Part shown: piece by piece, positions 1 through 64,000 of the stretch
How the letters are laid out: every line of letters starts with the position of its first letter
Position numbering within the stretch: position 1 is the stretch's first letter
Source of the DNA: an uncultured Spirochaetota bacterium
Lineage (GTDB): Bacteria; Spirochaetota; Spirochaetia; SZUA-6; CAVTHK01
Assembly: GCA_963734495.1 (NCBI GenBank)
Contig: CAVTHK010000011.1
Coordinates: forward strand, 704,001 to 768,000
Direction of reading: 5' to 3'
Length of the DNA stretch: 64,000 nt
Translations under genes and position numbers: made by a program
The notes under the pieces: model-generated
Told to the model about the DNA's origin: nothing
Database searches by the model: none
What the model saw: only the letters and a program-made list of their open reading frames with translations

Positions 1-685
1 CGGCCGTGGCTTTCGTCGGGTCGCCGTGGACGCCGATCTTCGTCCAGCGGCCCCAGTAGTCCGAGTGGCGCGCCGGGAACTCGGACGTGCTGTCCGAGCT
101 CACGAAGCGGCCGTCCACGTCGTTGCCCGCCACGGCCCTGTCCATGCGCACCCGCTCGGGCGCCAGGTGCAGGTAGAGCGAAGTCTCGAACTCGTCGGCG
201 TGGGCGATGGTCCTGGTTTCGCGCACCTTCTCGAACGCGTCGAGGCAGAGCGCGAAGTAGTTCAGCGACGCGCAGAGGGACTTCGTGGCCAGGACCGTCT
301 TGCGCGCGACCAGGTCGACCAGCGGCGTGTTCGATCCGTGTCCGTTGACGACGAGGATCTTCTGGAAGCCGTGGTACGCGACGCTCTTGGTGATGTTCAG
401 GCAGAAGGCGATGAAGATCTCGGGCTCGATGTGGATCGTCCCGGGAAAGTCGATGTGGTGCATGTTCAGGCCGTAGCAGATCGGCGGGAGCACGAGGGCC
501 CTGCCGGCCGCGCGGCGCGCAGCTTCGAGGCAGACCGACTCGACGAGGAACGAGTCCACGTCGAGCGGCAGATGGGGCCCGTGCTGCTCGGTCGAGCCGG
601 TCGGGAGGATCACGACCCGGTTCTCGCGGATCGCCTCGTTCATCTCCTGCCACGTGAGCCGGTTGTAGCGGTGCTCTGCATTCAT
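1..685 (-). CDS. Creatininase-family amidohydrolase (3' end runs off window)
   Basis: Manual translation of minus strand from ATG at 685: MNAEHRYNRLTWQEMNEAIRENRVVILPTGSTEQHGPHLPLDVD, later NGHGSN and HADEFETS motifs typical of creatininase family. Not in the ORF track because truncated. Confidence 0.9.
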   Translation of the reverse strand, partial: MNAEHRYNRLTWQEMNEAIRENRVVILPTGSTEQHGPHLPLDVDSFLVESVCLEAARRAAGRALVLPPICYGLNMHHIDFPGTIHIEPEIFIAFCLNITKSVAYHGFQKILVVNGHGSNTPLVDLVARKTVLATKSLCASLNYFALCLDAFEKVRETRTIAHADEFETSLYLHLAPERVRMDRAVAGNDVDGRFVSSDSTSEFPARHSDYWGRWTKIGVHGDPTKATA

Positions 686-795
686 GACAGCAGTGAATCG
701 CATCGCGGGCCAGCGGTCAACCGTGCGCGCCGCCATCAGCCGCATCCGCCGCCGTCCGCCTTGACGGCCGCGGCCGCGGGCGGCAAGCTCGCCGC

Positions 796-1227
796 ATGAC
801 CATCGACGCGCTTCGGCTCGAGGACTACGAGGACGCGTACGCGCTGTGGAAAGGCTCCCAGGGCATCGGCCTGAGCAGCGCCGACTCGCGCGAGGCGATC
901 GCGCGCTACCTGGCGCGCAACCCCGGCATGAGCTCGGCGGCCCGCGACGGCGGCCGGCTCGTGGGCGCGGTGCTCGCGGGCCACGACGGGCGGCGCGGGT
1001 TTCTGCACCACCTCGCCGTGGCCGCCGACCGGCGCGGCGCGGGCACCGGCCGCGCGCTCGTCGAGCGCTCGCTCCGGCTGCTCAAGGCCGAAGGCATAGC
1101 CAAGTGCCACATCTTCCTGATGAAGGACAACGACGACGGCCGCGGTTTCTGGCAGGCCGTCGGATGGAAGCCTCGCGCTGACATCGGGGTCTGCTCCCGC
1201 GACCTGGAAGACGCGGCCGGGGCGTGA
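796..1227 (+). CDS. GNAT family N-acetyltransferase
   Basis: GHDGRRGFLHHLAV, RGAGTGRAL acetyl-CoA motif, FWQAVGW. Confidence 0.9.
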   Translation: MTIDALRLEDYEDAYALWKGSQGIGLSSADSREAIARYLARNPGMSSAARDGGRLVGAVLAGHDGRRGFLHHLAVAADRRGAGTGRALVERSLRLLKAEGIAKCHIFLMKDNDDGRGFWQAVGWKPRADIGVCSRDLEDAAGA

Positions 1228-1246
1228 GGAGGCCGCTCGTCCGCGG

Positions 1247-1906
1247 TCAGCGCCGCCTGAGGCTGGCCGCCAGCCCGGCCGGGTGACGGAAGAGCTTTCC
1301 GGAGCCCCGCTTTGCCTTCTCATCGAGCGCGCGGTGGACGAAAGCCGCGTAGTCCTCGGTGTTCGACGAGGTGGACTCGAATCCGTTGACGCACACGTTT
1401 TCGGCCGCCGCGCCGGTCGTGCGCAGAAGCGCCTCGACGAGGCCGCGGAAGCTCGCTCTCGCGATCTCCCCCAGGACGCCTCCGCCGTGAGGACTGTTCT
1501 GGCCCACGAGCGCCGCGAGTCCGGCGCGCCGGCGGGCGAAGTAGGCGAGCAGCTCCCGGGAGAGGAACAGGCTCCCCTTGACCCACGAGTCGATCTCTTC
1601 CTCGATGTCGGCTGACTCGGCCTGCAATAGGGGGGCGCTGCCCAGGTCGGGAGGACCGAGCTGGACGAGGACGTCGATCGCGTCGAAGGCGGTGATGGCC
1701 TTGAGCACCACGTTGCGGACGCTCACGGGCGAGCGTCGGTTCCACTGGAACACTTTGAGCGAGTCGCCCGCCACCTTGTCGAAGGAGGAGAGCGCGTCCT
1801 GGTTGGTCGTCGTGGCGAACACGCGATCGCCCGACTCCAGGAACAGGCTTACGAGCTGGTTGCCGAGAGACGTATCTATATCCGTGACAAAGACGACGCG
1901 GCTCAT
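1247..1906 (-). CDS. SDR/Rossmann-fold-like protein with degenerate motifs
   Basis: C-terminal part of ORF 1247..2917 from MSRVVFVTDIDTSLG; SDR-like architecture but no GxxxGxG or YxxxK. Confidence 0.65.
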   Translation of the reverse strand: MSRVVFVTDIDTSLGNQLVSLFLESGDRVFATTTNQDALSSFDKVAGDSLKVFQWNRRSPVSVRNVVLKAITAFDAIDVLVQLGPPDLGSAPLLQAESADIEEEIDSWVKGSLFLSRELLAYFARRRAGLAALVGQNSPHGGGVLGEIARASFRGLVEALLRTTGAAAENVCVNGFESTSSNTEDYAAFVHRALDEKAKRGSGKLFRHPAGLAASLRRR

Positions 1907-2117
1907 AAGCACTTGCCCCCTGTACTCGGGGGCTCGCCCGAGTTTAGGAGAACGCGTTTGCTTGGTCAATTGCGCGAACGCGAGCGAAAGGGGCTCGAGG
2001 GCAGGCACGAAGGCCGGGGCAAGCGCGGCGAAGCAGCCGCGGGGAGCGCGCGGGCGGCGGAAACGCCCCGGGGGAACGGGTTGCCGGCAGGCCCGGCGGG
2101 CCGCCGGCCGGGGGCCT

Positions 2118-2561
2118 TCAATCCAGATCGACGATCTTGTCCGGCGAGGTCTCGTTGACGAAGATCTCGGCGTACCGGCCGGACGACTTCGCCTTCTGCT
2201 CGCCGGGGAAATAGGTCTCGACGAAGAAGAACAGCAGGTCCGACATGTCGTTGAACGACCGCACCGGCGCGAAGCGGTACCAGGTCTCGTAGTCGCCGAG
2301 CAGGGCGCGGTGCTTCCCGTTGCGCACGAGCTCCGGGTCTGTCGTCTCGCGGATCGAGTTGCGCAGCCCGCCGTACCAGGCGCGCGCCACGTTGAAGAGG
2401 CGCAGCGCCTTGCCCTCGTCGCGGTAGTAGAGCTCGTAGATGCCCGCGACCGAAGGCACCACCTTGATGATCTCGTGGCGATCGGTCTTGCGTAGCTCGG
2501 ACCAGTTGATCGTGTAGTAGGCGTTTTCGCCGTCGACCTGCTTGCTGACGCCGGGCTCCAT
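2118..2561 (-). CDS. Hypothetical protein, possible GIY-YIG-like fold
   Basis: Protein-like composition; AGIYELYY motif. Confidence 0.7.
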   Translation of the reverse strand: MEPGVSKQVDGENAYYTINWSELRKTDRHEIIKVVPSVAGIYELYYRDEGKALRLFNVARAWYGGLRNSIRETTDPELVRNGKHRALLGDYETWYRFAPVRSFNDMSDLLFFFVETYFPGEQKAKSSGRYAEIFVNETSPDKIVDLD

Positions 2562-2605
2562 TTCTCACCAAGGTAAGCCGTTTTGCGGACTGTGCCAAGG
2601 ACAGG

Positions 2606-2908
2606 ACCCCTGGTGGGGGGAGGTCTCCCCCTCGAAGACCCGGGGAGCGAAGCGAGCCGGGCTGGCCTTCGCCCCGCGCAGCCCCGGCAGAGCGCGGGGC
2701 GTGTCGTTTGAGCGAGCCTGCGCGCGGCTCCGGCCACCCCCCTCTTCGGGGGCTTTCGGCCCCGAACCCCCGCGTCCGGCTCGCGCGCTCGCGTCCGCGA
2801 AGCCGGCCGCGCAACGATCGAACCGAGCTCGCGGGCTGCGGGATCCGCTCGGCGTCCCCAAGGACCATCCCCCACAGGCAGGAACCCCGATACCCACGCA
2901 CCAGGGGT
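2606..2908. repeat. Palindrome-rich intergenic element bounded by a 10-bp inverted repeat (REP/MITE-like)
   Basis: ACCCCTGGTG at 2606-2615 and CACCAGGGGT at 2899-2908; internal GC-rich hairpins. Confidence 0.4.
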
Positions 2909-3090
2909 TTGACACAACGCAAGCGCTTGCGTATGCTTGATCCATGCGCAGGTCGATCAGCGCTTCCGCGGCGGCGCTCGGCTCGCGGGGCGGCCGGGCC
3001 GGCGTCGGCGCATCCAAGCGGAGGGGCGACTCCGAGTTCTACAGGCAGCTCGTCGCCCGTCGCGGAGACCGCAATAACAGCGGCACCGGG

Positions 3091-3318
3091 ATGCGCCACC
3101 GTCATCTCAACCACCAGGAATACACGCTCGCCGCGATCGATGACGTCATCGGCAACGGCCGGCGGGCTTCCTGGGAGCGGCTCCGCATGGCGGTCATCCG
3201 GGAGCCCGGCGTAAGGGGAAAGGTGCTGAGGGTCTGCCGGGCCCGGATGCAGGAACCTTCGGCGCAGCGACACCACTTCTGGTGGCATTATGCCCAGGCC
3301 GCCCGCGCGCGTTCCTGA
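3091..3318 (+). CDS. Small hypothetical protein, putative antitoxin partner of the downstream nucleotidyltransferase
   Basis: MRHRHLNHQEYTLAAIDDVI...HHFW; overlaps the start of the next gene. Confidence 0.6.
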   Translation: MRHRHLNHQEYTLAAIDDVIGNGRRASWERLRMAVIREPGVRGKVLRVCRARMQEPSAQRHHFWWHYAQAARARS

Positions 3319-3982
3319 CTGGGAAAAGGTCCTCTTCGCCGCTGCCTATCTGCAGCAGGTGCTGCCCGACGCTGTTCTTGTCGGCGGAACGGCATCCGCG
3401 CTGCACGCGCGACACCGCATCTCGCTGGACGCCGACCATGTGCTCACCGACCTCACCAAGCGGTTCGATGCCGTGCTGGCGCAACTGGAGTCGGTGGCCG
3501 GCTGGCAGACGGGCCGCGTCCAGCGACCTGTCCAGATCCTTGGCAAGCTCGACGGCATCATGACCGGTGTGCGTCAGCTCATCAGGAAGAAGCCGCTGGA
3601 GACTCAGACGGTTCGATGGAAGGGGCGCACCATCAAGGTGCCCACCCTGGCGGAGATGCTGCGGATCAAGGCTGTTCTGATCCTCAAGCGCAACGCGACG
3701 CGGGACTACCTCGATTTCGTCGCGATCCACGACAAGCTCGGCGAGCGGGCCGGGGCGGATGCTCTTCGGCCTCTGGACCGGCTCTACCCTCAGCCGAACG
3801 GAGAGTCGCCCGTGCAGCAACTGATCGTCCAGCTCGCGAACCCCCTGCCTTACGACCTCGAGGAGACGAGGCTCGGAGAGTACAGGCGCCTCGTCCCGCG
3901 GTGGCGCGACTGGAACGTCGTCAAGCGCGCCTGCGCGGAGCACGCCACGTCGCTTTTCGATCGTCTGTCCGAGCGGCGTTGA
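3290..3982 (+). CDS. AbiEii-like nucleotidyltransferase (putative type IV TA toxin)
   Basis: LVGGTA...HRISLDAD motif, later K...R...RDYLD motif. Confidence 0.75.
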   Translation: MPRPPARVPDWEKVLFAAAYLQQVLPDAVLVGGTASALHARHRISLDADHVLTDLTKRFDAVLAQLESVAGWQTGRVQRPVQILGKLDGIMTGVRQLIRKKPLETQTVRWKGRTIKVPTLAEMLRIKAVLILKRNATRDYLDFVAIHDKLGERAGADALRPLDRLYPQPNGESPVQQLIVQLANPLPYDLEETRLGEYRRLVPRWRDWNVVKRACAEHATSLFDRLSERR

Positions 3983-4005
3983 GCCGCCCCGAGGGTCGGC
4001 AGAGC

Positions 4006-5274
4006 TCACGCGCCGCGCGATCGCGCCTCGTGCGCCTCCATCGCCGCCACGCGCTCGGCGAGCGTCGGGTGCGAGTAGTGGTAGAAGCTGTACAGCGGGT
4101 GCGGCGTGAGGTTGCTCAGGTTGCTGCGCCCCAGGCCGATGAGGGCGGCCTTGAGCCCGGCGGCGCTCCCTGTCGCGTCCACTGCGAATCGATCCGCCTC
4201 GTACTCGTGCTTTCGGCTCCACATGGCAAAGAGCGGGGCGAGGAAAAAGGTGAAGGGCCCCGCGCAGAAGCTCATGATCACGAGCAGCGCGTACGTGCTC
4301 ATGCGGTCGAAGCCGAACGCGTGGTAGAACGGCTCGTAGCCGAGGAGCAGGCTGAGGATCCAGAACCCCGCGAGCGTCATCGCGAGCGAGAATGCGAGCC
4401 CCTTGCGGATGTGGTGCTTCTTCTCGTGCCCGATCTCGTGCGCGAGCACGGCGACGAGGCTCTCCTCGGACATGCTCGCCACCAGCGTGTCGAAGAGCAC
4501 CACGCGCTTCACCTTGCCGAGCCCCGTGAAGTAGGCGTTGCTGTGGCGCGAGCGCTTGCTGCCGTCCATGACGAAGATGCCCTTCGTGGCAAAGCCGAGC
4601 TTGTCCGCGAGGGAATGGATGGCCGTCCGGAGGCTGCCTTCTTCCAATGGGGTGAATTTGTTGAAGAGCGGAGCGATCACTGTCGGATAGATCACGGTGA
4701 CGATGAGCTGGAAGAGGCTCACGCCCGCGAAGGCGAGGAGCCACCACCACCGGCCCGCTCGATCCACGAACCAGAACAGGCCGAGCAGCACCGGCGTCAG
4801 GAGGACCGCGGAGATCGCGAGGTTCTTCGCGAGGTCGGCGAAGAACAGGCGCGGCGTCATCTTGTTGAATCCGAAGCGCTGTTCGATCACGAACTGAAGG
4901 TACAGCGAGGCGGGGAGCGACACGACGGCAGAGAGCAGAGAAATGACAAAGAAGTACGCCAGCCCCTCCGTGTAGCCGGGAAGCCGCCAGCTCACGACGA
5001 GGCGGTCGAGCGCACCGAGAGCGCCGCTCAGGACCACGGCCAGCACGATCGCCGAGGAGACGAGGCCCGACACGAGCGAGAACCGGCTGCGCGTGAGCGT
5101 GTAGTCGATGGAGCGGGCGTAGGTGTCACGGTCCATCACCTGCAGCACGAAGTCGGGAGGGGAGGCGCTCACGCGTTTGACGTGCCTCGCGTTGAGAAGC
5201 GTGAGCGAGCTCTCCCAGCCGAGGCGCACCACGAAGAGCGCGACGTACAGGGCGAGGATCGCGGCCGCGCTCAC
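4006..5274 (-). CDS. M48 family (Ste24-like) membrane zinc metalloprotease
   Basis: HEIGH, HSNAYFTG, EYEAD, SHPT motifs; several TM helices; GTG start overlaps glyA stop. Confidence 0.92.
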   Translation of the reverse strand: MSAAAILALYVALFVVRLGWESSLTLLNARHVKRVSASPPDFVLQVMDRDTYARSIDYTLTRSRFSLVSGLVSSAIVLAVVLSGALGALDRLVVSWRLPGYTEGLAYFFVISLLSAVVSLPASLYLQFVIEQRFGFNKMTPRLFFADLAKNLAISAVLLTPVLLGLFWFVDRAGRWWWLLAFAGVSLFQLIVTVIYPTVIAPLFNKFTPLEEGSLRTAIHSLADKLGFATKGIFVMDGSKRSRHSNAYFTGLGKVKRVVLFDTLVASMSEESLVAVLAHEIGHEKKHHIRKGLAFSLAMTLAGFWILSLLLGYEPFYHAFGFDRMSTYALLVIMSFCAGPFTFFLAPLFAMWSRKHEYEADRFAVDATGSAAGLKAALIGLGRSNLSNLTPHPLYSFYHYSHPTLAERVAAMEAHEARSRGA

Positions 5275-6770
5275 TTCAGGAACGCCTCGAGCAGCCCGAG
5301 GTCGAGCTGCGGGTAGACCGGGAAGCGGCCGAGCAGCCGGTGGATGCGGTCGCGCGCCTGCGTTCGCGCCGCGGCGTCGATTACGAACTTCGCCTTGCTT
5401 GGCTTGCCCTTGGAGACCTCCGCCTTCGTGCTCGCGAGCACCAGGCGCAGCACGTCGGCGATCTCGTCCATCTCCGGCTCCTTCATGCCGAGGGTGGTCG
5501 CGGCCGGCGTCCCGATGCGGAGGCCGCTGGTGTACCACGGCCCGTTCGGGTCGAAGGGCAGCGAGTTGCGGTTGAGCGTGATGGCGCAGTCCCGGACCGC
5601 GCTCTCGGCCTGGCGGCCCGTGAGCCCGAAGGGCCGCACGTCGATCAGCATCAGGTGGTTGTCGGTCCCGCCGGTGGCGAGCGTCACGCCGCGCTTGACC
5701 AGGGCGGCCGCCAGGGCGCGCGCGTTGGTCACGATCGCCTTCTGGTAGGAGCGGAACTCCGGCCTGTTCGCCTCGCGGAACGCGACTGCCTTGGCCGCCA
5801 GCACGTGGGGCAGGGGCCCGCCCATCACCATGGGGCACCCTTTGTTCACGTACTCGGCCAGCTCGCTCGTGCAGAGGATCAGCCCGCCGCGCGGACCGCG
5901 CAGCGTCTTGTGCGTCGTGCTCGTGACGATCTGCGCGTGCGCCACCGGGTTGTACGGGCCCTCGAACACGCCGCCGGCCACCAGCCCCGCGAAGTGGGCC
6001 ATGTCGACCATGAGCACGGCGCCCACGCCGTCCGCGATCCTGCGCATCCTCTGGAAGTCGATCAACCGCGGGTAGGCGCTGTAGCCCGCGAGCAGGATCA
6101 GCGGCTTGATCTCCTTTGCCTGCGCCTCGATGGCGTCGTAGTCGATCAGCCCGCTCTCGCGGTTCACGGCGTAGGTGTGCGCCTCGAAGATCTGGGCCGA
6201 GACGTTGTGGCGGTAGCCGTGGGTCAGGTGGCCGCCCGAGTAGTAGTCCATGCCGAGCAGGCGCTGGCTGCCGCAGCGGCGGCGCACTTCGCCCCACTGC
6301 TCGACCGTCATCTTCGAGGGGTCCTCGGCGCCGAGGTCCGCGAGCGCGGGCGCCTCGACCTTCGCCGAGATCACCGCCCAGAAGGCGATGAGGTTGGCGT
6401 CGGCGCCGCTGTGCGGCTGCACGTAGGCGTGCTCGGCACCGAAGAGCTTCTTCGCCTCCTCCGCCGCCAGCCCTTCGACCGCGTCGACGTTGTCGCAGCC
6501 GGCGTAGAAGCGGTGCTGGGGGTAGCCTTCGGCGTACTTGTCCGTGAGGAGGTTCCCCATGGCGAGCTGCGTCGCGAGCGATGAGTAGTTCTCGCTCGCG
6601 ATCAGCTTGAGGTTCGACCGCTGGTCGGCAAGCTCCTTGACGATCGCCGAGGCCGTCTCGGGCGATGACTTCGCGATCTCGGTCAGAGCCGCGAGGTAGG
6701 CCAGGAAGCCGGAGTCGACCTTTTCGGGGGTCGTACGCTGCAGATAAGAAACGAGAGGATTCGAGGCCAT
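5271..6770 (-). CDS. glyA: Serine hydroxymethyltransferase
   Basis: LIASEN, YAEGYP, GGHLTHG, TTHKTLRGPRGG. Confidence 0.97.
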   Translation of the reverse strand: MASNPLVSYLQRTTPEKVDSGFLAYLAALTEIAKSSPETASAIVKELADQRSNLKLIASENYSSLATQLAMGNLLTDKYAEGYPQHRFYAGCDNVDAVEGLAAEEAKKLFGAEHAYVQPHSGADANLIAFWAVISAKVEAPALADLGAEDPSKMTVEQWGEVRRRCGSQRLLGMDYYSGGHLTHGYRHNVSAQIFEAHTYAVNRESGLIDYDAIEAQAKEIKPLILLAGYSAYPRLIDFQRMRRIADGVGAVLMVDMAHFAGLVAGGVFEGPYNPVAHAQIVTSTTHKTLRGPRGGLILCTSELAEYVNKGCPMVMGGPLPHVLAAKAVAFREANRPEFRSYQKAIVTNARALAAALVKRGVTLATGGTDNHLMLIDVRPFGLTGRQAESAVRDCAITLNRNSLPFDPNGPWYTSGLRIGTPAATTLGMKEPEMDEIADVLRLVLASTKAEVSKGKPSKAKFVIDAAARTQARDRIHRLLGRFPVYPQLDLGLLEAFLK

Positions 6771-6839
6771 TATGTGCTCCGTGTCCGGAGAATGGAGGGC
6801 AGGCTCAATTTAGCCGCAGCGCCGGGGCGGGTCAACAGC

Positions 6840-6948
6840 GCACAGGTCGCCCTCCTGTGCTTCCACTGGGCGCGTCCCCGCCAAGGCTCGCTCGCTGCGG
6901 GGCGAGGACCGGGCTGCTGCGGGCTCCGCTTCGCTTCGGTCCTCGCCC
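6840..6948. repeat. Intergenic palindromic (REP-like) hairpins
   Basis: GCACAGG/CCTGTGC (6840-6860) and a perfect 12-bp stem GGGCGAGGACCG/CGGTCCTCGCCC (6900-6948). Confidence 0.45.
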
Positions 6949-7123
6949 GCCCGCGCCTGGATCAGGGCGTCCGACTGCACGCCACGGGCTCGGACCCGGG
7001 TCGGCCTGCGGCCGCCCCGGCCCTCCGCATCCCTCGCGCGAAGATCTACCGCGCCAGTCTGCGTATCTTGCCGAGCACGGAGGCCATGTTCCGCCTGCGG
7101 ACGGAGGGACGGGTGCCGTCCCT

Positions 7124-8062
7124 TTACCGCATGGGCGCGTCGGCGGCGAGGCCGATCTGCCGGAGCACCGCCTTGGCCATCTTGCAGACCACCGTGTACG
7201 CAGGGTCGAACATGTTGCCGATCTCGTACTCGACGCACTGGCCGAGCAGGAGGTGCGGCTCGTTGCCCTCCAGGCCGAGCTCGTTCAGCCAGCGGACCAT
7301 CTCCGTGGTGGCGTGCTGCGTCGCCTGGTCGAGCGGTCGCGCGTTGCCCACGGCAAAGATGTGGGTCTCGTTCTCGCCGCGCGGCCAGAGGATCTTTCTG
7401 TCCTTCACGACGCGCAGGGTGATCTCGACGTCGAACGAGGTCTCGATGCCGGTGCCCACGATCTCCCCGTCGCCCTGGACCGCGTGGCCGTCGCCGATGT
7501 GGAGCAGGGCGCCTTCGACGAAAACCGGAAAGTAGGCGGTCGCCCCCTGCCGGAAGCCGCGGTAGTCCATGTTCCCGCCGTGGGGGCCGGCGGTCGAGGT
7601 GGAGATCGCCTGGCCGTTGGCCGGCGCGACTCCGAAGCAGCCGAGCATCGGCGCGAGCGGAAGCACCAGCGACGCAAGCCTCGGCGGCGGGCTGGAAAGG
7701 CGCGCCGTGGAGTTCGCGGCGTCGATGGTCCACTCCGTGGTTTCCGAGCCCGGCCGCTCGCTCGCCACGTAGTCGGGATCGAGGATGTTCGCCGCCACGG
7801 CGCTCCCCGTCCACCCGGTTCTGCGGGTCGGCTCGAGCGTCTCGAAGCGCACCGCGAGCGCGTCCCCGGGCGTTGCCCCCTCGACGAAGAAGGGTCCCGT
7901 CTGCGGATTGCCGGGCTCGGTCACCTGCCTGCCGGCGGCGTCGTAGCCGCGCGCGTCCACGGTCGTGGTGACGATGGTGTCCCCGCTTCCCACCCGCAGC
8001 ACCGGCTCGTGAGCCCCGAGCGTGCGGTGATAGATCTTCGGATTGAAACGATGTTTGGCCAT
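7124..8062 (-). CDS. Acetamidase/formamidase family protein
   Basis: NPQTGPFFVEGA, HGGNMD, GDGHAVQGDGE. Confidence 0.92.
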   Translation of the reverse strand: MAKHRFNPKIYHRTLGAHEPVLRVGSGDTIVTTTVDARGYDAAGRQVTEPGNPQTGPFFVEGATPGDALAVRFETLEPTRRTGWTGSAVAANILDPDYVASERPGSETTEWTIDAANSTARLSSPPPRLASLVLPLAPMLGCFGVAPANGQAISTSTAGPHGGNMDYRGFRQGATAYFPVFVEGALLHIGDGHAVQGDGEIVGTGIETSFDVEITLRVVKDRKILWPRGENETHIFAVGNARPLDQATQHATTEMVRWLNELGLEGNEPHLLLGQCVEYEIGNMFDPAYTVVCKMAKAVLRQIGLAADAPMR

Positions 8063-8193
8063 GCAAGCCCCCCGCAGAATGGTAGCACGGGCGGAGCGCG
8101 CCCGCACCTCCGGGACCGCTGTGCGGTCCCGCCAGCCCATAATTTACGCGGAAGACGGGCGGGCGTCCGGCGAGGCTGCGAAGCGCCAGGAGC

Positions 8194-9504
8194 TCAATTG
8201 CTGTTGTTCCACTGGAATGCGTGCGGCCAGCTTGCCGTGGCGGTCGGGGTCGAGGTGTGGCAGGCGTTGCAGCCTGTCGTCTGGTCAGGAGACGGGCCGC
8301 CGTGCTCCCCCGCGAAATCGGCGATGGAGGGGTCGCCCCGCGAGCTCGTGTGGCAGACGCCGCAGCTGCCGATGCTCTTCACCTTTCCTGTGAAGCCCTG
8401 GTACTGCTGCGACTGGTAGGCGTCGGAGTTGGGGTAGCCGGCGACCTGGTTGGTCGGGATCATCGCGTGCGGGCTTCCGTGGCAGGCGGCGCACGCGAGG
8501 CCGCCGTGACCCAACGCGTTGCGGTACAGGATGGCTCCGGTGTCGACGTCCGCGACCCCGGGATGGCACGTCACGCACTTCGGCTCCTCGGCCCAGGGCG
8601 CGCGGCCGCCCGCCAGCCCGGCGGCCATCGCGGCCAGGTCGCCGTGGCAGCTCGCGCAGTTGCCGCCGCTCGCGGTGTGGCGCGTGCTGCGGCTGCACTG
8701 CGTGAGGGGGCCCGGGTGGCACTGGTAGCAGGTGGGGCTGGCCTTGCTGCTGTGCCAGCCGTGCATCGCGCGGGACAGGTTGTGCCGGACTCCGTCGCCG
8801 GGAGCCCCCAGCGCGGGGTCGGCGTGGCACTCGGCGCAGATCACCGGTGCCGCGAGCGTCGTGCCGTGGTTGGTGTTGTGCTTCGCGATCATGTCTCCGT
8901 ACGGGTCTGTCGTACCGTGGCAGTCGGCGCAGCTCATCTCGTCCGAGACGGGGACCGTCGCGCGGGTCTGCGCGATCGTCGCGCCGCCGGAGTCCTTCAC
9001 CGTGATGACCGCCACCTGGTAGGGATTCCACACGCCGGAATCCAGGACGGGAGTCACAGGGATCCCCACGGCGACGAAGTGACCGCCAGCCGCGGTCATC
9101 GCCCCCGAAAGGTCGTTGCCCGTGAGGCCGACGTCCGTCGCCGGGACGGGCGTGATCCCGAGGAGCCCGGCCAGGGGCGTCATGATGGTGGTCCAGAACC
9201 CGCCGTAAGCGCGCTTGCCGCTCGAGTAGGTGTTGACGGCGATGCTGTACTCCACCGTGATACCCGAAGTGACGAGGGCGGGGGGATCGCCGCGCTTCAC
9301 GACCTGGGCCCAGACGGTGTTGAACGGCGGAAGCACGAGCATCTTGTCGAACGTCGGGTTGATGCAGTGCATGCCGAGGTCGTTCCAGGCGAGCACGGCG
9401 TACGCGCCCGACGGCGTCGCGCCGTCGGATGAGGAGCCGCCGCCCGCGCACCCGGCGAGCACGAGCAGCGCGATGCCGATCGCTGGAGCCAAGGAGCGTC
9501 CCAT
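8194..9504 (-). CDS. Octaheme c-type cytochrome lipoprotein
   Basis: Lipobox LAGC; WNDLGMHC motif; eight CxxCH motifs (CADCH, CAECH, CYQCH, CASCH, CVTCH, CAACH, CGVCH, CNACH). Confidence 0.9.
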   Translation of the reverse strand: MGRSLAPAIGIALLVLAGCAGGGSSSDGATPSGAYAVLAWNDLGMHCINPTFDKMLVLPPFNTVWAQVVKRGDPPALVTSGITVEYSIAVNTYSSGKRAYGGFWTTIMTPLAGLLGITPVPATDVGLTGNDLSGAMTAAGGHFVAVGIPVTPVLDSGVWNPYQVAVITVKDSGGATIAQTRATVPVSDEMSCADCHGTTDPYGDMIAKHNTNHGTTLAAPVICAECHADPALGAPGDGVRHNLSRAMHGWHSSKASPTCYQCHPGPLTQCSRSTRHTASGGNCASCHGDLAAMAAGLAGGRAPWAEEPKCVTCHPGVADVDTGAILYRNALGHGGLACAACHGSPHAMIPTNQVAGYPNSDAYQSQQYQGFTGKVKSIGSCGVCHTSSRGDPSIADFAGEHGGPSPDQTTGCNACHTSTPTATASWPHAFQWNNSN

Positions 9505-9670
9505 GCGCGGCCTCCCTGAAGCTTGCGCGAATCGATCTCCCGAAGCATCGTCCGGACCGGACGCGCCGTCAAGAGCGCGGCGCGGCCGTTGCGCGATCGG
9601 GTCCCGCGGACTATAACTCGCATCATCGGCCGCGCCGCCCGCCGGGTGTCAGGCCGGCACGGAGGTGACG

Positions 9671-10579
9671 ATGCCCGCTTTCGAGCTCTACGATCGCCGC
9701 TACCGGGACTTCGTTCCCGGCAACTCCCTGCTCGAAAAGCTCTGGACGGGAGGCCGCTGGCTCGAGGGGACGGTCTACTTCGGCGACGCGGACCACGTCC
9801 TGTTCAGCGACATCCCGAACAACCGGATGCTGCGCTGGGTCGAAGGCGGCGGGGTGAGCGTCTTTCGGGCCTCCTCCAACTACAGCAACGGCAACACGCG
9901 CGACCGCGAGGGACGGCTGGTCACCTGCCAGCACGGCACGCGCAGCGTGACCCGCACCGAGCCCGACGGCACGATCACGACCCTGGCCGACCGCTGGAAG
10001 GGCAAACGCCTCAACTCGCCGAACGACGTCGTGGTCAAGTCGGACGGCACCGTCTGGTTCACCGACCCGCCGTACGGGATCCTCACCGACTACGAGGGGT
10101 ACAAGGCCGAGAGCGAGATCGGCGCGAGCTACGTCTTCCGGCTCGACCCTCGCACGGGCGACCTCGACGTTGTGGCCGACGATTTCGAGCGGCCCAACGG
10201 TCTCGCGTTCTCGCCGGACGAATCCCGGCTGTACGTGTCGGACACCTCGCGCTCCGAAGACCCCAACGGCCCGCCCTTAATCCGCGTGTTCGACGTCGTC
10301 GACGGCGGCAAGCTCGCGAGGGGACAGCGCTTCGCCGACATGAAGCAGTTCGCCTTCGGACGGCTTCCGCCTCGACACCGAGGGCAACGTCTGGACGAGC
10401 GCCGGCGAGGGCGTCAACTGCTACACGCCCGCGCGGGGAGCTCGTGCTGCGCATCCCGCGTGCCCGAGCGGGTCGCCAACGTCTGCTTCGGCGGGCCGAA
10501 GCGGAACCGTCTCTTCATCGCCGGCCACACTTCGCTGTACTCGATCTTCGTGGGCAAGAACGGCGTCCAGAAGCCGTAA
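9671..10579 (+). CDS. SMP-30/gluconolactonase family protein (internal compensating frameshifts at ~10355-10457)
   Basis: EG, SDIPNNR, NSPND, PNGLAFSPD motifs; the DGFRLDTEGNVW segment lies in another frame. Confidence 0.88.
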   Translation: MPAFELYDRRYRDFVPGNSLLEKLWTGGRWLEGTVYFGDADHVLFSDIPNNRMLRWVEGGGVSVFRASSNYSNGNTRDREGRLVTCQHGTRSVTRTEPDGTITTLADRWKGKRLNSPNDVVVKSDGTVWFTDPPYGILTDYEGYKAESEIGASYVFRLDPRTGDLDVVADDFERPNGLAFSPDESRLYVSDTSRSEDPNGPPLIRVFDVVDGGKLARGQRFADMKQFAFGRLPPRHRGQRLDERRRGRQLLHARAGSSCCASRVPERVANVCFGGPKRNRLFIAGHTSLYSIFVGKNGVQKP

Positions 10580-10590
10580 GGAGCGCGCTC

Positions 10591-12033
10591 GTGGGAGGTT
10601 TGTTCGCCGTCGCTTCGCGCCGGGACTGCGTGGATGCCCTCTTCTACGGGACGGACTACCACTGCCACCTCGGCACGCGGCGCGGCGGGCTCGCCGTCGT
10701 CAACGGCGAGGGCTTCACGCGCTTCATCCACGACATCACCAACGCGCAGTTCAGGAGCAAGTTCGAGACCGACATCTCGCGGATGACGCGGCGCGACCGG
10801 CATCGGGGTCATCAGCGACACCGAGGATCAGCCCCTGATCGTCGGCTCGCACCTGGGCGTCTACGCCATCGCGACCGTCGGCGCGGTGCGCAACCTCGAG
10901 CCGCTCGCCCGCGCGCGGCGTTCGAGAAGCGGACGACGCACTTCTCCGAGATGACGGGCAACGTGATCAACCCGACCGAGCTCGTCGCCACGCTCATCAA
11001 CCAGGAGGCGAGCTTCGAGGAGGGAATCCGCAGGGCTCAGGAGTCAGATTGAAGGCTCGTGCTCGCTGCTGATCCTCAGCCGCGACGGGATCTTCGCGGC
11101 CCGCGACCGCCTCGGCCGTACGCCCCTCGTCCTGGGGCGGAGCGGCGAGGGTCTCGCCGTCGCCTCGGAATCGTGCGCGCTGCCCAACCTCGGCTTCGAG
11201 CCGGTGCGGGACCTCGGGCCCGGCGAGGTCGTCCGGATCACGGCGGACGGCGCGGAGACGCGCGTGGCGCCCCGCGAACGACCTTCAGTATTTGCTCATT
11301 CCTCTGGGTCTACTACGGCTACCCCGCGTCGTCGTACGAAGGCGTCAACGTCGAGCAGATGCGCTACAGGAGCGGCGCCGCGCTCGCAGCGGCCGACCGC
11401 GCCGCGGACGGCGGCTTCGCGATCGACACGGTCGCAGGCATCCCGGACTCGGGCACGTCCCACGCGCTCGGCTACGCGCGCGAGGCGGGGCTGCCGTACG
11501 CGAGGCCCTTCGTGAAGTACACGCCGACCTGGGCGCGCAGCTTCATGCCGCAGAGCCAGGGCGGCGCGCGACCTGGTCGCCCGCATGAAGCTCATCCCCA
11601 TCCGCGAGCTCGTGGAGGGGAGGAGGCTCCTGTTCTGCGACGACTCGATCGTGCGGGGCACGCAGCTGCGCGACACCTTTGCGCGGCTCTTCGACCTCGG
11701 CGCGCGGGAGGTGCACCTGCGCATCGCCTGCCCGCCTCTGCTCTTCGGCTGCCCCTTCCTCAATTTCTCGCGCTCGCGGCTCGGAGATGGACCTCGCGGC
11801 GCGCAAGGCCGTGGCGCAGCTCGAAGGCGGCGCCGCCCCGGCCGCGCGCGGGAAGCCTGTGCCCGACGCCTACCTGGACCCTTCGACGCGCGGAGTACCG
11901 CGAGATGGTCGGCCTCATCGCCCGCTCGCTCGGCGTGACGTCGCTGCGCTACCAGACCCTCGATGGGATGGTGTCGAGCATCGGCCTCGCGCGCGAGCGC
12001 CTGTGCACTCACTGCTGGGCGGACGGCCGCTGA
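10591..12033 (+). pseudogene. purF: Amidophosphoribosyltransferase-like gene (PurF variant lacking Cys1), multiply frameshifted as assembled
   Basis: Pieces in different frames: GGLF...GTDYHCHLGTRRGG, ARDRLGRTPL, CSFLWVYYGYP, GIPDSG, DDSIVRGT, CPP, CTHCW. The frameshifts may be assembly errors. Confidence 0.8.
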
Positions 12034-12052
12034 CGGCTGCCGGCCCGGAGCG

Positions 12053-13301
12053 CTACCGGCCGCCGAGGGCGAAGATCGCGCCGTCCCACAGGCGGCGCAC
12101 CAGGCCTCCGCGGGGCACGTCCTTGCCGGGGACGAGCGGCACGCGGAGAATCTCGTCTCCGCGCAGGCTTACGACCACCCAGCCGAGCGGCTCGCTCGCG
12201 GCGAGCGGCGCGCGGAGGCGCTCGCGGTACTCGCGCCGCGTCGTGACAAAGACGGTCGACTCGCGGGGCACGGTCACCACCGGCCGCTCCAGCACGACCG
12301 CCACGCGGCCGCCGGGCGCCCCGTACACGCGGGCCTTCGGAAGCGCAGGCAGCCTCGGCGCGAACGTGGTCCAGGCGTAGAATGCGTAGGTGAGGACGCT
12401 CGTGGAGTCGACCGCGCGGTTGATGCCGCCGTCGCGGGCGGAATCCCCCTGGCCGCCGAGGATGACGGCGACGACCTTCATCTGCCCGCGCCCGGCGTAC
12501 AGCGCGATGTTGTAGCCCGATTCTTCGATGTAGCCCGTCTTCAGGCCCTCGACGCCGTCGAGCCTCCCGATGAGCTCGTTGTGATTCGGCCTCGTCACCG
12601 TGGGCCGCGAGCCCCTCATGAAGGGGGCGAGGTTCTCGGGCCGCGGGTAGGAGAACTCGGCGAGCGCGTGGAGGCTCGCGATCGCCTGGGGGTGCGCCCG
12701 CACGTAGAGCCGGCAGAAGCGCGCGTACTCGCCCGCGGTCGTGGTGTTCTTTTCGCTGTATCCCGACGGGTCCACGAAGCGCGTGGCCTGCAGCCCCAGC
12801 CGCCGGGCCTCGGCGTTCATCCGCTCCACGAAAGCCGGCAGGCTGCCGCCGATGTACTCCGCCACCGCCACCGCGGCGTCGTTGCCCGACGGGAGAGCGA
12901 TCCCTTCCATGAGCTCCCGGAGCGTGACCTGCTGGCCGGGCTCCAGGAACATGAGCGAAGAGCCGGCCGGCTGGTTCTTGGCCCACGCCCGGATGCTGAC
13001 CGGCACCTTGTCGGCGAGGGAGACTGTCGCCGGCTTCGACCTTGAGCCAGGCGAGGTGGAGCGTCATGAGCTTCGTGAGCGAAGCGGGCGGGATGACGAG
13101 GTCGGGCTCCTTGGAGTACAGGACGGCGCCCGTATCGACGTCGACGGCGACCGCGGACCGCGCCAGGAGCGCGGGCGGCGGGGTTTCGGGCGGCGCGTCC
13201 TCGTCGCCCGCGTCCCGCTGCGGGCCGCGCGCGCAGGCCGAGAGCGAGAGCGCGCAGGCGGCGGCGGTCAGGAGCCGGAGGGCGTATCGCAGGCGGAGCA
13301 T
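12053..13301 (-). CDS. dacA: D-alanyl-D-alanine carboxypeptidase (S11), frameshift near 13020
   Basis: PASLTK (SxxK), SGN, KTG motifs; lipoprotein-like N-terminus. Confidence 0.85.
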
Positions 13302-13402
13302 CGGGTCTTTCCTTTGTGCGAGTCGTCTCGAGATCGACAGTGGTCCGTTAGGCGCCTTCTTATACCATGTTCCCTTCGGGGGCATCCAGAGCGGGGCACC
13401 CC

Positions 13403-13470
13403 CGCGGGCAGCGGTTCCCGGCGAGGGGGTGGCGGGGCGGGGCGGGCTTGGGCTGCGTCGGGAACGGCCG
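13403..13470 (+). repeat. Left copy of ~68-bp inverted repeat
   Basis: Nearly identical to the reverse complement of 16659-16728; internal GTTCCCG...CGGGAAC palindrome. Confidence 0.9.
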
Positions 13471-13479
13471 AGCCAAGGG

Positions 13480-14290
13480 GGAATGGGGGGCCTACAAGAG
13501 CGGAGTAGCGCGGGTTTGGCGGGTCAGCGTCGCAAAGACCGGCAGACCCCTGGCCAATCGCACGCTGGTGGTGAGGATGAAGGCCGTGAAAGCGCTGTTC
13601 TCCTTCCTCACCCGAGAGGGCACGGTGCTGCGGGACCCGACGTCGGACGTGGCTTCACCGCGTGAACAGGTCATCCTGAGCCGCAACGTGCTCTTGCAGG
13701 ATGAGGTTCGCGAGCTGATCCAGCGCACGCGCCCCGTTGATCCGCTCTCGATGAGGAACCGGGCGATCGCGGAGCTGTTCTACGCTTGCGGGGGGTGCGG
13801 ACCTCGGAGCTCTGCGACCTGAAAGTTGGGGACCTGGACCTCAAGGAGCAGACGGTCACGATCGTTCCATGGCAAGGGTGGGCGACCTCGTATCGTGCCC
13901 ATCGGGAAGTACGCCGTGCACTACATCGAGCTGTACCTCGCGGATTCCCGAAAGCACATGCTGGCGGGGCGACGGGAAGATCCCGGTAACCTGTTCCTTT
14001 CCGGCAGAGGCAATCCGTTTGACCGGTCGTCGATCAACAAGACGGTGATGCGATCCGTGGGGAAGGCGCTTTCGGACGGCAAGAGAATCTCTGCCTACAC
14101 GTTACGTCACTCGATCGCTATGCATTTGCGCGGCAACGGCCTCGACGTAGTCCACATCGCGAAGCTACTCGGTCACCGCTCGCTGCGGACCACGCAGCGC
14201 TCCCTCAACGTCGAGATCGGCGACCTGAAACGGCCGCACGCGCGTTTGCATCCCAGAGAGGTTGGCACAACGCGCGTCGGACAACTGTAG
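13480..14290 (+). pseudogene. XerC/XerD-like tyrosine recombinase, 5'-truncated, frameshifted, catalytic Tyr lost
   Basis: RNRAIAELFY, VRTSEL, GKG, YTLRHS, LLGH; TTQRS where TTQRY is expected; frameshifts at ~13790 and ~13868. Confidence 0.85.
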
Positions 14291-14328
14291 TCTCTGACGC
14301 TCGACCCTGGAACGCCGTCGTCCACCGC

Positions 14329-14357
14329 TTGACTGAGGTTAGCATATTTGCTAACTT
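14329..14357 (+). promoter_or_regulatory. Sigma70-like promoter overlapped by a palindromic TA operator
   Basis: TTGACT-17nt-TAACTT; GTTAGCA-TATT-TGCTAAC palindrome at 14338-14355. Confidence 0.75.
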
Positions 14358-14363
14358 CATGGC

Positions 14364-14690
14364 GTGCCGTATGCCGTCGACTACTTCAACCGGCGCGTAC
14401 TCGACGAGGTCGAGTCGTGGCCGGTCGGTATCCTGGCGCACTACGCGCGGCTTGTCGAGCTTCTCATCGAGTTCGGCCCGGACCTGAGAATGCCACACTC
14501 CCGTCCGATGGGCGGAGGGCTCTTCGAGCTGCGCCCTCGTGGACGGGAAGGCATCGGACGGGCGCTGTACTGCTTTGTGGCGGGGCGGCGGGTCGTAATC
14601 CTTCATGCGTTCGGCAAGAAGACGAGGGCCACGCCTCTGCGCGACCTGGACATCGCCCGCAAACGGATGAGGGAGGTGCGCAATGGCTAA
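14364..14690 (+). CDS. RelE/ParE-superfamily (Gp49/HigB-like) toxin
   Basis: GLFELR, RALYCF, ILHAFGKKT; precedes HTH gene. Confidence 0.9.
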   Translation: MPYAVDYFNRRVLDEVESWPVGILAHYARLVELLIEFGPDLRMPHSRPMGGGLFELRPRGREGIGRALYCFVAGRRVVILHAFGKKTRATPLRDLDIARKRMREVRNG

Positions 14691-15048
14691 GAGCGAATGC
14701 AGTCCGGTCTCCCACGACCATGACGCGTTTCTCAAGCGGGCCCTCAAGAGAAAGGGTTTCCGCGAAGCCTACGATGATCTGGAGGACGAGTACCTGCTGG
14801 TGCGCGAACTCCTGGCGGCCCGCGCGCAAGCCGGCCTCACGCAAGAGGAGGTCGCGGCGTCCATGGGCACCACCAAGAGTGCGGTCTCGCGGCTGGAGGG
14901 CGCCGGCAAGCACTCGCCGTCGGTGAGTACGCTGAAGAAATACGCGAAGGCCGTCGGGTGCGACGTCAAGATAAGGATCGTCCCAGCTCCTCGGCGAGCA
15001 GGCGCATCCAGAAGACGGCGCACTCGCTCGGGTGTTTCCGGCCCGTAG
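14683..15048 (+). CDS. HTH (Xre) antitoxin, HigA-like
   Basis: AGLTQEEVAASMGTTKSAVSRLE HTH; overlaps toxin. Confidence 0.9.
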   Translation: MAKSECSPVSHDHDAFLKRALKRKGFREAYDDLEDEYLLVRELLAARAQAGLTQEEVAASMGTTKSAVSRLEGAGKHSPSVSTLKKYAKAVGCDVKIRIVPAPRRAGASRRRRTRSGVSGP

Positions 15049-15091
15049 GCTGGCGGCGACGTGCACGCAGCGGGCAGCCAAGACAGCCGAA

Positions 15092-15577
15092 ATGCAGAAA
15101 CTGACGCCGGCAAACTACACGACTGACAGACTCTATCCGCGCGTGGCGCGTGCCGTAACCGAGCTCTTGGCCAGCGGTTTGCCAGTTTCAACACCCGCGG
15201 TGTTCGTGAAGATGGGGATGCTGTCGGAAGGGAGTCTGAAGGCGTGGCGTGATGGCAAGGTTCCCCACTTGGAGCGCGTCATTGCGGGTAGCCTCGGCAA
15301 GACGAGCCGGATCGTGCGTATCGTTTCCCTCTACGCGCACGATTTGAACCTTCCGCCTGCGCCGCCTCATGTGGCGGGACCCATCAAACACAAGGGGCAC
15401 GCTCTGCGTTTCTGCAAGACCGGCGAGCCCCGCGTTGAGGAAGCCTACCGGAGGGTCTTCAGCCCTCGTCTACCTGGCTGGAAGGTCGTGCCGACACCCG
15501 AGGAACGACACGCAAGAGCCAAGTCCGGGGGTGTCCTACAAGGCGGGGAACTCGACGGGACCGATTGTTTCGGATGA
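15092..15577 (+). CDS. Conserved hypothetical protein
   Basis: Protein-like ORF (WRDGKVPHLERVI, LRFCKTG). Confidence 0.65.
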   Translation: MQKLTPANYTTDRLYPRVARAVTELLASGLPVSTPAVFVKMGMLSEGSLKAWRDGKVPHLERVIAGSLGKTSRIVRIVSLYAHDLNLPPAPPHVAGPIKHKGHALRFCKTGEPRVEEAYRRVFSPRLPGWKVVPTPEERHARAKSGGVLQGGELDGTDCFG

Positions 15578-15900
15578 CGTAGTGGTCACCTTGATTTACT
15601 AAGAACATCCGGGAGGAACAGCCCAAGAAGGCGGCCGTGCTGCCGCAGCTCGCCGGAAGGCGGACGCCTCGGTGGGTGGTGGTCTCCGGCCACGTCGCGG
15701 AAGACGACGCACGCATCAGCGACGGCCGAGACCGGTCACTCTCCCCGCATGATCTGCGGCTCGCTCGCGGGGTCGACCTGTACCTGCTGCCTGCCACCAG
15801 GGGCGAGAAGCGATCCGGCAGAAGTGGGCCGACGAAACGAACGCGACCGTCCACGGCTGCGAAAGCGAGACCGAGAGCGCCCTGAGCACGTTGTCCGCTG

Positions 15901-16122
15901 ATGGCGCTGCTGGAGAACGCCCCGCATTGGTTCGCGCGCTGGCGGGAAGCGAAAGACCGGCGGCGCCCACACTTCCCCGAGCTGCGGCGGCTCTGCGATG
16001 AACTCCGGACGGACTTCGCCGCGGCTAACGACGCCATCGGCGCCGCCGTTGACCTGGGCGCCTTCCGTGATATTCTGGCCGCGGCGCAGCGCCACGCGCC
16101 GATCCTCAACGACCTCGGCTGA
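15901..16122 (+). CDS. Short hypothetical protein or fragment
   Basis: 73-aa ORF with helical composition. Confidence 0.3.
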   Translation: MALLENAPHWFARWREAKDRRRPHFPELRRLCDELRTDFAAANDAIGAAVDLGAFRDILAAAQRHAPILNDLG

Positions 16123-16159
16123 TCACCACCACATCCGGCGGTGCCTGAAGGAACAGTGA

Positions 16160-16495
16160 ATGGCGGAATACGGTGAATGGAATCGAAAAGGGGCAACCCT
16201 GAGCGAGGTCACCGCGCAGAAGGAATACGGCGTGAGCCGCGACTTTATCGTTAGGGGCATCCAGAGCGGAAAGCTCGAATACAGAGATGGAGCGATATGG
16301 GGTAACCCGTATCTGCGGATTCTGAGGAGTCAGCTTGAGCAGTACATCGTTGTGGAGCTTGGGTCGGCCTACTTGGCGAGCAAGAGGAACAAGACAGAAC
16401 TGCGCATGATCAAGAAGGAAATGGCCGACCTGAAAAAGAGACTGGATCAACTTCAGGCGCGAAGAACAGAGCTTGAGGAACAGATGGGGGAATAG
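16160..16495 (+). CDS. Hypothetical protein, HTH-like N-terminus plus coiled coil
   Basis: TAQKEYGVSRDFI...GNPY; C-terminal heptad pattern. Confidence 0.75.
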   Translation: MAEYGEWNRKGATLSEVTAQKEYGVSRDFIVRGIQSGKLEYRDGAIWGNPYLRILRSQLEQYIVVELGSAYLASKRNKTELRMIKKEMADLKKRLDQLQARRTELEEQMGE

Positions 16496-16658
16496 GGAAC
16501 GGACCAAGGCACTTTCTCCGTTCCAGAGCGTGATGGATACCCCTGCCGCGCACTGCGCCTCCAAGCCGCGGAGGCCACCTGGTCGGTTTCCGCCGGACCC
16601 GCGCATTGCCCGTTTCCGGCCAACTCGGGAAACCGCGCGTTGTCGTGCGGCGTATTGC

Positions 16659-16728
16659 CGGCCGTTCCCGACGCAGCCCAAGCCCGCCCCACCCCCGCCA
16701 CTCCCTCGCCGGGAACACGCAGCCCGCG
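16659..16728 (-). repeat. Right copy of inverted repeat
   Basis: Reverse complement matches 13403-13470 with a few mismatches and indels. Confidence 0.9.
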
Positions 16729-16767
16729 AGCGTTGACGCTTCGAGCGCGGCGTCGGTAGACTGTCTC

Positions 16768-17133
16768 GTGCTCATTCTGAAATCCAGCAGAGTCCTCGCG
16801 GCCGCGGTGACGCTGGCCATCCTCGTGCTGTCGCTCGTGCCGCAAAGCTCGGCGCCCGACCCGCTGCACAACGACAAGGCCGAGCATGCGACGGCCTACG
16901 CCGCGCTGGGGCTGCTCGCGTTCCTCGCCACCGGCAAGAGGAGCGCCGCGGTCATCCTCGCCACCATCGGGGTCTGCAGCCTGTACGGGGGCCTCATCGA
17001 AATCATCCAGCCCTGGTTCGGCAGGAACCGCGAGCTCGGGGACTGGGTCGCCGACATCGGCGGGGCGCTCGCCGGGACGCTTCTCGGAGCGCTCGCCCGG
17101 TCTCTGCTCGACCAGCGCGCGCGAGCTCGTTGA
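16768..17133 (+). CDS. VanZ family membrane protein
   Basis: DKAEHATAY, EIIQ...R...DWVAD; TM helices. Confidence 0.85.
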   Translation: MLILKSSRVLAAAVTLAILVLSLVPQSSAPDPLHNDKAEHATAYAALGLLAFLATGKRSAAVILATIGVCSLYGGLIEIIQPWFGRNRELGDWVADIGGALAGTLLGALARSLLDQRARAR

Positions 17134-17143
17134 CCCGCGCGGG

Positions 17144-18355
17144 TCACTCCAGCTTCACTGTGGCCTGAAGCCGCTTGATCACCAGCGTCGCGTAGCAGCC
17201 GCGAGGCAGGAAGAAGGCGAGCGTCAGCTTCGCCCGTCCCGGGTAGAGGTCGTCGCCGGCCTCCTCCAGCACCTCGAGCCGCTCCGGCAGCGCGAGGGCC
17301 GACCGCGTCACCCCGTGCACCTCCATCCGCGGGAGCTGCCTCACGCGCAGGTCCGCGAGCGCGACGCCTTCGCGCTGCAGCACTTCGGCCGCCGCCTCGG
17401 CCGCCAGCGGGTCGGCGATGACGCTGTCGTGGCCGGGCACGGGCAGCTCGAGGCCCCGCAGCAGCCCGGAGAGCTCCTCGGGCAGCGACTCGGGCAACAG
17501 CAGGTCGCCCCAGCGCGTGCGGTAACGCAGCGCGGGGAACGGGCACCGGGCCCGCAGGCGGACCAGCACCCCCGAGAGGATCTCGTTGAAGAGGAACGAC
17601 TGGTACGCGTTGATCATGAGCAGCAGCAGGCGCCGGTCGATCATGAGGAGCGCCCTGCGGAACGCTCGCTTGTTCGCCGCGAGGTATTCGAGCATCGGGC
17701 GGTACTCGCCGAACGCGAGCGGGAGGCAGGCGTCCCACTTTCCCCAGTTCTCGGTCACGCACGTCTTGAGCCGCCGCACCCGGCTTTCGTCGTGCCCCGA
17801 GGGCTCGAAGTACAGCCGCAGCGCCTGCTCGCGCCTGCCGAGAAAGATCTCCTTGCCGACCCAGCCCTTGCCGTGGCGCGCGGAGCCGAAGCGCTGCTCG
17901 TCGTAGTAGTTGGGCACGCCCCACCGCGCGACCGCGTCCACGCGCGAGCGCGCCTGCGCCAGCTCGGCGCCCGGCATGTCGCGCAGCGTGATGGTAAAGT
18001 GATTGCCGCGGATCAGGGCGGCGGTGACGGGCTCGGCCATGTAGCCCAGCGGCCGCAGGCTGAAGTTGCGCTCCTCGACCGTCTTCGGCCCTCCGCCGCG
18101 CGCGCGCAGCGCAGCCGCGCGGATCGAAACGAGCTGCTCCGTCGCGCCGAACCGGTCCTTGATCCCCCCGTACGAGATGTCCGCGCGCGCGACGCCGAGC
18201 CTGCGCGAGAGCAGGCTCACCAGGTCGAAGGTGTCCCACTGCCGCTTCGCCAGCGCGAACACCGCAAAGCGGTCCGGCGCGGGGCGCGGCGCGACGAGCG
18301 GCTCCTCGCGGACCACGAAGTCCTCGGGCCGCACCTTCACCTTCATCATGGCCAT
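17144..18355 (-). CDS. truD: tRNA pseudouridine(13) synthase
   Basis: KVRPEDFVVRE, GGIKD, PNYYDEQRFG, AYQSFLFN, FFLPRGCYAT. Confidence 0.93.
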   Translation of the reverse strand: MAMMKVKVRPEDFVVREEPLVAPRPAPDRFAVFALAKRQWDTFDLVSLLSRRLGVARADISYGGIKDRFGATEQLVSIRAAALRARGGGPKTVEERNFSLRPLGYMAEPVTAALIRGNHFTITLRDMPGAELAQARSRVDAVARWGVPNYYDEQRFGSARHGKGWVGKEIFLGRREQALRLYFEPSGHDESRVRRLKTCVTENWGKWDACLPLAFGEYRPMLEYLAANKRAFRRALLMIDRRLLLLMINAYQSFLFNEILSGVLVRLRARCPFPALRYRTRWGDLLLPESLPEELSGLLRGLELPVPGHDSVIADPLAAEAAAEVLQREGVALADLRVRQLPRMEVHGVTRSALALPERLEVLEEAGDDLYPGRAKLTLAFFLPRGCYATLVIKRLQATVKLE

Positions 18356-18511
18356 TATAGGGAAGGCGGCCCCGGCGGGTAAACGCCGCATCCCGCGGCC
18401 GTTTCCGATTCGCCCGAGGGAACCCGCGCGCCGTGAGACACGACCTACCGAGTGCGCTACCATTGCATCCGGCCGGCGGCCGCACGCCGCTCCGGCCGGG
18501 CGGAGGCTCCC

Positions 18512-21325
18512 ATGAAGCTGTGTTGGGCGTGGCTCGCGGCGCTGACGCTGCTGGTTCAGGCGGTTGCGGGCGCGGGGGGCGACGAAGGCCGCGCGCCGCA
18601 GGCGGTCCCGTTCCGCCTCGAGGCCGACGCGATGCTCGGCCGGTGGGAGACCGAGGGCACCGCGTCGCCCGGTGTCTGGCGGCCCGGCGACCACGTCGCG
18701 GTCACGGCAAAGCTGCGCCTCACGGATCGGCACCTCGACGCGTTCGCGGCCGAGCGGGCGGCAAGAGCCACGGACGCGGTCATGCTCGTGACGGCCGAGC
18801 GCACCTTTGACGCGGACGGCTGGCTCCGCCTCCCGATCGACGAGCGCATGTCGACGCTCGTCACGCCGGCGGGGATCGCCATCGAAGGCGGCGTGCCCGG
18901 CGCGGTGACGAAGCGCTTCGGCTACACGTGGTCCACGCCGCTGGACCTGATGGCGAGCCGGCCGCTTGCCGATTCGCCGGGCGCCGGCGGCATCCGCCAG
19001 ATCGCCTTTGCGCTCGAGGGCGACCTGCCCAAAGACCTCCCGCCAGGCATCTACCGCCTGCGCATCGACTACGGCCTCGCCGCCGGCAAGCGCCTCGCGA
19101 GCCTCGCGGGCGGGAGCTTCGCGCAGCGGCCTTCTTCAAAAGACAGGGATTCCGTGTCCTATTTCTACACGGGGACGATCCCCGCCTTCGGGACCACGAC
19201 GGGCGGGCGCAGCGTCGATCCGCTTCGCTTGAGCCGCCGCATCCCCTGGGTGCTGCTCGCTCAGTACAACTCCAACGGCTACCGCGGCGCGGTCGCCGAG
19301 GAGGACCGCGGCCGCTTCGCGCTCTCGGACCGCAACATCATCCCCGACGAGGTGATCCTCCCCCGCTACGGCTCTTCGGGCGAGCGGCTCGCCTATTCGC
19401 TGGAGCCGCAGTTCCCCGCGGACGGAATCGATCCGCGGTGCAACATCCCGTGGAACTGGGAGCGCGGCGAGCTCACGGTCTCGATCACGGGGCCCGACGG
19501 AAGAAAGGTCGACCTCGGCACCGCGGCCTTCAAGGGCCGCAAGGCGCTCGGCCCCACGACCGGGAGCCCCGCCTTCGCGGCCTGGAAGCCGCCTGCCTAC
19601 GGCCGCTACACGGTGCGCGCCACCGGCTGGATCGAGGACCTGGCCGGCAACCGTTACGAGGGCGGCGGCACCTACCGCTTCTGGATCGCGAAGCGCATGA
19701 CCATGGCCACCGCGACGTTCCAGGGGCAGCCTTACCCGGTCGGAGGCCGCTACGGACGCGACATCGCCTTCTTCCCGGCCCTGCCCGCGGACGTCACCGT
19801 CAAGGTGGACCTCTACCCGGACTCCGATCCCGCGAAGCTGCGGACGCTCACCTACACGGGCCGGGCGTCGGCCGCCGGCCTCTTCGGGGCGGCGCAGGGC
19901 GCGAAGCCGTTCCCGCTCGACGCACCGGGCGAGTACCACGCCCAGATCACGGCCACGGCCGTCGACGGCGACGGTGCCCTGTGGGTCTGCTCGATGCGCC
20001 ACGCCGGGGTCGTCTTTCCCGAGCCGAGCCCCATCGTCGCGCACGGCAAGAAGCTCGTGGTCGGCAAGCAGCTTCTCGACCGCGGCGAGACGCACACCGA
20101 GGGCGCCCTCGACGCAGCGGGCGAGGGGACGCTGGCGCACATCAACTTTCCCTACAACGCGGGCGACGCGATCCTGATCGCGAGCGAGCAGCAGGGCGCG
20201 AACAAGATCGAGCCGGTGCTGACCTGGTCGACGGCGGGCGCCGAGGAGCCCTACGACCCGAAGCTCAGCACCATCGGCGCCTCCAACGCGCGCATCCGCA
20301 CCTCCAGCGGATACTCGCCGCACCTCTACCCGGAGCACATCACCTCGATGGAGTACTACTACGGGAGCGCGCCGAGGCCCGGGTTCATGAGCCGCTTCCT
20401 TGTCGGCGAGGACGGGGTGAGGGCGCCCTACTGGCCGACCAGCCGCACCAATTTCGGCGGCCAGATCGGCGCCTCGGGCAACGGCGACCTGCCCGGCGAC
20501 ATCTACCGCCTGTTAGGCGGCGTGGTGGTTCGCAGGCCGGGCGAAGCGCCGCGGTACGCGGGGTACATGGCGAGCGCCTTCATCCTGCCGAAGGGCACGA
20601 ACAACAACCGGGTCATCGCGGCAGGCGGCGAAGACCTGATCGGACCCGATGGAAAGCGCGCCCGCTTCTTCCTCGTCGGCCTGCGGCCCGGGAGCACCTT
20701 CGACGTGGGCGCCTCGCTGCGGGCCGCGCTCCAGATCGACCCGATCCTGCCCGCGCGCGTGCGGGTGGAGCTCGAGTACCCCGACGGCCGCGTCAAGGCC
20801 GCCGAGGGGGTCGGAGACCGCACGGGCAGCTTTGCCGGCGCCGACGCGTGGGTGATGGACGCACCCGGCGTGTACCGCCTCCGCGTCAAGGGCGACTGGG
20901 AAGGGCACCCCGGCCTGATGCCCGGCCTTCCGGCCGGCGGCGGCTTCGTGTACGTGGCGAACGGCGGCCGCGGGCCCGACATCGACCTCGCGCCCGAGGC
21001 CTGGTTCGACCCGGTCAAGGGCCTGCGCATCACGGGCTCGAGCACAGCGGGCAAGGTCGCCTACGCCGTGCTAATGCCGGGCGCCGTGCTCGACCAGGGC
21101 GAGGTGGCGGTCAAGGACGGGCGCTGGGAGTATTTCTTCGACGCGAAGACCGTGAGCGCCGCGTTCCCGATCTACGACACGGCGGACCTCGTGAGCGGCA
21201 AGCCGCAGATCGGCCGCGTCGTGCACCTCACGTTCTTCTCCGGCGAGCGCGGCCCGGACGGCAAGCCGCTCTACGGCGCGAGGCGCGTGATCCTCCGCGG
21301 CAACCGCGCGATCACCGCGGATTGA
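18512..21325 (+). CDS. Large secreted hypothetical protein (~937 aa)
   Basis: Signal peptide MKLCWAWLAALTLLVQAVAG, GGAGG RBS, strong host-like codon bias. Confidence 0.8.
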   Translation: MKLCWAWLAALTLLVQAVAGAGGDEGRAPQAVPFRLEADAMLGRWETEGTASPGVWRPGDHVAVTAKLRLTDRHLDAFAAERAARATDAVMLVTAERTFDADGWLRLPIDERMSTLVTPAGIAIEGGVPGAVTKRFGYTWSTPLDLMASRPLADSPGAGGIRQIAFALEGDLPKDLPPGIYRLRIDYGLAAGKRLASLAGGSFAQRPSSKDRDSVSYFYTGTIPAFGTTTGGRSVDPLRLSRRIPWVLLAQYNSNGYRGAVAEEDRGRFALSDRNIIPDEVILPRYGSSGERLAYSLEPQFPADGIDPRCNIPWNWERGELTVSITGPDGRKVDLGTAAFKGRKALGPTTGSPAFAAWKPPAYGRYTVRATGWIEDLAGNRYEGGGTYRFWIAKRMTMATATFQGQPYPVGGRYGRDIAFFPALPADVTVKVDLYPDSDPAKLRTLTYTGRASAAGLFGAAQGAKPFPLDAPGEYHAQITATAVDGDGALWVCSMRHAGVVFPEPSPIVAHGKKLVVGKQLLDRGETHTEGALDAAGEGTLAHINFPYNAGDAILIASEQQGANKIEPVLTWSTAGAEEPYDPKLSTIGASNARIRTSSGYSPHLYPEHITSMEYYYGSAPRPGFMSRFLVGEDGVRAPYWPTSRTNFGGQIGASGNGDLPGDIYRLLGGVVVRRPGEAPRYAGYMASAFILPKGTNNNRVIAAGGEDLIGPDGKRARFFLVGLRPGSTFDVGASLRAALQIDPILPARVRVELEYPDGRVKAAEGVGDRTGSFAGADAWVMDAPGVYRLRVKGDWEGHPGLMPGLPAGGGFVYVANGGRGPDIDLAPEAWFDPVKGLRITGSSTAGKVAYAVLMPGAVLDQGEVAVKDGRWEYFFDAKTVSAAFPIYDTADLVSGKPQIGRVVHLTFFSGERGPDGKPLYGARRVILRGNRAITAD

Positions 21326-22502
21326 CGGTTCGCGGCACGAGCCCTCGCCCGCGCAGCTCTTCGACCTTTTCCTTCACCAGCGCGGCGAGCTCCGAGCCGG
21401 GCTCCAGGCCCGAGACCTCGCGAAGCACGGCGTCGATGCCGTCCGTCTCGCGCCTGCGCGCGAGCTCGAGCGCGATCGGGTCCGAAGGCTCGTCGTAGAA
21501 GAGCGCCGCCGCGATCGAGATCGCCAGGCTCTCGGGACGGCCGCCGTACTGCAGCACCAGGCGCGCGGCCCCCACCAGCCTGTCGGAAGGGCCGAGCTTG
21601 CGGATGGGATCGCGGGCGTTGCGCTCGATCGAGTCCACGATGGTGCGGTCCTGGAACTTGGCGAGCGAAGCGGCCGCGAGCGCGGCCTGCTCTTCGGCGC
21701 TCACGCGGTGTCTGGCGGCGAGCGCTGCGCCGGTCTCGCGGTAAACTCCCCGCACGACTTCGAGGATCTCCGCGTCGTGCCCGGCTTCGGCGAGCACGGT
21801 GTGGCCCTTGAGATAGCCGAGATACGAGACGGTCGCGTTCGCCGCGTTGTAGGTGTAGATCTTGCGCTCGAGGAAGCCCTCGAAGCCGGCCTTGGGATCG
21901 AGGCCCTCGAGCGGCGGAAGCGCGCCGCGGATCGCGGCCGCGTCGATGGGGAGGTGCGGGTAGTCCTGGATGTTGACGGCGAGCGGATCGGCCGCGCGGA
22001 CCGCGGGGTCCGGATCGATCGCGGAGCAGAGCACGGCGGACTCGACAAAGCCGACGCCGCGCACGAGCGCCTCGCGCTCGTTATGCGGGAGGCCGGCCTC
22101 GACGGCTTCGCGCAGGGCGGCCGCTGGGTGGATCCAGTTCTCGCACGTGATGATGTTGAAGGGAAGGTTCCCGCCCGCGATCCTCCGCCGCAGCGCGGGC
22201 GCCAGGGCCGCGCCCAGCTCGCCCAGGTTCTTGCCGCCCACGCAGGTAAAGGCGAGCGGCGCCGACGCGATCGCGCCGCCGAAAGCGGCGGAGTCGGCGA
22301 GCGCGACCGCGCGGACCCCCGTGATCCGCCGGCTCTTCTGCGGCGCGCCGAGCACGTGCACCGTCCATCCGCCCGCCGCGTTGATGCGCTCGACGAGGGC
22401 GCGGTCGCGCTCGGCGAGCACGAAGGGCACGCCGCTCGCCGCGAGCAGCGAGCCGAGGAAGCCGCGGCCGATCTTGCCGGCCCCGATCACGACGCAGCTC
22501 AT
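21312..22502 (-). CDS. Mannitol-1-phosphate 5-dehydrogenase-like polyol dehydrogenase
   Basis: GAGKIGRGF, TCEN, ERKIYTYN, RDPIRKL...DRL. Confidence 0.85.
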   Translation of the reverse strand: MSCVVIGAGKIGRGFLGSLLAASGVPFVLAERDRALVERINAAGGWTVHVLGAPQKSRRITGVRAVALADSAAFGGAIASAPLAFTCVGGKNLGELGAALAPALRRRIAGGNLPFNIITCENWIHPAAALREAVEAGLPHNEREALVRGVGFVESAVLCSAIDPDPAVRAADPLAVNIQDYPHLPIDAAAIRGALPPLEGLDPKAGFEGFLERKIYTYNAANATVSYLGYLKGHTVLAEAGHDAEILEVVRGVYRETGAALAARHRVSAEEQAALAAASLAKFQDRTIVDSIERNARDPIRKLGPSDRLVGAARLVLQYGGRPESLAISIAAALFYDEPSDPIALELARRRETDGIDAVLREVSGLEPGSELAALVKEKVEELRGRGLVPRTVNPR

Positions 22503-23925
22503 CGAGCCTCCTTCCTGATCGCCGCCAGGCGCGCAAAGCTCCCCCTGAGGGCGGGGTAGAGCGACGCGTACAGCGCGTAGCGCGCCTCCAGCAGCGAAGC
22601 GCGCTCGGGCCGCGGCGCCACCTCGGCTTCGAGCGCGACCCAGGCCCCGGCCGCCTCGGCAAGGTCCGCGAAGCGCCCGGCGCCGACCGCCGCGATCATC
22701 GCCGCCCCGAGGGCGGCGCACGCCTTCTGCCTGACCACGACAAAGGGCCTCTGGAACGCGTCCGCTTTGGCCCGTGTGACCGCCTCCGCCAGCGGTCCGT
22801 CGGGGGCCGTTCTGACCGGGCCGGGGGCGTGCGCGTCGATGAGCGCGGCGATCTGCCGCAGGCTCAAGGCGACGCCCTCGCAGACCGCGGCGAGCAGGTC
22901 GCCCGGCTCGTGGCCGCGCCCCAGGCCGAAGAGCACGCCGCGGGCGTCCGGGTCGAAGTGCGGCGCCCGCTCGCCCTGCAGGTACGGCAGGAACAGGGGC
23001 GTGTCCGGGCCGGTGTCGGCCGGCGCCCGCGGCCCGAAGGTGCGCAGGCCCCAGTCGAGCGAGACTCCGCTCGCGGCCGTCACGCCGTAGTGCACGTTGT
23101 GCAGGAGGCCGGGCCCGTAGACGAGCGGTGTCGTCACCGAGAGCGGGCTGCGGGTCTCGATGCGGGCCAGATGCTCGGAGCTCCCGACAACGTCGGCCCA
23201 GTCGCCGGGCGCGAGCGCGCCCATGCCCGCGAGGGACGCGAAGAAGTCGTTGCAGCCGAGGTACGCGGGCGTCTCCCGCCGGAGGCCGAGCAGGCGCGCG
23301 GCTTCGGCCGTGAGCCGGCCCGGCGCGGACCACGGCGGTTGCAGCTCCGGGAGCCGGCCGGCACCGATGCCGAGCCGCTCGAGCAGCTCGCGGTGGAACG
23401 TGCCGTCCCCGAGATGGGCCAGCCCCCGCCATGTGAAAGGATCAGACACCACCCGCCCGGTCAAATTGAAGTAGACCCAGTCCTTGGGCTGCAGCACCCT
23501 CGCCGCCCGCTCCCATCCGCTCCCCGGCGTCCGCGCCATCCACAGGATCCGCGGCGCGGGGTACGAGACCATCGCTGGGTGCGGCATGGAGATGTGCTCG
23601 ACCCAGAACGCCGGCGGCAGCCGCGTGAGCTCGGCGAGAGCCTCGCCGCCTTCGCCGGCGCTCCAGGGGACGACCCGCGGCTCGCCGCCGCGATCGGGGT
23701 CCCAGAGCAGGTAGGTGTTCGTCTGGCCCGCGAGGCCGATGGCGGCGACGGCGTCGAGCCTCCCCGCAGCCGCGCGACCGCGGCTTCGATCGCCGACATC
23801 CACGCGCGCGGTCCCGTCAGGTCGGGCGCGTACGGCACGCGCACGCTCTCTTCGCTCGACTCCGTGCGCAGGAGGGCCTTGACCGATGAGGTGCCGATGT
23901 CGATGCCGAGAAACGAGTCGCCCAA
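22499..23925 (-). CDS. FGGY carbohydrate kinase (xylulokinase-like), frameshift near 23760
   Basis: GIDIGTSSVK, FLPYLQGERAP, AALGAA. Confidence 0.85.
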
Positions 23926-24018
23926 TCCGGCTTCCCACTATACGGGCGCGGGCGCCGGCGTGTCACGCGGTGCGCGCGCTCCTTGACCGCGGCCGCGGGC
24001 GAGCCTATCTTCCGTGAA

Positions 24019-24408
24019 ATGGAAGAAACAGACCATCTCCGGGAGGAGCTCGAGAGCTTCCGCAGGGAGCGCGACCGGGTCCGGCAGATCATCGGGCAGA
24101 TCGGCGGAAACGTCTCTCCGGCCAGGGAGCGCGCGGTGAACGCGGCGTTCCTGACCGCGGTCGGGCTGCTGTTCGCGGCGAGCCTCGCTCGCGAGGCGTT
24201 CGGGCTCGACGTGGCGCATCTCTCGGCGACGCTCTCCATGGAGATCGCCGTGCTCCTCGTCTCGCTGAAGATCGCATGGATGATGCGCAGGCAGACGCGC
24301 GTGGACCACTTTCAGTTCTGGATCCTGAACTCGATCGAGTTCAGGATCGACGCCATCGACCGCAGGCTCTCCGAGATCCGGAAGGGCGCGGGCGCGCGGG
24401 ACAAGTAG
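24019..24408 (+). CDS. Small two-TM hypothetical membrane protein
   Basis: IIGQIGG, HFQFWILNSIEFR. Confidence 0.75.
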   Translation: MEETDHLREELESFRRERDRVRQIIGQIGGNVSPARERAVNAAFLTAVGLLFAASLAREAFGLDVAHLSATLSMEIAVLLVSLKIAWMMRRQTRVDHFQFWILNSIEFRIDAIDRRLSEIRKGAGARDK

Positions 24409-24409
24409 C

Positions 24410-24851
24410 CTATCGCGGCGCGGGCGTGGCGCTCTTCTGCTCCACGGCGATGCTCAGCCGCTCGGCGCCGGACTTCTTGACCGCCTCCAGCGCCTGCACG
24501 ACGCGATCGAAGACGACGCTGCGGTCTCCCGCGGATGATCACCATCGTGCTGAGGTCGCCCGCAAGGAGCGCCTGCACGCCCACGGTCAGGTCTCCCAGC
24601 GCGATCGGCTTGCCCTGGAGGTAGGTCTGGCCGCGCGCGTCGATGGTCACCTCGATCGGTTCCCGCGGCGCCGCCGGGGCGCGCACGTCCGCCTGCGGCA
24701 GCTTGACCTGCACCCGCGACTCCCGCGCCGGGTTGAAGGTGTAGACCAGGCTGAAGGAGGTGAAGAAGAAGATGAACATGTTGAGGATGATGTCCGTGAT
24801 CGCCACGGACTCCAGGGAAGCCTGGCCCCGCATGTGCGTGCGGATCTTCAT
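24410..24851 (-). CDS. exbD: ExbD/TolR biopolymer transport protein, frameshift near 24525
   Basis: TDIILNMFIFF TM, VKLPQA; C-terminal RLSIAVE in a second frame. Confidence 0.8.
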
Positions 24852-25471
24852 ACGACGACTTCCCTCGTCTCACCCGCGAGCGCGCCGATGATCTCGTCGC
24901 CCGCGGTCGACATGTCCCTGGCGTGACGCTCGACGCTCGCGAGCAGCAGGTGGTAGCAGATGTAGTACGGGATCGCGACGATGAGGCCTCCCGCGGTCGT
25001 GATCATCGCCTGGTAGATGCCTGCGGCCAGCGTGCTGACCGTGATGTTCGCGCCGAGAGCCTCCCAGTCCATGAACGCCTTGATCAGGCCCACGATGGTC
25101 CCCAGGAACCCGAGCATCGGCTCGACGCCGATGATGACGAGCAGGCCGGGGAGCCGGCGCTCCAGGCGGCGGATCTGCTCGCCGCCCTCGCGCTCGAGCA
25201 TGCGCTCCAGGCCTTCACGCTTGAGACCCTTGTTCGCGATCGCGAGGGAGAAGAGGCGTCCGATCGGATGGCGGACGTCGCGGCAGCGGGCAAGCGCTTC
25301 CTGCTCGCGCCCCCGCTGCACCAGGAGCAGGATCTCCTGGGTGAACACGGGCAAGTTGAGCCGGATCGACCGGAGGACCCAGACCCTCTCGAGCAGGATA
25401 GCAAGGGCCACGACGGAAAGGGCGATGATCGGGACCATCACCCACCCGCCCTTGATGATGAGAGCCAGCAT
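24848..25471 (-). CDS. exbB: ExbB/TolQ/MotA proton channel protein
   Basis: PMLGFLGTIVG, GIYQAMITTAGGL. Confidence 0.88.
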   Translation of the reverse strand: MLALIIKGGWVMVPIIALSVVALAILLERVWVLRSIRLNLPVFTQEILLLVQRGREQEALARCRDVRHPIGRLFSLAIANKGLKREGLERMLEREGGEQIRRLERRLPGLLVIIGVEPMLGFLGTIVGLIKAFMDWEALGANITVSTLAAGIYQAMITTAGGLIVAIPYYICYHLLLASVERHARDMSTAGDEIIGALAGETREVVV

Positions 25472-25575
25472 CGATACCCCCTTCGGGTTAACATACCATC
25501 CGGCGGAGGGTTTGACCGCCGGCGCGGGCATGCGCCGCCTTACAGCCTGCGGCGGAAGCTTCCGAAAATCGGAGT

Positions 25576-26061
25576 GTGAGCCGGTATCCCCTCGTGTTCG
25601 CCGCCGCGGCGGATCCCGCCGACGGACCCGCCGAAGGACCGCAGACCGCGTCGGTGCGCCTCCGCCTCAGGCAGATCGCCGAGCTCTTCCATTCGCAGTT
25701 CGAGCAGAACTGGCTCGTGCTCCTCCTGGAGCGCTTCCCGATGGACGCGGTCGCGATGAACGAGATCCGCGGCCTGCTGCGCCGCGACGCCGCGTTCCTC
25801 GAGCCGGCAAGGCTCGCCGAAGGGCTCGCCGTGCTCGAGGCCTACACGCAGCACCTGCGCCGCTGCCTGCTGCCGGGGCTGCGGGAAAAGCTCGGCATCT
25901 CCGGGCTGCTCCCCGGCGCGCGCCGCGTCTGGGGACGCGAGCAGCTGCTGCTGCGCAGGCTCGTGGCCTATACCTTCCCCTTCAACCTGGAACGCCTGGA
26001 GCGCCTCGCCTCGCAGCTCAAGGATGCCCTCGAAGGCTTCGACGCCGCCAAGAGCGCCTGA
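25576..26061 (+). CDS. Hypothetical protein
   Basis: Protein-like ORF (LREKLGIS, YTFPFN). Confidence 0.7.
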   Translation: MSRYPLVFAAAADPADGPAEGPQTASVRLRLRQIAELFHSQFEQNWLVLLLERFPMDAVAMNEIRGLLRRDAAFLEPARLAEGLAVLEAYTQHLRRCLLPGLREKLGISGLLPGARRVWGREQLLLRRLVAYTFPFNLERLERLASQLKDALEGFDAAKSA

Positions 26062-26139
26062 CGGGAGCGCCAGGGGAGCGCCTGAGAGCGCCCCGACGGG
26101 TTTGACACGGCTCGGGCCGCTCCGTAGACTCCGACGCCG

Positions 26140-27063
26140 GTGACACTCCTTCGCGCGGCCGCGGTCGCCGCATGCGTCGCAGTCGCCGCGCGGGCCGGCG
26201 CCTATCCGCTCGAGGTCGTCGACGGCCTGGGCGGACGCGTGACGATCCGCCAGGCCCCCGCCCGCATCGCCTCGCTCACGCTGATGACCGACGAGATCCT
26301 CCTCGACATGGTCGGGCCCGAGAGGCTCGTCGCGGTCACCACCATGGCCGACGATCCCGGCATCTCCAACATCGCGGGCCGCGTGGGCCGCGGGCCGGCG
26401 CGCCTCGCGCTGAACGTCGAGCGGCTCGTGGCTCTGGCGCCGGATCTCGTGTTCCTCGCGAGCTGGAGCGACGCGGACAGCGTCCGGCAGCTCCGCGACG
26501 CGGGACTCGCCGTCTACCGGGTGGGCTCCCCCCGCTCCATCGCGGAGGTGGAGCGGACGATCACGGACATCGGGCGCGTCGTCGGGGCGCCGGAGCAGGC
26601 GCAGGCTCTCGTCCGCGGCATGGACGAGCGGCTCGCGCGGGTCGCGGCCCGGGTCGAGGGGCTCGAGCCCGAACAGCGCGTGCGCGTCCTCGACTACGAC
26701 CTCTCCGGCAGCTCGTTCGGGACGGGCTCCTCGTGGGACGACATCGTGCGCCGCGCGGGCTGCGTCAACGCCGCGGACGGCCTCGCCACCGACGCGTGGG
26801 GCGAAGCGAGCCTCTCGCAGGAAAAGCTCATCGAGCTCGATCCCGACGTCATCGTGCTTCCCGGCTGGAGATGGGAGGACCCGCAGGGCGCCCGCAGGGC
26901 GTACGAGGCGTTCGTGCGCGACCCCGCCTTCCGCGTGCTCGAGGCGGTCCGCGGCGGCCGCGTCCTGCTTGCCGACGAACGGCACAGGCTCGCCACCTCG
27001 CAGTACGTCGCAGGCGCCGTCGAGGACCTGGCGAAGTTCGCGTACCCGCAGCTTTTCCGCTAG
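26140..27063 (+). CDS. Cobalamin/Fe-siderophore ABC substrate-binding protein (BtuF-like)
   Basis: PARIASL, NVERLVALAPDLV, EKLIELDPDVI. Confidence 0.88.
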   Translation: MTLLRAAAVAACVAVAARAGAYPLEVVDGLGGRVTIRQAPARIASLTLMTDEILLDMVGPERLVAVTTMADDPGISNIAGRVGRGPARLALNVERLVALAPDLVFLASWSDADSVRQLRDAGLAVYRVGSPRSIAEVERTITDIGRVVGAPEQAQALVRGMDERLARVAARVEGLEPEQRVRVLDYDLSGSSFGTGSSWDDIVRRAGCVNAADGLATDAWGEASLSQEKLIELDPDVIVLPGWRWEDPQGARRAYEAFVRDPAFRVLEAVRGGRVLLADERHRLATSQYVAGAVEDLAKFAYPQLFR

Positions 27064-27133
27064 AGCCGCGCCGCGAGGCGCCATGAGGCGCCATGAGGTT
27101 GAGCCGCGCGGTGCCCCGTGCTATACAAGTCGA

Positions 27134-27697
27134 ATGGAAACAACCGCCGCGTGGTTTGAAGCGGGCGGGCCCGCCGACACCGACGAGACGCTCCGCCTCG
27201 CTGCCGCGCGGGCGCGGGCGCTCGGGGTGCGGCACGCCGTCGTCGCTTCCTACAGCGGGGAGACGGGGGCGAAGGCCGCGGCGCTCTTTCGCGGCACGAA
27301 CCTCGTGGTGGTCGGGGGCGTGTACGGCTTCCGCGAGCCGAACCGCGTCGCCATGCAGCCGGGCCACCGCTCCGTCATCGAGACCGCGGGAGGGCGGGTC
27401 CTCTTTGCCGGCCATGCCTTCGGCATGCTGGGCCGCGCCGTCCACAGGAAGTTCGGCGCGCTGCAGGCCGACGAGCTCATCGCGCACGTGCTGCGCCTTC
27501 TGAGCCAGGGGCTCAAGGTGGCCTGCGAAGTGGCCTGCATGGCGGTGGACGCCGGGCTCGTCCCGGCGGGCGAGGAGACTGTCGCGATCGGCGGCACGGG
27601 GCAGGGCGCCGACACGGCGATCGTCCTGCGGCCCAGCAACACGCACGCCTTTTTCGAAACGCGCATCCTCGAAATCGTCTGCAAACCCAGGGGCTGA
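27134..27697 (+). CDS. Stand-alone pyruvate kinase C-terminal-like protein (MTH1675/COG1751-like)
   Basis: VVASYSGETG, QGLKVACE...MAVDAG, GGTGQGADTA, EIVCKPR. Confidence 0.8.
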   Translation: METTAAWFEAGGPADTDETLRLAAARARALGVRHAVVASYSGETGAKAAALFRGTNLVVVGGVYGFREPNRVAMQPGHRSVIETAGGRVLFAGHAFGMLGRAVHRKFGALQADELIAHVLRLLSQGLKVACEVACMAVDAGLVPAGEETVAIGGTGQGADTAIVLRPSNTHAFFETRILEIVCKPRG

Positions 27698-27699
27698 CG

Positions 27700-28914
27700 G
27701 TGACGACCGCCGGGATCGCGACGCAAGCCGGGCGCCCCGGGGAGATGCTCGGCACCTGCGCCGGCGCCCTGCTCGAATTCCTCGTGGTCTCGATGAGCGG
27801 CCTCCTCGTTCCGCTGATGGCCATGGAGCTGGGGGCCTCGGCCGTGGCGATCGGCGTGCTGATCGGCGTCACGAACGTCGGCGCCCTGGTCGCCGCGGTC
27901 CCCGCGGGCTTCCTGGTCGCGCGGATGGGCACGCGGCGCCTCATCGTCGGCTCGTGCCTGCTCGCCGGAGCGAGCTGCTTTTTCGTCTACCTGTTTCCGT
28001 CGATGGCGAGCCTCTACCTCGGGCTCACCGTGTTCGGCGTCGGCTGGACCGTCTTTGCCGTGGCCGTGCAGTGCCACATCGGCGCGCTCGGCGGCAAGGG
28101 CGACGTGAACACGAACTTCGGGTGGTACGGGACGTCGGTGGCCGTGGGCCAGATGGTCGGCCCCCTCCTTTCCGGGATCCTCATCGACACGGCGGGCACC
28201 TCGGTCGCGTGGCTGGTGATGGCGATCCTCGTGACCGCGACGGGCGCGGGTCTCACGTTCGTCATCGGGCCGGGCACGATCGAGGGCCCCGCCCCGGGAG
28301 CCGAAAAGCGCCCGCCTTTCCGCCTCGCCTCCCTCATGAACCTGGCGATCGCGGTGGGGATCCTCTCGAGCTTCGTCTCGATCTTCGCGCTCGGGGTGCG
28401 CACTTCGTTCTTTCCCGTCTTCCTGATCGAAGCCGGCTACACCGCCTCGCTGATCGGCGCCATCGACTCCGTGCGCGGCCTCACCTCCGTCGCCTCGCGC
28501 GCGTCGATCGGTCCGGCGCTCAAGCTGCTCGGCGGCCGTTTTCCCCTCCTCACCGTCTGCCACGTGATCCTCGCCGCCGGGATCGCGGCGACGCCCTTCT
28601 GCGTCTCCGTCCCGCTCCTGATGGCGAGCGCGGTCCTCATCGGCATCGGCTTCGGCGTCGTGACCCCGGTCTGCCAGGCGATCGTGTTCGACGGAGCGCC
28701 GCTGGAGCACCGCAGCGTAGCCATGGGGGTGCGCATGACGGGGAACCGCCTCGCGCAGATGGCCAGCCCTCTCGCCTTCGGCTTCGTCATCGCGAAGCTC
28801 GACATGTCCGCCGCCTTCGTTGCGAGCGGGATCCTGCTGTTCGCGCTGACATCGCCGATGATCTTCTGGTGGGTGCGGGCTCAGCGCGCCACCGGCCGCG
28901 CGCCCGCGCTGTAG
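27700..28914 (+). CDS. MFS transporter
   Basis: About 12 TM segments, motif-A-like GFLVARMGTRR. Confidence 0.88.
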   Translation: MTTAGIATQAGRPGEMLGTCAGALLEFLVVSMSGLLVPLMAMELGASAVAIGVLIGVTNVGALVAAVPAGFLVARMGTRRLIVGSCLLAGASCFFVYLFPSMASLYLGLTVFGVGWTVFAVAVQCHIGALGGKGDVNTNFGWYGTSVAVGQMVGPLLSGILIDTAGTSVAWLVMAILVTATGAGLTFVIGPGTIEGPAPGAEKRPPFRLASLMNLAIAVGILSSFVSIFALGVRTSFFPVFLIEAGYTASLIGAIDSVRGLTSVASRASIGPALKLLGGRFPLLTVCHVILAAGIAATPFCVSVPLLMASAVLIGIGFGVVTPVCQAIVFDGAPLEHRSVAMGVRMTGNRLAQMASPLAFGFVIAKLDMSAAFVASGILLFALTSPMIFWWVRAQRATGRAPAL

Positions 28915-28927
28915 CGGAGGCAAACCG

Positions 28928-29986
28928 ATGCCGGCCGCCGTCACGAATCGATCGAAACCCTCGCGCCTCGCGCTGCCGCTGCTGCTGGTGCTGCTCGCGC
29001 TCATCGTCCCGTTCGCCTGCGGTCTGGGCTCGGTGCCCGTCGCGCCCGCCGAGGTCGTGCGCTCCGTGGCCTCCGCGCTCGGCGTGCGCGCGTTCGGAAG
29101 CCCGTCCGCCGCTTCCGCCGCCATCGTGCTGCAGGTTCGCCTGCCGCGCGTCCTGGTGGCGCTGCTCGTCGGCGCGGGCCTCGCGCTCGCGGGCGCGGTG
29201 ATGCAGGGCCTCTTCCGCAACCCGATGGCGAGCCCCGACGTGCTGGGCGTTTCCGCGGGCGGGAGCCTCGGCGCCGTGCTGGCCATCGCGACCGGGCTCG
29301 CCGACCTCCGCCTGGAGGCCCTGCCCCTGTTCGCCCTCGCGGGCTCGCTCGCGGCCGCGCTCGTCGTGTACGCGATCGCCACGGGCAGGGGCAGCACGTC
29401 GCTGCTCTTTCTCATCCTGGCGGGTCTCGCGGTCTCCTCGCTGCTCAACGGCCTGATCAGCGGCGTGCTCCTGCTCGCGCGCGAGCAGGAGGTGAGCCGG
29501 TTCATTTTCTGGACCATGGGCGGCCTCGACGGCCGCAGGTGGGTGCACGTGCAGATGACGCTGCTCGTCGCCGTCCCCTGCGGGGCCGTGCTGCTCGCCT
29601 CGAGCCGGGAGCTGAACCTGCTGATGCTCGGCGAGGAAGGCGCGCACGCGCTCGGCCTCCGCGTCGAGACCGCCAAGCGCGTCCTCCTCGGCGTCGCGGC
29701 GCTGCTGACCGGGGCGGCCGTGGCCGTGAGCGGCACCATCGGCTTCGTCGGCCTGCTCGTGCCCCACCTGCTGCGGCTGCTCGTCGGCCCGGACCACAGG
29801 CGCCTGCTTCCCGCCTCGGCCGCGGGCGGCGCCCTCTTCCTCGTGCTGTGCGACCTGATCGCGCGCACCGTGCTCGCGCCCTTCGAGCTGCGGGTCGGGA
29901 TCGTCACCGCCCTGATCGGCTCGCCCTACCTTCTCTTTCTGATCCTGAGGTACAGGGGAAGGGGGACGCTTGACCCCTTCCGTTGA
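28928..29986 (+). CDS. FecCD/BtuC family ABC permease
   Basis: RLPR, QGLFRNPMASP, GTIGFVGL. Confidence 0.92.
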   Translation: MPAAVTNRSKPSRLALPLLLVLLALIVPFACGLGSVPVAPAEVVRSVASALGVRAFGSPSAASAAIVLQVRLPRVLVALLVGAGLALAGAVMQGLFRNPMASPDVLGVSAGGSLGAVLAIATGLADLRLEALPLFALAGSLAAALVVYAIATGRGSTSLLFLILAGLAVSSLLNGLISGVLLLAREQEVSRFIFWTMGGLDGRRWVHVQMTLLVAVPCGAVLLASSRELNLLMLGEEGAHALGLRVETAKRVLLGVAALLTGAAVAVSGTIGFVGLLVPHLLRLLVGPDHRRLLPASAAGGALFLVLCDLIARTVLAPFELRVGIVTALIGSPYLLFLILRYRGRGTLDPFR

Positions 29987-30759
29987 GCTGCGCGCGGAGG
30001 CCGTGAGCTACGCGATCCGCGGCCGTCCGATCCTCTCCGAAGTGAGCCTCGCGGTCCGCGGGGGCGAGCTCGTCGGCCTGGTCGGCCCCAACGGCGCGGG
30101 CAAGTCGACGCTGCTGCGGCTGCTCGACCGGATCCTGCGGCCGACGTCGGGCAGCATCGCGCTCGACGGGCGGCCGCTCGCCGCCTTCGGCCCGCGGGAG
30201 CGTCGCGCGGCGGATGACGTTCATGAGCCAGGACATGCAGCCCGCCTTCAACCTGCCCGTCCTCGAAGTGGCTCTGCTCGGCCGCTATGCCCACGTGCGG
30301 CGGCTCGAGGCATTTTCGGAGGCCGACCGCGCCGTCGCGGCGGCTGCCCTCTCGACCGTCGGGCTCGACGGCTTCGACGAGCGGCCGTTCCACGAGCTGT
30401 CGACGGGCGAGAAGCACCTCGTGCTGTTCGCGAGGGTCCTGGTGCAGGAGGCCGCGGTGCTGCTGCTCGACGAGCCCACCGCGAACCTCGACATCACGCA
30501 CCGCGAGCGGATCTTCTCCCTCGCGTCGCAGGCGGCAGGCAGGGGGTGCGCCGTCGTCGCGGCCATTCACGACCTCAACGAGGCCGCCGCGCACTGCTCG
30601 CGGCTGGCTCTCCTGCACCGGGGGCGGATCGTCGCCGACGGCGCCCCGGAGGCCGTCCTCAGGCCCGAGGTGCTCGAGCCCGTCTACGGGGTGCGCGCCG
30701 TCGTCACCCGCAGCCTCGCGACCGGCGCGCTGCTGGTCGAGGTGCCGAAGCCGCGCTGA
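29970..30759 (+). CDS. BtuD/FecE-like ABC ATPase, frameshift near 30205
   Basis: GPNGAGKST, LSTGE, LLLDEPT, HDLN. Confidence 0.88.
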
Positions 30760-31796
30760 CCCGCGCGGGAGCCGCGGCCCGCGAGGCGGCGCACCGCGGT
30801 CCCGGGCACGAGCTGCGAGTCGACGATCACGTCGCGGTTCTCGAGGTCCGGCTCGCCGAGCCGCTCTAGGATCAGCTCCCCCGCCCTGGTCCCGATCTCG
30901 CGCGCGTCGAGCGTCACGATGCTCGGCTGCGTGTACATCAGCTCCGCGCCCGCGATGCTGCCGTAGGCCGCGACCGAGACGTCCTGCGGCACGCGGATGG
31001 CGCTCGCGCGGAGGTATCGCAGCGCGCCGATGGCCATGGCGTTGTTCATGGCGATCAGCGCCGTGGGCCTCGCCCGGCGCGAGCAGAGGGCCCGCGCGCC
31101 GTCGAAGCCGGACTCTTCGCCGAAGTCGCCGTCGTGCCTCAGGGGATAGCGGTCGTCGACGGCGAGTCCGCTCTCCCGCATCGCGTCGACGAATCCCCTG
31201 TACCGTTCCCTGCCCGTGCTGAGCGTCTGCGGACCGTTGAGCACGCCGATGCGCCGGTGCCCGAGCCCGATCAGGTGCCGCGTGAGGACGCCCGCTCCCC
31301 GCCGGTTGTCGCTGTCGACGAAGTCGCCGCGGAAGCCGGGCGATCGCCGCAGCCTCCGGGACACGAGCACCACAGGCGTCGTCCGGCTGATGCCCGAGAT
31401 CATCGCGTCGTTGCTCCCCGTCGTGTTGATGATCAGCCCGTCCACCCTGCGGCTCACGAGCGTCGTGAGGTACGAGGCCTCGCGCTCGCGCAGCCCGTCG
31501 GTGCTGCAGACGATGATGTTGTAGCCCTCGCCGGAGACGCGGTCCTCGATGGCCCTCGCCATGGACGTGAAGTGCACGTTGGAGATGTCGGAGACGACGA
31601 AGCCTATGATCTTCGTCTCGCTCTTCTTGAGGCTGCGGGCGATCTCGTTGGGGTGCCATGCGAGCTTCGCGATCGCGCCGAGGACGCGGGCCCGGGTGCC
31701 GCCGGCTACGGGGTAGTTGTCGTTCACCACCCGCGAGACGGTGGCCGTCGAGACCCGCGCGGCCCTCGCAACGTCCGTGATGCTCGCCCGCCGCAT
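30684..31796 (-). CDS. LacI family transcriptional regulator
   Basis: SITDVARAARVSTATVSRVVN HTH plus sugar-binding domain. Confidence 0.93.
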   Translation of the reverse strand: MRRASITDVARAARVSTATVSRVVNDNYPVAGGTRARVLGAIAKLAWHPNEIARSLKKSETKIIGFVVSDISNVHFTSMARAIEDRVSGEGYNIIVCSTDGLREREASYLTTLVSRRVDGLIINTTGSNDAMISGISRTTPVVLVSRRLRRSPGFRGDFVDSDNRRGAGVLTRHLIGLGHRRIGVLNGPQTLSTGRERYRGFVDAMRESGLAVDDRYPLRHDGDFGEESGFDGARALCSRRARPTALIAMNNAMAIGALRYLRASAIRVPQDVSVAAYGSIAGAELMYTQPSIVTLDAREIGTRAGELILERLGEPDLENRDVIVDSQLVPGTAVRRLAGRGSRAGQRGFGTSTSSAPVARLRVTTARTP

Positions 31797-31799
31797 TTC

Positions 31800-32483
31800 T
31801 TACATCACCGTCTCGTCGGGCTTCATGCCCATGGCGTCGTAGAGCTTCCTGCGGCCGATCTTGTCGTGCTTGAGCTCCTGGTGCGCGTACTTCGCCACCT
31901 CGGCCGCCATCGCGCGCGGCACGATCACCACGCCGTCGCCGTCCGCCACGACCACGTCGCCCGGCTTGACGGTCACCCCGCCCACGCACACGGGGATGTC
32001 CTTGGAGTCGAAGGCGAGCCGCGCCTGGACCATCGGCTGCGAGCTCATCTTGCACCAGAACGGCACCTTCTCGAGGATCAGCTCGTCGGTGTCGCGCACG
32101 CCGCCGTTGCAGACGTACCCGACCCCGCCCTTCTTGATCCCCGCCAGCCCGCTGTTGGAGCCGATGAGGCCGACGTCCATGCCGCTCTGGTCGATCACGA
32201 TGAAGTCGCCCTTCTCCAGGTCCATGATCCCCGTGATGGGGTTGACCTCCTTGTAGTACCAGGCCGACCACTGCGTGTACTCCTCCGAGCTCATCCGGGG
32301 GATGCCGCCCTGGTACGGCAGGTACCTGAACGTCTTTGCGATGCCGATGGCCCGCGTGCGGTACAGCGGCCTGATGTCCGACGTCATGGTCCCGTAGAAG
32401 TGCATCATGTTCCAGTCCAGCCCGTCGCGCACGTCGGCCACCCGCAGGTCCTTGTAGAGATCCAGTATCTCGTTCCTGTCCAT
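31800..32483 (-). CDS. RraA-family protein (HMG/CHA aldolase-like) 1
   Basis: DVRDGLD, GGVRD, VKPGDVVVADGDGVV. Confidence 0.88.
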   Translation of the reverse strand: MDRNEILDLYKDLRVADVRDGLDWNMMHFYGTMTSDIRPLYRTRAIGIAKTFRYLPYQGGIPRMSSEEYTQWSAWYYKEVNPITGIMDLEKGDFIVIDQSGMDVGLIGSNSGLAGIKKGGVGYVCNGGVRDTDELILEKVPFWCKMSSQPMVQARLAFDSKDIPVCVGGVTVKPGDVVVADGDGVVIVPRAMAAEVAKYAHQELKHDKIGRRKLYDAMGMKPDETVM

Positions 32484-32570
32484 GTGTCTCTCCTCTCCGC
32501 GGTGGGATTCTCGCACGGGAATCCCGCGCGCGCAACCCAAAACCGCGCCGCAGGGGCCGGAAACCGGCGA

Positions 32571-32584
32571 GGTAAACGTTTACC
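32571..32584. promoter_or_regulatory. LacI-type operator
   Basis: Perfect palindrome GGTAAACGTTTACC with central CG, in the divergent intergenic region. Confidence 0.75.
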
Positions 32585-32748
32585 GTCAATCGGGAGCGCG
32601 CGCACGATTGCGGCCTCCGCGAAACGCCTCCGGGGGGGGCCCGGACGCATCCCGCAAGGCGCTCGCCCGCCCTCGTCCTGCCCGCGACCGCGCTGTGGCA
32701 GCGCGAAGCCACCTTTGCTTCCCGCGCGCGCCCCCGGTGCGAAAACTG

Positions 32749-32776
32749 TTGACTTGGCGCAGGGATGGTTTACAAT
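32749..32776 (+). promoter_or_regulatory. Sigma70-like promoter of the ABC operon
   Basis: TTGACT-16nt-TACAAT followed by GAGGAGG RBS. Confidence 0.6.
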
Positions 32777-32808
32777 CCAGCAAGACGTACTTGAGGAGGT
32801 GCGCAAAC

Positions 32809-34164
32809 ATGTCCAGGAGATTTGTGTTTTTCCTCGTTATCTGTGTCTGTCTCGCTCCACTCGCCTTTGCGGGCGGCACGGACGAGAAGGCGGCCACGGG
32901 CCCGGTCAAGCTGAGCTGGTTCGCCCCGATGTCGGCGGGACCGGAGTTGGACCTCTGGAAGCTCACGCTGATCCCGGATTTCCAGAAAAAGAACCCCAAC
33001 ATCACGGTCGACCTCAGCGTGGAGGTGTGGGCCGACTACTGGCAGAAGATCGCGGTGATGTTCGCGGGCGGCCAGTTCCCCGACCTGGTGTGGATGCACT
33101 ACTCGCGCTTCAAGGACTACGCGGAGCAGGGGATGCTCCAGCCGCTCGATGACGTCATCGCCAAGGACAAGAGCTTTAACGTCAGTGACTACCCGGCCCA
33201 GCTGTTCGACATCTTCAAGCACAAGGGCAAGCAGTTCGTCATCCCCAAGGACCACGGCGGGACCGCGGTCTGGTACAACATCGACATGTTCGATGCTGCG
33301 GGCGTGAAGACGCCGTTCCCGGGCTGGAAGTGGAGCGACTTCCTCCAGATGGCGCAGAAGCTCACCAAGGACACCAACGGCGACGGGCAGATCGACCAGT
33401 GGGGAACCTCGGACATCATGCTCGGCGGCGACCCGGCGAGCTGGTGGCACCACGAGCAGGGCTGGGACATGATCAAGTCGAACGGGGGCGACACCTACAG
33501 CGAAGACTTCAAGCAGGCCTACATCGACAAGCCGGAGACGGTCGAAGCCATCCAGTTCATGGCCGACGTCATGAACAAGTACAAGGTCGCGCCCAAGAGC
33601 GAGCAGCTCGCCGGCCTGGGCGACCCGTTCCGCATCGGCAAGGTGGCCATGTGGGGCTTCGGGCACGCCGCGCAGGGCTTCAACATCCGCTACGAGAAGC
33701 GGCCGATCAAGCGCTACGGCGTCGAGTTCGTGCCCGCGGGCAAGGGCGGCACGTTCTACGGCCTCGGCGCCACGGGCTATGCAATCCCCACCAAGAGCAA
33801 ACACCCCAAGGAGGGGTGGGAGCTCACGAAGTTCGCCCTGAGCAAGGAGACCGGGGAAAAGGTCGCCAAGCAATCGCGGTGGGGCGCGGTCCGCAAGGAC
33901 CAGTGGGGGCTTCGTTTCGAGATGCAGCGCGACGCCGGCATCTACATCGAGGAGAACTGGCAGCGCGTCTGGGTCGACTCGGTGATCAAGGGCGTCCCGG
34001 GCGTCACGGTCGGCAACGCGTTGATCCCCGCCGGCCTGTGGGAGATCAACACGATCCTGAAGACGGAGTTCGACCCCGTCTACCTGGGCAAGCGCACGGC
34101 GCAGGACGCGGCGGCGGCCGCAAAGCCCAAGATCCAGGCAGTTCTCCAGAAAGCGTACAAGTAG
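32809..34164 (+). CDS. Sugar ABC transporter substrate-binding protein
   Basis: Signal ending AFAGG; PDLV, WYNIDMFD, W-W-D motifs. Confidence 0.92.
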   Translation: MSRRFVFFLVICVCLAPLAFAGGTDEKAATGPVKLSWFAPMSAGPELDLWKLTLIPDFQKKNPNITVDLSVEVWADYWQKIAVMFAGGQFPDLVWMHYSRFKDYAEQGMLQPLDDVIAKDKSFNVSDYPAQLFDIFKHKGKQFVIPKDHGGTAVWYNIDMFDAAGVKTPFPGWKWSDFLQMAQKLTKDTNGDGQIDQWGTSDIMLGGDPASWWHHEQGWDMIKSNGGDTYSEDFKQAYIDKPETVEAIQFMADVMNKYKVAPKSEQLAGLGDPFRIGKVAMWGFGHAAQGFNIRYEKRPIKRYGVEFVPAGKGGTFYGLGATGYAIPTKSKHPKEGWELTKFALSKETGEKVAKQSRWGAVRKDQWGLRFEMQRDAGIYIEENWQRVWVDSVIKGVPGVTVGNALIPAGLWEINTILKTEFDPVYLGKRTAQDAAAAAKPKIQAVLQKAYK

Positions 34165-34178
34165 CAACGTAGAGCACG

Positions 34179-34206
34179 GGCAGCCGGGTCATCGGACCCG
34201 GCTGCC
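34179..34206 (+). terminator. Intercistronic stem-loop after the SBP gene
   Basis: GGCAGCCGGGTC-ATCG-GACCCGGCTGCC 12-bp stem. Confidence 0.6.
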
Positions 34207-34267
34207 GTCTTCGACGCGCGGTTTCGGGAAAGGCGTCGCGGCCGCAGGTTGGGGAGGCGAAAGGGAC

Positions 34268-35161
34268 ATGCTGTCTCGAAAGACGAGAGAAGCCATCAAC
34301 GCCTACCTTATGATCGGGCCCTGGCTGCTTGGCTTCGTCCTGTGGATCGCGGGCCCGATGGTCGCGTCGCTCGTCCTGAGCTTCATGGACTGGTCGCTGA
34401 TGTCGCCGCCGGCATGGAGCGGTCTCGGCAATTTCCAGGAGATGCTCAAGGACGACCTCTTCTGGATCTCACTAGTCAACACGGCCTATTACACGTTCAT
34501 CGGCGTTCCCGTGCGTGTGGTCGCGGCGCTCATCGTCGCGCTCGGCATGAACCTCAAGCTGCGCGGGATATCGATCTGGCGGACCATCTACTACATGCCG
34601 TCGATCACTCCCGCGGTGGCGAGCGCGATTATCTGGATGTGGATGTTCAACCCCGATTTCGGCATCCTCAACACGCTCCTCCGCTACGTGGGCATCATGA
34701 CGAAGGTCCAGTGGATCTACGATCCCATTCTCTCGAAGCCGTCGCTGATCCTGATGAGCGTCTGGGGCGTCGGCGGCCAGATGATCGTGCTCCTCGCGGG
34801 GCTTCAGGCGATCCCGGAGCACCTGTACGAGGCGGCGCGGATAGAAGGGACAAACGGGTGGAAGGAGTTCTGGCGGATCACCCTCCCGATGCTCACCCCC
34901 TCGATCTTCTTTGTCACGATCATCCAGATCATCAACTCGTTCCAGGTCTTCACCGCCGCTTACGTGATGACCAAGGGCGGCCCGGAAAACAGCACGTTGT
35001 TCCTCGTGCTCTACCTCTTCCGTCACGGCTTCGAGTTCTTCCACATGGGGTACGCGTCCGCCATGGCGTGGGTCCTGTTCTTGATCGTCCTCGTGTTCAC
35101 CCTCATCCAGTTCAAGCTGTCGAACCGGTGGGTCTTCTACGAGGCGGAGCTACGGAGGTAG
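34268..35161 (+). CDS. Carbohydrate ABC permease
   Basis: EAA loop LYEAARIEG. Confidence 0.93.
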   Translation: MLSRKTREAINAYLMIGPWLLGFVLWIAGPMVASLVLSFMDWSLMSPPAWSGLGNFQEMLKDDLFWISLVNTAYYTFIGVPVRVVAALIVALGMNLKLRGISIWRTIYYMPSITPAVASAIIWMWMFNPDFGILNTLLRYVGIMTKVQWIYDPILSKPSLILMSVWGVGGQMIVLLAGLQAIPEHLYEAARIEGTNGWKEFWRITLPMLTPSIFFVTIIQIINSFQVFTAAYVMTKGGPENSTLFLVLYLFRHGFEFFHMGYASAMAWVLFLIVLVFTLIQFKLSNRWVFYEAELRR

Positions 35162-35167
35162 CCGGCC

Positions 35168-36022
35168 GTGAAATACCGTCACCGCAGGACGCTGCGCCGC
35201 ATTTCCAGGGCTGTGGCCTGGAACCTGGTGCTCGCGATTTTCGGGATCTCGATGCTGGTCCCGTTCTTCTTCGCGCTGTCGACGTCGCTCAAAGAGACCG
35301 GCAAGGAGTTCACGTGGCCGCCCGAGTGGATTCCGCGCCCGTTCGTCTGGCACAACTACGTCCGCGCCATGACGGTGCTTCCCTTTCACCTTTTCGTGAA
35401 GAACACCCTGGTCATCACGCTGAGCGCGACGGCCGGCACGATCCTGACCGCCTCGCTCGCGGGGTTCGCGTTCGCGCGGCTTTCGTTCCCCGCGAGGAAC
35501 TTCCTCTTCGGGCTCTGCCTCTCGAGCCTGATGCTTCCGTACGCGGTGACGATGATCCCGCAGTTCATACTCTTCAAATCCGTGGGCTGGGTCGATACTC
35601 TGCTGCCGCTCATCGTGCCGTCCTGGTTCGGCGGGGGAGCCTTTTCCATCTTTCTTTGCCGGCAGTTCTTCATGACCATCCCCTACGAGTACGACGACGC
35701 GGCGCGGATCGACGGCGCGGGGGAGTGGCAGATCTGGGCGCGCGTGATGCTGCCGCTTTCGCGGCCGGTGCTGGCCACTATCGCCGTGTTCAGCTTCGTC
35801 AACCATTGGAACGATTTCATGGGGCCCCTGATCTACCTCCACACGATGGAGAAGCGCACGATCGCGGTGGGCCTGCGGACCTACGTCGGCATGGAAGGCA
35901 CCGACTGGAACTACCTGATGGCCGCGGCCGTCGCCTCCACGATCCCGATCCTCATCCTGTTCTTCAGCGCGCAGCGGTACTTCGTCAAAGGTGTCGTGAT
36001 GAGCGGCTTGTCGGGTCGGTAA
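35168..36022 (+). CDS. Carbohydrate ABC permease
   Basis: DAARIDGA, WNDFMGP. Confidence 0.93.
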   Translation: MKYRHRRTLRRISRAVAWNLVLAIFGISMLVPFFFALSTSLKETGKEFTWPPEWIPRPFVWHNYVRAMTVLPFHLFVKNTLVITLSATAGTILTASLAGFAFARLSFPARNFLFGLCLSSLMLPYAVTMIPQFILFKSVGWVDTLLPLIVPSWFGGGAFSIFLCRQFFMTIPYEYDDAARIDGAGEWQIWARVMLPLSRPVLATIAVFSFVNHWNDFMGPLIYLHTMEKRTIAVGLRTYVGMEGTDWNYLMAAAVASTIPILILFFSAQRYFVKGVVMSGLSGR

Positions 36023-36100
36023 AGAGGGAAGGAACGGGCCGTCGGGCCCGAGAGTCCCGGCGAGTACGCCGGGCCAAAGTGCAACACAAGGAGAGACGAG

Positions 36101-36841
36101 ATGGCGAACAAGGATCCGTTCGAGCTGGCGAAGCGGTTCAGCCGCTTCGTCAGGGTCACCGACGTCACCGACGGCCTGGACGCCGTGGGGCGGCCCGACG
36201 TCACGCTGATGGACCCGAAGATCCGGCCGTTGTGGATGGGCATGCATTTCTGGGGCCCCGCGGTCACGATGCGCGTGCTTCCGACCAACCGTCCCATGCC
36301 CATCGTCGACAAGAAGGACGCGCTGCGCCAGCACGCGATCTGGCGCGATATGGGCGGTTGGAAAGGGGACCTCAAGCCGCACATCAAGCCCGGCTGCGTC
36401 ATCGTGACCTCGACCGGCGGCGCAAAAGAGTGCGGCTGGTGGGGCTCGAACAACAGCATGGGCATGCAGGCCGCAGGCGCCGTCGGCATCGTCACCGAGG
36501 GCCAGTGCCGCGACACCGACGAGGTCATCATGCAGAAGACCCCCGTCGCCTGCCGCGGGATCGGCCGGCCCATCATCCCGGGCCGCACGGTCCAGGAAGA
36601 GGTGCAGGTCGCGGTGAGCTGCGGCGGCGTCATGGTGCGGCCGGGCGACATCGTCGGCTGCGACTGGGACGGCGTGGTGGTCGTGCCGATCGAGGTGGCC
36701 GAGGACGTGCTGGTCTTTGCCGCCCGCATCGCGGTCGACGACAAGAAGGGCAGGCGCAAGCTCTACGACAAGCTCGGCAAGAAGCCCGACGAGACCGTCG
36801 ACTGGGAAGCCTGCGCGGAGTGGTTCAAGGACCTGCTGTAG
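36101..36841 (+). CDS. RraA-family protein (HMG/CHA aldolase-like) 2
   Basis: DVTDGLD, GQCRD, VRPGDIVGCDWDGVV. Confidence 0.88.
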   Translation: MANKDPFELAKRFSRFVRVTDVTDGLDAVGRPDVTLMDPKIRPLWMGMHFWGPAVTMRVLPTNRPMPIVDKKDALRQHAIWRDMGGWKGDLKPHIKPGCVIVTSTGGAKECGWWGSNNSMGMQAAGAVGIVTEGQCRDTDEVIMQKTPVACRGIGRPIIPGRTVQEEVQVAVSCGGVMVRPGDIVGCDWDGVVVVPIEVAEDVLVFAARIAVDDKKGRRKLYDKLGKKPDETVDWEACAEWFKDLL

Positions 36842-36861
36842 ACCCGGCGCCTCTACACGCG

Positions 36862-36900
36862 AGCCCCGGGGCCCGTCGGGCCGCCGGGGCTTTCTTGTTT
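36862..36900 (+). terminator. Rho-independent terminator
   Basis: AGCCCCGG...CCGGGGCT stem followed by TTTCTTGTTT. Confidence 0.7.
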
Positions 36901-37707
36901 ACAGGACAGCCAGCCTCAGCCGGTAGCTCAGCACCATGGCGGGCCGCCGGCCCCCGAGCCTCTCGGCTGCGAGGTCCCGCAGCCCCGCGAGGCCCAGCTC
37001 GGCTTCGGTGTGCCTGTCCTTGAGCAGGTCCTGCAGCCACCCCTGACTGAGCGCGATCCCGACGAATCGACGGGCGCTGCACGGCTCGGCCGCGTGGAAG
37101 ACGACCTCCCGCACGTAGCGGAACAGACCCGAACCGCGGATGTCGTCGAGGTGCCGGCTCTTTTCCCGCTGCCGCGCATAGGGCTTGCCGCCGGCCCGCG
37201 CGATCTCGCCGCCGCGGCGGTACATCTCGTCGAATGCCTGCTCGAGCGCCCGGTCGACCACGGGCGGCCAGTCGCAGTCATAGGCCGCAAAGACGCCTCC
37301 CGGACGCAGAATCCGGGCGGCCTCCCGCAGCGTGCTCGCGGGCTCCATCCAGTGAAAGGACTGCGAGCAGGTCACGACATCCGCGCTCGCGGGATCGAGG
37401 CCCGTGCTTTCGGCAAACGCTTCGCGGAACGTCACAGACGCGCGGCCCGTGCCTGCTTCGGCGCGCAGCGCGCCACGGACAGCATGTCCGCGCTGGGATC
37501 CACGCCGATCACCCGATCAGCGATCCGGGCCCAGAGGAACGTGGACAGGCCCGTACCGCAGCCGAGATCGACGACGGTGCCCGGGCGCCTCGCCTGCAGG
37601 TAGATCGCCGCGATCCGCGGCACAACGGACGGCGCCCTCGGCCGATGCGTGTCGTACAGTCGCGAATAGCCCGTGAAGCGCCGGACCTTGAGCTCGCCGT
37701 CACCCAT
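36899..37707 (-). CDS. Class I SAM-dependent methyltransferase, frameshift near 37470
   Basis: VDLGCGTG, SQSFHW, LRPGG. Confidence 0.85.
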
Positions 37708-37786
37708 CGCAGCGCATCTTGCCGCGCCGCACGCCCTCGCGCAAGACGACTTGCCTCGGCTCGAGGCCGTCGCTAAGCTTTCGCCC

Positions 37787-39590
37787 ATGCCGGGACAACA
37801 GATCCCCGCGCGGTCCGAGCTGCCGCGGGACATGACCTGGGACCTGACCTCGCTCTACCGCGACGACGCGGCCTGGGAGGCCGACTTCCAGGGCTTCCGC
37901 GCGAAGCTCGAGCCGCTGCTCGCGCTCAAGGGGAGGCTCGCAAGCTCCGCGGCCGTCCTTCGCGCCGCGCTCGAGGCGCAGGACGAGATCGAGCGCATCC
38001 TCGAGAAGCTTCACACCTACGCGCACCTCAGGAACGACGAAGACCTCGGCAACCAGGGGTACCAGGCGATCTTTGACAGGGCCACGTCGCTGTACCACGA
38101 GACATCCGCCGAGCTCGCCTGGATCACTCCCGAGATCATGGCCATCCCGGACGATACGATCCAGGGGCTCCTCGCCTCGCCCGAGCTCGCCTTCTACCGC
38201 TTTGCCCTCGAGGTGTTGCTGCGCTTCAAGCCGCACACGCTGTCCGACTCCGAGGAGCGGCTGCTCGCCCTCGCCGGCGAGGCGCTGGGCAGCCCGTACA
38301 AGACGTTCTCCCGGTTCAGCAACGCGGACCTCCGGTTCCCCATGGTGCCGGACGGCAAGGGAGGCGAGACGGAGCTCAGCCAGGGGAACTTCGTCGTGTT
38401 CCTGGAGAACCATGACCGGACGGTGAGGCGCGCCGCCTTCGAGGCGCTCTACGACACGTACGGCCGGTTCAGGAACACGCTGGCCGCGACGCTCGACGGC
38501 GCGGTCAAGGCCGCCATCTTCGGCACCCGCGCGCGCAAGTACTCTTCGACGCTCGAGGCGAGCCTCTTTCCGGACAATGTTCCGCGTGCGGTTTACGACA
38601 GCCTGATCGACGCGATCCACGAGCGCCTCGACGTCTTCCACCGCTACGTGTCGCTGCGGCGCGGGGCCCTCGGCCTCGATCGCCTCGACATGTACGACAT
38701 GTATGTGCCGCTGGTGCCCGACTTCGAGCTCGAGGTGAGCTGGGAACAGGCGAAGGAGTGGGTCCTCGCGTCGATCGCCCCGCTGGGCGGCGAGTACCAG
38801 GCGATCGCGAGACAGGCCTTCGAGCAGCGCTGGTTCGACGTGCCGGAGTGCCGGGGCAAGCGTTCCGGCGCCTATTCCAGCGGGTGCTACGACTCGCCGC
38901 CCTACATCCTGCTGAACTACAAGGGCACCCTGGACAGCGTGTTCACGCTGGCCCACGAGCTGGGCCATTCGATGCACACGCTACCTCGCCAACCGCAGCC
39001 AGGGCTTCCGCTACGCCGACTACGCCATCCTGGTGGCGGAGGTGGCTTCGACCACCAACGAGATGCTGCTCACCGAGCACCTGCTCAGGGAGACCTCGGA
39101 CCGGCGGTTCCGCCGCTACCTGCTGAACCACCTGTGCGACGGGTTCAAAGGCACGGTCTACCGCCAGGTCCAGTTCGCCGAGTTCGAGCGGCTGCTCTTC
39201 GACATGGCGGAGAGGGGCGAGCCGCTGACGCACGAGACCGTGAGCGACCGTTACTACGAGATCAACGCGCGCTACTACGGGCCGGAGGTGGCGGCGGACC
39301 GCAGGATCGCCCTCGAGTGGATGAGGATCCCGCACTTCTACTACAACTTCTACGTCTACAAGTACGCGACCGGCTTTTCGGCCGCGGTGGCCCTCTCGCA
39401 GCGGATCCTCTCTGGCGACGCCCGCAAGGTGGAGGCATACCTCGGCTTTCTCAAGGCCGGGGCGAGCAAGGATCCCCTGGACGTGCTGCGGGACGCGGGG
39501 GTCGATCTCGCGGTCCCCGACCCGATCGTCGCCGGCCTGTCGAAGTTCGACCGCGTCATCGCGGATCTGCAGGCTGAGCTCGGCGCGTGA
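37787..39590 (+). CDS. pepF: Oligoendopeptidase F (M3B), frameshift near 38980
   Basis: TWDL, GKRSGAYS, HELGHSMH, AEVAST, PHFY, YKYATG. Confidence 0.92.
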
Positions 39591-39659
39591 GCTCGAGGCC
39601 CCCCGGAGCACCGGGGGGCTTGGGACCTGGCGCAGACGCCAGGTCGTAGGAGGCCTGGC

Positions 39660-39995
39660 ATGGCCGCAACCCCTTTCGTACAGGTGAGCACGACGCTCGC
39701 CGCCCGCGAGCAGGCTGAGACGCTCGCGCGCCGGCTGGTGGACGCCCGCCTCGCCGCCTGTGTTCAGATCGTCGGCCCGGTGACGAGCGTCTACCGCTGG
39801 AAGGGCGAGGTGTCGCGGGACGAGGAGACCCTGCTGCTGGCGAAGACGCGGCAGGACCTCGTGGACCGGATCGAGGCGCTCTTCCGGGAGGCGCACCCGT
39901 ACGAGGTGCCCGAGCTGATCGCGACTCCCGTCGTCGACGGCGGCGATGCCTACCTCGCCTGGCTGGGCGAGTCGCTCGAGCCCGCAGCCCGCTGA
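39660..39995 (+). CDS. cutA: Divalent-cation tolerance protein CutA
   Basis: RLAAC, SVYRWKG, HPYEVPE. Confidence 0.93.
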   Translation: MAATPFVQVSTTLAAREQAETLARRLVDARLAACVQIVGPVTSVYRWKGEVSRDEETLLLAKTRQDLVDRIEALFREAHPYEVPELIATPVVDGGDAYLAWLGESLEPAAR

Positions 39996-40083
39996 GCGGG
40001 GCCGGCGTCCCCCGTCCGTCCGCGGCGGGGGGTCGACCGCCTTCCTTCACTTTGCTATATTCATAGGCTATGAGAGGCTGCCC

Positions 40084-41169
40084 ATGGACGCAGTATTTGC
40101 CCGACTCGCCCGTGAGGAGGTGCCTTTCCTCTTAGAGAGCTACTCGGCGCTGGACCGCTACTTTCGCGTCCGCGAGCCGGGCGACGTCTTCATCCGCACC
40201 GATGCGTCGCTCGTGACGCTGGCCAAGCTGTTCGAGAGCCTGAGCTTTCCGGGATACGCAAACGCCGACGCGCTGCTCGACGCCGAGGGGAAGCTGTACT
40301 TCTTCCGCTGCGTCGACGAGATGGACGTCTCGTCGGGCCTCGCCTTCACGGCCCTCGATCTGCTCTACAACATCGAGCGCGACACCTTCCAGGACCCTCA
40401 CGGAGTCTACCCCGATCTCAGGCAGGAAGAGCTCGTCCGCACCCCCGTCCCCTCGACCACGATGGGCGCGATCATGCAGGCCGCCCGCCTCGTCTCGCGC
40501 TACCACTACACGAGCGAGATCGAGCCGGGGGCATCGGTCGAGGGCCTGTCGGCGCCCCTGATCGAAGACCAGCGGGAGCTCCTGCGCGCCGTGCTCACGA
40601 GCCGCTACCCGGACAAGGGGCTCGACTTCCTGCGCAGCACCGGCTTTGTCGCAAGCTACTGGCCCGAGCTCGCCGCGATGGTGACGGTGGCGCAGAGCAA
40701 GGAGCACCACCCCGAAGGGGACGTCTGGACCCACACGCTCGCCGCGCTGCGCAGCCGCAAGCACTACGGCTTCTCTCTCGGGGCCGCGCTGCTGCTGCAC
40801 GACATCGGCAAGCCCGTCTCCAAGGGGAGCAAGGAGCGGCCGTTCGAGAACCACGCCGAGATCGGCGCGGGGCTCGCGACCAAGTTCCTCCGCCGCATGG
40901 GGTTCTCCGACAGCCTCGTCGAGCAGGTGAACTACCTCGTCCGCTTCCACATGATGCCGGCCGCGCTGCCCAAGCTCCCGCTCTACAGGACGGAGCGCCT
41001 CATGTCCTCGCCGCTCTTTCCCGAACTCCTCGAGCTCTACCGGGCCGACCTGGCGTCGACGTTCCGGCAGCCGGCCGGCTACTACGAGGCGTGCCGCATA
41101 TACCAGCGCTTCCTCAAGGGCCGCGCGAACCCCTTCTGGGTCCCGCAGCGGTCGAGGCCAATCTCCTAG
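40084..41169 (+). CDS. HD-domain protein with CCA/poly(A)-polymerase-like architecture
   Basis: HHPEGDVWTHT, LLHDIGK, HAEIGA; N-terminal NTase motifs degenerate. Confidence 0.8.
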   Translation: MDAVFARLAREEVPFLLESYSALDRYFRVREPGDVFIRTDASLVTLAKLFESLSFPGYANADALLDAEGKLYFFRCVDEMDVSSGLAFTALDLLYNIERDTFQDPHGVYPDLRQEELVRTPVPSTTMGAIMQAARLVSRYHYTSEIEPGASVEGLSAPLIEDQRELLRAVLTSRYPDKGLDFLRSTGFVASYWPELAAMVTVAQSKEHHPEGDVWTHTLAALRSRKHYGFSLGAALLLHDIGKPVSKGSKERPFENHAEIGAGLATKFLRRMGFSDSLVEQVNYLVRFHMMPAALPKLPLYRTERLMSSPLFPELLELYRADLASTFRQPAGYYEACRIYQRFLKGRANPFWVPQRSRPIS

Positions 41170-41187
41170 TCTGCGCGCGAGGTCCGT

Positions 41188-41970
41188 CTACAGCAGACCG
41201 CGGCGGGCGAGCAGCAGCGTCAGGCCCGCGACGCATGCCGTCTCCGTGCGAAGGACGCGCTCGCCGAGGCCCGCCAGCGCGATGCCCGCAGCCCGCATCA
41301 GAAGCCGCTCCCTCGCGGACCACCCGCGCTCCGGACCGACGAGCAGGACCGTGCGGCCGGCCGCCGGAGTCCAGTCGCGAAGGCGGATCCGCGCCTCGTA
41401 GTTGTCGAGGGCCAGCGCCTCGGCGTCGCCGGCCCGCAGCGCTTCCACGGCGAGCGCTTCCACGGCGGCGTCGAGGCTCTCGTAGATGCGCACGCGCGGG
41501 ATCCTCGTGGCGAACGCCTGGGTGGCGCCGGCGATCAGGTGCTCGCGGTAGCCGCCTGACCCGCCGCCCGGCAAGCCGCCTGACGCGCTGCCCGGCCCGC
41601 CGCCTGACGTCCAGAGGCCGGCCTTGAGGTAGGACGCTTCCGCCTTGTCCGTCCCGCAGGTCAGGATCTCCTCCGCTCCGAGGCTCGTCGCCTCGCGGAG
41701 GATGCGCTGCGCCGCCACCGGCCTGCACGCGCCGAACAGAAGCGCCACTGGGGCAAGCGGCGCCGCGGGCTCGGTAAGGCGGAGCTCGAAGCGGAGCCCC
41801 TCTTCGGTGAGCGCGACGATCGTGGCCTTGCCGCGGCGGCCGTCGATCACGCCGGCGTCGAAGCTGTCGCCCGGCTTCCTGCGGAGCACGCCGATGATGT
41901 GAGTCGCCCGCGGGTCATCGCGGGGCAGCGGCCTGTCCTGCTCGCCCTCCTCGAAGAGCACGAGGTTCAC
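41188..41970 (-). CDS. rsmE: 16S rRNA m3U1498 methyltransferase
   Basis: HIIGVLR, VGPERGWS, LGERVLRTETA. Confidence 0.9.
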   Translation of the reverse strand: MNLVLFEEGEQDRPLPRDDPRATHIIGVLRRKPGDSFDAGVIDGRRGKATIVALTEEGLRFELRLTEPAAPLAPVALLFGACRPVAAQRILREATSLGAEEILTCGTDKAEASYLKAGLWTSGGGPGSASGGLPGGGSGGYREHLIAGATQAFATRIPRVRIYESLDAAVEALAVEALRAGDAEALALDNYEARIRLRDWTPAAGRTVLLVGPERGWSARERLLMRAAGIALAGLGERVLRTETACVAGLTLLLARRGLL

Positions 41971-42143
41971 GGCGCGGAGTGTACGGCCGGCCGCGCGGCG
42001 GGGTCAAACGTCGAGCCCCGCGCCACCCCGCGCCCGGGGCGGCGCGGGCGAAGCGCGATCCCCCGCGCGACCTCGCGCTTGCGTTGCGCCTTTGCGTTGA
42101 CAGGCCGGTCGGCCCGGCTCTACCGTGACCTCGGGAGGCGGCG

Positions 42144-42980
42144 ATGAAACATGCCGAGGGAAGCTGCCCCGGCTACCGGGGAGTCGGTCTCTTCTGCCAG
42201 ACCTGGAGCCCCGAGGAGACGGAGAGGACCGGCGCGTCGGCTGTGTTCGTGCACGGCATCGGCGACCACGGCGGCCGCCACCTGCGCCTCTTCGAGGCGC
42301 TCGTCGCGGCGGGCCTTACGGTCGTGGCGCCGGACATGCGCGGGCACGGCCGCTCGCCCGGCCAGCGCGGGCACATCGACTCCTGGGACGACTTCCGCGA
42401 GGACCTCGACGCGGTCGTCGAGCAGGCCGCGTCGAGCCGGCGCGGGGCCGGCGTCTTCGTCATCGGCCACAGCCTCGGCGGCCTGATCGTCCTCGAGTAC
42501 GCGCTGAAGCGGCCCGAGCGGCTGCGCGGCGTCGTGGCGATGTCGCCCGCGCTCGCCCTCGACGGGATCCCCCGCTGGCAGATCGTGGCCAGCCGCGCGC
42601 TCAACCGCATCGTGCCGCGCTTCTCGATGAAAGTGGGTCTCGATTCGGGCGGCATCTCGCGAGATCCCTCGGTCAAGGAGGCGGACGACGTGGACCCGCT
42701 CGTGCACAGCCTGGGGAGCGTGCGGCTCGGCGTCGAGGTGCAGAAGGCGCTGGAGTGGACGCTCGCCCACGCCTCCGAGCTGAGGGTCCCGCTCCTGATC
42801 GTGCACGGAACCGCGGACACGGTCGTGCCTCCCGCCGCGAGCCTCGCCTTCTACGAGCGGACCACGCTCGCGGACAGGACCCGCATCGAGTACCCGGGCG
42901 GCTACCACGAGCTCGACAACGACTACACCCGCGACAAGGCGCTCCCGGACATCAGCGCCTGGATCGCCGCCCGCGTTTAG
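42144..42980 (+). CDS. Lysophospholipase / alpha-beta hydrolase
   Basis: HGIGDH, DMRGHG, GHSLGG, HGTAD, YHE. Confidence 0.9.
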   Translation: MKHAEGSCPGYRGVGLFCQTWSPEETERTGASAVFVHGIGDHGGRHLRLFEALVAAGLTVVAPDMRGHGRSPGQRGHIDSWDDFREDLDAVVEQAASSRRGAGVFVIGHSLGGLIVLEYALKRPERLRGVVAMSPALALDGIPRWQIVASRALNRIVPRFSMKVGLDSGGISRDPSVKEADDVDPLVHSLGSVRLGVEVQKALEWTLAHASELRVPLLIVHGTADTVVPPAASLAFYERTTLADRTRIEYPGGYHELDNDYTRDKALPDISAWIAARV

Positions 42981-43082
42981 GCTCCCGCTTGCGCGGTCCG
43001 CACCCTGCCGGACCCGCGGCCTCCGGCTTCCTCCCCGCCGGACTTCTCGCTCTCGACGGGCCGCAGATGCTATGCTTGCCGC

Positions 43083-44534
43083 ATGAAACCCGGAGCCCAC
43101 AGGGCCTTTGCGCGCGACGCAGCGATCGTGGCGCGCGCGCTCGCGGCCTACTACGCCGAGTCGGCCTCCGGCCGGATGCCGGTCATCCGGCAGGCGCCGA
43201 TGGAGGAGATCATCTCCGAGCTCGAGCTGCGGCGCCTGGTCGAGCGCGGCGGGCTCGGCGGACGTGAGCTGCGGCGGTTCGTGAGACGCTACCTCTCGCA
43301 CACCACGCGGCTGCATCACCCGGCCTACATGGCCCACCAGGTCGCGGTCCCGCACCTGTCCGGGGCGCTCGCCTCGATGATCGACGGCTTCACCAATAAC
43401 GCGATGGCGATCTACGAGATGGGGCCCGCGGCGGCGAGCATCGAAGCCTTCGTGCTGGACTGGCTGATCCGCAAGGTGGGGTGGGAGCCCGCGCCGCTGC
43501 AGCGGGCCGCGGGCGACGCGGGCCCGGGCGCCGCCGGCGTGCTGACCCACGGCGGCTCGCTCGCGAACCTCACCGCCCTGGTCGCGGCGCGGACGCGGCT
43601 TGCGCCCCGCGTCTGGGAAGAAGGCAGCCCCCACGACCTCGCGCTGCTCGCGCCCGAAGGCAGCCACTACTCGATCGCCCGCGCGGCGGGCATCCTCGGC
43701 CTCGGCTCGCGCGCCATCTACGCGCTGGAGACCGACGAGCGCGGGGTCATCCGCGTCGACCGCCTCCCCGCGGCCCACGCGAGGATGACGTCGGACGGCC
43801 GGCGGGCGATCGCCCTCGTCGCCAACGCCTGCAGCACCGCGGTCGGCCTCTACGACCCGCTGCTGGAGACCGGCGAGTTCTGCAGGTCCGCCGGCATCTG
43901 GATGCACGTCGACGGCGCCCACGGCGCAAGCGCGCTGCTCAGCCCGAAGCAGCGCCGCCGGCTCGAGGGCATCGGGCTCGCCGATTCGATCGTCTGGGAC
44001 GCCCACAAGCTCCTGCGCACGCCCACGCTCTGCGCCGCGGTCCTCGTCCACGACGGCCGCGCCCTGGATGCCGCCTTCCACCAGGAGGCGAGCTACCTCT
44101 TCCACGAGAAGGAGCAGCCGGGCTTCGACTTCATCCACAGGACCGTCGAATGCACCAAGGCCGGCCTGGGCCTCAAGCTGTTCTTCGTGCTCGCCGCCAT
44201 GGGAGAGAAGGGGGTGGCCGAGTACCTCGACGGCGTCGTGGACCTCACGCACGACGCGTGGCGCCTGATCTCGGCGCAGCCGGACTTCGAATGCCCCGTC
44301 GAGCCCGAGAGCAACATCCTGTGCTTCCGCTACACGGGGTCGGGCGACGACGACGCCCTCCCGATCGCCCTCAGGGACGCGCTGATCGCCTCGGGCGAGG
44401 ACTACCTCTCCACGACCGTCTTCCGCGGCCGCCGCTACCTGCGGATGGCGCTCATGAACCCTGCCACCGCGATCGCCGACATCGAGGCGCTGCTCGCGCG
44501 CATCCGCAGGGCCGCGGCCGCGAGCCGCTCATGA
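43083..44534 (+). CDS. PLP-dependent group II amino acid decarboxylase (DAB decarboxylase-like)
   Basis: GGSLANL, HYSI, HVDGAHG, DAHK. Confidence 0.9.
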   Translation: MKPGAHRAFARDAAIVARALAAYYAESASGRMPVIRQAPMEEIISELELRRLVERGGLGGRELRRFVRRYLSHTTRLHHPAYMAHQVAVPHLSGALASMIDGFTNNAMAIYEMGPAAASIEAFVLDWLIRKVGWEPAPLQRAAGDAGPGAAGVLTHGGSLANLTALVAARTRLAPRVWEEGSPHDLALLAPEGSHYSIARAAGILGLGSRAIYALETDERGVIRVDRLPAAHARMTSDGRRAIALVANACSTAVGLYDPLLETGEFCRSAGIWMHVDGAHGASALLSPKQRRRLEGIGLADSIVWDAHKLLRTPTLCAAVLVHDGRALDAAFHQEASYLFHEKEQPGFDFIHRTVECTKAGLGLKLFFVLAAMGEKGVAEYLDGVVDLTHDAWRLISAQPDFECPVEPESNILCFRYTGSGDDDALPIALRDALIASGEDYLSTTVFRGRRYLRMALMNPATAIADIEALLARIRRAAAASRS

Positions 44535-45361
44535 GCGGCGGCGAGACGGTCGAGAGCTTCGTGGCGAGGACGCTTTCGTCGCGGAAGTACCGGGGCATCG
44601 CGCCGGAGACCGTCCGCGACGTCGTCGCCCGCGAAGTCGGCCGCGGCGGCGCAGCGGCCGACGCAGCCGCGCGGGCAAAGCTGCGCCTGCACCGGCTGTG
44701 GGCCGGTTACCTCGGCGAGCCGGACCACGAGGAGGCGGCGCGCAGCCTCGTGGGCGCGTTCACGGCGGGGGCGGGGGGCGACGCCGCGGTTCGCGCGGCC
44801 TGCCTTGCCATCATGGCGAGGCACCAGTCCTCCCGCGAGCGGCTGGGCGAGCTGGAGGCCTTTTACCGTTCCGTGTTCGGCGTCACGGGCCGCCCGCGCG
44901 CGCTGCTCGATCTCGCGTGCGCGGTCAACCCTCTCGCGTGGCGCTGGATGGGGCTGGAGCGCGGCGCGAAGTACCTCGCCTACGACATCAACGGCCGCAC
45001 GGTCGATCTGGTGACGCGCTACTTCGCCTTCGAGGGAGTGGCCGGCCGCGCCGAGCATCGCGACGTGCTGGTGCGCCCGCCCGACGAGCCCGGCGACGTC
45101 GCCCTGCTGCTCAAGATGTACCACTGCCTCGAGCACCGCCGCCGCGGCGCCGGCTGGGAGGCGGTGGCGGCCGTGCCGGCGGCGTGGGTCGTGATCTCCT
45201 TTCCCACGCGGAACCTGGCCTCGCGGCGCGCCGACATCATCGGCAACTACGAGCCGGAGATCCGGGCCGCGGCGGCCGCGCGCGGCTGGCAGGTCGCGCA
45301 GGCGGGAGTCGCGAGCGAAACCGCCCTCATCGTGCGAAAGGAGCCGCCGTGCTCTACGTGA
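44531..45361 (+). CDS. ArmA/Rmt/FmrO-family 16S rRNA methyltransferase paralog 1
   Basis: SRKY, LHRLW, HQSSRER, DLACAVNP, YDI, LLLK, SFPT. Confidence 0.85.
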   Translation: MSGGETVESFVARTLSSRKYRGIAPETVRDVVAREVGRGGAAADAAARAKLRLHRLWAGYLGEPDHEEAARSLVGAFTAGAGGDAAVRAACLAIMARHQSSRERLGELEAFYRSVFGVTGRPRALLDLACAVNPLAWRWMGLERGAKYLAYDINGRTVDLVTRYFAFEGVAGRAEHRDVLVRPPDEPGDVALLLKMYHCLEHRRRGAGWEAVAAVPAAWVVISFPTRNLASRRADIIGNYEPEIRAAAAARGWQVAQAGVASETALIVRKEPPCST

Positions 45362-46098
45362 TCGGCACGCCCATCGGCAACCTCGAGGACACGAGCTACC
45401 GCGCCGTGCGCGTGCTCGCCGAGTCGGACGCCCTCGCCTGCGAGGACACGCGACAGACGCGCAAGCTCCTGCAGCGATACGACGTGCCGGTGCCCCGCCT
45501 TCTCCTTTCGTACCACGAGCACAACGAGGCCGAAGCGGGCGAGCGGATCCTCGGGCTTCTCGCCGAGGGGCTCAAGGTCGCGCTCTGCTCGGACGCGGGC
45601 ATGCCGGGCATCAGCGACCCCGGCTACCGGCTGATCGCCGCCTGCCGTGAGCGGGGCCTCGAGGTCGAGGTGATCCCCGGGCCCGACGCCGTCTCGACCG
45701 CCCTCGTGAGCTCGGGGCTGCCGACGTCGAGCTTCACCTTCAAGGGCTTTCCTCCTCGCAAGAGCGGCCAGCGCCGCCGCTTCCTCGACGCGGAGCGGGA
45801 GTCGCCCCACACGCTCGTGCTCTTCGAGTCGCCGCACCGGCTGGGCGCGCTGCTCGACGACGCGCTCGCCGTGCTCGGCAACCGCCTGGCCGCGGTCTGC
45901 GTCGAGCTGACCAAGATGTTCGAGCAGGTCGACCGCGACCACCTCGCCGCGCTCGCGGACCGCTACCGCGACACTCGGGTCAAGGGCGAGATCACGGTCG
46001 TGATCGCGGGGAACAACCCCAAGTTCCTCGGAGTGGAAATTGAAGGCGACCAGGCGGCCGACGACCGCGACGACGCCGAAGACGACCAGCGCGCCTGA
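45349..46098 (+). CDS. rsmI: 16S rRNA Cm1402 2'-O-methyltransferase
   Basis: TPIGNLED, CEDTR, SDAGMPGISDPG, FESPHR, ELTKMFE. Confidence 0.95.
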   Translation: MLYVIGTPIGNLEDTSYRAVRVLAESDALACEDTRQTRKLLQRYDVPVPRLLLSYHEHNEAEAGERILGLLAEGLKVALCSDAGMPGISDPGYRLIAACRERGLEVEVIPGPDAVSTALVSSGLPTSSFTFKGFPPRKSGQRRRFLDAERESPHTLVLFESPHRLGALLDDALAVLGNRLAAVCVELTKMFEQVDRDHLAALADRYRDTRVKGEITVVIAGNNPKFLGVEIEGDQAADDRDDAEDDQRA

Positions 46099-46101
46099 GG
46101 C

Positions 46102-46926
46102 TCAGGACCTGCGGGGGATCGCAAGTCGCTCGCGCGCCTCGGCCGGGGAGGCGACGTCGAGCCCCATTTGCCGGACCAGCGACACCGCCCGCTCGACCAG
46201 CGCCGCGTTGCTCGCCGCGACGGCGCCGGGCGCGTGGAACCCGCTGTCCTCGTAGCCCACGCGGATCGCGTCGGCGCCCAGCGCCGCCGCCGCGGCGAGC
46301 AGGGTGAGGTCCTCCATGCCGTGATGGATGATGCCCCAGCGCGCCCCGGCGGGCAGGAGGCTCGCGAGGAAGAACAGGTGCGAGGCCGAGGCGCTCAGGG
46401 CGCCGCGGAACCCGAAGCACAGACCGAAGAACTGGGGAAGAGGCAGCAGCCCCTCGTCCCGGATGATTTTCACGTTGTCGATCATCCCCGCCTCGAAGAT
46501 CTCGAGCTCGGGCGCGACGGATCGCTCCTTCATGCGGCCCGCCCAGTAGCGGATCTCGGGGAGCGTGTTGATGTAGACGCCGTCGTCGAAGTTTGCGGAT
46601 CCCATGTTCAGCGATGCGCATTCGACCCGCGGCTCGGCGAGGCCCGCGCACCGCTCCTCGAGGCTGAGGGTCGTGACTCCGCCGGTCGAGACCTGCAGCA
46701 CGATGTCGCTGCCGGCGCGGATCAGGTCCAGCGTCCTCGCGAAAGGCGCGAGGTCCGCGGTCTGCCGGCCGCCGCCGTCTCGGACGTGCAGGTGCACGAG
46801 CGACGCTCCCGCGTTCGCGGCGTCGACCACGGCGCGGGCGACTTCCTCCGGGCTCACGGGATTGCGAGCGCCGGGCGGCAGATTCCCGCCCACAGGGGCG
46901 ACCGCCACGATCACCTTCTTCGGCAT
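46102..46926 (-). CDS. Beta-keto acid cleavage enzyme (Kce/DUF849 family)
   Basis: HLHVRD, STGG, SLNMGS, RVGYED. Confidence 0.88.
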   Translation of the reverse strand: MPKKVIVAVAPVGGNLPPGARNPVSPEEVARAVVDAANAGASLVHLHVRDGGGRQTADLAPFARTLDLIRAGSDIVLQVSTGGVTTLSLEERCAGLAEPRVECASLNMGSANFDDGVYINTLPEIRYWAGRMKERSVAPELEIFEAGMIDNVKIIRDEGLLPLPQFFGLCFGFRGALSASASHLFFLASLLPAGARWGIIHHGMEDLTLLAAAAALGADAIRVGYEDSGFHAPGAVAASNAALVERAVSLVRQMGLDVASPAEARERLAIPRRS

Positions 46927-47175
46927 AGGGCCTCCGCGCCTGCGCGCAATGTAGGGAGATGCGGCCGAACCAGTCAACGACGACGTCCGCTCGGCGCGGG
47001 GGGGAGTGCCGCGCTATTCAAAAGAGCCGGAAATTCGAATTCACGCGGACGGAATTTCCCGTCTATCTGAATGGCAGGGCATTGTCTCATGGGCCCGAGC
47101 GGGGCGCGGGGGGCGCCAGGCGGCCGCGCGTGGCGCTTGACCAACGCGCCGATATCCCCCTCTCATCAACACTCG

Positions 47176-48249
47176 ATGGCTGCCTCGCTTCGCAGGCTCG
47201 AGACCCGCCACGGCGCGCTCGCGCTCCCGGCGTTCCTGCCGGACGCTACGCGCGCTGTGGTGCGCGCGCTGGATTCCGCCGACCTGGAAGCAGTGGGCGT
47301 CGAGGCCGTCATGGTGAACACTCTCCACGTGGCCTCGCATCCGGGCCTTTCCGTGATCAGGGCGGCGGGCGGGCTGCACGCGTTCATGGGGTGGAAGGGC
47401 CCGGTCGCCACCGATTCGGGCGGCTTCCAGGTCTTCTCTCTCCTGGCGGGCGGGCTGGCCGAGGTGTCCCCCCGTGGGTTCAGCTACCGGACCGCGCGGG
47501 GCGCCGAGAAGGAGAGGCTCTCCCCCGAGAGCTGCATCCGCATGCAGCTGCGCGCGCAGTCGGACCTGCTCTTCTGCCTCGACCACTGCACCGGGCCGGG
47601 CGCGTCCGCCGAGGAATTGCGGCAGTCGGTGGACAACACCGTGCGCTGGGCGCGCGCCTGCCGGGACGCGTTCGACGCCGCGACCGAGGCGTGGGAGCGC
47701 AAGCCGCTGCTGTTCGCCGTGATCCAGGGCGGGAGCGACGCGGCCCTGAGGCGGGAGTGCGCCGATCGCCTCATCGAGATCGGGTTCGACGGCTTCGGAT
47801 TCGGCGGGTGGCCGATCGAGGGGACGGGCCTGAGCGAGATGGTGGCCGCCACCGCGGAGATGGTGCCGCGTGGCGTCCCCTTGCACGGCCTCGGCATCGG
47901 GAAGCCCGAGAACCTCGTCCGCGCCCGCCGCGCGGGCTACTCCCTGTTCGACTGCGTCATCCCGACGCGGGACGCGCGGCACGGCCGGCTCTTCGCGTTC
48001 GCGGGCCCGCCGGCGCGGCTCGACCTCGACGCGGCGGACTTCTACAGGCCGCTCTCCCTGGAATCGCCGCGGCTTCGCAGGGACGGATCGCCCATCGAGG
48101 AGGGATGCGACTGCCCATGCTGCCGCAGGTACAGCCGCGCCTACCTTCATCATCTATACTCGATCCGCGACGCTTCGGCCGCTCGGCTGGCCACGCTGCA
48201 CAACCTGCGCTTCTACGCGAGGCTCATCGAGGCGCTGCGCCGTGAGTGA
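47176..48249 (+). CDS. tgt: Divergent tRNA-guanine transglycosylase family protein
   Basis: TDSGGFQ, LDHC, IQGG, FDCVIPTR, CDCPCC...HN zinc site; atypical FLPDAT, GGWP, HGLG. Confidence 0.85.
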   Translation: MAASLRRLETRHGALALPAFLPDATRAVVRALDSADLEAVGVEAVMVNTLHVASHPGLSVIRAAGGLHAFMGWKGPVATDSGGFQVFSLLAGGLAEVSPRGFSYRTARGAEKERLSPESCIRMQLRAQSDLLFCLDHCTGPGASAEELRQSVDNTVRWARACRDAFDAATEAWERKPLLFAVIQGGSDAALRRECADRLIEIGFDGFGFGGWPIEGTGLSEMVAATAEMVPRGVPLHGLGIGKPENLVRARRAGYSLFDCVIPTRDARHGRLFAFAGPPARLDLDAADFYRPLSLESPRLRRDGSPIEEGCDCPCCRRYSRAYLHHLYSIRDASAARLATLHNLRFYARLIEALRRE

Positions 48250-49051
48250 CGCGGCGCCAGGCGGGGAGGCGCGGCTCGTCGAGGATCTGCGCGGTTCGCG
48301 GAAGTACCGCTACGTCTGCGACGCGGCGCTCTCGCGCGTGGCGCGCTGGGCGCTCCGGCGGGCCGCGACGGCCGCGGCCGCATCACAGCTCGCGCGGCGC
48401 AAGCTGCACCAGGTGTACGGCGCCTATGTCCGGCCCGAGGAGCACAGGGCCGTCGAGAAGGAGCTCGCGACGCTGCCCGCCGTGCCGTCCGCGGACGAGG
48501 CGCGAGCCGTCTGCCGGCGCGTGCTCGGCCTGCACGCCTCCACGCGCGAGCGGCTGCCGATCCTGGACCGCTGCTTCGTCGACGTGTTCGCGGCGACGGG
48601 CCCGCCGCGGTCCGTGCTCGACGCCGCCTGCGGGCTCGGGGCGTTCGCGCTTCCCTGGATGGGGCTCGCGCGCGACGCCGCCTACATCCCGCTGGACATC
48701 GACACGCGGCTCGCGGACTTCGGCAACCGCCTGCTCCTCCTGCTCGGCAGGGAACCGGCCGCGCGCTGCCTCGACCTGCTCGGCGACGAGCCGCTTCCAG
48801 AGGCGGACGTGACGCTTCTGCTCAAGACGGTCCCCTGCCTCGATCGCCAGGATGGCGGAGCCGCCGCCGCGGTTCTCGGCCGCATCCGTTCGCGCGCCGT
48901 GGTGATCTCGTTCCCCCTCAAGTCGCTCGGGGGCCGCGAGCGCGGAATGCGGGCGCAGTACGACCGCCGCATCCGCGAGCTGCTGCGCGGCGGCGACCTG
49001 CAAGAGCTCGCGTACCCGGGCGAAGTCTTCTACGTGTGGAGCAGGGGTTGA
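48242..49051 (+). CDS. ArmA/Rmt/FmrO-family 16S rRNA methyltransferase paralog 2
   Basis: SRKY, KLHQVYGAY, HASTRER, DAACG, DID, LLLKT, SFPLKSLGGR. Confidence 0.88.
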   Translation: MSDAAPGGEARLVEDLRGSRKYRYVCDAALSRVARWALRRAATAAAASQLARRKLHQVYGAYVRPEEHRAVEKELATLPAVPSADEARAVCRRVLGLHASTRERLPILDRCFVDVFAATGPPRSVLDAACGLGAFALPWMGLARDAAYIPLDIDTRLADFGNRLLLLLGREPAARCLDLLGDEPLPEADVTLLLKTVPCLDRQDGGAAAAVLGRIRSRAVVISFPLKSLGGRERGMRAQYDRRIRELLRGGDLQELAYPGEVFYVWSRG

Positions 49052-49070
49052 CCGCGCCGGGGGATGTCGA

Positions 49071-49742
49071 CTATCGCCGGAAGACGCGGATCTCCCAGCC
49101 GCGGGCGCGCGCCTCTTTCCTGAGCCGGCCGTCGGGGTTGGTCGCGACCGGGTGGCCCACCGCCTCCAGCAGCGGGAGATCGTGGATGCTGTCGGAGTAG
49201 AACGAGCACTGCTGCGGCTTGAACCCCGCCCTGCGTATGTGCTCGAGGACTTTGATCCTCTTCTTGTCGCGGAAGACCGGCCCGTCCAGGAAACGCCCGG
49301 TGCTGAGGCCGTTCACGAACTCGAGCGAGCTCGCGATCAGCCCGGTCCCGAGCCATTCGGCCAGCGGCTGGACGATGATGTCGATCGACGAGGTGGCGAG
49401 GATGACGGAGCGGCCCGCGGCCTTGAGCCCCGAGATCAGCTCGCGTGCCTCCTGGTAGACGTCGTCGCGCAGCTTCTTCTCGAAGCAGATCCGCGCCACC
49501 TCCTCGAGGTAGCTGCGCTCGGTGCCGGCGAGACCGGGGAAGTCCTTCTGGAACGTCTTCTGCGAGCTCATCTCGGTAAAGCGGTAGCGCAGGTAGAACA
49601 CGGGGATCTTGAGCAGGTTCTTGCGGGGGAACAGCCCCAGCCGGACGCCGAGAACGATGTAATGACGCGGCGACGAGCCGCGCAGAAGGGTGTGGTCGAC
49701 GTCGAAGAAATCTATCCCCTGACGGAGCATGTTTCTCCCCAA
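49071..49742 (-). CDS. HAD-IB family hydrolase
   Basis: FFDVDHTL, YSDSIHDLPLL, NPD. Confidence 0.9.
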   Translation of the reverse strand: MGRNMLRQGIDFFDVDHTLLRGSSPRHYIVLGVRLGLFPRKNLLKIPVFYLRYRFTEMSSQKTFQKDFPGLAGTERSYLEEVARICFEKKLRDDVYQEARELISGLKAAGRSVILATSSIDIIVQPLAEWLGTGLIASSLEFVNGLSTGRFLDGPVFRDKKRIKVLEHIRRAGFKPQQCSFYSDSIHDLPLLEAVGHPVATNPDGRLRKEARARGWEIRVFRR

Positions 49743-49815
49743 CTTACCCGGCTTTCGCAGTCCGCGTCAAAGCAGCGACGCGCACCGGCACCCCGGTCCG
49801 CCGCCTGCGCCGGCC

Positions 49816-50004
49816 CTATAGGGGCGCCCTGCAGGGGAAGAAGCGGAGCTCGCCGTTGGGGTTCTTGTCCCCGCAGGGGTGAGACTCGTTGGCGTCGGCG
49901 TGGCACTCGTAACAGAACCCCCAATCCACGACCTGATCGCCGCGCAGCAGGAGCCCCGTGATCGCGGCCTGCGCCGCGGCCCGGACGGGCGCCGCCGTCT
50001 TCAC
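49816..50004 (-). CDS. Small putative monoheme peptide or cytochrome fragment (62 aa)
   Basis: GTG start overlaps cyclase stop (GTGA); contains CYECH. Confidence 0.35.
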   Translation of the reverse strand: MKTAAPVRAAAQAAITGLLLRGDQVVDWGFCYECHADANESHPCGDKNPNGELRFFPCRAPL

Positions 50005-51428
50005 GCGCGCGTCCCTTCGCTGTCGAGGACGTAGACCCGCTGCGGGTCCTGTTTGCCTTTGACGCGGATGCTGTACGGGCCTCTCGCGCGGACCCTGCCG
50101 CCCGCGGCGCGCCGTGTCGCTTCGGACACGATCACCTGGCCCGCCTGGGCGGCGCCGCACAGCCGCGCGGCGAAATTGACGTGATCCCCGATGACGGTGA
50201 AGTCCGCGCGCTTCTCGCTCCCGATCGCGCCGAGAACCACCTCGCCGGTGTCGATGCCGACGCCCACGGCCAGCCCGCCGTAGGCGCTCCCCCCCTCCCT
50301 CCTCACCTCGCGCTGGATCTCAGTCGCCGCGTGGCACGCCTGAAACGCCTGCTCCGGCCCGGAGAACAGGGCGACCACCTCGTCGCCCACGTATTTGTCC
50401 ACGTCGCCGCCGCACTTGTGGATGATCTCCGTCTGGACGTTGAGGATCCGGTTCAGCGACTCGACGACCTCCTCGGGCGCTCGGCGCTCGCTGAAAGCGG
50501 TAAAGCCGCGCACGTCGCTGAACAGCATGGTCAGCTCGGCCATGGCCCCCTTTTCCCTGTTCTTGATCGACTGCAGGGTCGAGGAGGAGACGAACCTGGA
50601 GAGCTCGAAGCGCTCGTAGAGGCCCTGGATCATCTCGTTGATCGTGTCGCCCAGGACCCCGATCTCGTCTTTGCTGCGGATCGCGACGCGGACGTCGAAC
50701 TTGCCGCCCGTGACCAGGGAGCACACGTCGCCGATCTGCTTGACGGGGTTGATGATGGAGCCGTGCATGTATGCCGTGAGGATCGCGGCCAGCGCCACCA
50801 CCAGGCCCACGAACATGGCCGCGGAAACGAGGATCTTGTCGCGCTGCTCGACCAGCAGCGGGCTCAAGTCCGCGCGGATGCGGATGACCCCCCTCACCGT
50901 GTGGTCGCTGCCGTGGCATTCCGCGCACTCAGGCAGGTTCAGAAGCGGGTCGTAGATGGTGACGGTCCACCTTTCGGTCGTGATCGCCTCGGACGTGTTC
51001 CTGCGCGCCTCGGCGACGGACAGGCCGAACATGGCGTCGCCCGGCGGGATCCCGGCGGGGCTGGCGGGCAGGCTCGTCTTGTCCTTGAACGAGTCGCGTC
51101 CGAGATTCCGGTTGACCACCGCGATCGTCGTGTTGTCCGAGAACGCCTCCACGCCCGTCGCGCGGAAGAGCTGGATGTCGTAGGCCGGGTTCGCCGTGCT
51201 GATGTCCTTGAGCAGGGAGACCGCGATCGGCGCCTCTCCCGGCAGCATCGCGTTCTTGATCGCCTGATAGAGGAGCGCGGCCTGCTGTTCCAGGCCCTGC
51301 CGGGTCGACCGCGACAGGTCCCTGATGCCACGATCGGAGAGGAAGGTGATCACCGCTCCCACGCCGATCACGAGACTGAGAATGATGATAAGGTTCACCT
51401 TGCGAGTGATCGGAGTGACCCGGCGCAT
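50001..51428 (-). CDS. Class III adenylate cyclase with periplasmic heme-c sensor and HAMP domain
   Basis: TM-periplasmic(CAECH)-TM-HAMP(DEIG); FSDVRGFT, DKYVGD, DFTVIGDHVNFAARL. Confidence 0.9.
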   Translation of the reverse strand: MRRVTPITRKVNLIIILSLVIGVGAVITFLSDRGIRDLSRSTRQGLEQQAALLYQAIKNAMLPGEAPIAVSLLKDISTANPAYDIQLFRATGVEAFSDNTTIAVVNRNLGRDSFKDKTSLPASPAGIPPGDAMFGLSVAEARRNTSEAITTERWTVTIYDPLLNLPECAECHGSDHTVRGVIRIRADLSPLLVEQRDKILVSAAMFVGLVVALAAILTAYMHGSIINPVKQIGDVCSLVTGGKFDVRVAIRSKDEIGVLGDTINEMIQGLYERFELSRFVSSSTLQSIKNREKGAMAELTMLFSDVRGFTAFSERRAPEEVVESLNRILNVQTEIIHKCGGDVDKYVGDEVVALFSGPEQAFQACHAATEIQREVRREGGSAYGGLAVGVGIDTGEVVLGAIGSEKRADFTVIGDHVNFAARLCGAAQAGQVIVSEATRRAAGGRVRARGPYSIRVKGKQDPQRVYVLDSEGTRA

Positions 51429-51662
51429 ACGGGACCGATTATAGGTTTGCTCGCGGCCGCGCGCAAACATGCGCCAACGGCGCTGCCTCTCCGGGCCGCC
51501 GGCGCCGCAGCGCCGCGCGCCGCCGCGGTGCGCGCGATCCGCCGCGGGCCCGGCAGGTTTCCCGCCGGCGCGGGCGCTGCCGGGACCCCGGCGCGCCGCG
51601 CCCCGGCGGCGCCGCCCCGCGAGCCGCGGCGGCTCGGTCGGGGCGGCGGGCGCCTTGCGCCT

Positions 51663-53950
<2,288 letters not shown>

Positions 53951-54088
53951 GAGGCAAGACCTCCATTTCAGACTGCTGATGAAAGACGAGACGTGAGAAG
54001 ATCTATCCCCCCGGCCGGTGGTGTGTCAACGGCCGGAGGGACAGGTTTGGTGAGTGTTTGTGCTTGAGGGCGGTGAAATGCGCGGCGC

Positions 54089-54853
54089 TTACTGCGAAGC
54101 CGAGCGCCACCACACGTAATGCTTAGTCTGCAGGTCAGCTTGCGGCGGCATCGGGTAGAAACGGACTCCGCCGTCGCCGCCGAGGTAGAACCCGGTGTCG
54201 ACCGTGCGGTAAGGGAATCCCACCGGCGCGATCCTGTCCACGGTCTTGCTCAGCTTTTCGGGAGCGCCCTTGAGCTCGGCGAGGCAGGAACGCAGGTGAT
54301 CGATGTTGGGGTACGGGAGATCGTCCGCCTTGCCCTTTTCGGGATCTTCGGCGAGCCGGTCCAGCTTGAGGTCCGCGAAGAAGATGCGCGGGACGTGGAT
54401 GCTCCTCCTGGGATCGGTCATGAACGCGGCGAACTTGGCGGGGTCGAGCGTGCTCACGACGCGCGGGTCGACCGGGCAGATCTCCTGGTAGAGCTTGTAG
54501 CGATGCGGCGCTTCGGCGATCGTCTTCGACGGCGCGATCTCCAGCACGCGCCCGTCGCGTGTCGCGAGGTAGAGGTTGCCGATGGCCGAGAGGGGAACGT
54601 GCTCCAGCGCGCGGTAGACCGAAAGATACACGGAATGCTTCGGCTCGCCGTTCGCGTGGGGCACGCAGCGGTCGTCGATCTCCGACATCGGAAAGTAGCT
54701 GCTGGAAAAATTGCGGTCGACCGCGAAGTACATCGCCTCTCCCCGCGCCTTCTTCTGGGTTCCGACCGCGAAGTACGTGCCGAACTCGTTCGGGGGAAGC
54801 ATCGACGCGATCAGGGCCTCGGGAATCATAGAGAGATACAGATGTACCGCCAT
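54089..54853 (-). CDS. Conserved hypothetical protein
   Basis: EALIASMLPP, SVYRALEH, LYQEICP. Confidence 0.75.
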   Translation of the reverse strand: MAVHLYLSMIPEALIASMLPPNEFGTYFAVGTQKKARGEAMYFAVDRNFSSSYFPMSEIDDRCVPHANGEPKHSVYLSVYRALEHVPLSAIGNLYLATRDGRVLEIAPSKTIAEAPHRYKLYQEICPVDPRVVSTLDPAKFAAFMTDPRRSIHVPRIFFADLKLDRLAEDPEKGKADDLPYPNIDHLRSCLAELKGAPEKLSKTVDRIAPVGFPYRTVDTGFYLGGDGGVRFYPMPPQADLQTKHYVWWRSASQ

Positions 54854-55046
54854 ATTTACCTCCACATCGTGTGTTCGGTGCGCCGTCAAGCGCTGCCGTC
54901 GCACTCTCATTGTAAGCAGGAAAGGGCGCGGCGGCAAAACGAATCGTGCAATGAAACGCGGAGAGAGCTGGAAAAAAGTTGAAGGCAGTCTTCGGCCGCG
55001 GAGGCCGACCACGCGGGAGAGCTGTCGCTGCGGAACAGTCCCGCCG

Positions 55047-56109
55047 CTACCTGATCGCGAGCATCCGCTCGACGGAGGCGAGCGCCCTGACTCTCACGTC
55101 CTCGTCGAGGTCGACGACGTAGCGGGTCTCGCGCAGCGAGGCGAGGGTGTCCTCGAGGGTGATCTCCTGCATGTGCGGGCAGCGGTGGCTGCAGAGGCGC
55201 AGCATCTCCTTGTGCGGGTTCTCCGCGGCGATGTTGTCGCCCATGCTGCACTCGGTGAGCAGGAGGTAGCGCGGCGCCTTGACCTCGCGCACGTAGCGGA
55301 TCATGGCCGCCGTGCTGCCCGTAAAGTCGGACGCCGCGCAGACCTCGGGGCTGCATTCGGGATGCGCGAGCACGACCACGTCGGGGAACTGGCGGCGCAC
55401 GACCGCTATGTCCTCGACGGTGAACAGCTCGTGCACCTCGCAGCGGCCCTTCCACCCGATCATCTGGTAGTCCAGCGCCTTGTCCCGGGCGGCCGCGGGC
55501 CGCGGCTTCTTCGCGGGGAAGATGATGCGCTTGCCGGTCTCCCTGGCGACGTTGCTCGCGAGGTACTCGTCGGGGAGAAAGATGACCGTCTGCGAGCCCA
55601 GCGACGCGACCACCCGGGCCGCGTTGCCGGACGTGCAGCAGATGTCGCTCTCCGCCTTGACGTCGGCGTACGTGTTGATGTAGGTCACCACCGGAACACC
55701 GGGAAAGCGCGCCTTGAGGTCGCGCACGTCCTGCGCCGTGATGCTCTCGGCGAGCGAGCAGCCGGCGCGCGGGGAGGGGATCAGCACCGTCTTCTCGGGG
55801 TTGAGGATCTTGGCGGTCTCCGCCATGAAGCGGACGCCGCAGAACACGATGATGTCCTTGTCGGTCTTCGCCGCGGCGCGGCACAGCTCGAGGGAGTCGC
55901 CGGTGAAGTCGGGGATCGAGTGGTAGAGGGCCGCCTCCATGTAGTTGTGGCCCAGGATGACCGCGTTGCGTTCCTCCTTGAGCCGATTGATCTCCGCGGC
56001 GAGCTCGGCCTTGACCCTGCAGCTCGACGTCCGGCACGACATCTATCAGTTTTGCGCGCAGGCTCTCGTAGATCTTCTGCGCGGATGAAAGCGTATTCAC
56101 GACTGGCAT
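55047..56109 (-). CDS. nadA: Quinolinate synthase, frameshift near 56017
   Basis: GHNY, CGVRFMAE, GCSLA, CCTS, HPEC, CPHM. Confidence 0.92.
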
Positions 56110-56318
56110 CCAATCGCTCCTGGATTCACTATTGCCTCAATAAGCTACTCTGGAAGGTTTTCCACCGTCAACTCGGCCGAACGGCCGGGTAGGCCCGCGC
56201 GGCGCCCGCTGGAGCGGGTGCGCGGGCGGCGCCCGCGATGCGCGCCGGGCGTCCATTCCGTCCGCGGCCGCCGGGGTGGGCTTGCTACGGCCCGCTGCCG
56301 TCCCTATCATACCGCCCT

Positions 56319-57158
56319 ATGGATTGGGAGCGCGTCGATCCGCTCATCCGCATGGCCCTCGACGAGGACCTCGGCACCGACGGCGACGTCACTTCGCTGG
56401 CGATCTTCGCCGACGAACGCCGAGAGTGCAGGCTGGTAAGCAAGGACACGGGCGTGCTGGCGGGCGCCGCCGTGTTCGAGAGGGTGTTCCACCTGGTCGA
56501 CGACCGCTCGCGCGTTCGATTCCGCTTCGAGGATGGCGCCTCCCTCACGCCCGGCATGGAGGTGGCCGAGATCGGCGGGCTTGCGACGAGCGTGCTTGCG
56601 TCGGAGCGAGTGGCGCTCAACTTCGTCTCGTTCCTCTCGGGCATCGCCACCCAGGCGCGCGACTTCGTCGCCGCCGCCGCCGGCAGAGTGGAGATCCTGG
56701 ACACGCGCAAGACCCTGCCCGGGTTCCGCGCCCTGTCCAAGTATGCCGTACGGGCGGGCGGCGCGCGCAACCACCGGGATGGGCTGCACGACATGGTCCT
56801 GATCAAGGACAATCACATCGACATGGCCGGCTCGATCCCGGTCGCCGTGGAGCGCGTGCGGCGCAGGTGGGGCAGCCGCTTCCGCGTGGAGGTCGAGTGC
56901 CGGACCGAAGACGAGGTGCGCGAGGCGATCGACGCCGGCGCGGACATCGTGATGCTCGACAACATGAGCCGGGACCGGATGGCCGCCGCCCTGCGCCTGC
57001 GGCGCGGCGCGGTCAAGTTCGAGATCTCCGGAAACATGACCCTCGATAAGGTGCGCGACCTGGCGGGTCTGGGCGCGGATTACATCTCCGTGGGCAGCAT
57101 CACCCATTCGGTGCGCCGCTTCGACTTCTCGCTCGTCACACCGAGGGAGGCTGCATGA
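56319..57158 (+). CDS. nadC: Nicotinate-nucleotide diphosphorylase (carboxylating)
   Basis: DTRKTLPG, HR, LIKDNH, MLDN, ISVG. Confidence 0.95.
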   Translation: MDWERVDPLIRMALDEDLGTDGDVTSLAIFADERRECRLVSKDTGVLAGAAVFERVFHLVDDRSRVRFRFEDGASLTPGMEVAEIGGLATSVLASERVALNFVSFLSGIATQARDFVAAAAGRVEILDTRKTLPGFRALSKYAVRAGGARNHRDGLHDMVLIKDNHIDMAGSIPVAVERVRRRWGSRFRVEVECRTEDEVREAIDAGADIVMLDNMSRDRMAAALRLRRGAVKFEISGNMTLDKVRDLAGLGADYISVGSITHSVRRFDFSLVTPREAA

Positions 57159-58747
57159 GTGATGGGGCGCGGCAGAACGGGGGCGCCGCCGAGCGGCGGC
57201 AGTTCGACCTGCTGGTCATCGGCAGCGGCATCGCGGGGCTCACGGCGGCGATCAGCGCCGCCGAGCGCGGCCTGTCCGTCGCCGTGGTCTCCAAGGAAGA
57301 CGCGCTGCGGGACACCAACACCCGCTGGGCGCAGGGGGGGATCGTCGGAAGGGGAGAGCAGGACTCGCCGGAGCTCCTGGTGCAGGACATCATGGCGGCC
57401 GGCGACCAGGTCGGGTGCCTCGACGCGGTGCGCCTGCTCGCCGACGAGGCCCCCGCCATGGTCGACCGTTTCCTCGCCGAGAAGATTGGCGTGGCCTTTT
57501 CGCGCGAGCCCGGCGGGGCGATCGACCTCACGATGGAGGCGGCCCACTCCGTGCGCCGCATCTACCACGCCATGGACCACACGGGCGAGGCGATCGAGAC
57601 GGCTCTGCTGCGCTACCTGGCCGGCGTCCGCGGCGTGCAGACCCTTACCGGACACACCGCGATCGACCTCGTCACGAACACGCACAACTCGACCGATGCG
57701 CAGGAACGGTACAAGGGCACGCGCGTCATCGGCGCGTACGTGCTCGACAACTCCACGGCCGCGGTGCGCGTGTTCTTCGCCCCGACCGTAGTGCTCGCCA
57801 CCGGCGGGGTCGGGAACCTGTACCTGCACACCTCGAACCCCGTGGGCGCCACGGGCGACGGGGTGGCCATGGCGCACCGCATCGGCGCCGAGGTGCTCAA
57901 CGCCGAGTACATCCAGTTCCACCCGACGATCCTCTACCACAAGGACGTCAAGCGCTTCCTCATCTCGGAGTCGCTGCGCGGCGAAGGGGCGCGCCTCTCG
58001 AATCAGCGCGGCGAGTTCTTCATGGACCGTTACGCGCCCGAGGAGCGCGACCTCGCCAGCCGCGACAAGGTCGCCCGCGCGATCTACGCGGAGATGGAGA
58101 ACGAGAACTCGGAATACGTCAGGCTCGACGCGCGCACCATCAAGGGGATGTCGGTCGAAGAGCGCTTTCCGCTGATCTTCAGCACTTGCCTCGAGCTGGG
58201 GATCGACATGCGCAAGGAGCCGATTCCGGTCGTGCCCGCCGCGCACTACTTCTGCGGCGGCATCAAGGTCGATCTCGAAGGCCGCACCTCCATCCCGGGC
58301 CTGTACGCGGTCGGCGAGTGTTCCTGCACCGGGGTCCACGGCGCCAACCGCCTGGCCTCCGTCTCGCTGCTCGAGGGGCTGTACTGGGGCGCGCGCATCG
58401 GGCTTCACGCGGTCCGCGGCGAGGTCGATCCCCGTCTCCAGGCCGCGACGCCCGACTGGTTCTATCCGAAGGACGAAGAGGTGTTCGACCCGGTGCTCGT
58501 GAACCAGGATTTCCGCACGATCCAGTCCACGATGTGGAACTACGCGGGGATCATTCGCACCGCGAAGCGCCTTCAGAGGGCGCTCGCCGACCTGAACTAC
58601 CTCACGCACCGCATCGAGCAGTTCTACCGGGAGGCGAAGCTCACGCGCGGCATCATCGAGCTGCGCAACGGCGTCGTCGCCGCGGAGCTCATCGTGCAGG
58701 CGGCCCTGGCCAACCGGGTGTCGCGAGGCTGCCACTACATCGAGTAG
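57155..58747 (+). CDS. nadB: L-aspartate oxidase
   Basis: GSGIAG, AQGG, QFHPT, SESLRGEG, HYFCGG, HGANRLAS. Confidence 0.95.
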   Translation: MSDGARQNGGAAERRQFDLLVIGSGIAGLTAAISAAERGLSVAVVSKEDALRDTNTRWAQGGIVGRGEQDSPELLVQDIMAAGDQVGCLDAVRLLADEAPAMVDRFLAEKIGVAFSREPGGAIDLTMEAAHSVRRIYHAMDHTGEAIETALLRYLAGVRGVQTLTGHTAIDLVTNTHNSTDAQERYKGTRVIGAYVLDNSTAAVRVFFAPTVVLATGGVGNLYLHTSNPVGATGDGVAMAHRIGAEVLNAEYIQFHPTILYHKDVKRFLISESLRGEGARLSNQRGEFFMDRYAPEERDLASRDKVARAIYAEMENENSEYVRLDARTIKGMSVEERFPLIFSTCLELGIDMRKEPIPVVPAAHYFCGGIKVDLEGRTSIPGLYAVGECSCTGVHGANRLASVSLLEGLYWGARIGLHAVRGEVDPRLQAATPDWFYPKDEEVFDPVLVNQDFRTIQSTMWNYAGIIRTAKRLQRALADLNYLTHRIEQFYREAKLTRGIIELRNGVVAAELIVQAALANRVSRGCHYIE

Positions 58748-59849
58748 AGCGGCCCGTCAGCCGCCGGCGGCCTCCGGGAGCGGCGACGCGGCCCAGCACG
58801 AACATCGTCGGGTACACGCCGCTGGTCTCGACGACGCGCGCGTGCAGGATGCGGAAACCGCCGAACTGCCGCACCACGCGGTTGAACGCGGCCCGCTGCT
58901 TGCCGACGAGGATCACCATGCGCCCCTCGGAGACGAGCACCTTCCACGCCGCCTCGAGGAAGCGGATGTACAGCCCGTGAAAGTTCACGTTGCGGCCCAT
59001 GCGGATGCCGTAGGGCGGGTCGGTGACGACCGCGTCGAACCAGCCGGGCGGGTAGGCGTCCGCGAGGTCACGCGCGTCGAGGCACCGGACGGTCGCCCTC
59101 GCCTCCAGCCCCGCGGCGCGGAGGTTCTCGGCGGCGCCCGCCACCGCCTGCGGGTTGTAGTCGGAGCCGTGGATCTCGAAGCCCGGGAGGACGTGGCCGG
59201 CCTCGAGCAGGATGTTGCCTGAGCCGCAGAACGGGTCGAGCACGCGGCCGCGCCGGCCGTGCAGGCCGCAGAGGGCGAGCATGGCGAAGGCCACCGTCGG
59301 ACGCAGCGTGACGCGCGGCTGGTAGATCTTCTCGTACCGCTTGTCCATGCGCTCGTCGGTGAGCTGGATGCCCACCAGGCAGAGGCTCTCCACGACGTCG
59401 ACGCGCACGTTGACTTCGAAGTCCCGCAGGTCCACCGGGACGCCGTAGCGTTCGAGGAGCACCGCGCCCGCGGCCCTCTGCACGTCCACGCTGCCGAACT
59501 CCTGCTCGCCCACGCGCACGGTCGTCACGCGGAAGCTGCGGGCGCCTTGGAGCTCCGGGATATCGACGCCGCGCAGGCGGAGAGCCAGCGCCTCGAGCGG
59601 CGACTGCTCCGGCAGCGTGAACCAGGCGCGATGCTCGATGACGTGGCCCACCGAGCGCATCGCGCGCACGACGGCAAGGACGGGGTCGAGGGCGTGAGGC
59701 ATCTCGACGAGCACGTTTCCGGCGAGGCCGAACGGCTTGCGCTCGCTGGCGAGCAGCTCGAGACCGGCGTCGCGCAGCAGGCCGCGCAGCTCGGTCTCCA
59801 CGACGTCTTCGAGCCCGGGATTGGTGGTGAGTCGGAGGACGGTGCCCAC
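58689..59849 (-). CDS. THUMP-domain RNA methyltransferase (TrmN/Trm14-like)
   Basis: THUMP region, DPFCGSG, DPPYG; exact 3' end uncertain (overlaps nadB). Confidence 0.85.
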   Translation of the reverse strand: MGTVLRLTTNPGLEDVVETELRGLLRDAGLELLASERKPFGLAGNVLVEMPHALDPVLAVVRAMRSVGHVIEHRAWFTLPEQSPLEALALRLRGVDIPELQGARSFRVTTVRVGEQEFGSVDVQRAAGAVLLERYGVPVDLRDFEVNVRVDVVESLCLVGIQLTDERMDKRYEKIYQPRVTLRPTVAFAMLALCGLHGRRGRVLDPFCGSGNILLEAGHVLPGFEIHGSDYNPQAVAGAAENLRAAGLEARATVRCLDARDLADAYPPGWFDAVVTDPPYGIRMGRNVNFHGLYIRFLEAAWKVLVSEGRMVILVGKQRAAFNRVVRQFGGFRILHARVVETSGVYPTMFVLGRVAAPGGRRRLTGRSTRCSGSLATPGWPGPPAR

Positions 59850-59936
59850 TGCCCCCAGCCTAACCCATGTTGCGCGCGCTGAACATGGGCGGATCAGAGG
59901 TGAGGCCCAAGGGCCGCGCGCCGGAAAGGCGGCGCG

Positions 59937-60970
<1,034 letters not shown>

Positions 60971-60974
<4 letters not shown>

Positions 60975-61943
60975 GCGGCCCGCTCCGTGAGCCGGCTGAC
61001 CGCGTCGGCGAGGATCGTGCGCTCGCGGACGTCCGGCAGCCGCTCGACGAGGCGCAGCGCGCGCTCGCTGTAGCGGCGGGCGACCTGCCTGGCGCGCTCG
61101 ACCGCCCGGCTCTCGCGCAGGATCTGCAGGATGCGGCCGATCGAGCCGCCGTCGTCTTCCTGCTCGTCGAGCAGGCGCTCGAGCTCGGAGCGGGCGGGCG
61201 ACGCGAGGGCGTAGACGACGGGCAGCGTGTACACTCCGTTGCGCAGGTCCTGGCCCACGGGCTTGCCGATGCGCTCCGCGTCGCCGTCGACGTCGAGGAT
61301 GTCGTCCACGATCTGGAACGACATGCCGAGGTAGCGCCCGACCCGCGCGAGCTGCTCGCAGAGCTCGGCGGAGCACCCGCTCTCCGTCGCCCCCAGCCGG
61401 AAGCAGGCGGAGAACAGGGCCGCGGTCTTGCCGTCTATCCTGCGGAAGTAGTCGCCCGGCTCCAGCGAGATTCCGTGCTCCGAGGCCACCTCGCGCACCT
61501 CGCCGGCGCAGATGCGCGACGCGGTGCGCGCGAACGTCTGCGCCGTCGGCAGGCTGGCGTGGGCGGCCATGGTGAAGAAGCTGCGCGCGAGCAGCCAGTC
61601 GCCCGCGAGCACCGCGTCCCGCGTGCCGAGGCGGCTGGCCACCGAGGGCTTCCCGCGCCGCAGCTCCGCGCCGTCGACGATGTCATCGTGCACCAGCGTG
61701 GCGATGTGGAAGAGCTCGACGCCCGCGGCGAGCTGGCAGAGGCGCTCCTCGTCGCAACGGCCGAAACGGCCGCCGAGGATGACGAAGCCGGGGCGCAGGA
61801 GCTTGCCTCCGTCGTTGAGGAGCTCCTCGATCGCCGGCCCCCAGCGGGGCCGGCACGCCGCCCCCGCTTTCGCGCAGGATGGCCCGCGTTCGCGTGATCG
61901 CCGAGGAGAGGGGAGAATAGCCGTCCCAGAAGCTGCCGTTCAT
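60971..61943 (-). CDS. Polyprenyl diphosphate synthase (heptaprenyl synthase/DmkB-like), frameshifted near 61850-61900
   Basis: GGKLLRP, HDDIVD...RRG, KTA, FQIVDDILD, GKPVGQD. Confidence 0.88.
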
Positions 61944-61968
61944 CCCGCGGGCCGGGCGTCCGACGGCG

Positions 61969-63984
61969 TCAGTCGACGTACAGGTGCGTGCGACGGGCAA
62001 TCTTCGTGTGGCTCCACCAGTGCTTGAGCCACGGCATCACCCAGTAGTCGAGGCTCAGGGTCCGTCCGGCTCCGCCCATAATGGCGATTGCCGCGAAAAA
62101 GTACCAGAGGATCTCCCAGCCCGCCATGGACGAGACCGTGAACATCACGCAGAGCACCAGCGACACGGCGGCGGCCGGAAACGTGAGCAGGCCGCCGATG
62201 AGCGCCAGCCCGATCGCCGTCTCCGCGAGCACGACCCCCGCCTGGAAGAGGTATGGGAAGAGGGTGATGATGTGGTCGGCGAACCAGGTGTAGATCCCGA
62301 GCGGCTTCGCCAGGATCGGAATGATCTGCGCCGCCGCCCCGGCGGCCGTCGCCGCTGCGGCGCCTGTAGCCGCGGTGACCGCGTCCGCGGCCGGCGCCGC
62401 GGCCTGGGCCGCGGCCCCCGTCGCCGCGCTGGTCGCCTCGGCGCCGCCGGCAGCGGCCGCGCCCGTGGCGGCCGACACCGCCGACGCCGCGATGATCTTG
62501 ATGTTGGCGGGATCGAGCCACCCGCCGAGGATCTTGGTGACGCCTTCGATGAGCCACTTGGCGCCCACGAAGATGCGCAGGGGGAAGAGCCAGAAGGCCC
62601 CCGCCTTGGCCGCCGCCAGCCCCCCGATCAGGGAGCGGCGGTCCGGGATCTCGAAGAACTGGTCGCGCACGTAGCTCCACACCGTGTTCAGGCCGCCCAT
62701 GCCCCACAGGTAGTGGACGTTCACGAGGTGCTTCATGGCCATGGCGGGGAAGCCCCACAGCGGGACGCCCGCCAGGTGCGCCACGGCGTACCGGCTGCCG
62801 ATCGAGACCATGTGGCCGTGGTAGTTGCTTCGGAACTGCTTCTTCTCCTCGCCCGTCGTGTCCGCGATGATGTTGTGGACGGCGATCTCGGCAGACTGGA
62901 TGGCGGTCTCGACGATCTGCGGGACCGGCTTGGTGTTCTTGAACTCCGTGTGGTTTTCCACGTAGTACATGTTGTCGCCGATGAGGTAGACGTTGTCGTA
63001 GTCCACGGACTGCATGAAGTCGTTGGCCAGCAGCCGTCCCCTCTTGCCGTTGACGTGCCGCGTCTCTATGGCGTAGCGGCTCACGTACTGGCACTCGCGC
63101 AGCCCGCAGCTCCCTTTGGCCTTCGCGATCTCGCAGTGGGGGTTGGTGCACCGGCCCTTGGTCAGGTCCAGGTTGGCCGCGAACTCGCTTCCCATCACTC
63201 CGCAGGTCCAGACCACGGTCTCGCTCTTGAGGACCTCGCCGTCGGCAAAGGCGACCTCGCCGGCCTTGCACTCGACGATGGCCTTGCGCAGCATGATCTC
63301 CGTGCCGTGGCGCTGCAGGTAGCGGGTGGCGCGGGCCTGCAGCTTCGGCGGCAGGATCGGCAGCACGCTCGGCAGCGCCTCGACGAGCAGGATGCGGACC
63401 TCCTGGCGCGGGATGCCGTACAGGCGGCACAGCTTGGCGCGCCACTCGATCAGCTCCCCGATCATCTCGACGCCCGTAAAGCCCGCCCCGGCCACGACGA
63501 ACGTGAGCAGCGCGCGGCGCTTGTTCGGGTCGGTCTCCTTGGAGGCCCGGTGATAGACCTCGCGGATGTGATCGCGGAGCCGGACCGCGTCCTCCATCGA
63601 CCAGAGGGCGAAGGAGTGCTCGGCCACGCCCGGCAGGTTGAAGGTCTCGGGCTCGCCGCCCGAAGCGAGAACGAGGTAGTCGTAGGCGTACTCGTGCTCG
63701 GGAGAGCGCGCGATCCGCGACTCGAAATCGATCTTGTCGATGCGGTCGAGGACGACCCGGACCTTTCCGTTCGGGAAGAGGCTCTCGAAGGGCACGCGGA
63801 CGGCGAAGGATTCGACCCGGCCCCCCGCCACTTCGTGCAGCTCCGTCATGAGCGTGTGGTACGGCTTCTTGTCGACCAGTGTGATCTCGAGCTCACCCTT
63901 CCTGCTGCGCTTCTCCAGCCTGTGCGCCGCTTCGACGCCCGCGTAACCACCGCCGATGATCAAAACCCGTTTCGCGCAATCCAT
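61969..63984 (-). CDS. ndh: Type II NADH dehydrogenase (Ndh2) with C-terminal DoxX-like membrane domain
   Basis: GGGYAG, GAGFTGVE, IGD; C-terminal TM region ending GGAGRTLSLDYW. Confidence 0.9.
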   Translation of the reverse strand: MDCAKRVLIIGGGYAGVEAAHRLEKRSRKGELEITLVDKKPYHTLMTELHEVAGGRVESFAVRVPFESLFPNGKVRVVLDRIDKIDFESRIARSPEHEYAYDYLVLASGGEPETFNLPGVAEHSFALWSMEDAVRLRDHIREVYHRASKETDPNKRRALLTFVVAGAGFTGVEMIGELIEWRAKLCRLYGIPRQEVRILLVEALPSVLPILPPKLQARATRYLQRHGTEIMLRKAIVECKAGEVAFADGEVLKSETVVWTCGVMGSEFAANLDLTKGRCTNPHCEIAKAKGSCGLRECQYVSRYAIETRHVNGKRGRLLANDFMQSVDYDNVYLIGDNMYYVENHTEFKNTKPVPQIVETAIQSAEIAVHNIIADTTGEEKKQFRSNYHGHMVSIGSRYAVAHLAGVPLWGFPAMAMKHLVNVHYLWGMGGLNTVWSYVRDQFFEIPDRRSLIGGLAAAKAGAFWLFPLRIFVGAKWLIEGVTKILGGWLDPANIKIIAASAVSAATGAAAAGGAEATSAATGAAAQAAAPAADAVTAATGAAAATAAGAAAQIIPILAKPLGIYTWFADHIITLFPYLFQAGVVLAETAIGLALIGGLLTFPAAAVSLVLCVMFTVSSMAGWEILWYFFAAIAIMGGAGRTLSLDYWVMPWLKHWWSHTKIARRTHLYVD

Positions 63985-64000
63985 GTGTGTGCTCCCAAGG

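Follow-up and report, generated by a model that had tools for sequence, protein, structure and literature searches.

A TGT-family gene of an atypical GGWP type, coupled to an FmrO/Rmt-family methyltransferase gene, marks a widespread bacterial module that may act on 16S rRNA helix 44

In the window, i.e. the whole stretch of 64,000 nucleotides that was analysed, two overlapping genes are encoded on the plus strand. The upstream one (47176-48249) encodes a predicted TGT-family base-exchange enzyme of 357 aa (PF01702, 311.6 bits, match spanning 47176-48246), referred to here as the GGWP-TGT after one of its motifs, and the downstream one (48242-49051) encodes FmrO2, a TGT-coupled FmrO/Rmt-family methyltransferase of 269 aa that is predicted to be of the 16S rRNA m7G1405 type (PF07091, 155.7 bits, match spanning 48242-49048). 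The longest ORF of the TGT gene begins at 47071, and 47176 is its likely start because the alignment of 21 homologues begins with the ATG found there. Its frame ends in CGT GAG TGA with the stop codon at 48247-48249, and the FmrO2 frame opens at the GTG of 48242-48244, giving an 8-nt overlap on the plus strand (48242-48249, GTGAGTGA). This overlap of a tgt-like ORF with the start of an FmrO/Rmt gene, reported by a first-pass annotation, was seen in the sequence, and the Pfam matches agree with it. Just upstream on the same strand lie FmrO1 (44531-45361, PF07091 224.9 bits), a second FmrO/Rmt-family methyltransferase gene of the 'second paralogue' type, and rsmI (45349-46098) for the 16S rRNA C1402 2'-O-methyltransferase, the only rsmI detected genome-wide and above its equivalog cut-off (TIGR00096, 214 bits versus 167.9); neither had been mentioned in that annotation. 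The FmrO1 ATG overlaps the stop codon of a preceding PLP-decarboxylase gene (ATGA), and the GTG start of rsmI shares 13 nt with the FmrO1 stop.

Between rsmI and the TGT gene, a BKACE-family gene is encoded on the minus strand (46102-46977, PF05853 248.5 bits), which is missing from the same-genus genome G201; synteny is otherwise kept there, and rsmI directly adjoins the TGT gene. In the window this inserted gene, itself outside the module, interrupts the ancestral module FmrO-rsmI-TGT-FmrO. As further context, an RsmE-family gene (16S U1498 type, 41188-41970, minus strand; PF04452 83.8 bits, TIGR00046 86.5 bits over a cut-off of 41) lies 5 kb upstream and is syntenic in G201 too. The locus as a whole is chromosomal, syntenic with G201 and without mobile genes alongside, and dN/dS values of 0.20 and 0.40 versus G201 were determined for the TGT gene and FmrO2, respectively. 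When 44300-49300 was scanned for promoters and terminators, nothing promoter-like turned up ahead of the TGT gene, the sole promoter-like site being on the minus strand at 46977-46948, and an Rfam scan of the window plus five loci yielded no family, the preQ1 riboswitch included. An aminoglycoside biosynthetic cluster, first guessed from the presence of tgt and FmrO in high-GC DNA, was discarded as the neighbours are housekeeping genes.

The window GGWP-TGT far exceeded the cut-off of the TGT superfamily model (TIGR00449, 297.2 bits versus 47.6), and scored 301.6 bits with the bacterial Tgt model TIGR00430, under the equivalog cut-off of 306.75. Its predicted structure (pLDDT 92.4, pTM 0.90) superimposed on Z. 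mobilis TGT with a TM of 0.88 and an rmsd of 2.0 A, and would have the TIM-barrel TGT fold with a zinc subdomain of three Cys and one His. Alignment of 22 sequences across phyla revealed that the catalytic DSGG (D80) and FDC (D259), the guanine-binding LDHC (D136, C138), QGG (Q184) and G210-G211, and the zinc ligands C311/C313/C316/H342 are invariant (22/22), so the earlier observation that the window protein keeps its catalytic Asp motifs, DxC, QG and zinc site extends to the whole set. Among these, D259, D80, D136, Q184 and G210/G211 align with the catalytic and guanine-binding residues of the solved Tgt, namely, in Z. mobilis numbering, the nucleophile Asp280, the second Asp102, and the guanine contacts Asp156, Gln203 and Gly230, as given in PMC3660597 and PMC7687107. 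The TGT reaction proceeds by way of a covalent intermediate between enzyme and RNA, one that has been captured chemically (PDB 1Q2R). The GGWP-TGT is predicted to be competent for catalysis of base exchange. That it is instead an RNA-binding partner without catalysis which aids the methyltransferase, in the manner of eukaryotic QTRT2 with QTRT1, is a reading to which the natural TGT-FmrO fusions described below lend something, as they suggest tight physical coupling; however, the nucleophile, the second Asp and all guanine-contacting residues are just those found invariant, and the accessory subunit QTRT2 scored only 77-80 bits against the family profile, which makes this reading highly improbable. 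In the eukaryotic Tgt, catalytic residues are described as kept in one subunit only (PMC3660597).

With the bacterial Tgt enzymes (Z. mobilis, E. coli and T. maritima; 1Q2R, 2ASH), the GGWP-TGT has in common the fold, 35-36% identity, the catalytic Asp pair, the guanine-binding Asp/Gln/Gly and the zinc site, at a similar length and without added domains; it differs from them in about 14 additional residues ahead of the zinc subdomain, in its coupling to an Rmt-type methyltransferase and in several motifs. Based on alignment to the solved Tgt and to 18 canonical Tgt proteins from carrier genomes, the window protein has FLPDAT for FMPVGT, GFGGWP for GGL[AS]VGE and HGLG for YLMG, exactly the three replacements that had been listed for it. 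The first two proved to be family-wide (PDAT for PVGT and GGWP for GGL[AS]VGE), whereas the third did not, namely that most members have H[AG]LG for YLMG, while a subclade of Bacillota and plasmid proteins carries KYAMGLG in place of HxLG. The peptide-switch motif GGL[AS]VGE (Leu231/Ala232 plus Glu235) has given way to GGWP-[IVL]-x-x, in which the position equivalent to Glu235 is variable among the 22 aligned sequences, so both the 231/232 switch and the Glu are lost. The peptide between Leu231 and Ala232 of the Z. mobilis enzyme is described to flip, with its NH toward guanine or its C=O toward preQ1, and Glu235 to act as the switch (PMC3660597, PMC7687107). The change of Leu231-Ala232 to Trp-Pro (Trp212-Pro213 in the window protein) therefore means that the backbone NH aimed at guanine N7 is gone, as Pro has no NH. 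Judged by the alignment, the window TGT departs from the usual type at precisely those residues that read base position 7, and Trp-Pro would fit a base without a free N7, e.g. 7-methylguanine or a 7-deazaguanine, though it does not tell which. The segment past the nucleophile is nearly alike (FDCVIPTRDARH versus FDCVMPTRNARNG in the alignment to the solved Tgt), and because it is so much the same as that of Tgt, a substrate resembling the anticodon loop is still conceivable.

ArcTGT (1IQ8) and DpdA (7UI4) belong to one superfamily with the GGWP-TGT, and the first-pass annotation ascribed to both a Pro after the GG motif plus an H-x-x-G motif. By profile score, however, the window protein lies much nearer to bacterial Tgt than to either of them: it reached 80.9 bits against a cut-off of 350 with the ArcTGT model TIGR00432 and 63.5 bits to the solved ArcTGT chain, and 20.2 bits against 200 with the DpdA model NF041059 and 33.7 bits to 7ui4. 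With PF01702 as its single Pfam domain, it has no C-terminal PUA-type extension as found in ArcTGT, nor does it lie in a dpd neighbourhood. DNA had been named in the first-pass annotation as one possible target, and DNA-acting TGT-family enzymes do exist (PDB 7ui4). Yet a DpdA-like action of the TGT on DNA, with the methyltransferase modifying DNA or the inserted base, gained no support from the DpdA scores, and no dpd, restriction or phage genes were found near the pair in the window or in the recurrent neighbour clusters of 80 loci; we give it hardly any credence.

The window TGT is not the sole tgt of its genome: a canonical copy, for which the first-pass annotation had suggested looking, was found on contig C10, and a higher-scoring TGT locus was also present in 49 of the 50 other carrier genomes (42 full length, 7 partial or fragmented). 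In a tree with the 18 canonical Tgt proteins from carrier genomes, the GGWP-TGT proteins formed one clade (SH-aLRT 95). Because the canonical tgt lies elsewhere in the genome, preQ1 insertion at position 34 of the tRNAs for Asp, Asn, His and Tyr is already filled. Within the window no que genes were detected among the families searched, as had been noted before, while QueA, QueF and a YhhQ-type transporter are encoded on other contigs of the genome, a PTPS/QueD-like gene lies 12 kb past the window end, and QueC had no match anywhere in the genome. Among 51 carrier genomes, this one included, QueC was found in 32, and an obligatory link of the module to de novo 7-deazaguanine synthesis was rejected since QueC is missing in the other 19, all of them MAG-grade assemblies. 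Embedding in a preQ1 operon was observed at one of 80 loci and a QueE-like neighbour at five of 80, and the link of the module to 7-deazaguanine supply is weak. The missing QueC is in line with a writer and eraser pair, which would require no dedicated base-synthesis genes, as the TGT would swap 7-methylguanine, at m7G1405 or at mis-methylated sites, for guanine and so make the methylation reversible or proof-read; the replacement of the N7 hydrogen-bond donor peptide by Trp-Pro also fits a base with a blocked N7. Nevertheless, a writer and an eraser that are fused or encoded by overlapping genes would run a futile cycle, and why the TGT gene now and then lies inside a preQ1 operon would be left without explanation, so we hold such a pair to be decidedly unlikely.

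FmrO2 matched its family profile over nearly the full length (PF07091 cut-off 27 bits, profile positions 2-231 of 255). A profile built from 30 FmrO2 orthologues scored 276.7 bits with Sgm over positions 3-267 and 205.6 bits with RmtC, and matched RmtB and ArmA too. The likeness to the Arm/Rmt enzymes (Sgm 3LCU, RmtC 8GHU/6PQB, RmtB 3FRH, ArmA 3FZG) thus runs over the full length including the N-terminal part, and the blocks HxSTxER, a DxACGLNP-type SAM motif and SFP..SLGGR.KGM are common to them and the FmrO2 group. Unlike the Arm/Rmt enzymes, both window proteins fall under the 250-bit cut-off of the NCBI Rmt equivalog NF000466 (FmrO2 199.7 bits, FmrO1 179.8 bits), two paralogues occur within one genome, and the surroundings are of the housekeeping kind (rsmI, TGT), with neither a transposon nor an antibiotic gene cluster. 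In the tree, FmrO1 fell into a clade of 16 non-adjacent paralogues (SH-aLRT 97). From these likenesses, FmrO2 is predicted to be an Rmt-type SAM methyltransferase that most likely writes m7G1405. Rmt enzymes cloned alone give resistance, and we know of no TGT accompanying the Sgm-type genes of the producers, so the methyltransferase would not need a TGT.

The pairing proposed in the first-pass annotation turned out to be conserved. Among 80 fetched GGWP-TGT loci, an FmrO match was found by tblastn in 78, and gene models placed FmrO adjacent and on the same strand in 72, while the start of the downstream FmrO overlapped the TGT stop in 43 of 60. One locus encodes a 663-aa TGT-FmrO fusion, and six database proteins combine PF01702 with PF07091; the fusions seen are 58-62% alike and may stem from a single event. 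Presence and absence were compared in a sample of one phylum, Chloroflexota, in which the low-scoring TGT type occurred in all 17 FmrO-positive genomes tested (adjacent in 15; motif confirmed in 5/5 fetched, both non-adjacent ones among them) and the GGWP-TGT type in none of 80 FmrO-negative genomes, three odd TGTs among the latter being without GGWP on inspection. In two of the 80 carrier genomes, both MAGs, the TGT was present and no FmrO was found anywhere in the assembly; given these two, the GGWP-TGT may also work alone. The TGT-FmrO pairing is beyond chance and near-obligate, and the pair recurs over many bacterial phyla; the window locus has all of its features, i.e. PDAT, GGWP, an adjacent same-strand FmrO and a canonical Tgt elsewhere. 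In the window's own phylum, FmrO was found in one of 151 sampled genomes, which was the window's own, and in three of 31 relatives of that genome, so the pair was dismissed as a typical trait of this phylum. Complex prediction for TGT plus FmrO2 scored 0.00 in two runs, which weighs neither for nor against an interaction, and AlphaFold, given an alignment of 6 rows for a natural fusion, returned a model too poor to inform on domain packing (pLDDT 56.8, pTM 0.45).

Modules of this kind are also found in the clinic. In the rmtG, rmtD2 and rmtB2 cassettes of clinical Enterobacterales plasmids, the same TGT type lies directly upstream of the FmrO-family methyltransferase gene, with PAFFPDAT and GFGGWP in TGT proteins of 43-48% identity; tgt and rmtG overlap by 8 nt just as the window pair does, and the order rsmH-tgt-rmtG was observed on a clinical plasmid. 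The plasmid TGTs fell inside the GGWP clade, and plasmid RmtG, RmtD2 and RmtB2 nested among the TGT-adjacent FmrO proteins (clade SH-aLRT 96), both groups branching with Bacillota versions. In contrast to the window copy, the cassettes owe their mobility to IS91/ISCR-type and IS26 elements and have other resistance genes around them. That the clinical Rmt genes still travel with this TGT type, and that both proteins branch with Bacillota versions, suggests that these genes came from housekeeping modules on the chromosomes of environmental bacteria. The environment of rmtD was reportedly described by Doi et al. in 2008. The neighbour in a clinical cassette has been named 'putative tRNA ribosyltransferase' (PMC3904158), and a cassette is described as an operon with rsmH, tgt and rsmL (PMC9311965). 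In the literature searched, with subscription papers and supplements outside reach, a functional link of TGT and Rmt was met with only as passing mentions of adjacency, and no paper connecting 7-deazaguanine with 16S rRNA G1405 was found, in keeping with the module having been called undescribed.

RsmI together with RsmH (C1402), RsmF (C1407) and RsmE (U1498) are reported to modify nucleotides near G1405 (PMC12406665). At the 80 loci, rsmI was present in 56 and RsmE-like genes in six. The linkage to rsmI, the second FmrO gene upstream and the clinical rmt contexts therefore form a pointer to helix 44 of 16S rRNA. The first-pass annotation had proposed a guanine derivative in tRNA, rRNA or DNA; the atypical position-7 pocket and the pairing behind that proposal stand, but its open choice of target is narrowed by this context. 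We thus favour a coupled module on helix 44, with m7G1405 made by the methylase and a guanine exchanged there by the TGT, with a probability of roughly 0.5. In this model, the enzymes of FmrO(A)-rsmI-TGT(GGWP)-FmrO(B), a conserved set of two to four genes with a wide distribution, would act together on the decoding-centre 16S rRNA of the small ribosomal subunit; FmrO2 would make m7G1405, and the GGWP-TGT, apart from the canonical Tgt, would take a guanine out of the same RNA, in the simplest case G1405 or m7G1405, and put in another guanine-like base. That the substrate is rRNA, which guanine is acted on, in which order the two reactions run and which base comes in are all points that we infer.

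Helix 44 has to be weighed against tRNA. The GGWP-TGT may be a second tRNA enzyme, for another position, another set of tRNAs or a salvaged base, that shares only operon and regulation with rRNA methyltransferases, as translation-apparatus genes often do. It is nearest to the bacterial tRNA Tgt by profile and fold, its RNA-side motif past the nucleophile is conserved, two carrier genomes are without FmrO, and tRNA-related neighbours occur, i.e. cysS adjoining the TGT gene at one locus and thrS just downstream of the pair at two others. Several points count against the helix-44 reading: in sequence and fold the GGWP-TGT has its nearest relatives among tRNA enzymes, the methyltransferase would not need a TGT, and the rsmI linkage could mirror a shared operon for modification of the translation apparatus. 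On the other hand, the co-occurrence of 17/17 versus 0/80, the 43/60 overlaps and the six fusions exceed usual co-regulation, and the partners are specifically helix-44 enzymes (rsmI, rsmH, rsmE); a second tRNA enzyme thus seems to us somewhat doubtful.

The GGWP-TGT proteins carry the database label 'tRNA guanosine(34) transglycosylase Tgt', and in at least 583 species-level genomes this name is probably a misnomer. Base exchange is known in tRNA and, more recently, in DNA, and to our knowledge has never been reported in rRNA. In its boldest form, the coupled helix-44 module would make the GGWP-TGT the first rRNA-guanine transglycosylase, for which the N7-methylated G1405 serves as the leaving group and 7-methylguanine is swapped for preQ1, preQ0 or another analogue, a proposal that we regard as unlikely. 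If it were true, the nucleotide at position 1405 would have an exchanged base, for which no one has searched, and the clinical cassettes with an intact TGT beside rmtG, rmtD2 and rmtB2 would bring a second ribosome-modifying activity along. With its near-constant pairing to a G1405 methyltransferase, this TGT clade would open the idea of base exchange in rRNA to a direct test.

In the window (G+C ~70%; source assembly of 18 contigs, 5.4 Mb, 83% complete), an intact TGT-family gene, here GGWP-TGT (47176-48249, +; PF01702, 311.6 bits), is followed by the FmrO/Rmt-family gene FmrO2 (48242-49051, +; PF07091, 155.7 bits), whose GTG start overlaps the TGT stop by 8 nt (GTGAGTGA). The first-pass annotation had proposed from the sequence alone that this pair may form a candidate undescribed guanine-modification module; the Pfam matches and the overlap bear out the pair, but two upstream genes had been missed, namely a second FmrO-family gene, FmrO1 (44531-45361, +; PF07091, 224.9 bits), and rsmI for the 16S rRNA C1402 methyltransferase (45349-46098, +, GTG start; TIGR00096, 214 bits versus a cut-off of 167.9), which overlaps FmrO1 by 13 nt and is the sole rsmI copy found in this genome. 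A BKACE-family gene (46102-46977, −) lies between rsmI and the TGT gene. As the whole neighbourhood is syntenic in G201, the sole same-genus genome compared, where the BKACE gene is absent and FmrO1-rsmI-TGT-FmrO2 are contiguous, this gene is a recent insertion splitting an older four-gene module. Using our own Nei–Gojobori script and G201 as the single comparison genome, dN/dS values of 0.20 (TGT), 0.40 (FmrO2), 0.18 (RsmI) and 0.34 (FmrO1) were obtained, and by these ratios the four genes look to be under constraint.

A pattern scan with one genome per species identified GGWP-TGT relatives encoded in at least 583 genomes, from which 80 loci were kept, spanning Chloroflexota, Bacillota, Latescibacterota, Hydrogenedentota, Armatimonadota, Planctomycetota, Bacteroidota/Ignavibacteriota, Acidobacteriota, Gemmatimonadota, Nitrospirota, Actinomycetota, one WWE3 genome and others. 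The coupling to the METHYLTRANSFERASE was seen across this neighbourhood survey, with an FmrO homologue detected by tblastn in 78 of the 80 loci, and placed adjacent to and on the same strand as the TGT gene by gene models in 72 (73 with a partial contig-edge match in L062); where FmrO is downstream of TGT (n = 60), the FmrO start precedes the TGT stop in 43 cases and follows it by at most 30 nt in 11. The two loci lacking it belong to G006 and G011, which gave no FmrO match anywhere in the genome, and there the TGT gene neighbours a NUDIX gene or cysS. At locus L024, TGT and FmrO are joined in one 663-aa protein, and a search among longer proteins retrieved six PF01702 + PF07091 fusions of 628–663 aa, which may stem from one fusion event since they are 58–62% alike and have subgroup motifs in common. 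A distinct fusion architecture, PF18931 plus a TGT domain, occurs in the 637-aa protein P0131, with 49% identity to the TGT of the window along 76% of its length. One unpublished genome, G042 (locus L048), is included in the locus survey, the FmrO, rsmI and RsmE locus counts, the adjacency and overlap counts, the FmrO tree, the count of second TGTs (out of 50) and the QueC and rsmI genome counts (out of 51).

The association was then read in both directions in 100 sampled genomes of Chloroflexota, the phylum of G044, which was picked for having the pair and so is uncounted. FmrO was found in 18 of them, and a low-scoring TGT type (293–323 bits) was present in all 17 FmrO-positive genomes tested (the unpublished G268 being counted only in the 18); its distance from FmrO is no more than 1.4 kb in 15, and in the other two the genes lie on different contigs. 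All five TGTs retrieved, both non-adjacent ones included, carry FLPDAT and GFGGWP. This type occurred in none of 80 FmrO-negative genomes (80 of 82 searched), and three odd TGTs among the FmrO-negative genomes are devoid of GGWP. As related genomes are non-independent, the co-occurrence is given as a pattern with no statistic. The TGT-FmrO pair is a genuine module that is under selection and conserved across many groups. Among 151 sampled genomes of the window's phylum, FmrO was found in the window's own only, and it was found in 3 of 31 relatives, one of which (G211) matches in contig and coordinates the record titled 'uncultured Spirochaetales'; such patchiness would fit either lateral gain or loss from most lines.

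GGWP-TGT scores just below the NCBI Tgt equivalog cut-off (301.6 versus 306.75 bits) and far from ArcTGT (80.9 versus 350) and DpdA (20.2 versus 200). Its confidently predicted structure, built on a 22-row alignment (pLDDT 92.4, pTM 0.90), superposes on Zymomonas mobilis TGT at TM 0.88 and rmsd 2.0 Å with 35–36% identity. An alignment of 22 homologues spanning several phyla shows no variation at the catalytic aspartates (D80 of DSGG and D259 of FDC), at the residues that contact guanine (D136, Q184, G210-G211) or at the zinc ligands (C311, C313, C316, H342). Of the motif swaps listed in the first-pass annotation, PDAT for the PVGT of canonical Tgt and GGWP for GGL[AS]VGE proved likewise invariant, whereas HxLG for YLMG is common only, with YAMG in a Bacillota and plasmid subclade. 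The residue after the nucleophile Asp depends on lineage, being mostly FDC, FDS in the Chloroflexota copies (L119-L123) and FDG in the fused proteins (L024, P0125-P0130), which also carry LGIASP replacing LGIGKP. Passages of two studies on Z. mobilis Tgt describe a flip of the Leu231/Ala232 peptide, which offers its NH to the guanine imidazole or its C=O to the preQ1 amine, and Glu235 is the switch (PMC3660597, PMC7687107). GGWP-TGT has Pro at the second switch position, which leaves no NH, and a variable Glu position, so it should be unable to read a free N7 as Tgt does; from this we infer that it is adapted to a base that is blocked, or has carbon, at position 7.

A quick ML tree that also included 18 canonical Tgt from the same genomes separated these from 24 GGWP proteins, which formed a single clade (SH-aLRT 95, stem length 1.77). 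A higher-scoring TGT locus also exists in 49 of the first 50 carrier genomes (42 full length, 7 partial, split or frameshifted), G046 being the one in which no second TGT locus was found. The window's genome has its canonical tgt on contig C10 (G000:C10:95229-96326; ~1066-2148, −, of locus L002), with FMPVGT and YVMGIG, read in three frame pieces that imply two frameshifts ~290 nt apart; the gene is intact in G201. Since a proton-pyrophosphatase ORF (52730-53950, −) also looks truncated, matching profile positions 1-244 of 645 only, assembly (indel) errors are suspected, and the broken tgt is suspected to be one; it could be a pseudogene. The initial observation of a pair is upheld, and the job of the module is probably something other than inserting queuosine at position 34 of tRNA. 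The main rival, that GGWP-TGT is a tRNA-directed second Tgt merely sharing an operon with the methyltransferase, has to be set beside the near-threshold Tgt score and Tgt-like fold on one side and the start/stop overlaps, fused proteins and two-way co-occurrence on the other, and we consider it rather unlikely. A third, very divergent TGT-family paralogue (~320 aa, FLPVYQ and IHVYGAGDP motifs, 165–167 bits) occurs in two Acidobacteriota-type genomes that also have the pair (G004:C826:5273-6232, L110; G007:C7:50553-51512, L109).

A recurrent, if weak, link of the pair to 7-deazaguanine was also seen. In L020 (a Solirubrobacteraceae MAG), MFS-QueE-QueD-QueC-rsmI-TGT-FmrO-QueF lie on one strand (3403-10231), so that the pair sits amid all the genes for preQ1 synthesis. 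In five loci of Latescibacterota and Gemmatimonadota (L016, L022, L025, L026 and L028; e.g. L026 7106-7921 and L022 7074-7946), the TGT gene is adjoined 5′ by a divergent radical-SAM gene that is QueE-like but scores 99–102 bits, below every QueE cut-off; no rsmI match was found in genomes G010, G016, G019, G020, G022 and G026, several of which carry the QueE-like locus. Of 51 genomes, 32 gave a QueC match; the window's own gave none, but has QueA, QueF beside a YhhQ-type (Vut_1) transporter gene (G000:C17:30200-31192, directly upstream of queF) and, 12 kb beyond the end of the window, a PTPS gene. The transporter beside queF with no QueC found suggests preQ0 salvage, and given these genes 7-deazaguanine bases are probably available by salvage; as canonical Tgt persists in QueC-negative genomes, the missing QueC is compatible with a deazaguanine substrate.

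By tblastn, 70 of 72,556 plasmid records gave a match, of which 12 stand out with 41–46% identity; the others, among the 40 of 70 matches listed, reach at most 36.6% and are ordinary tgt genes. Four of the 12 were examined and tie this TGT type to clinical genes, yielding tgt-rmtG with an 8-nt overlap in two records, tgt-rmtD2 in one and tgt-metallophosphoesterase-rmtB2 in one, all next to IS91-family and IS26 elements; in the last, a Providencia plasmid, the metallophosphoesterase gene (L088 6155-6964) separates the GGWP-type tgt from rmtB2. The plasmid TGTs carry PAFFPDAT and GFGGWP and fall inside the GGWP clade beside a Bacillota member, and the plasmid Rmt proteins fall among TGT-adjacent FmrO proteins, beside Bacillota members (SH-aLRT 96, quick tree). 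Enzymes of the RmtG, RmtD2 and RmtB2 types have established m7G1405 activity, and therefore the TGT-coupled methyltransferases include known m7G1405 enzymes. Full-length matches of the FmrO2 orthologue profile were to Sgm (276.7 bits), RmtC, RmtB and ArmA. FmrO1 groups elsewhere, in a clade of its own comprising 16 'second' paralogues (SH-aLRT 97), which are the immediate TGT partner once only. Within the openly searchable literature only two passing adjacency notes were found, a 'putative tRNA ribosyltransferase CDS' directly upstream of rmtG in a passage of PMC3904158 and an operon of rmtG with rsmH, tgt and rsmL in one of PMC9311965, with no treatment of GGWP-TGT as a distinct enzyme and no joint function proposed.

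Several neighbours point to helix 44 of 16S rRNA. An rsmI gene is present in 56 of the 80 loci (41 by blastp clustering), in most cases immediately 5′ of the TGT gene. In 32 of 51 genomes no further rsmI copy was found, so in those 32 it is the housekeeping gene. RsmE-like genes occur in 6 of the 80 loci and also in the window, 5 kb upstream, and plasmid pKP13f has the order rsmH-tgt-rmtG. As stated in parts of PMC12406665, RsmI and RsmH act on C1402, RsmF on C1407 and RsmE on U1498, all beside G1405, and ArmA is reported to block RsmI. As the most likely mechanism, we put at about 50% the reading that the two enzymes act jointly on helix 44, where the FmrO-family methyltransferase would write m7G1405 and GGWP-TGT would exchange a guanine in the same region.
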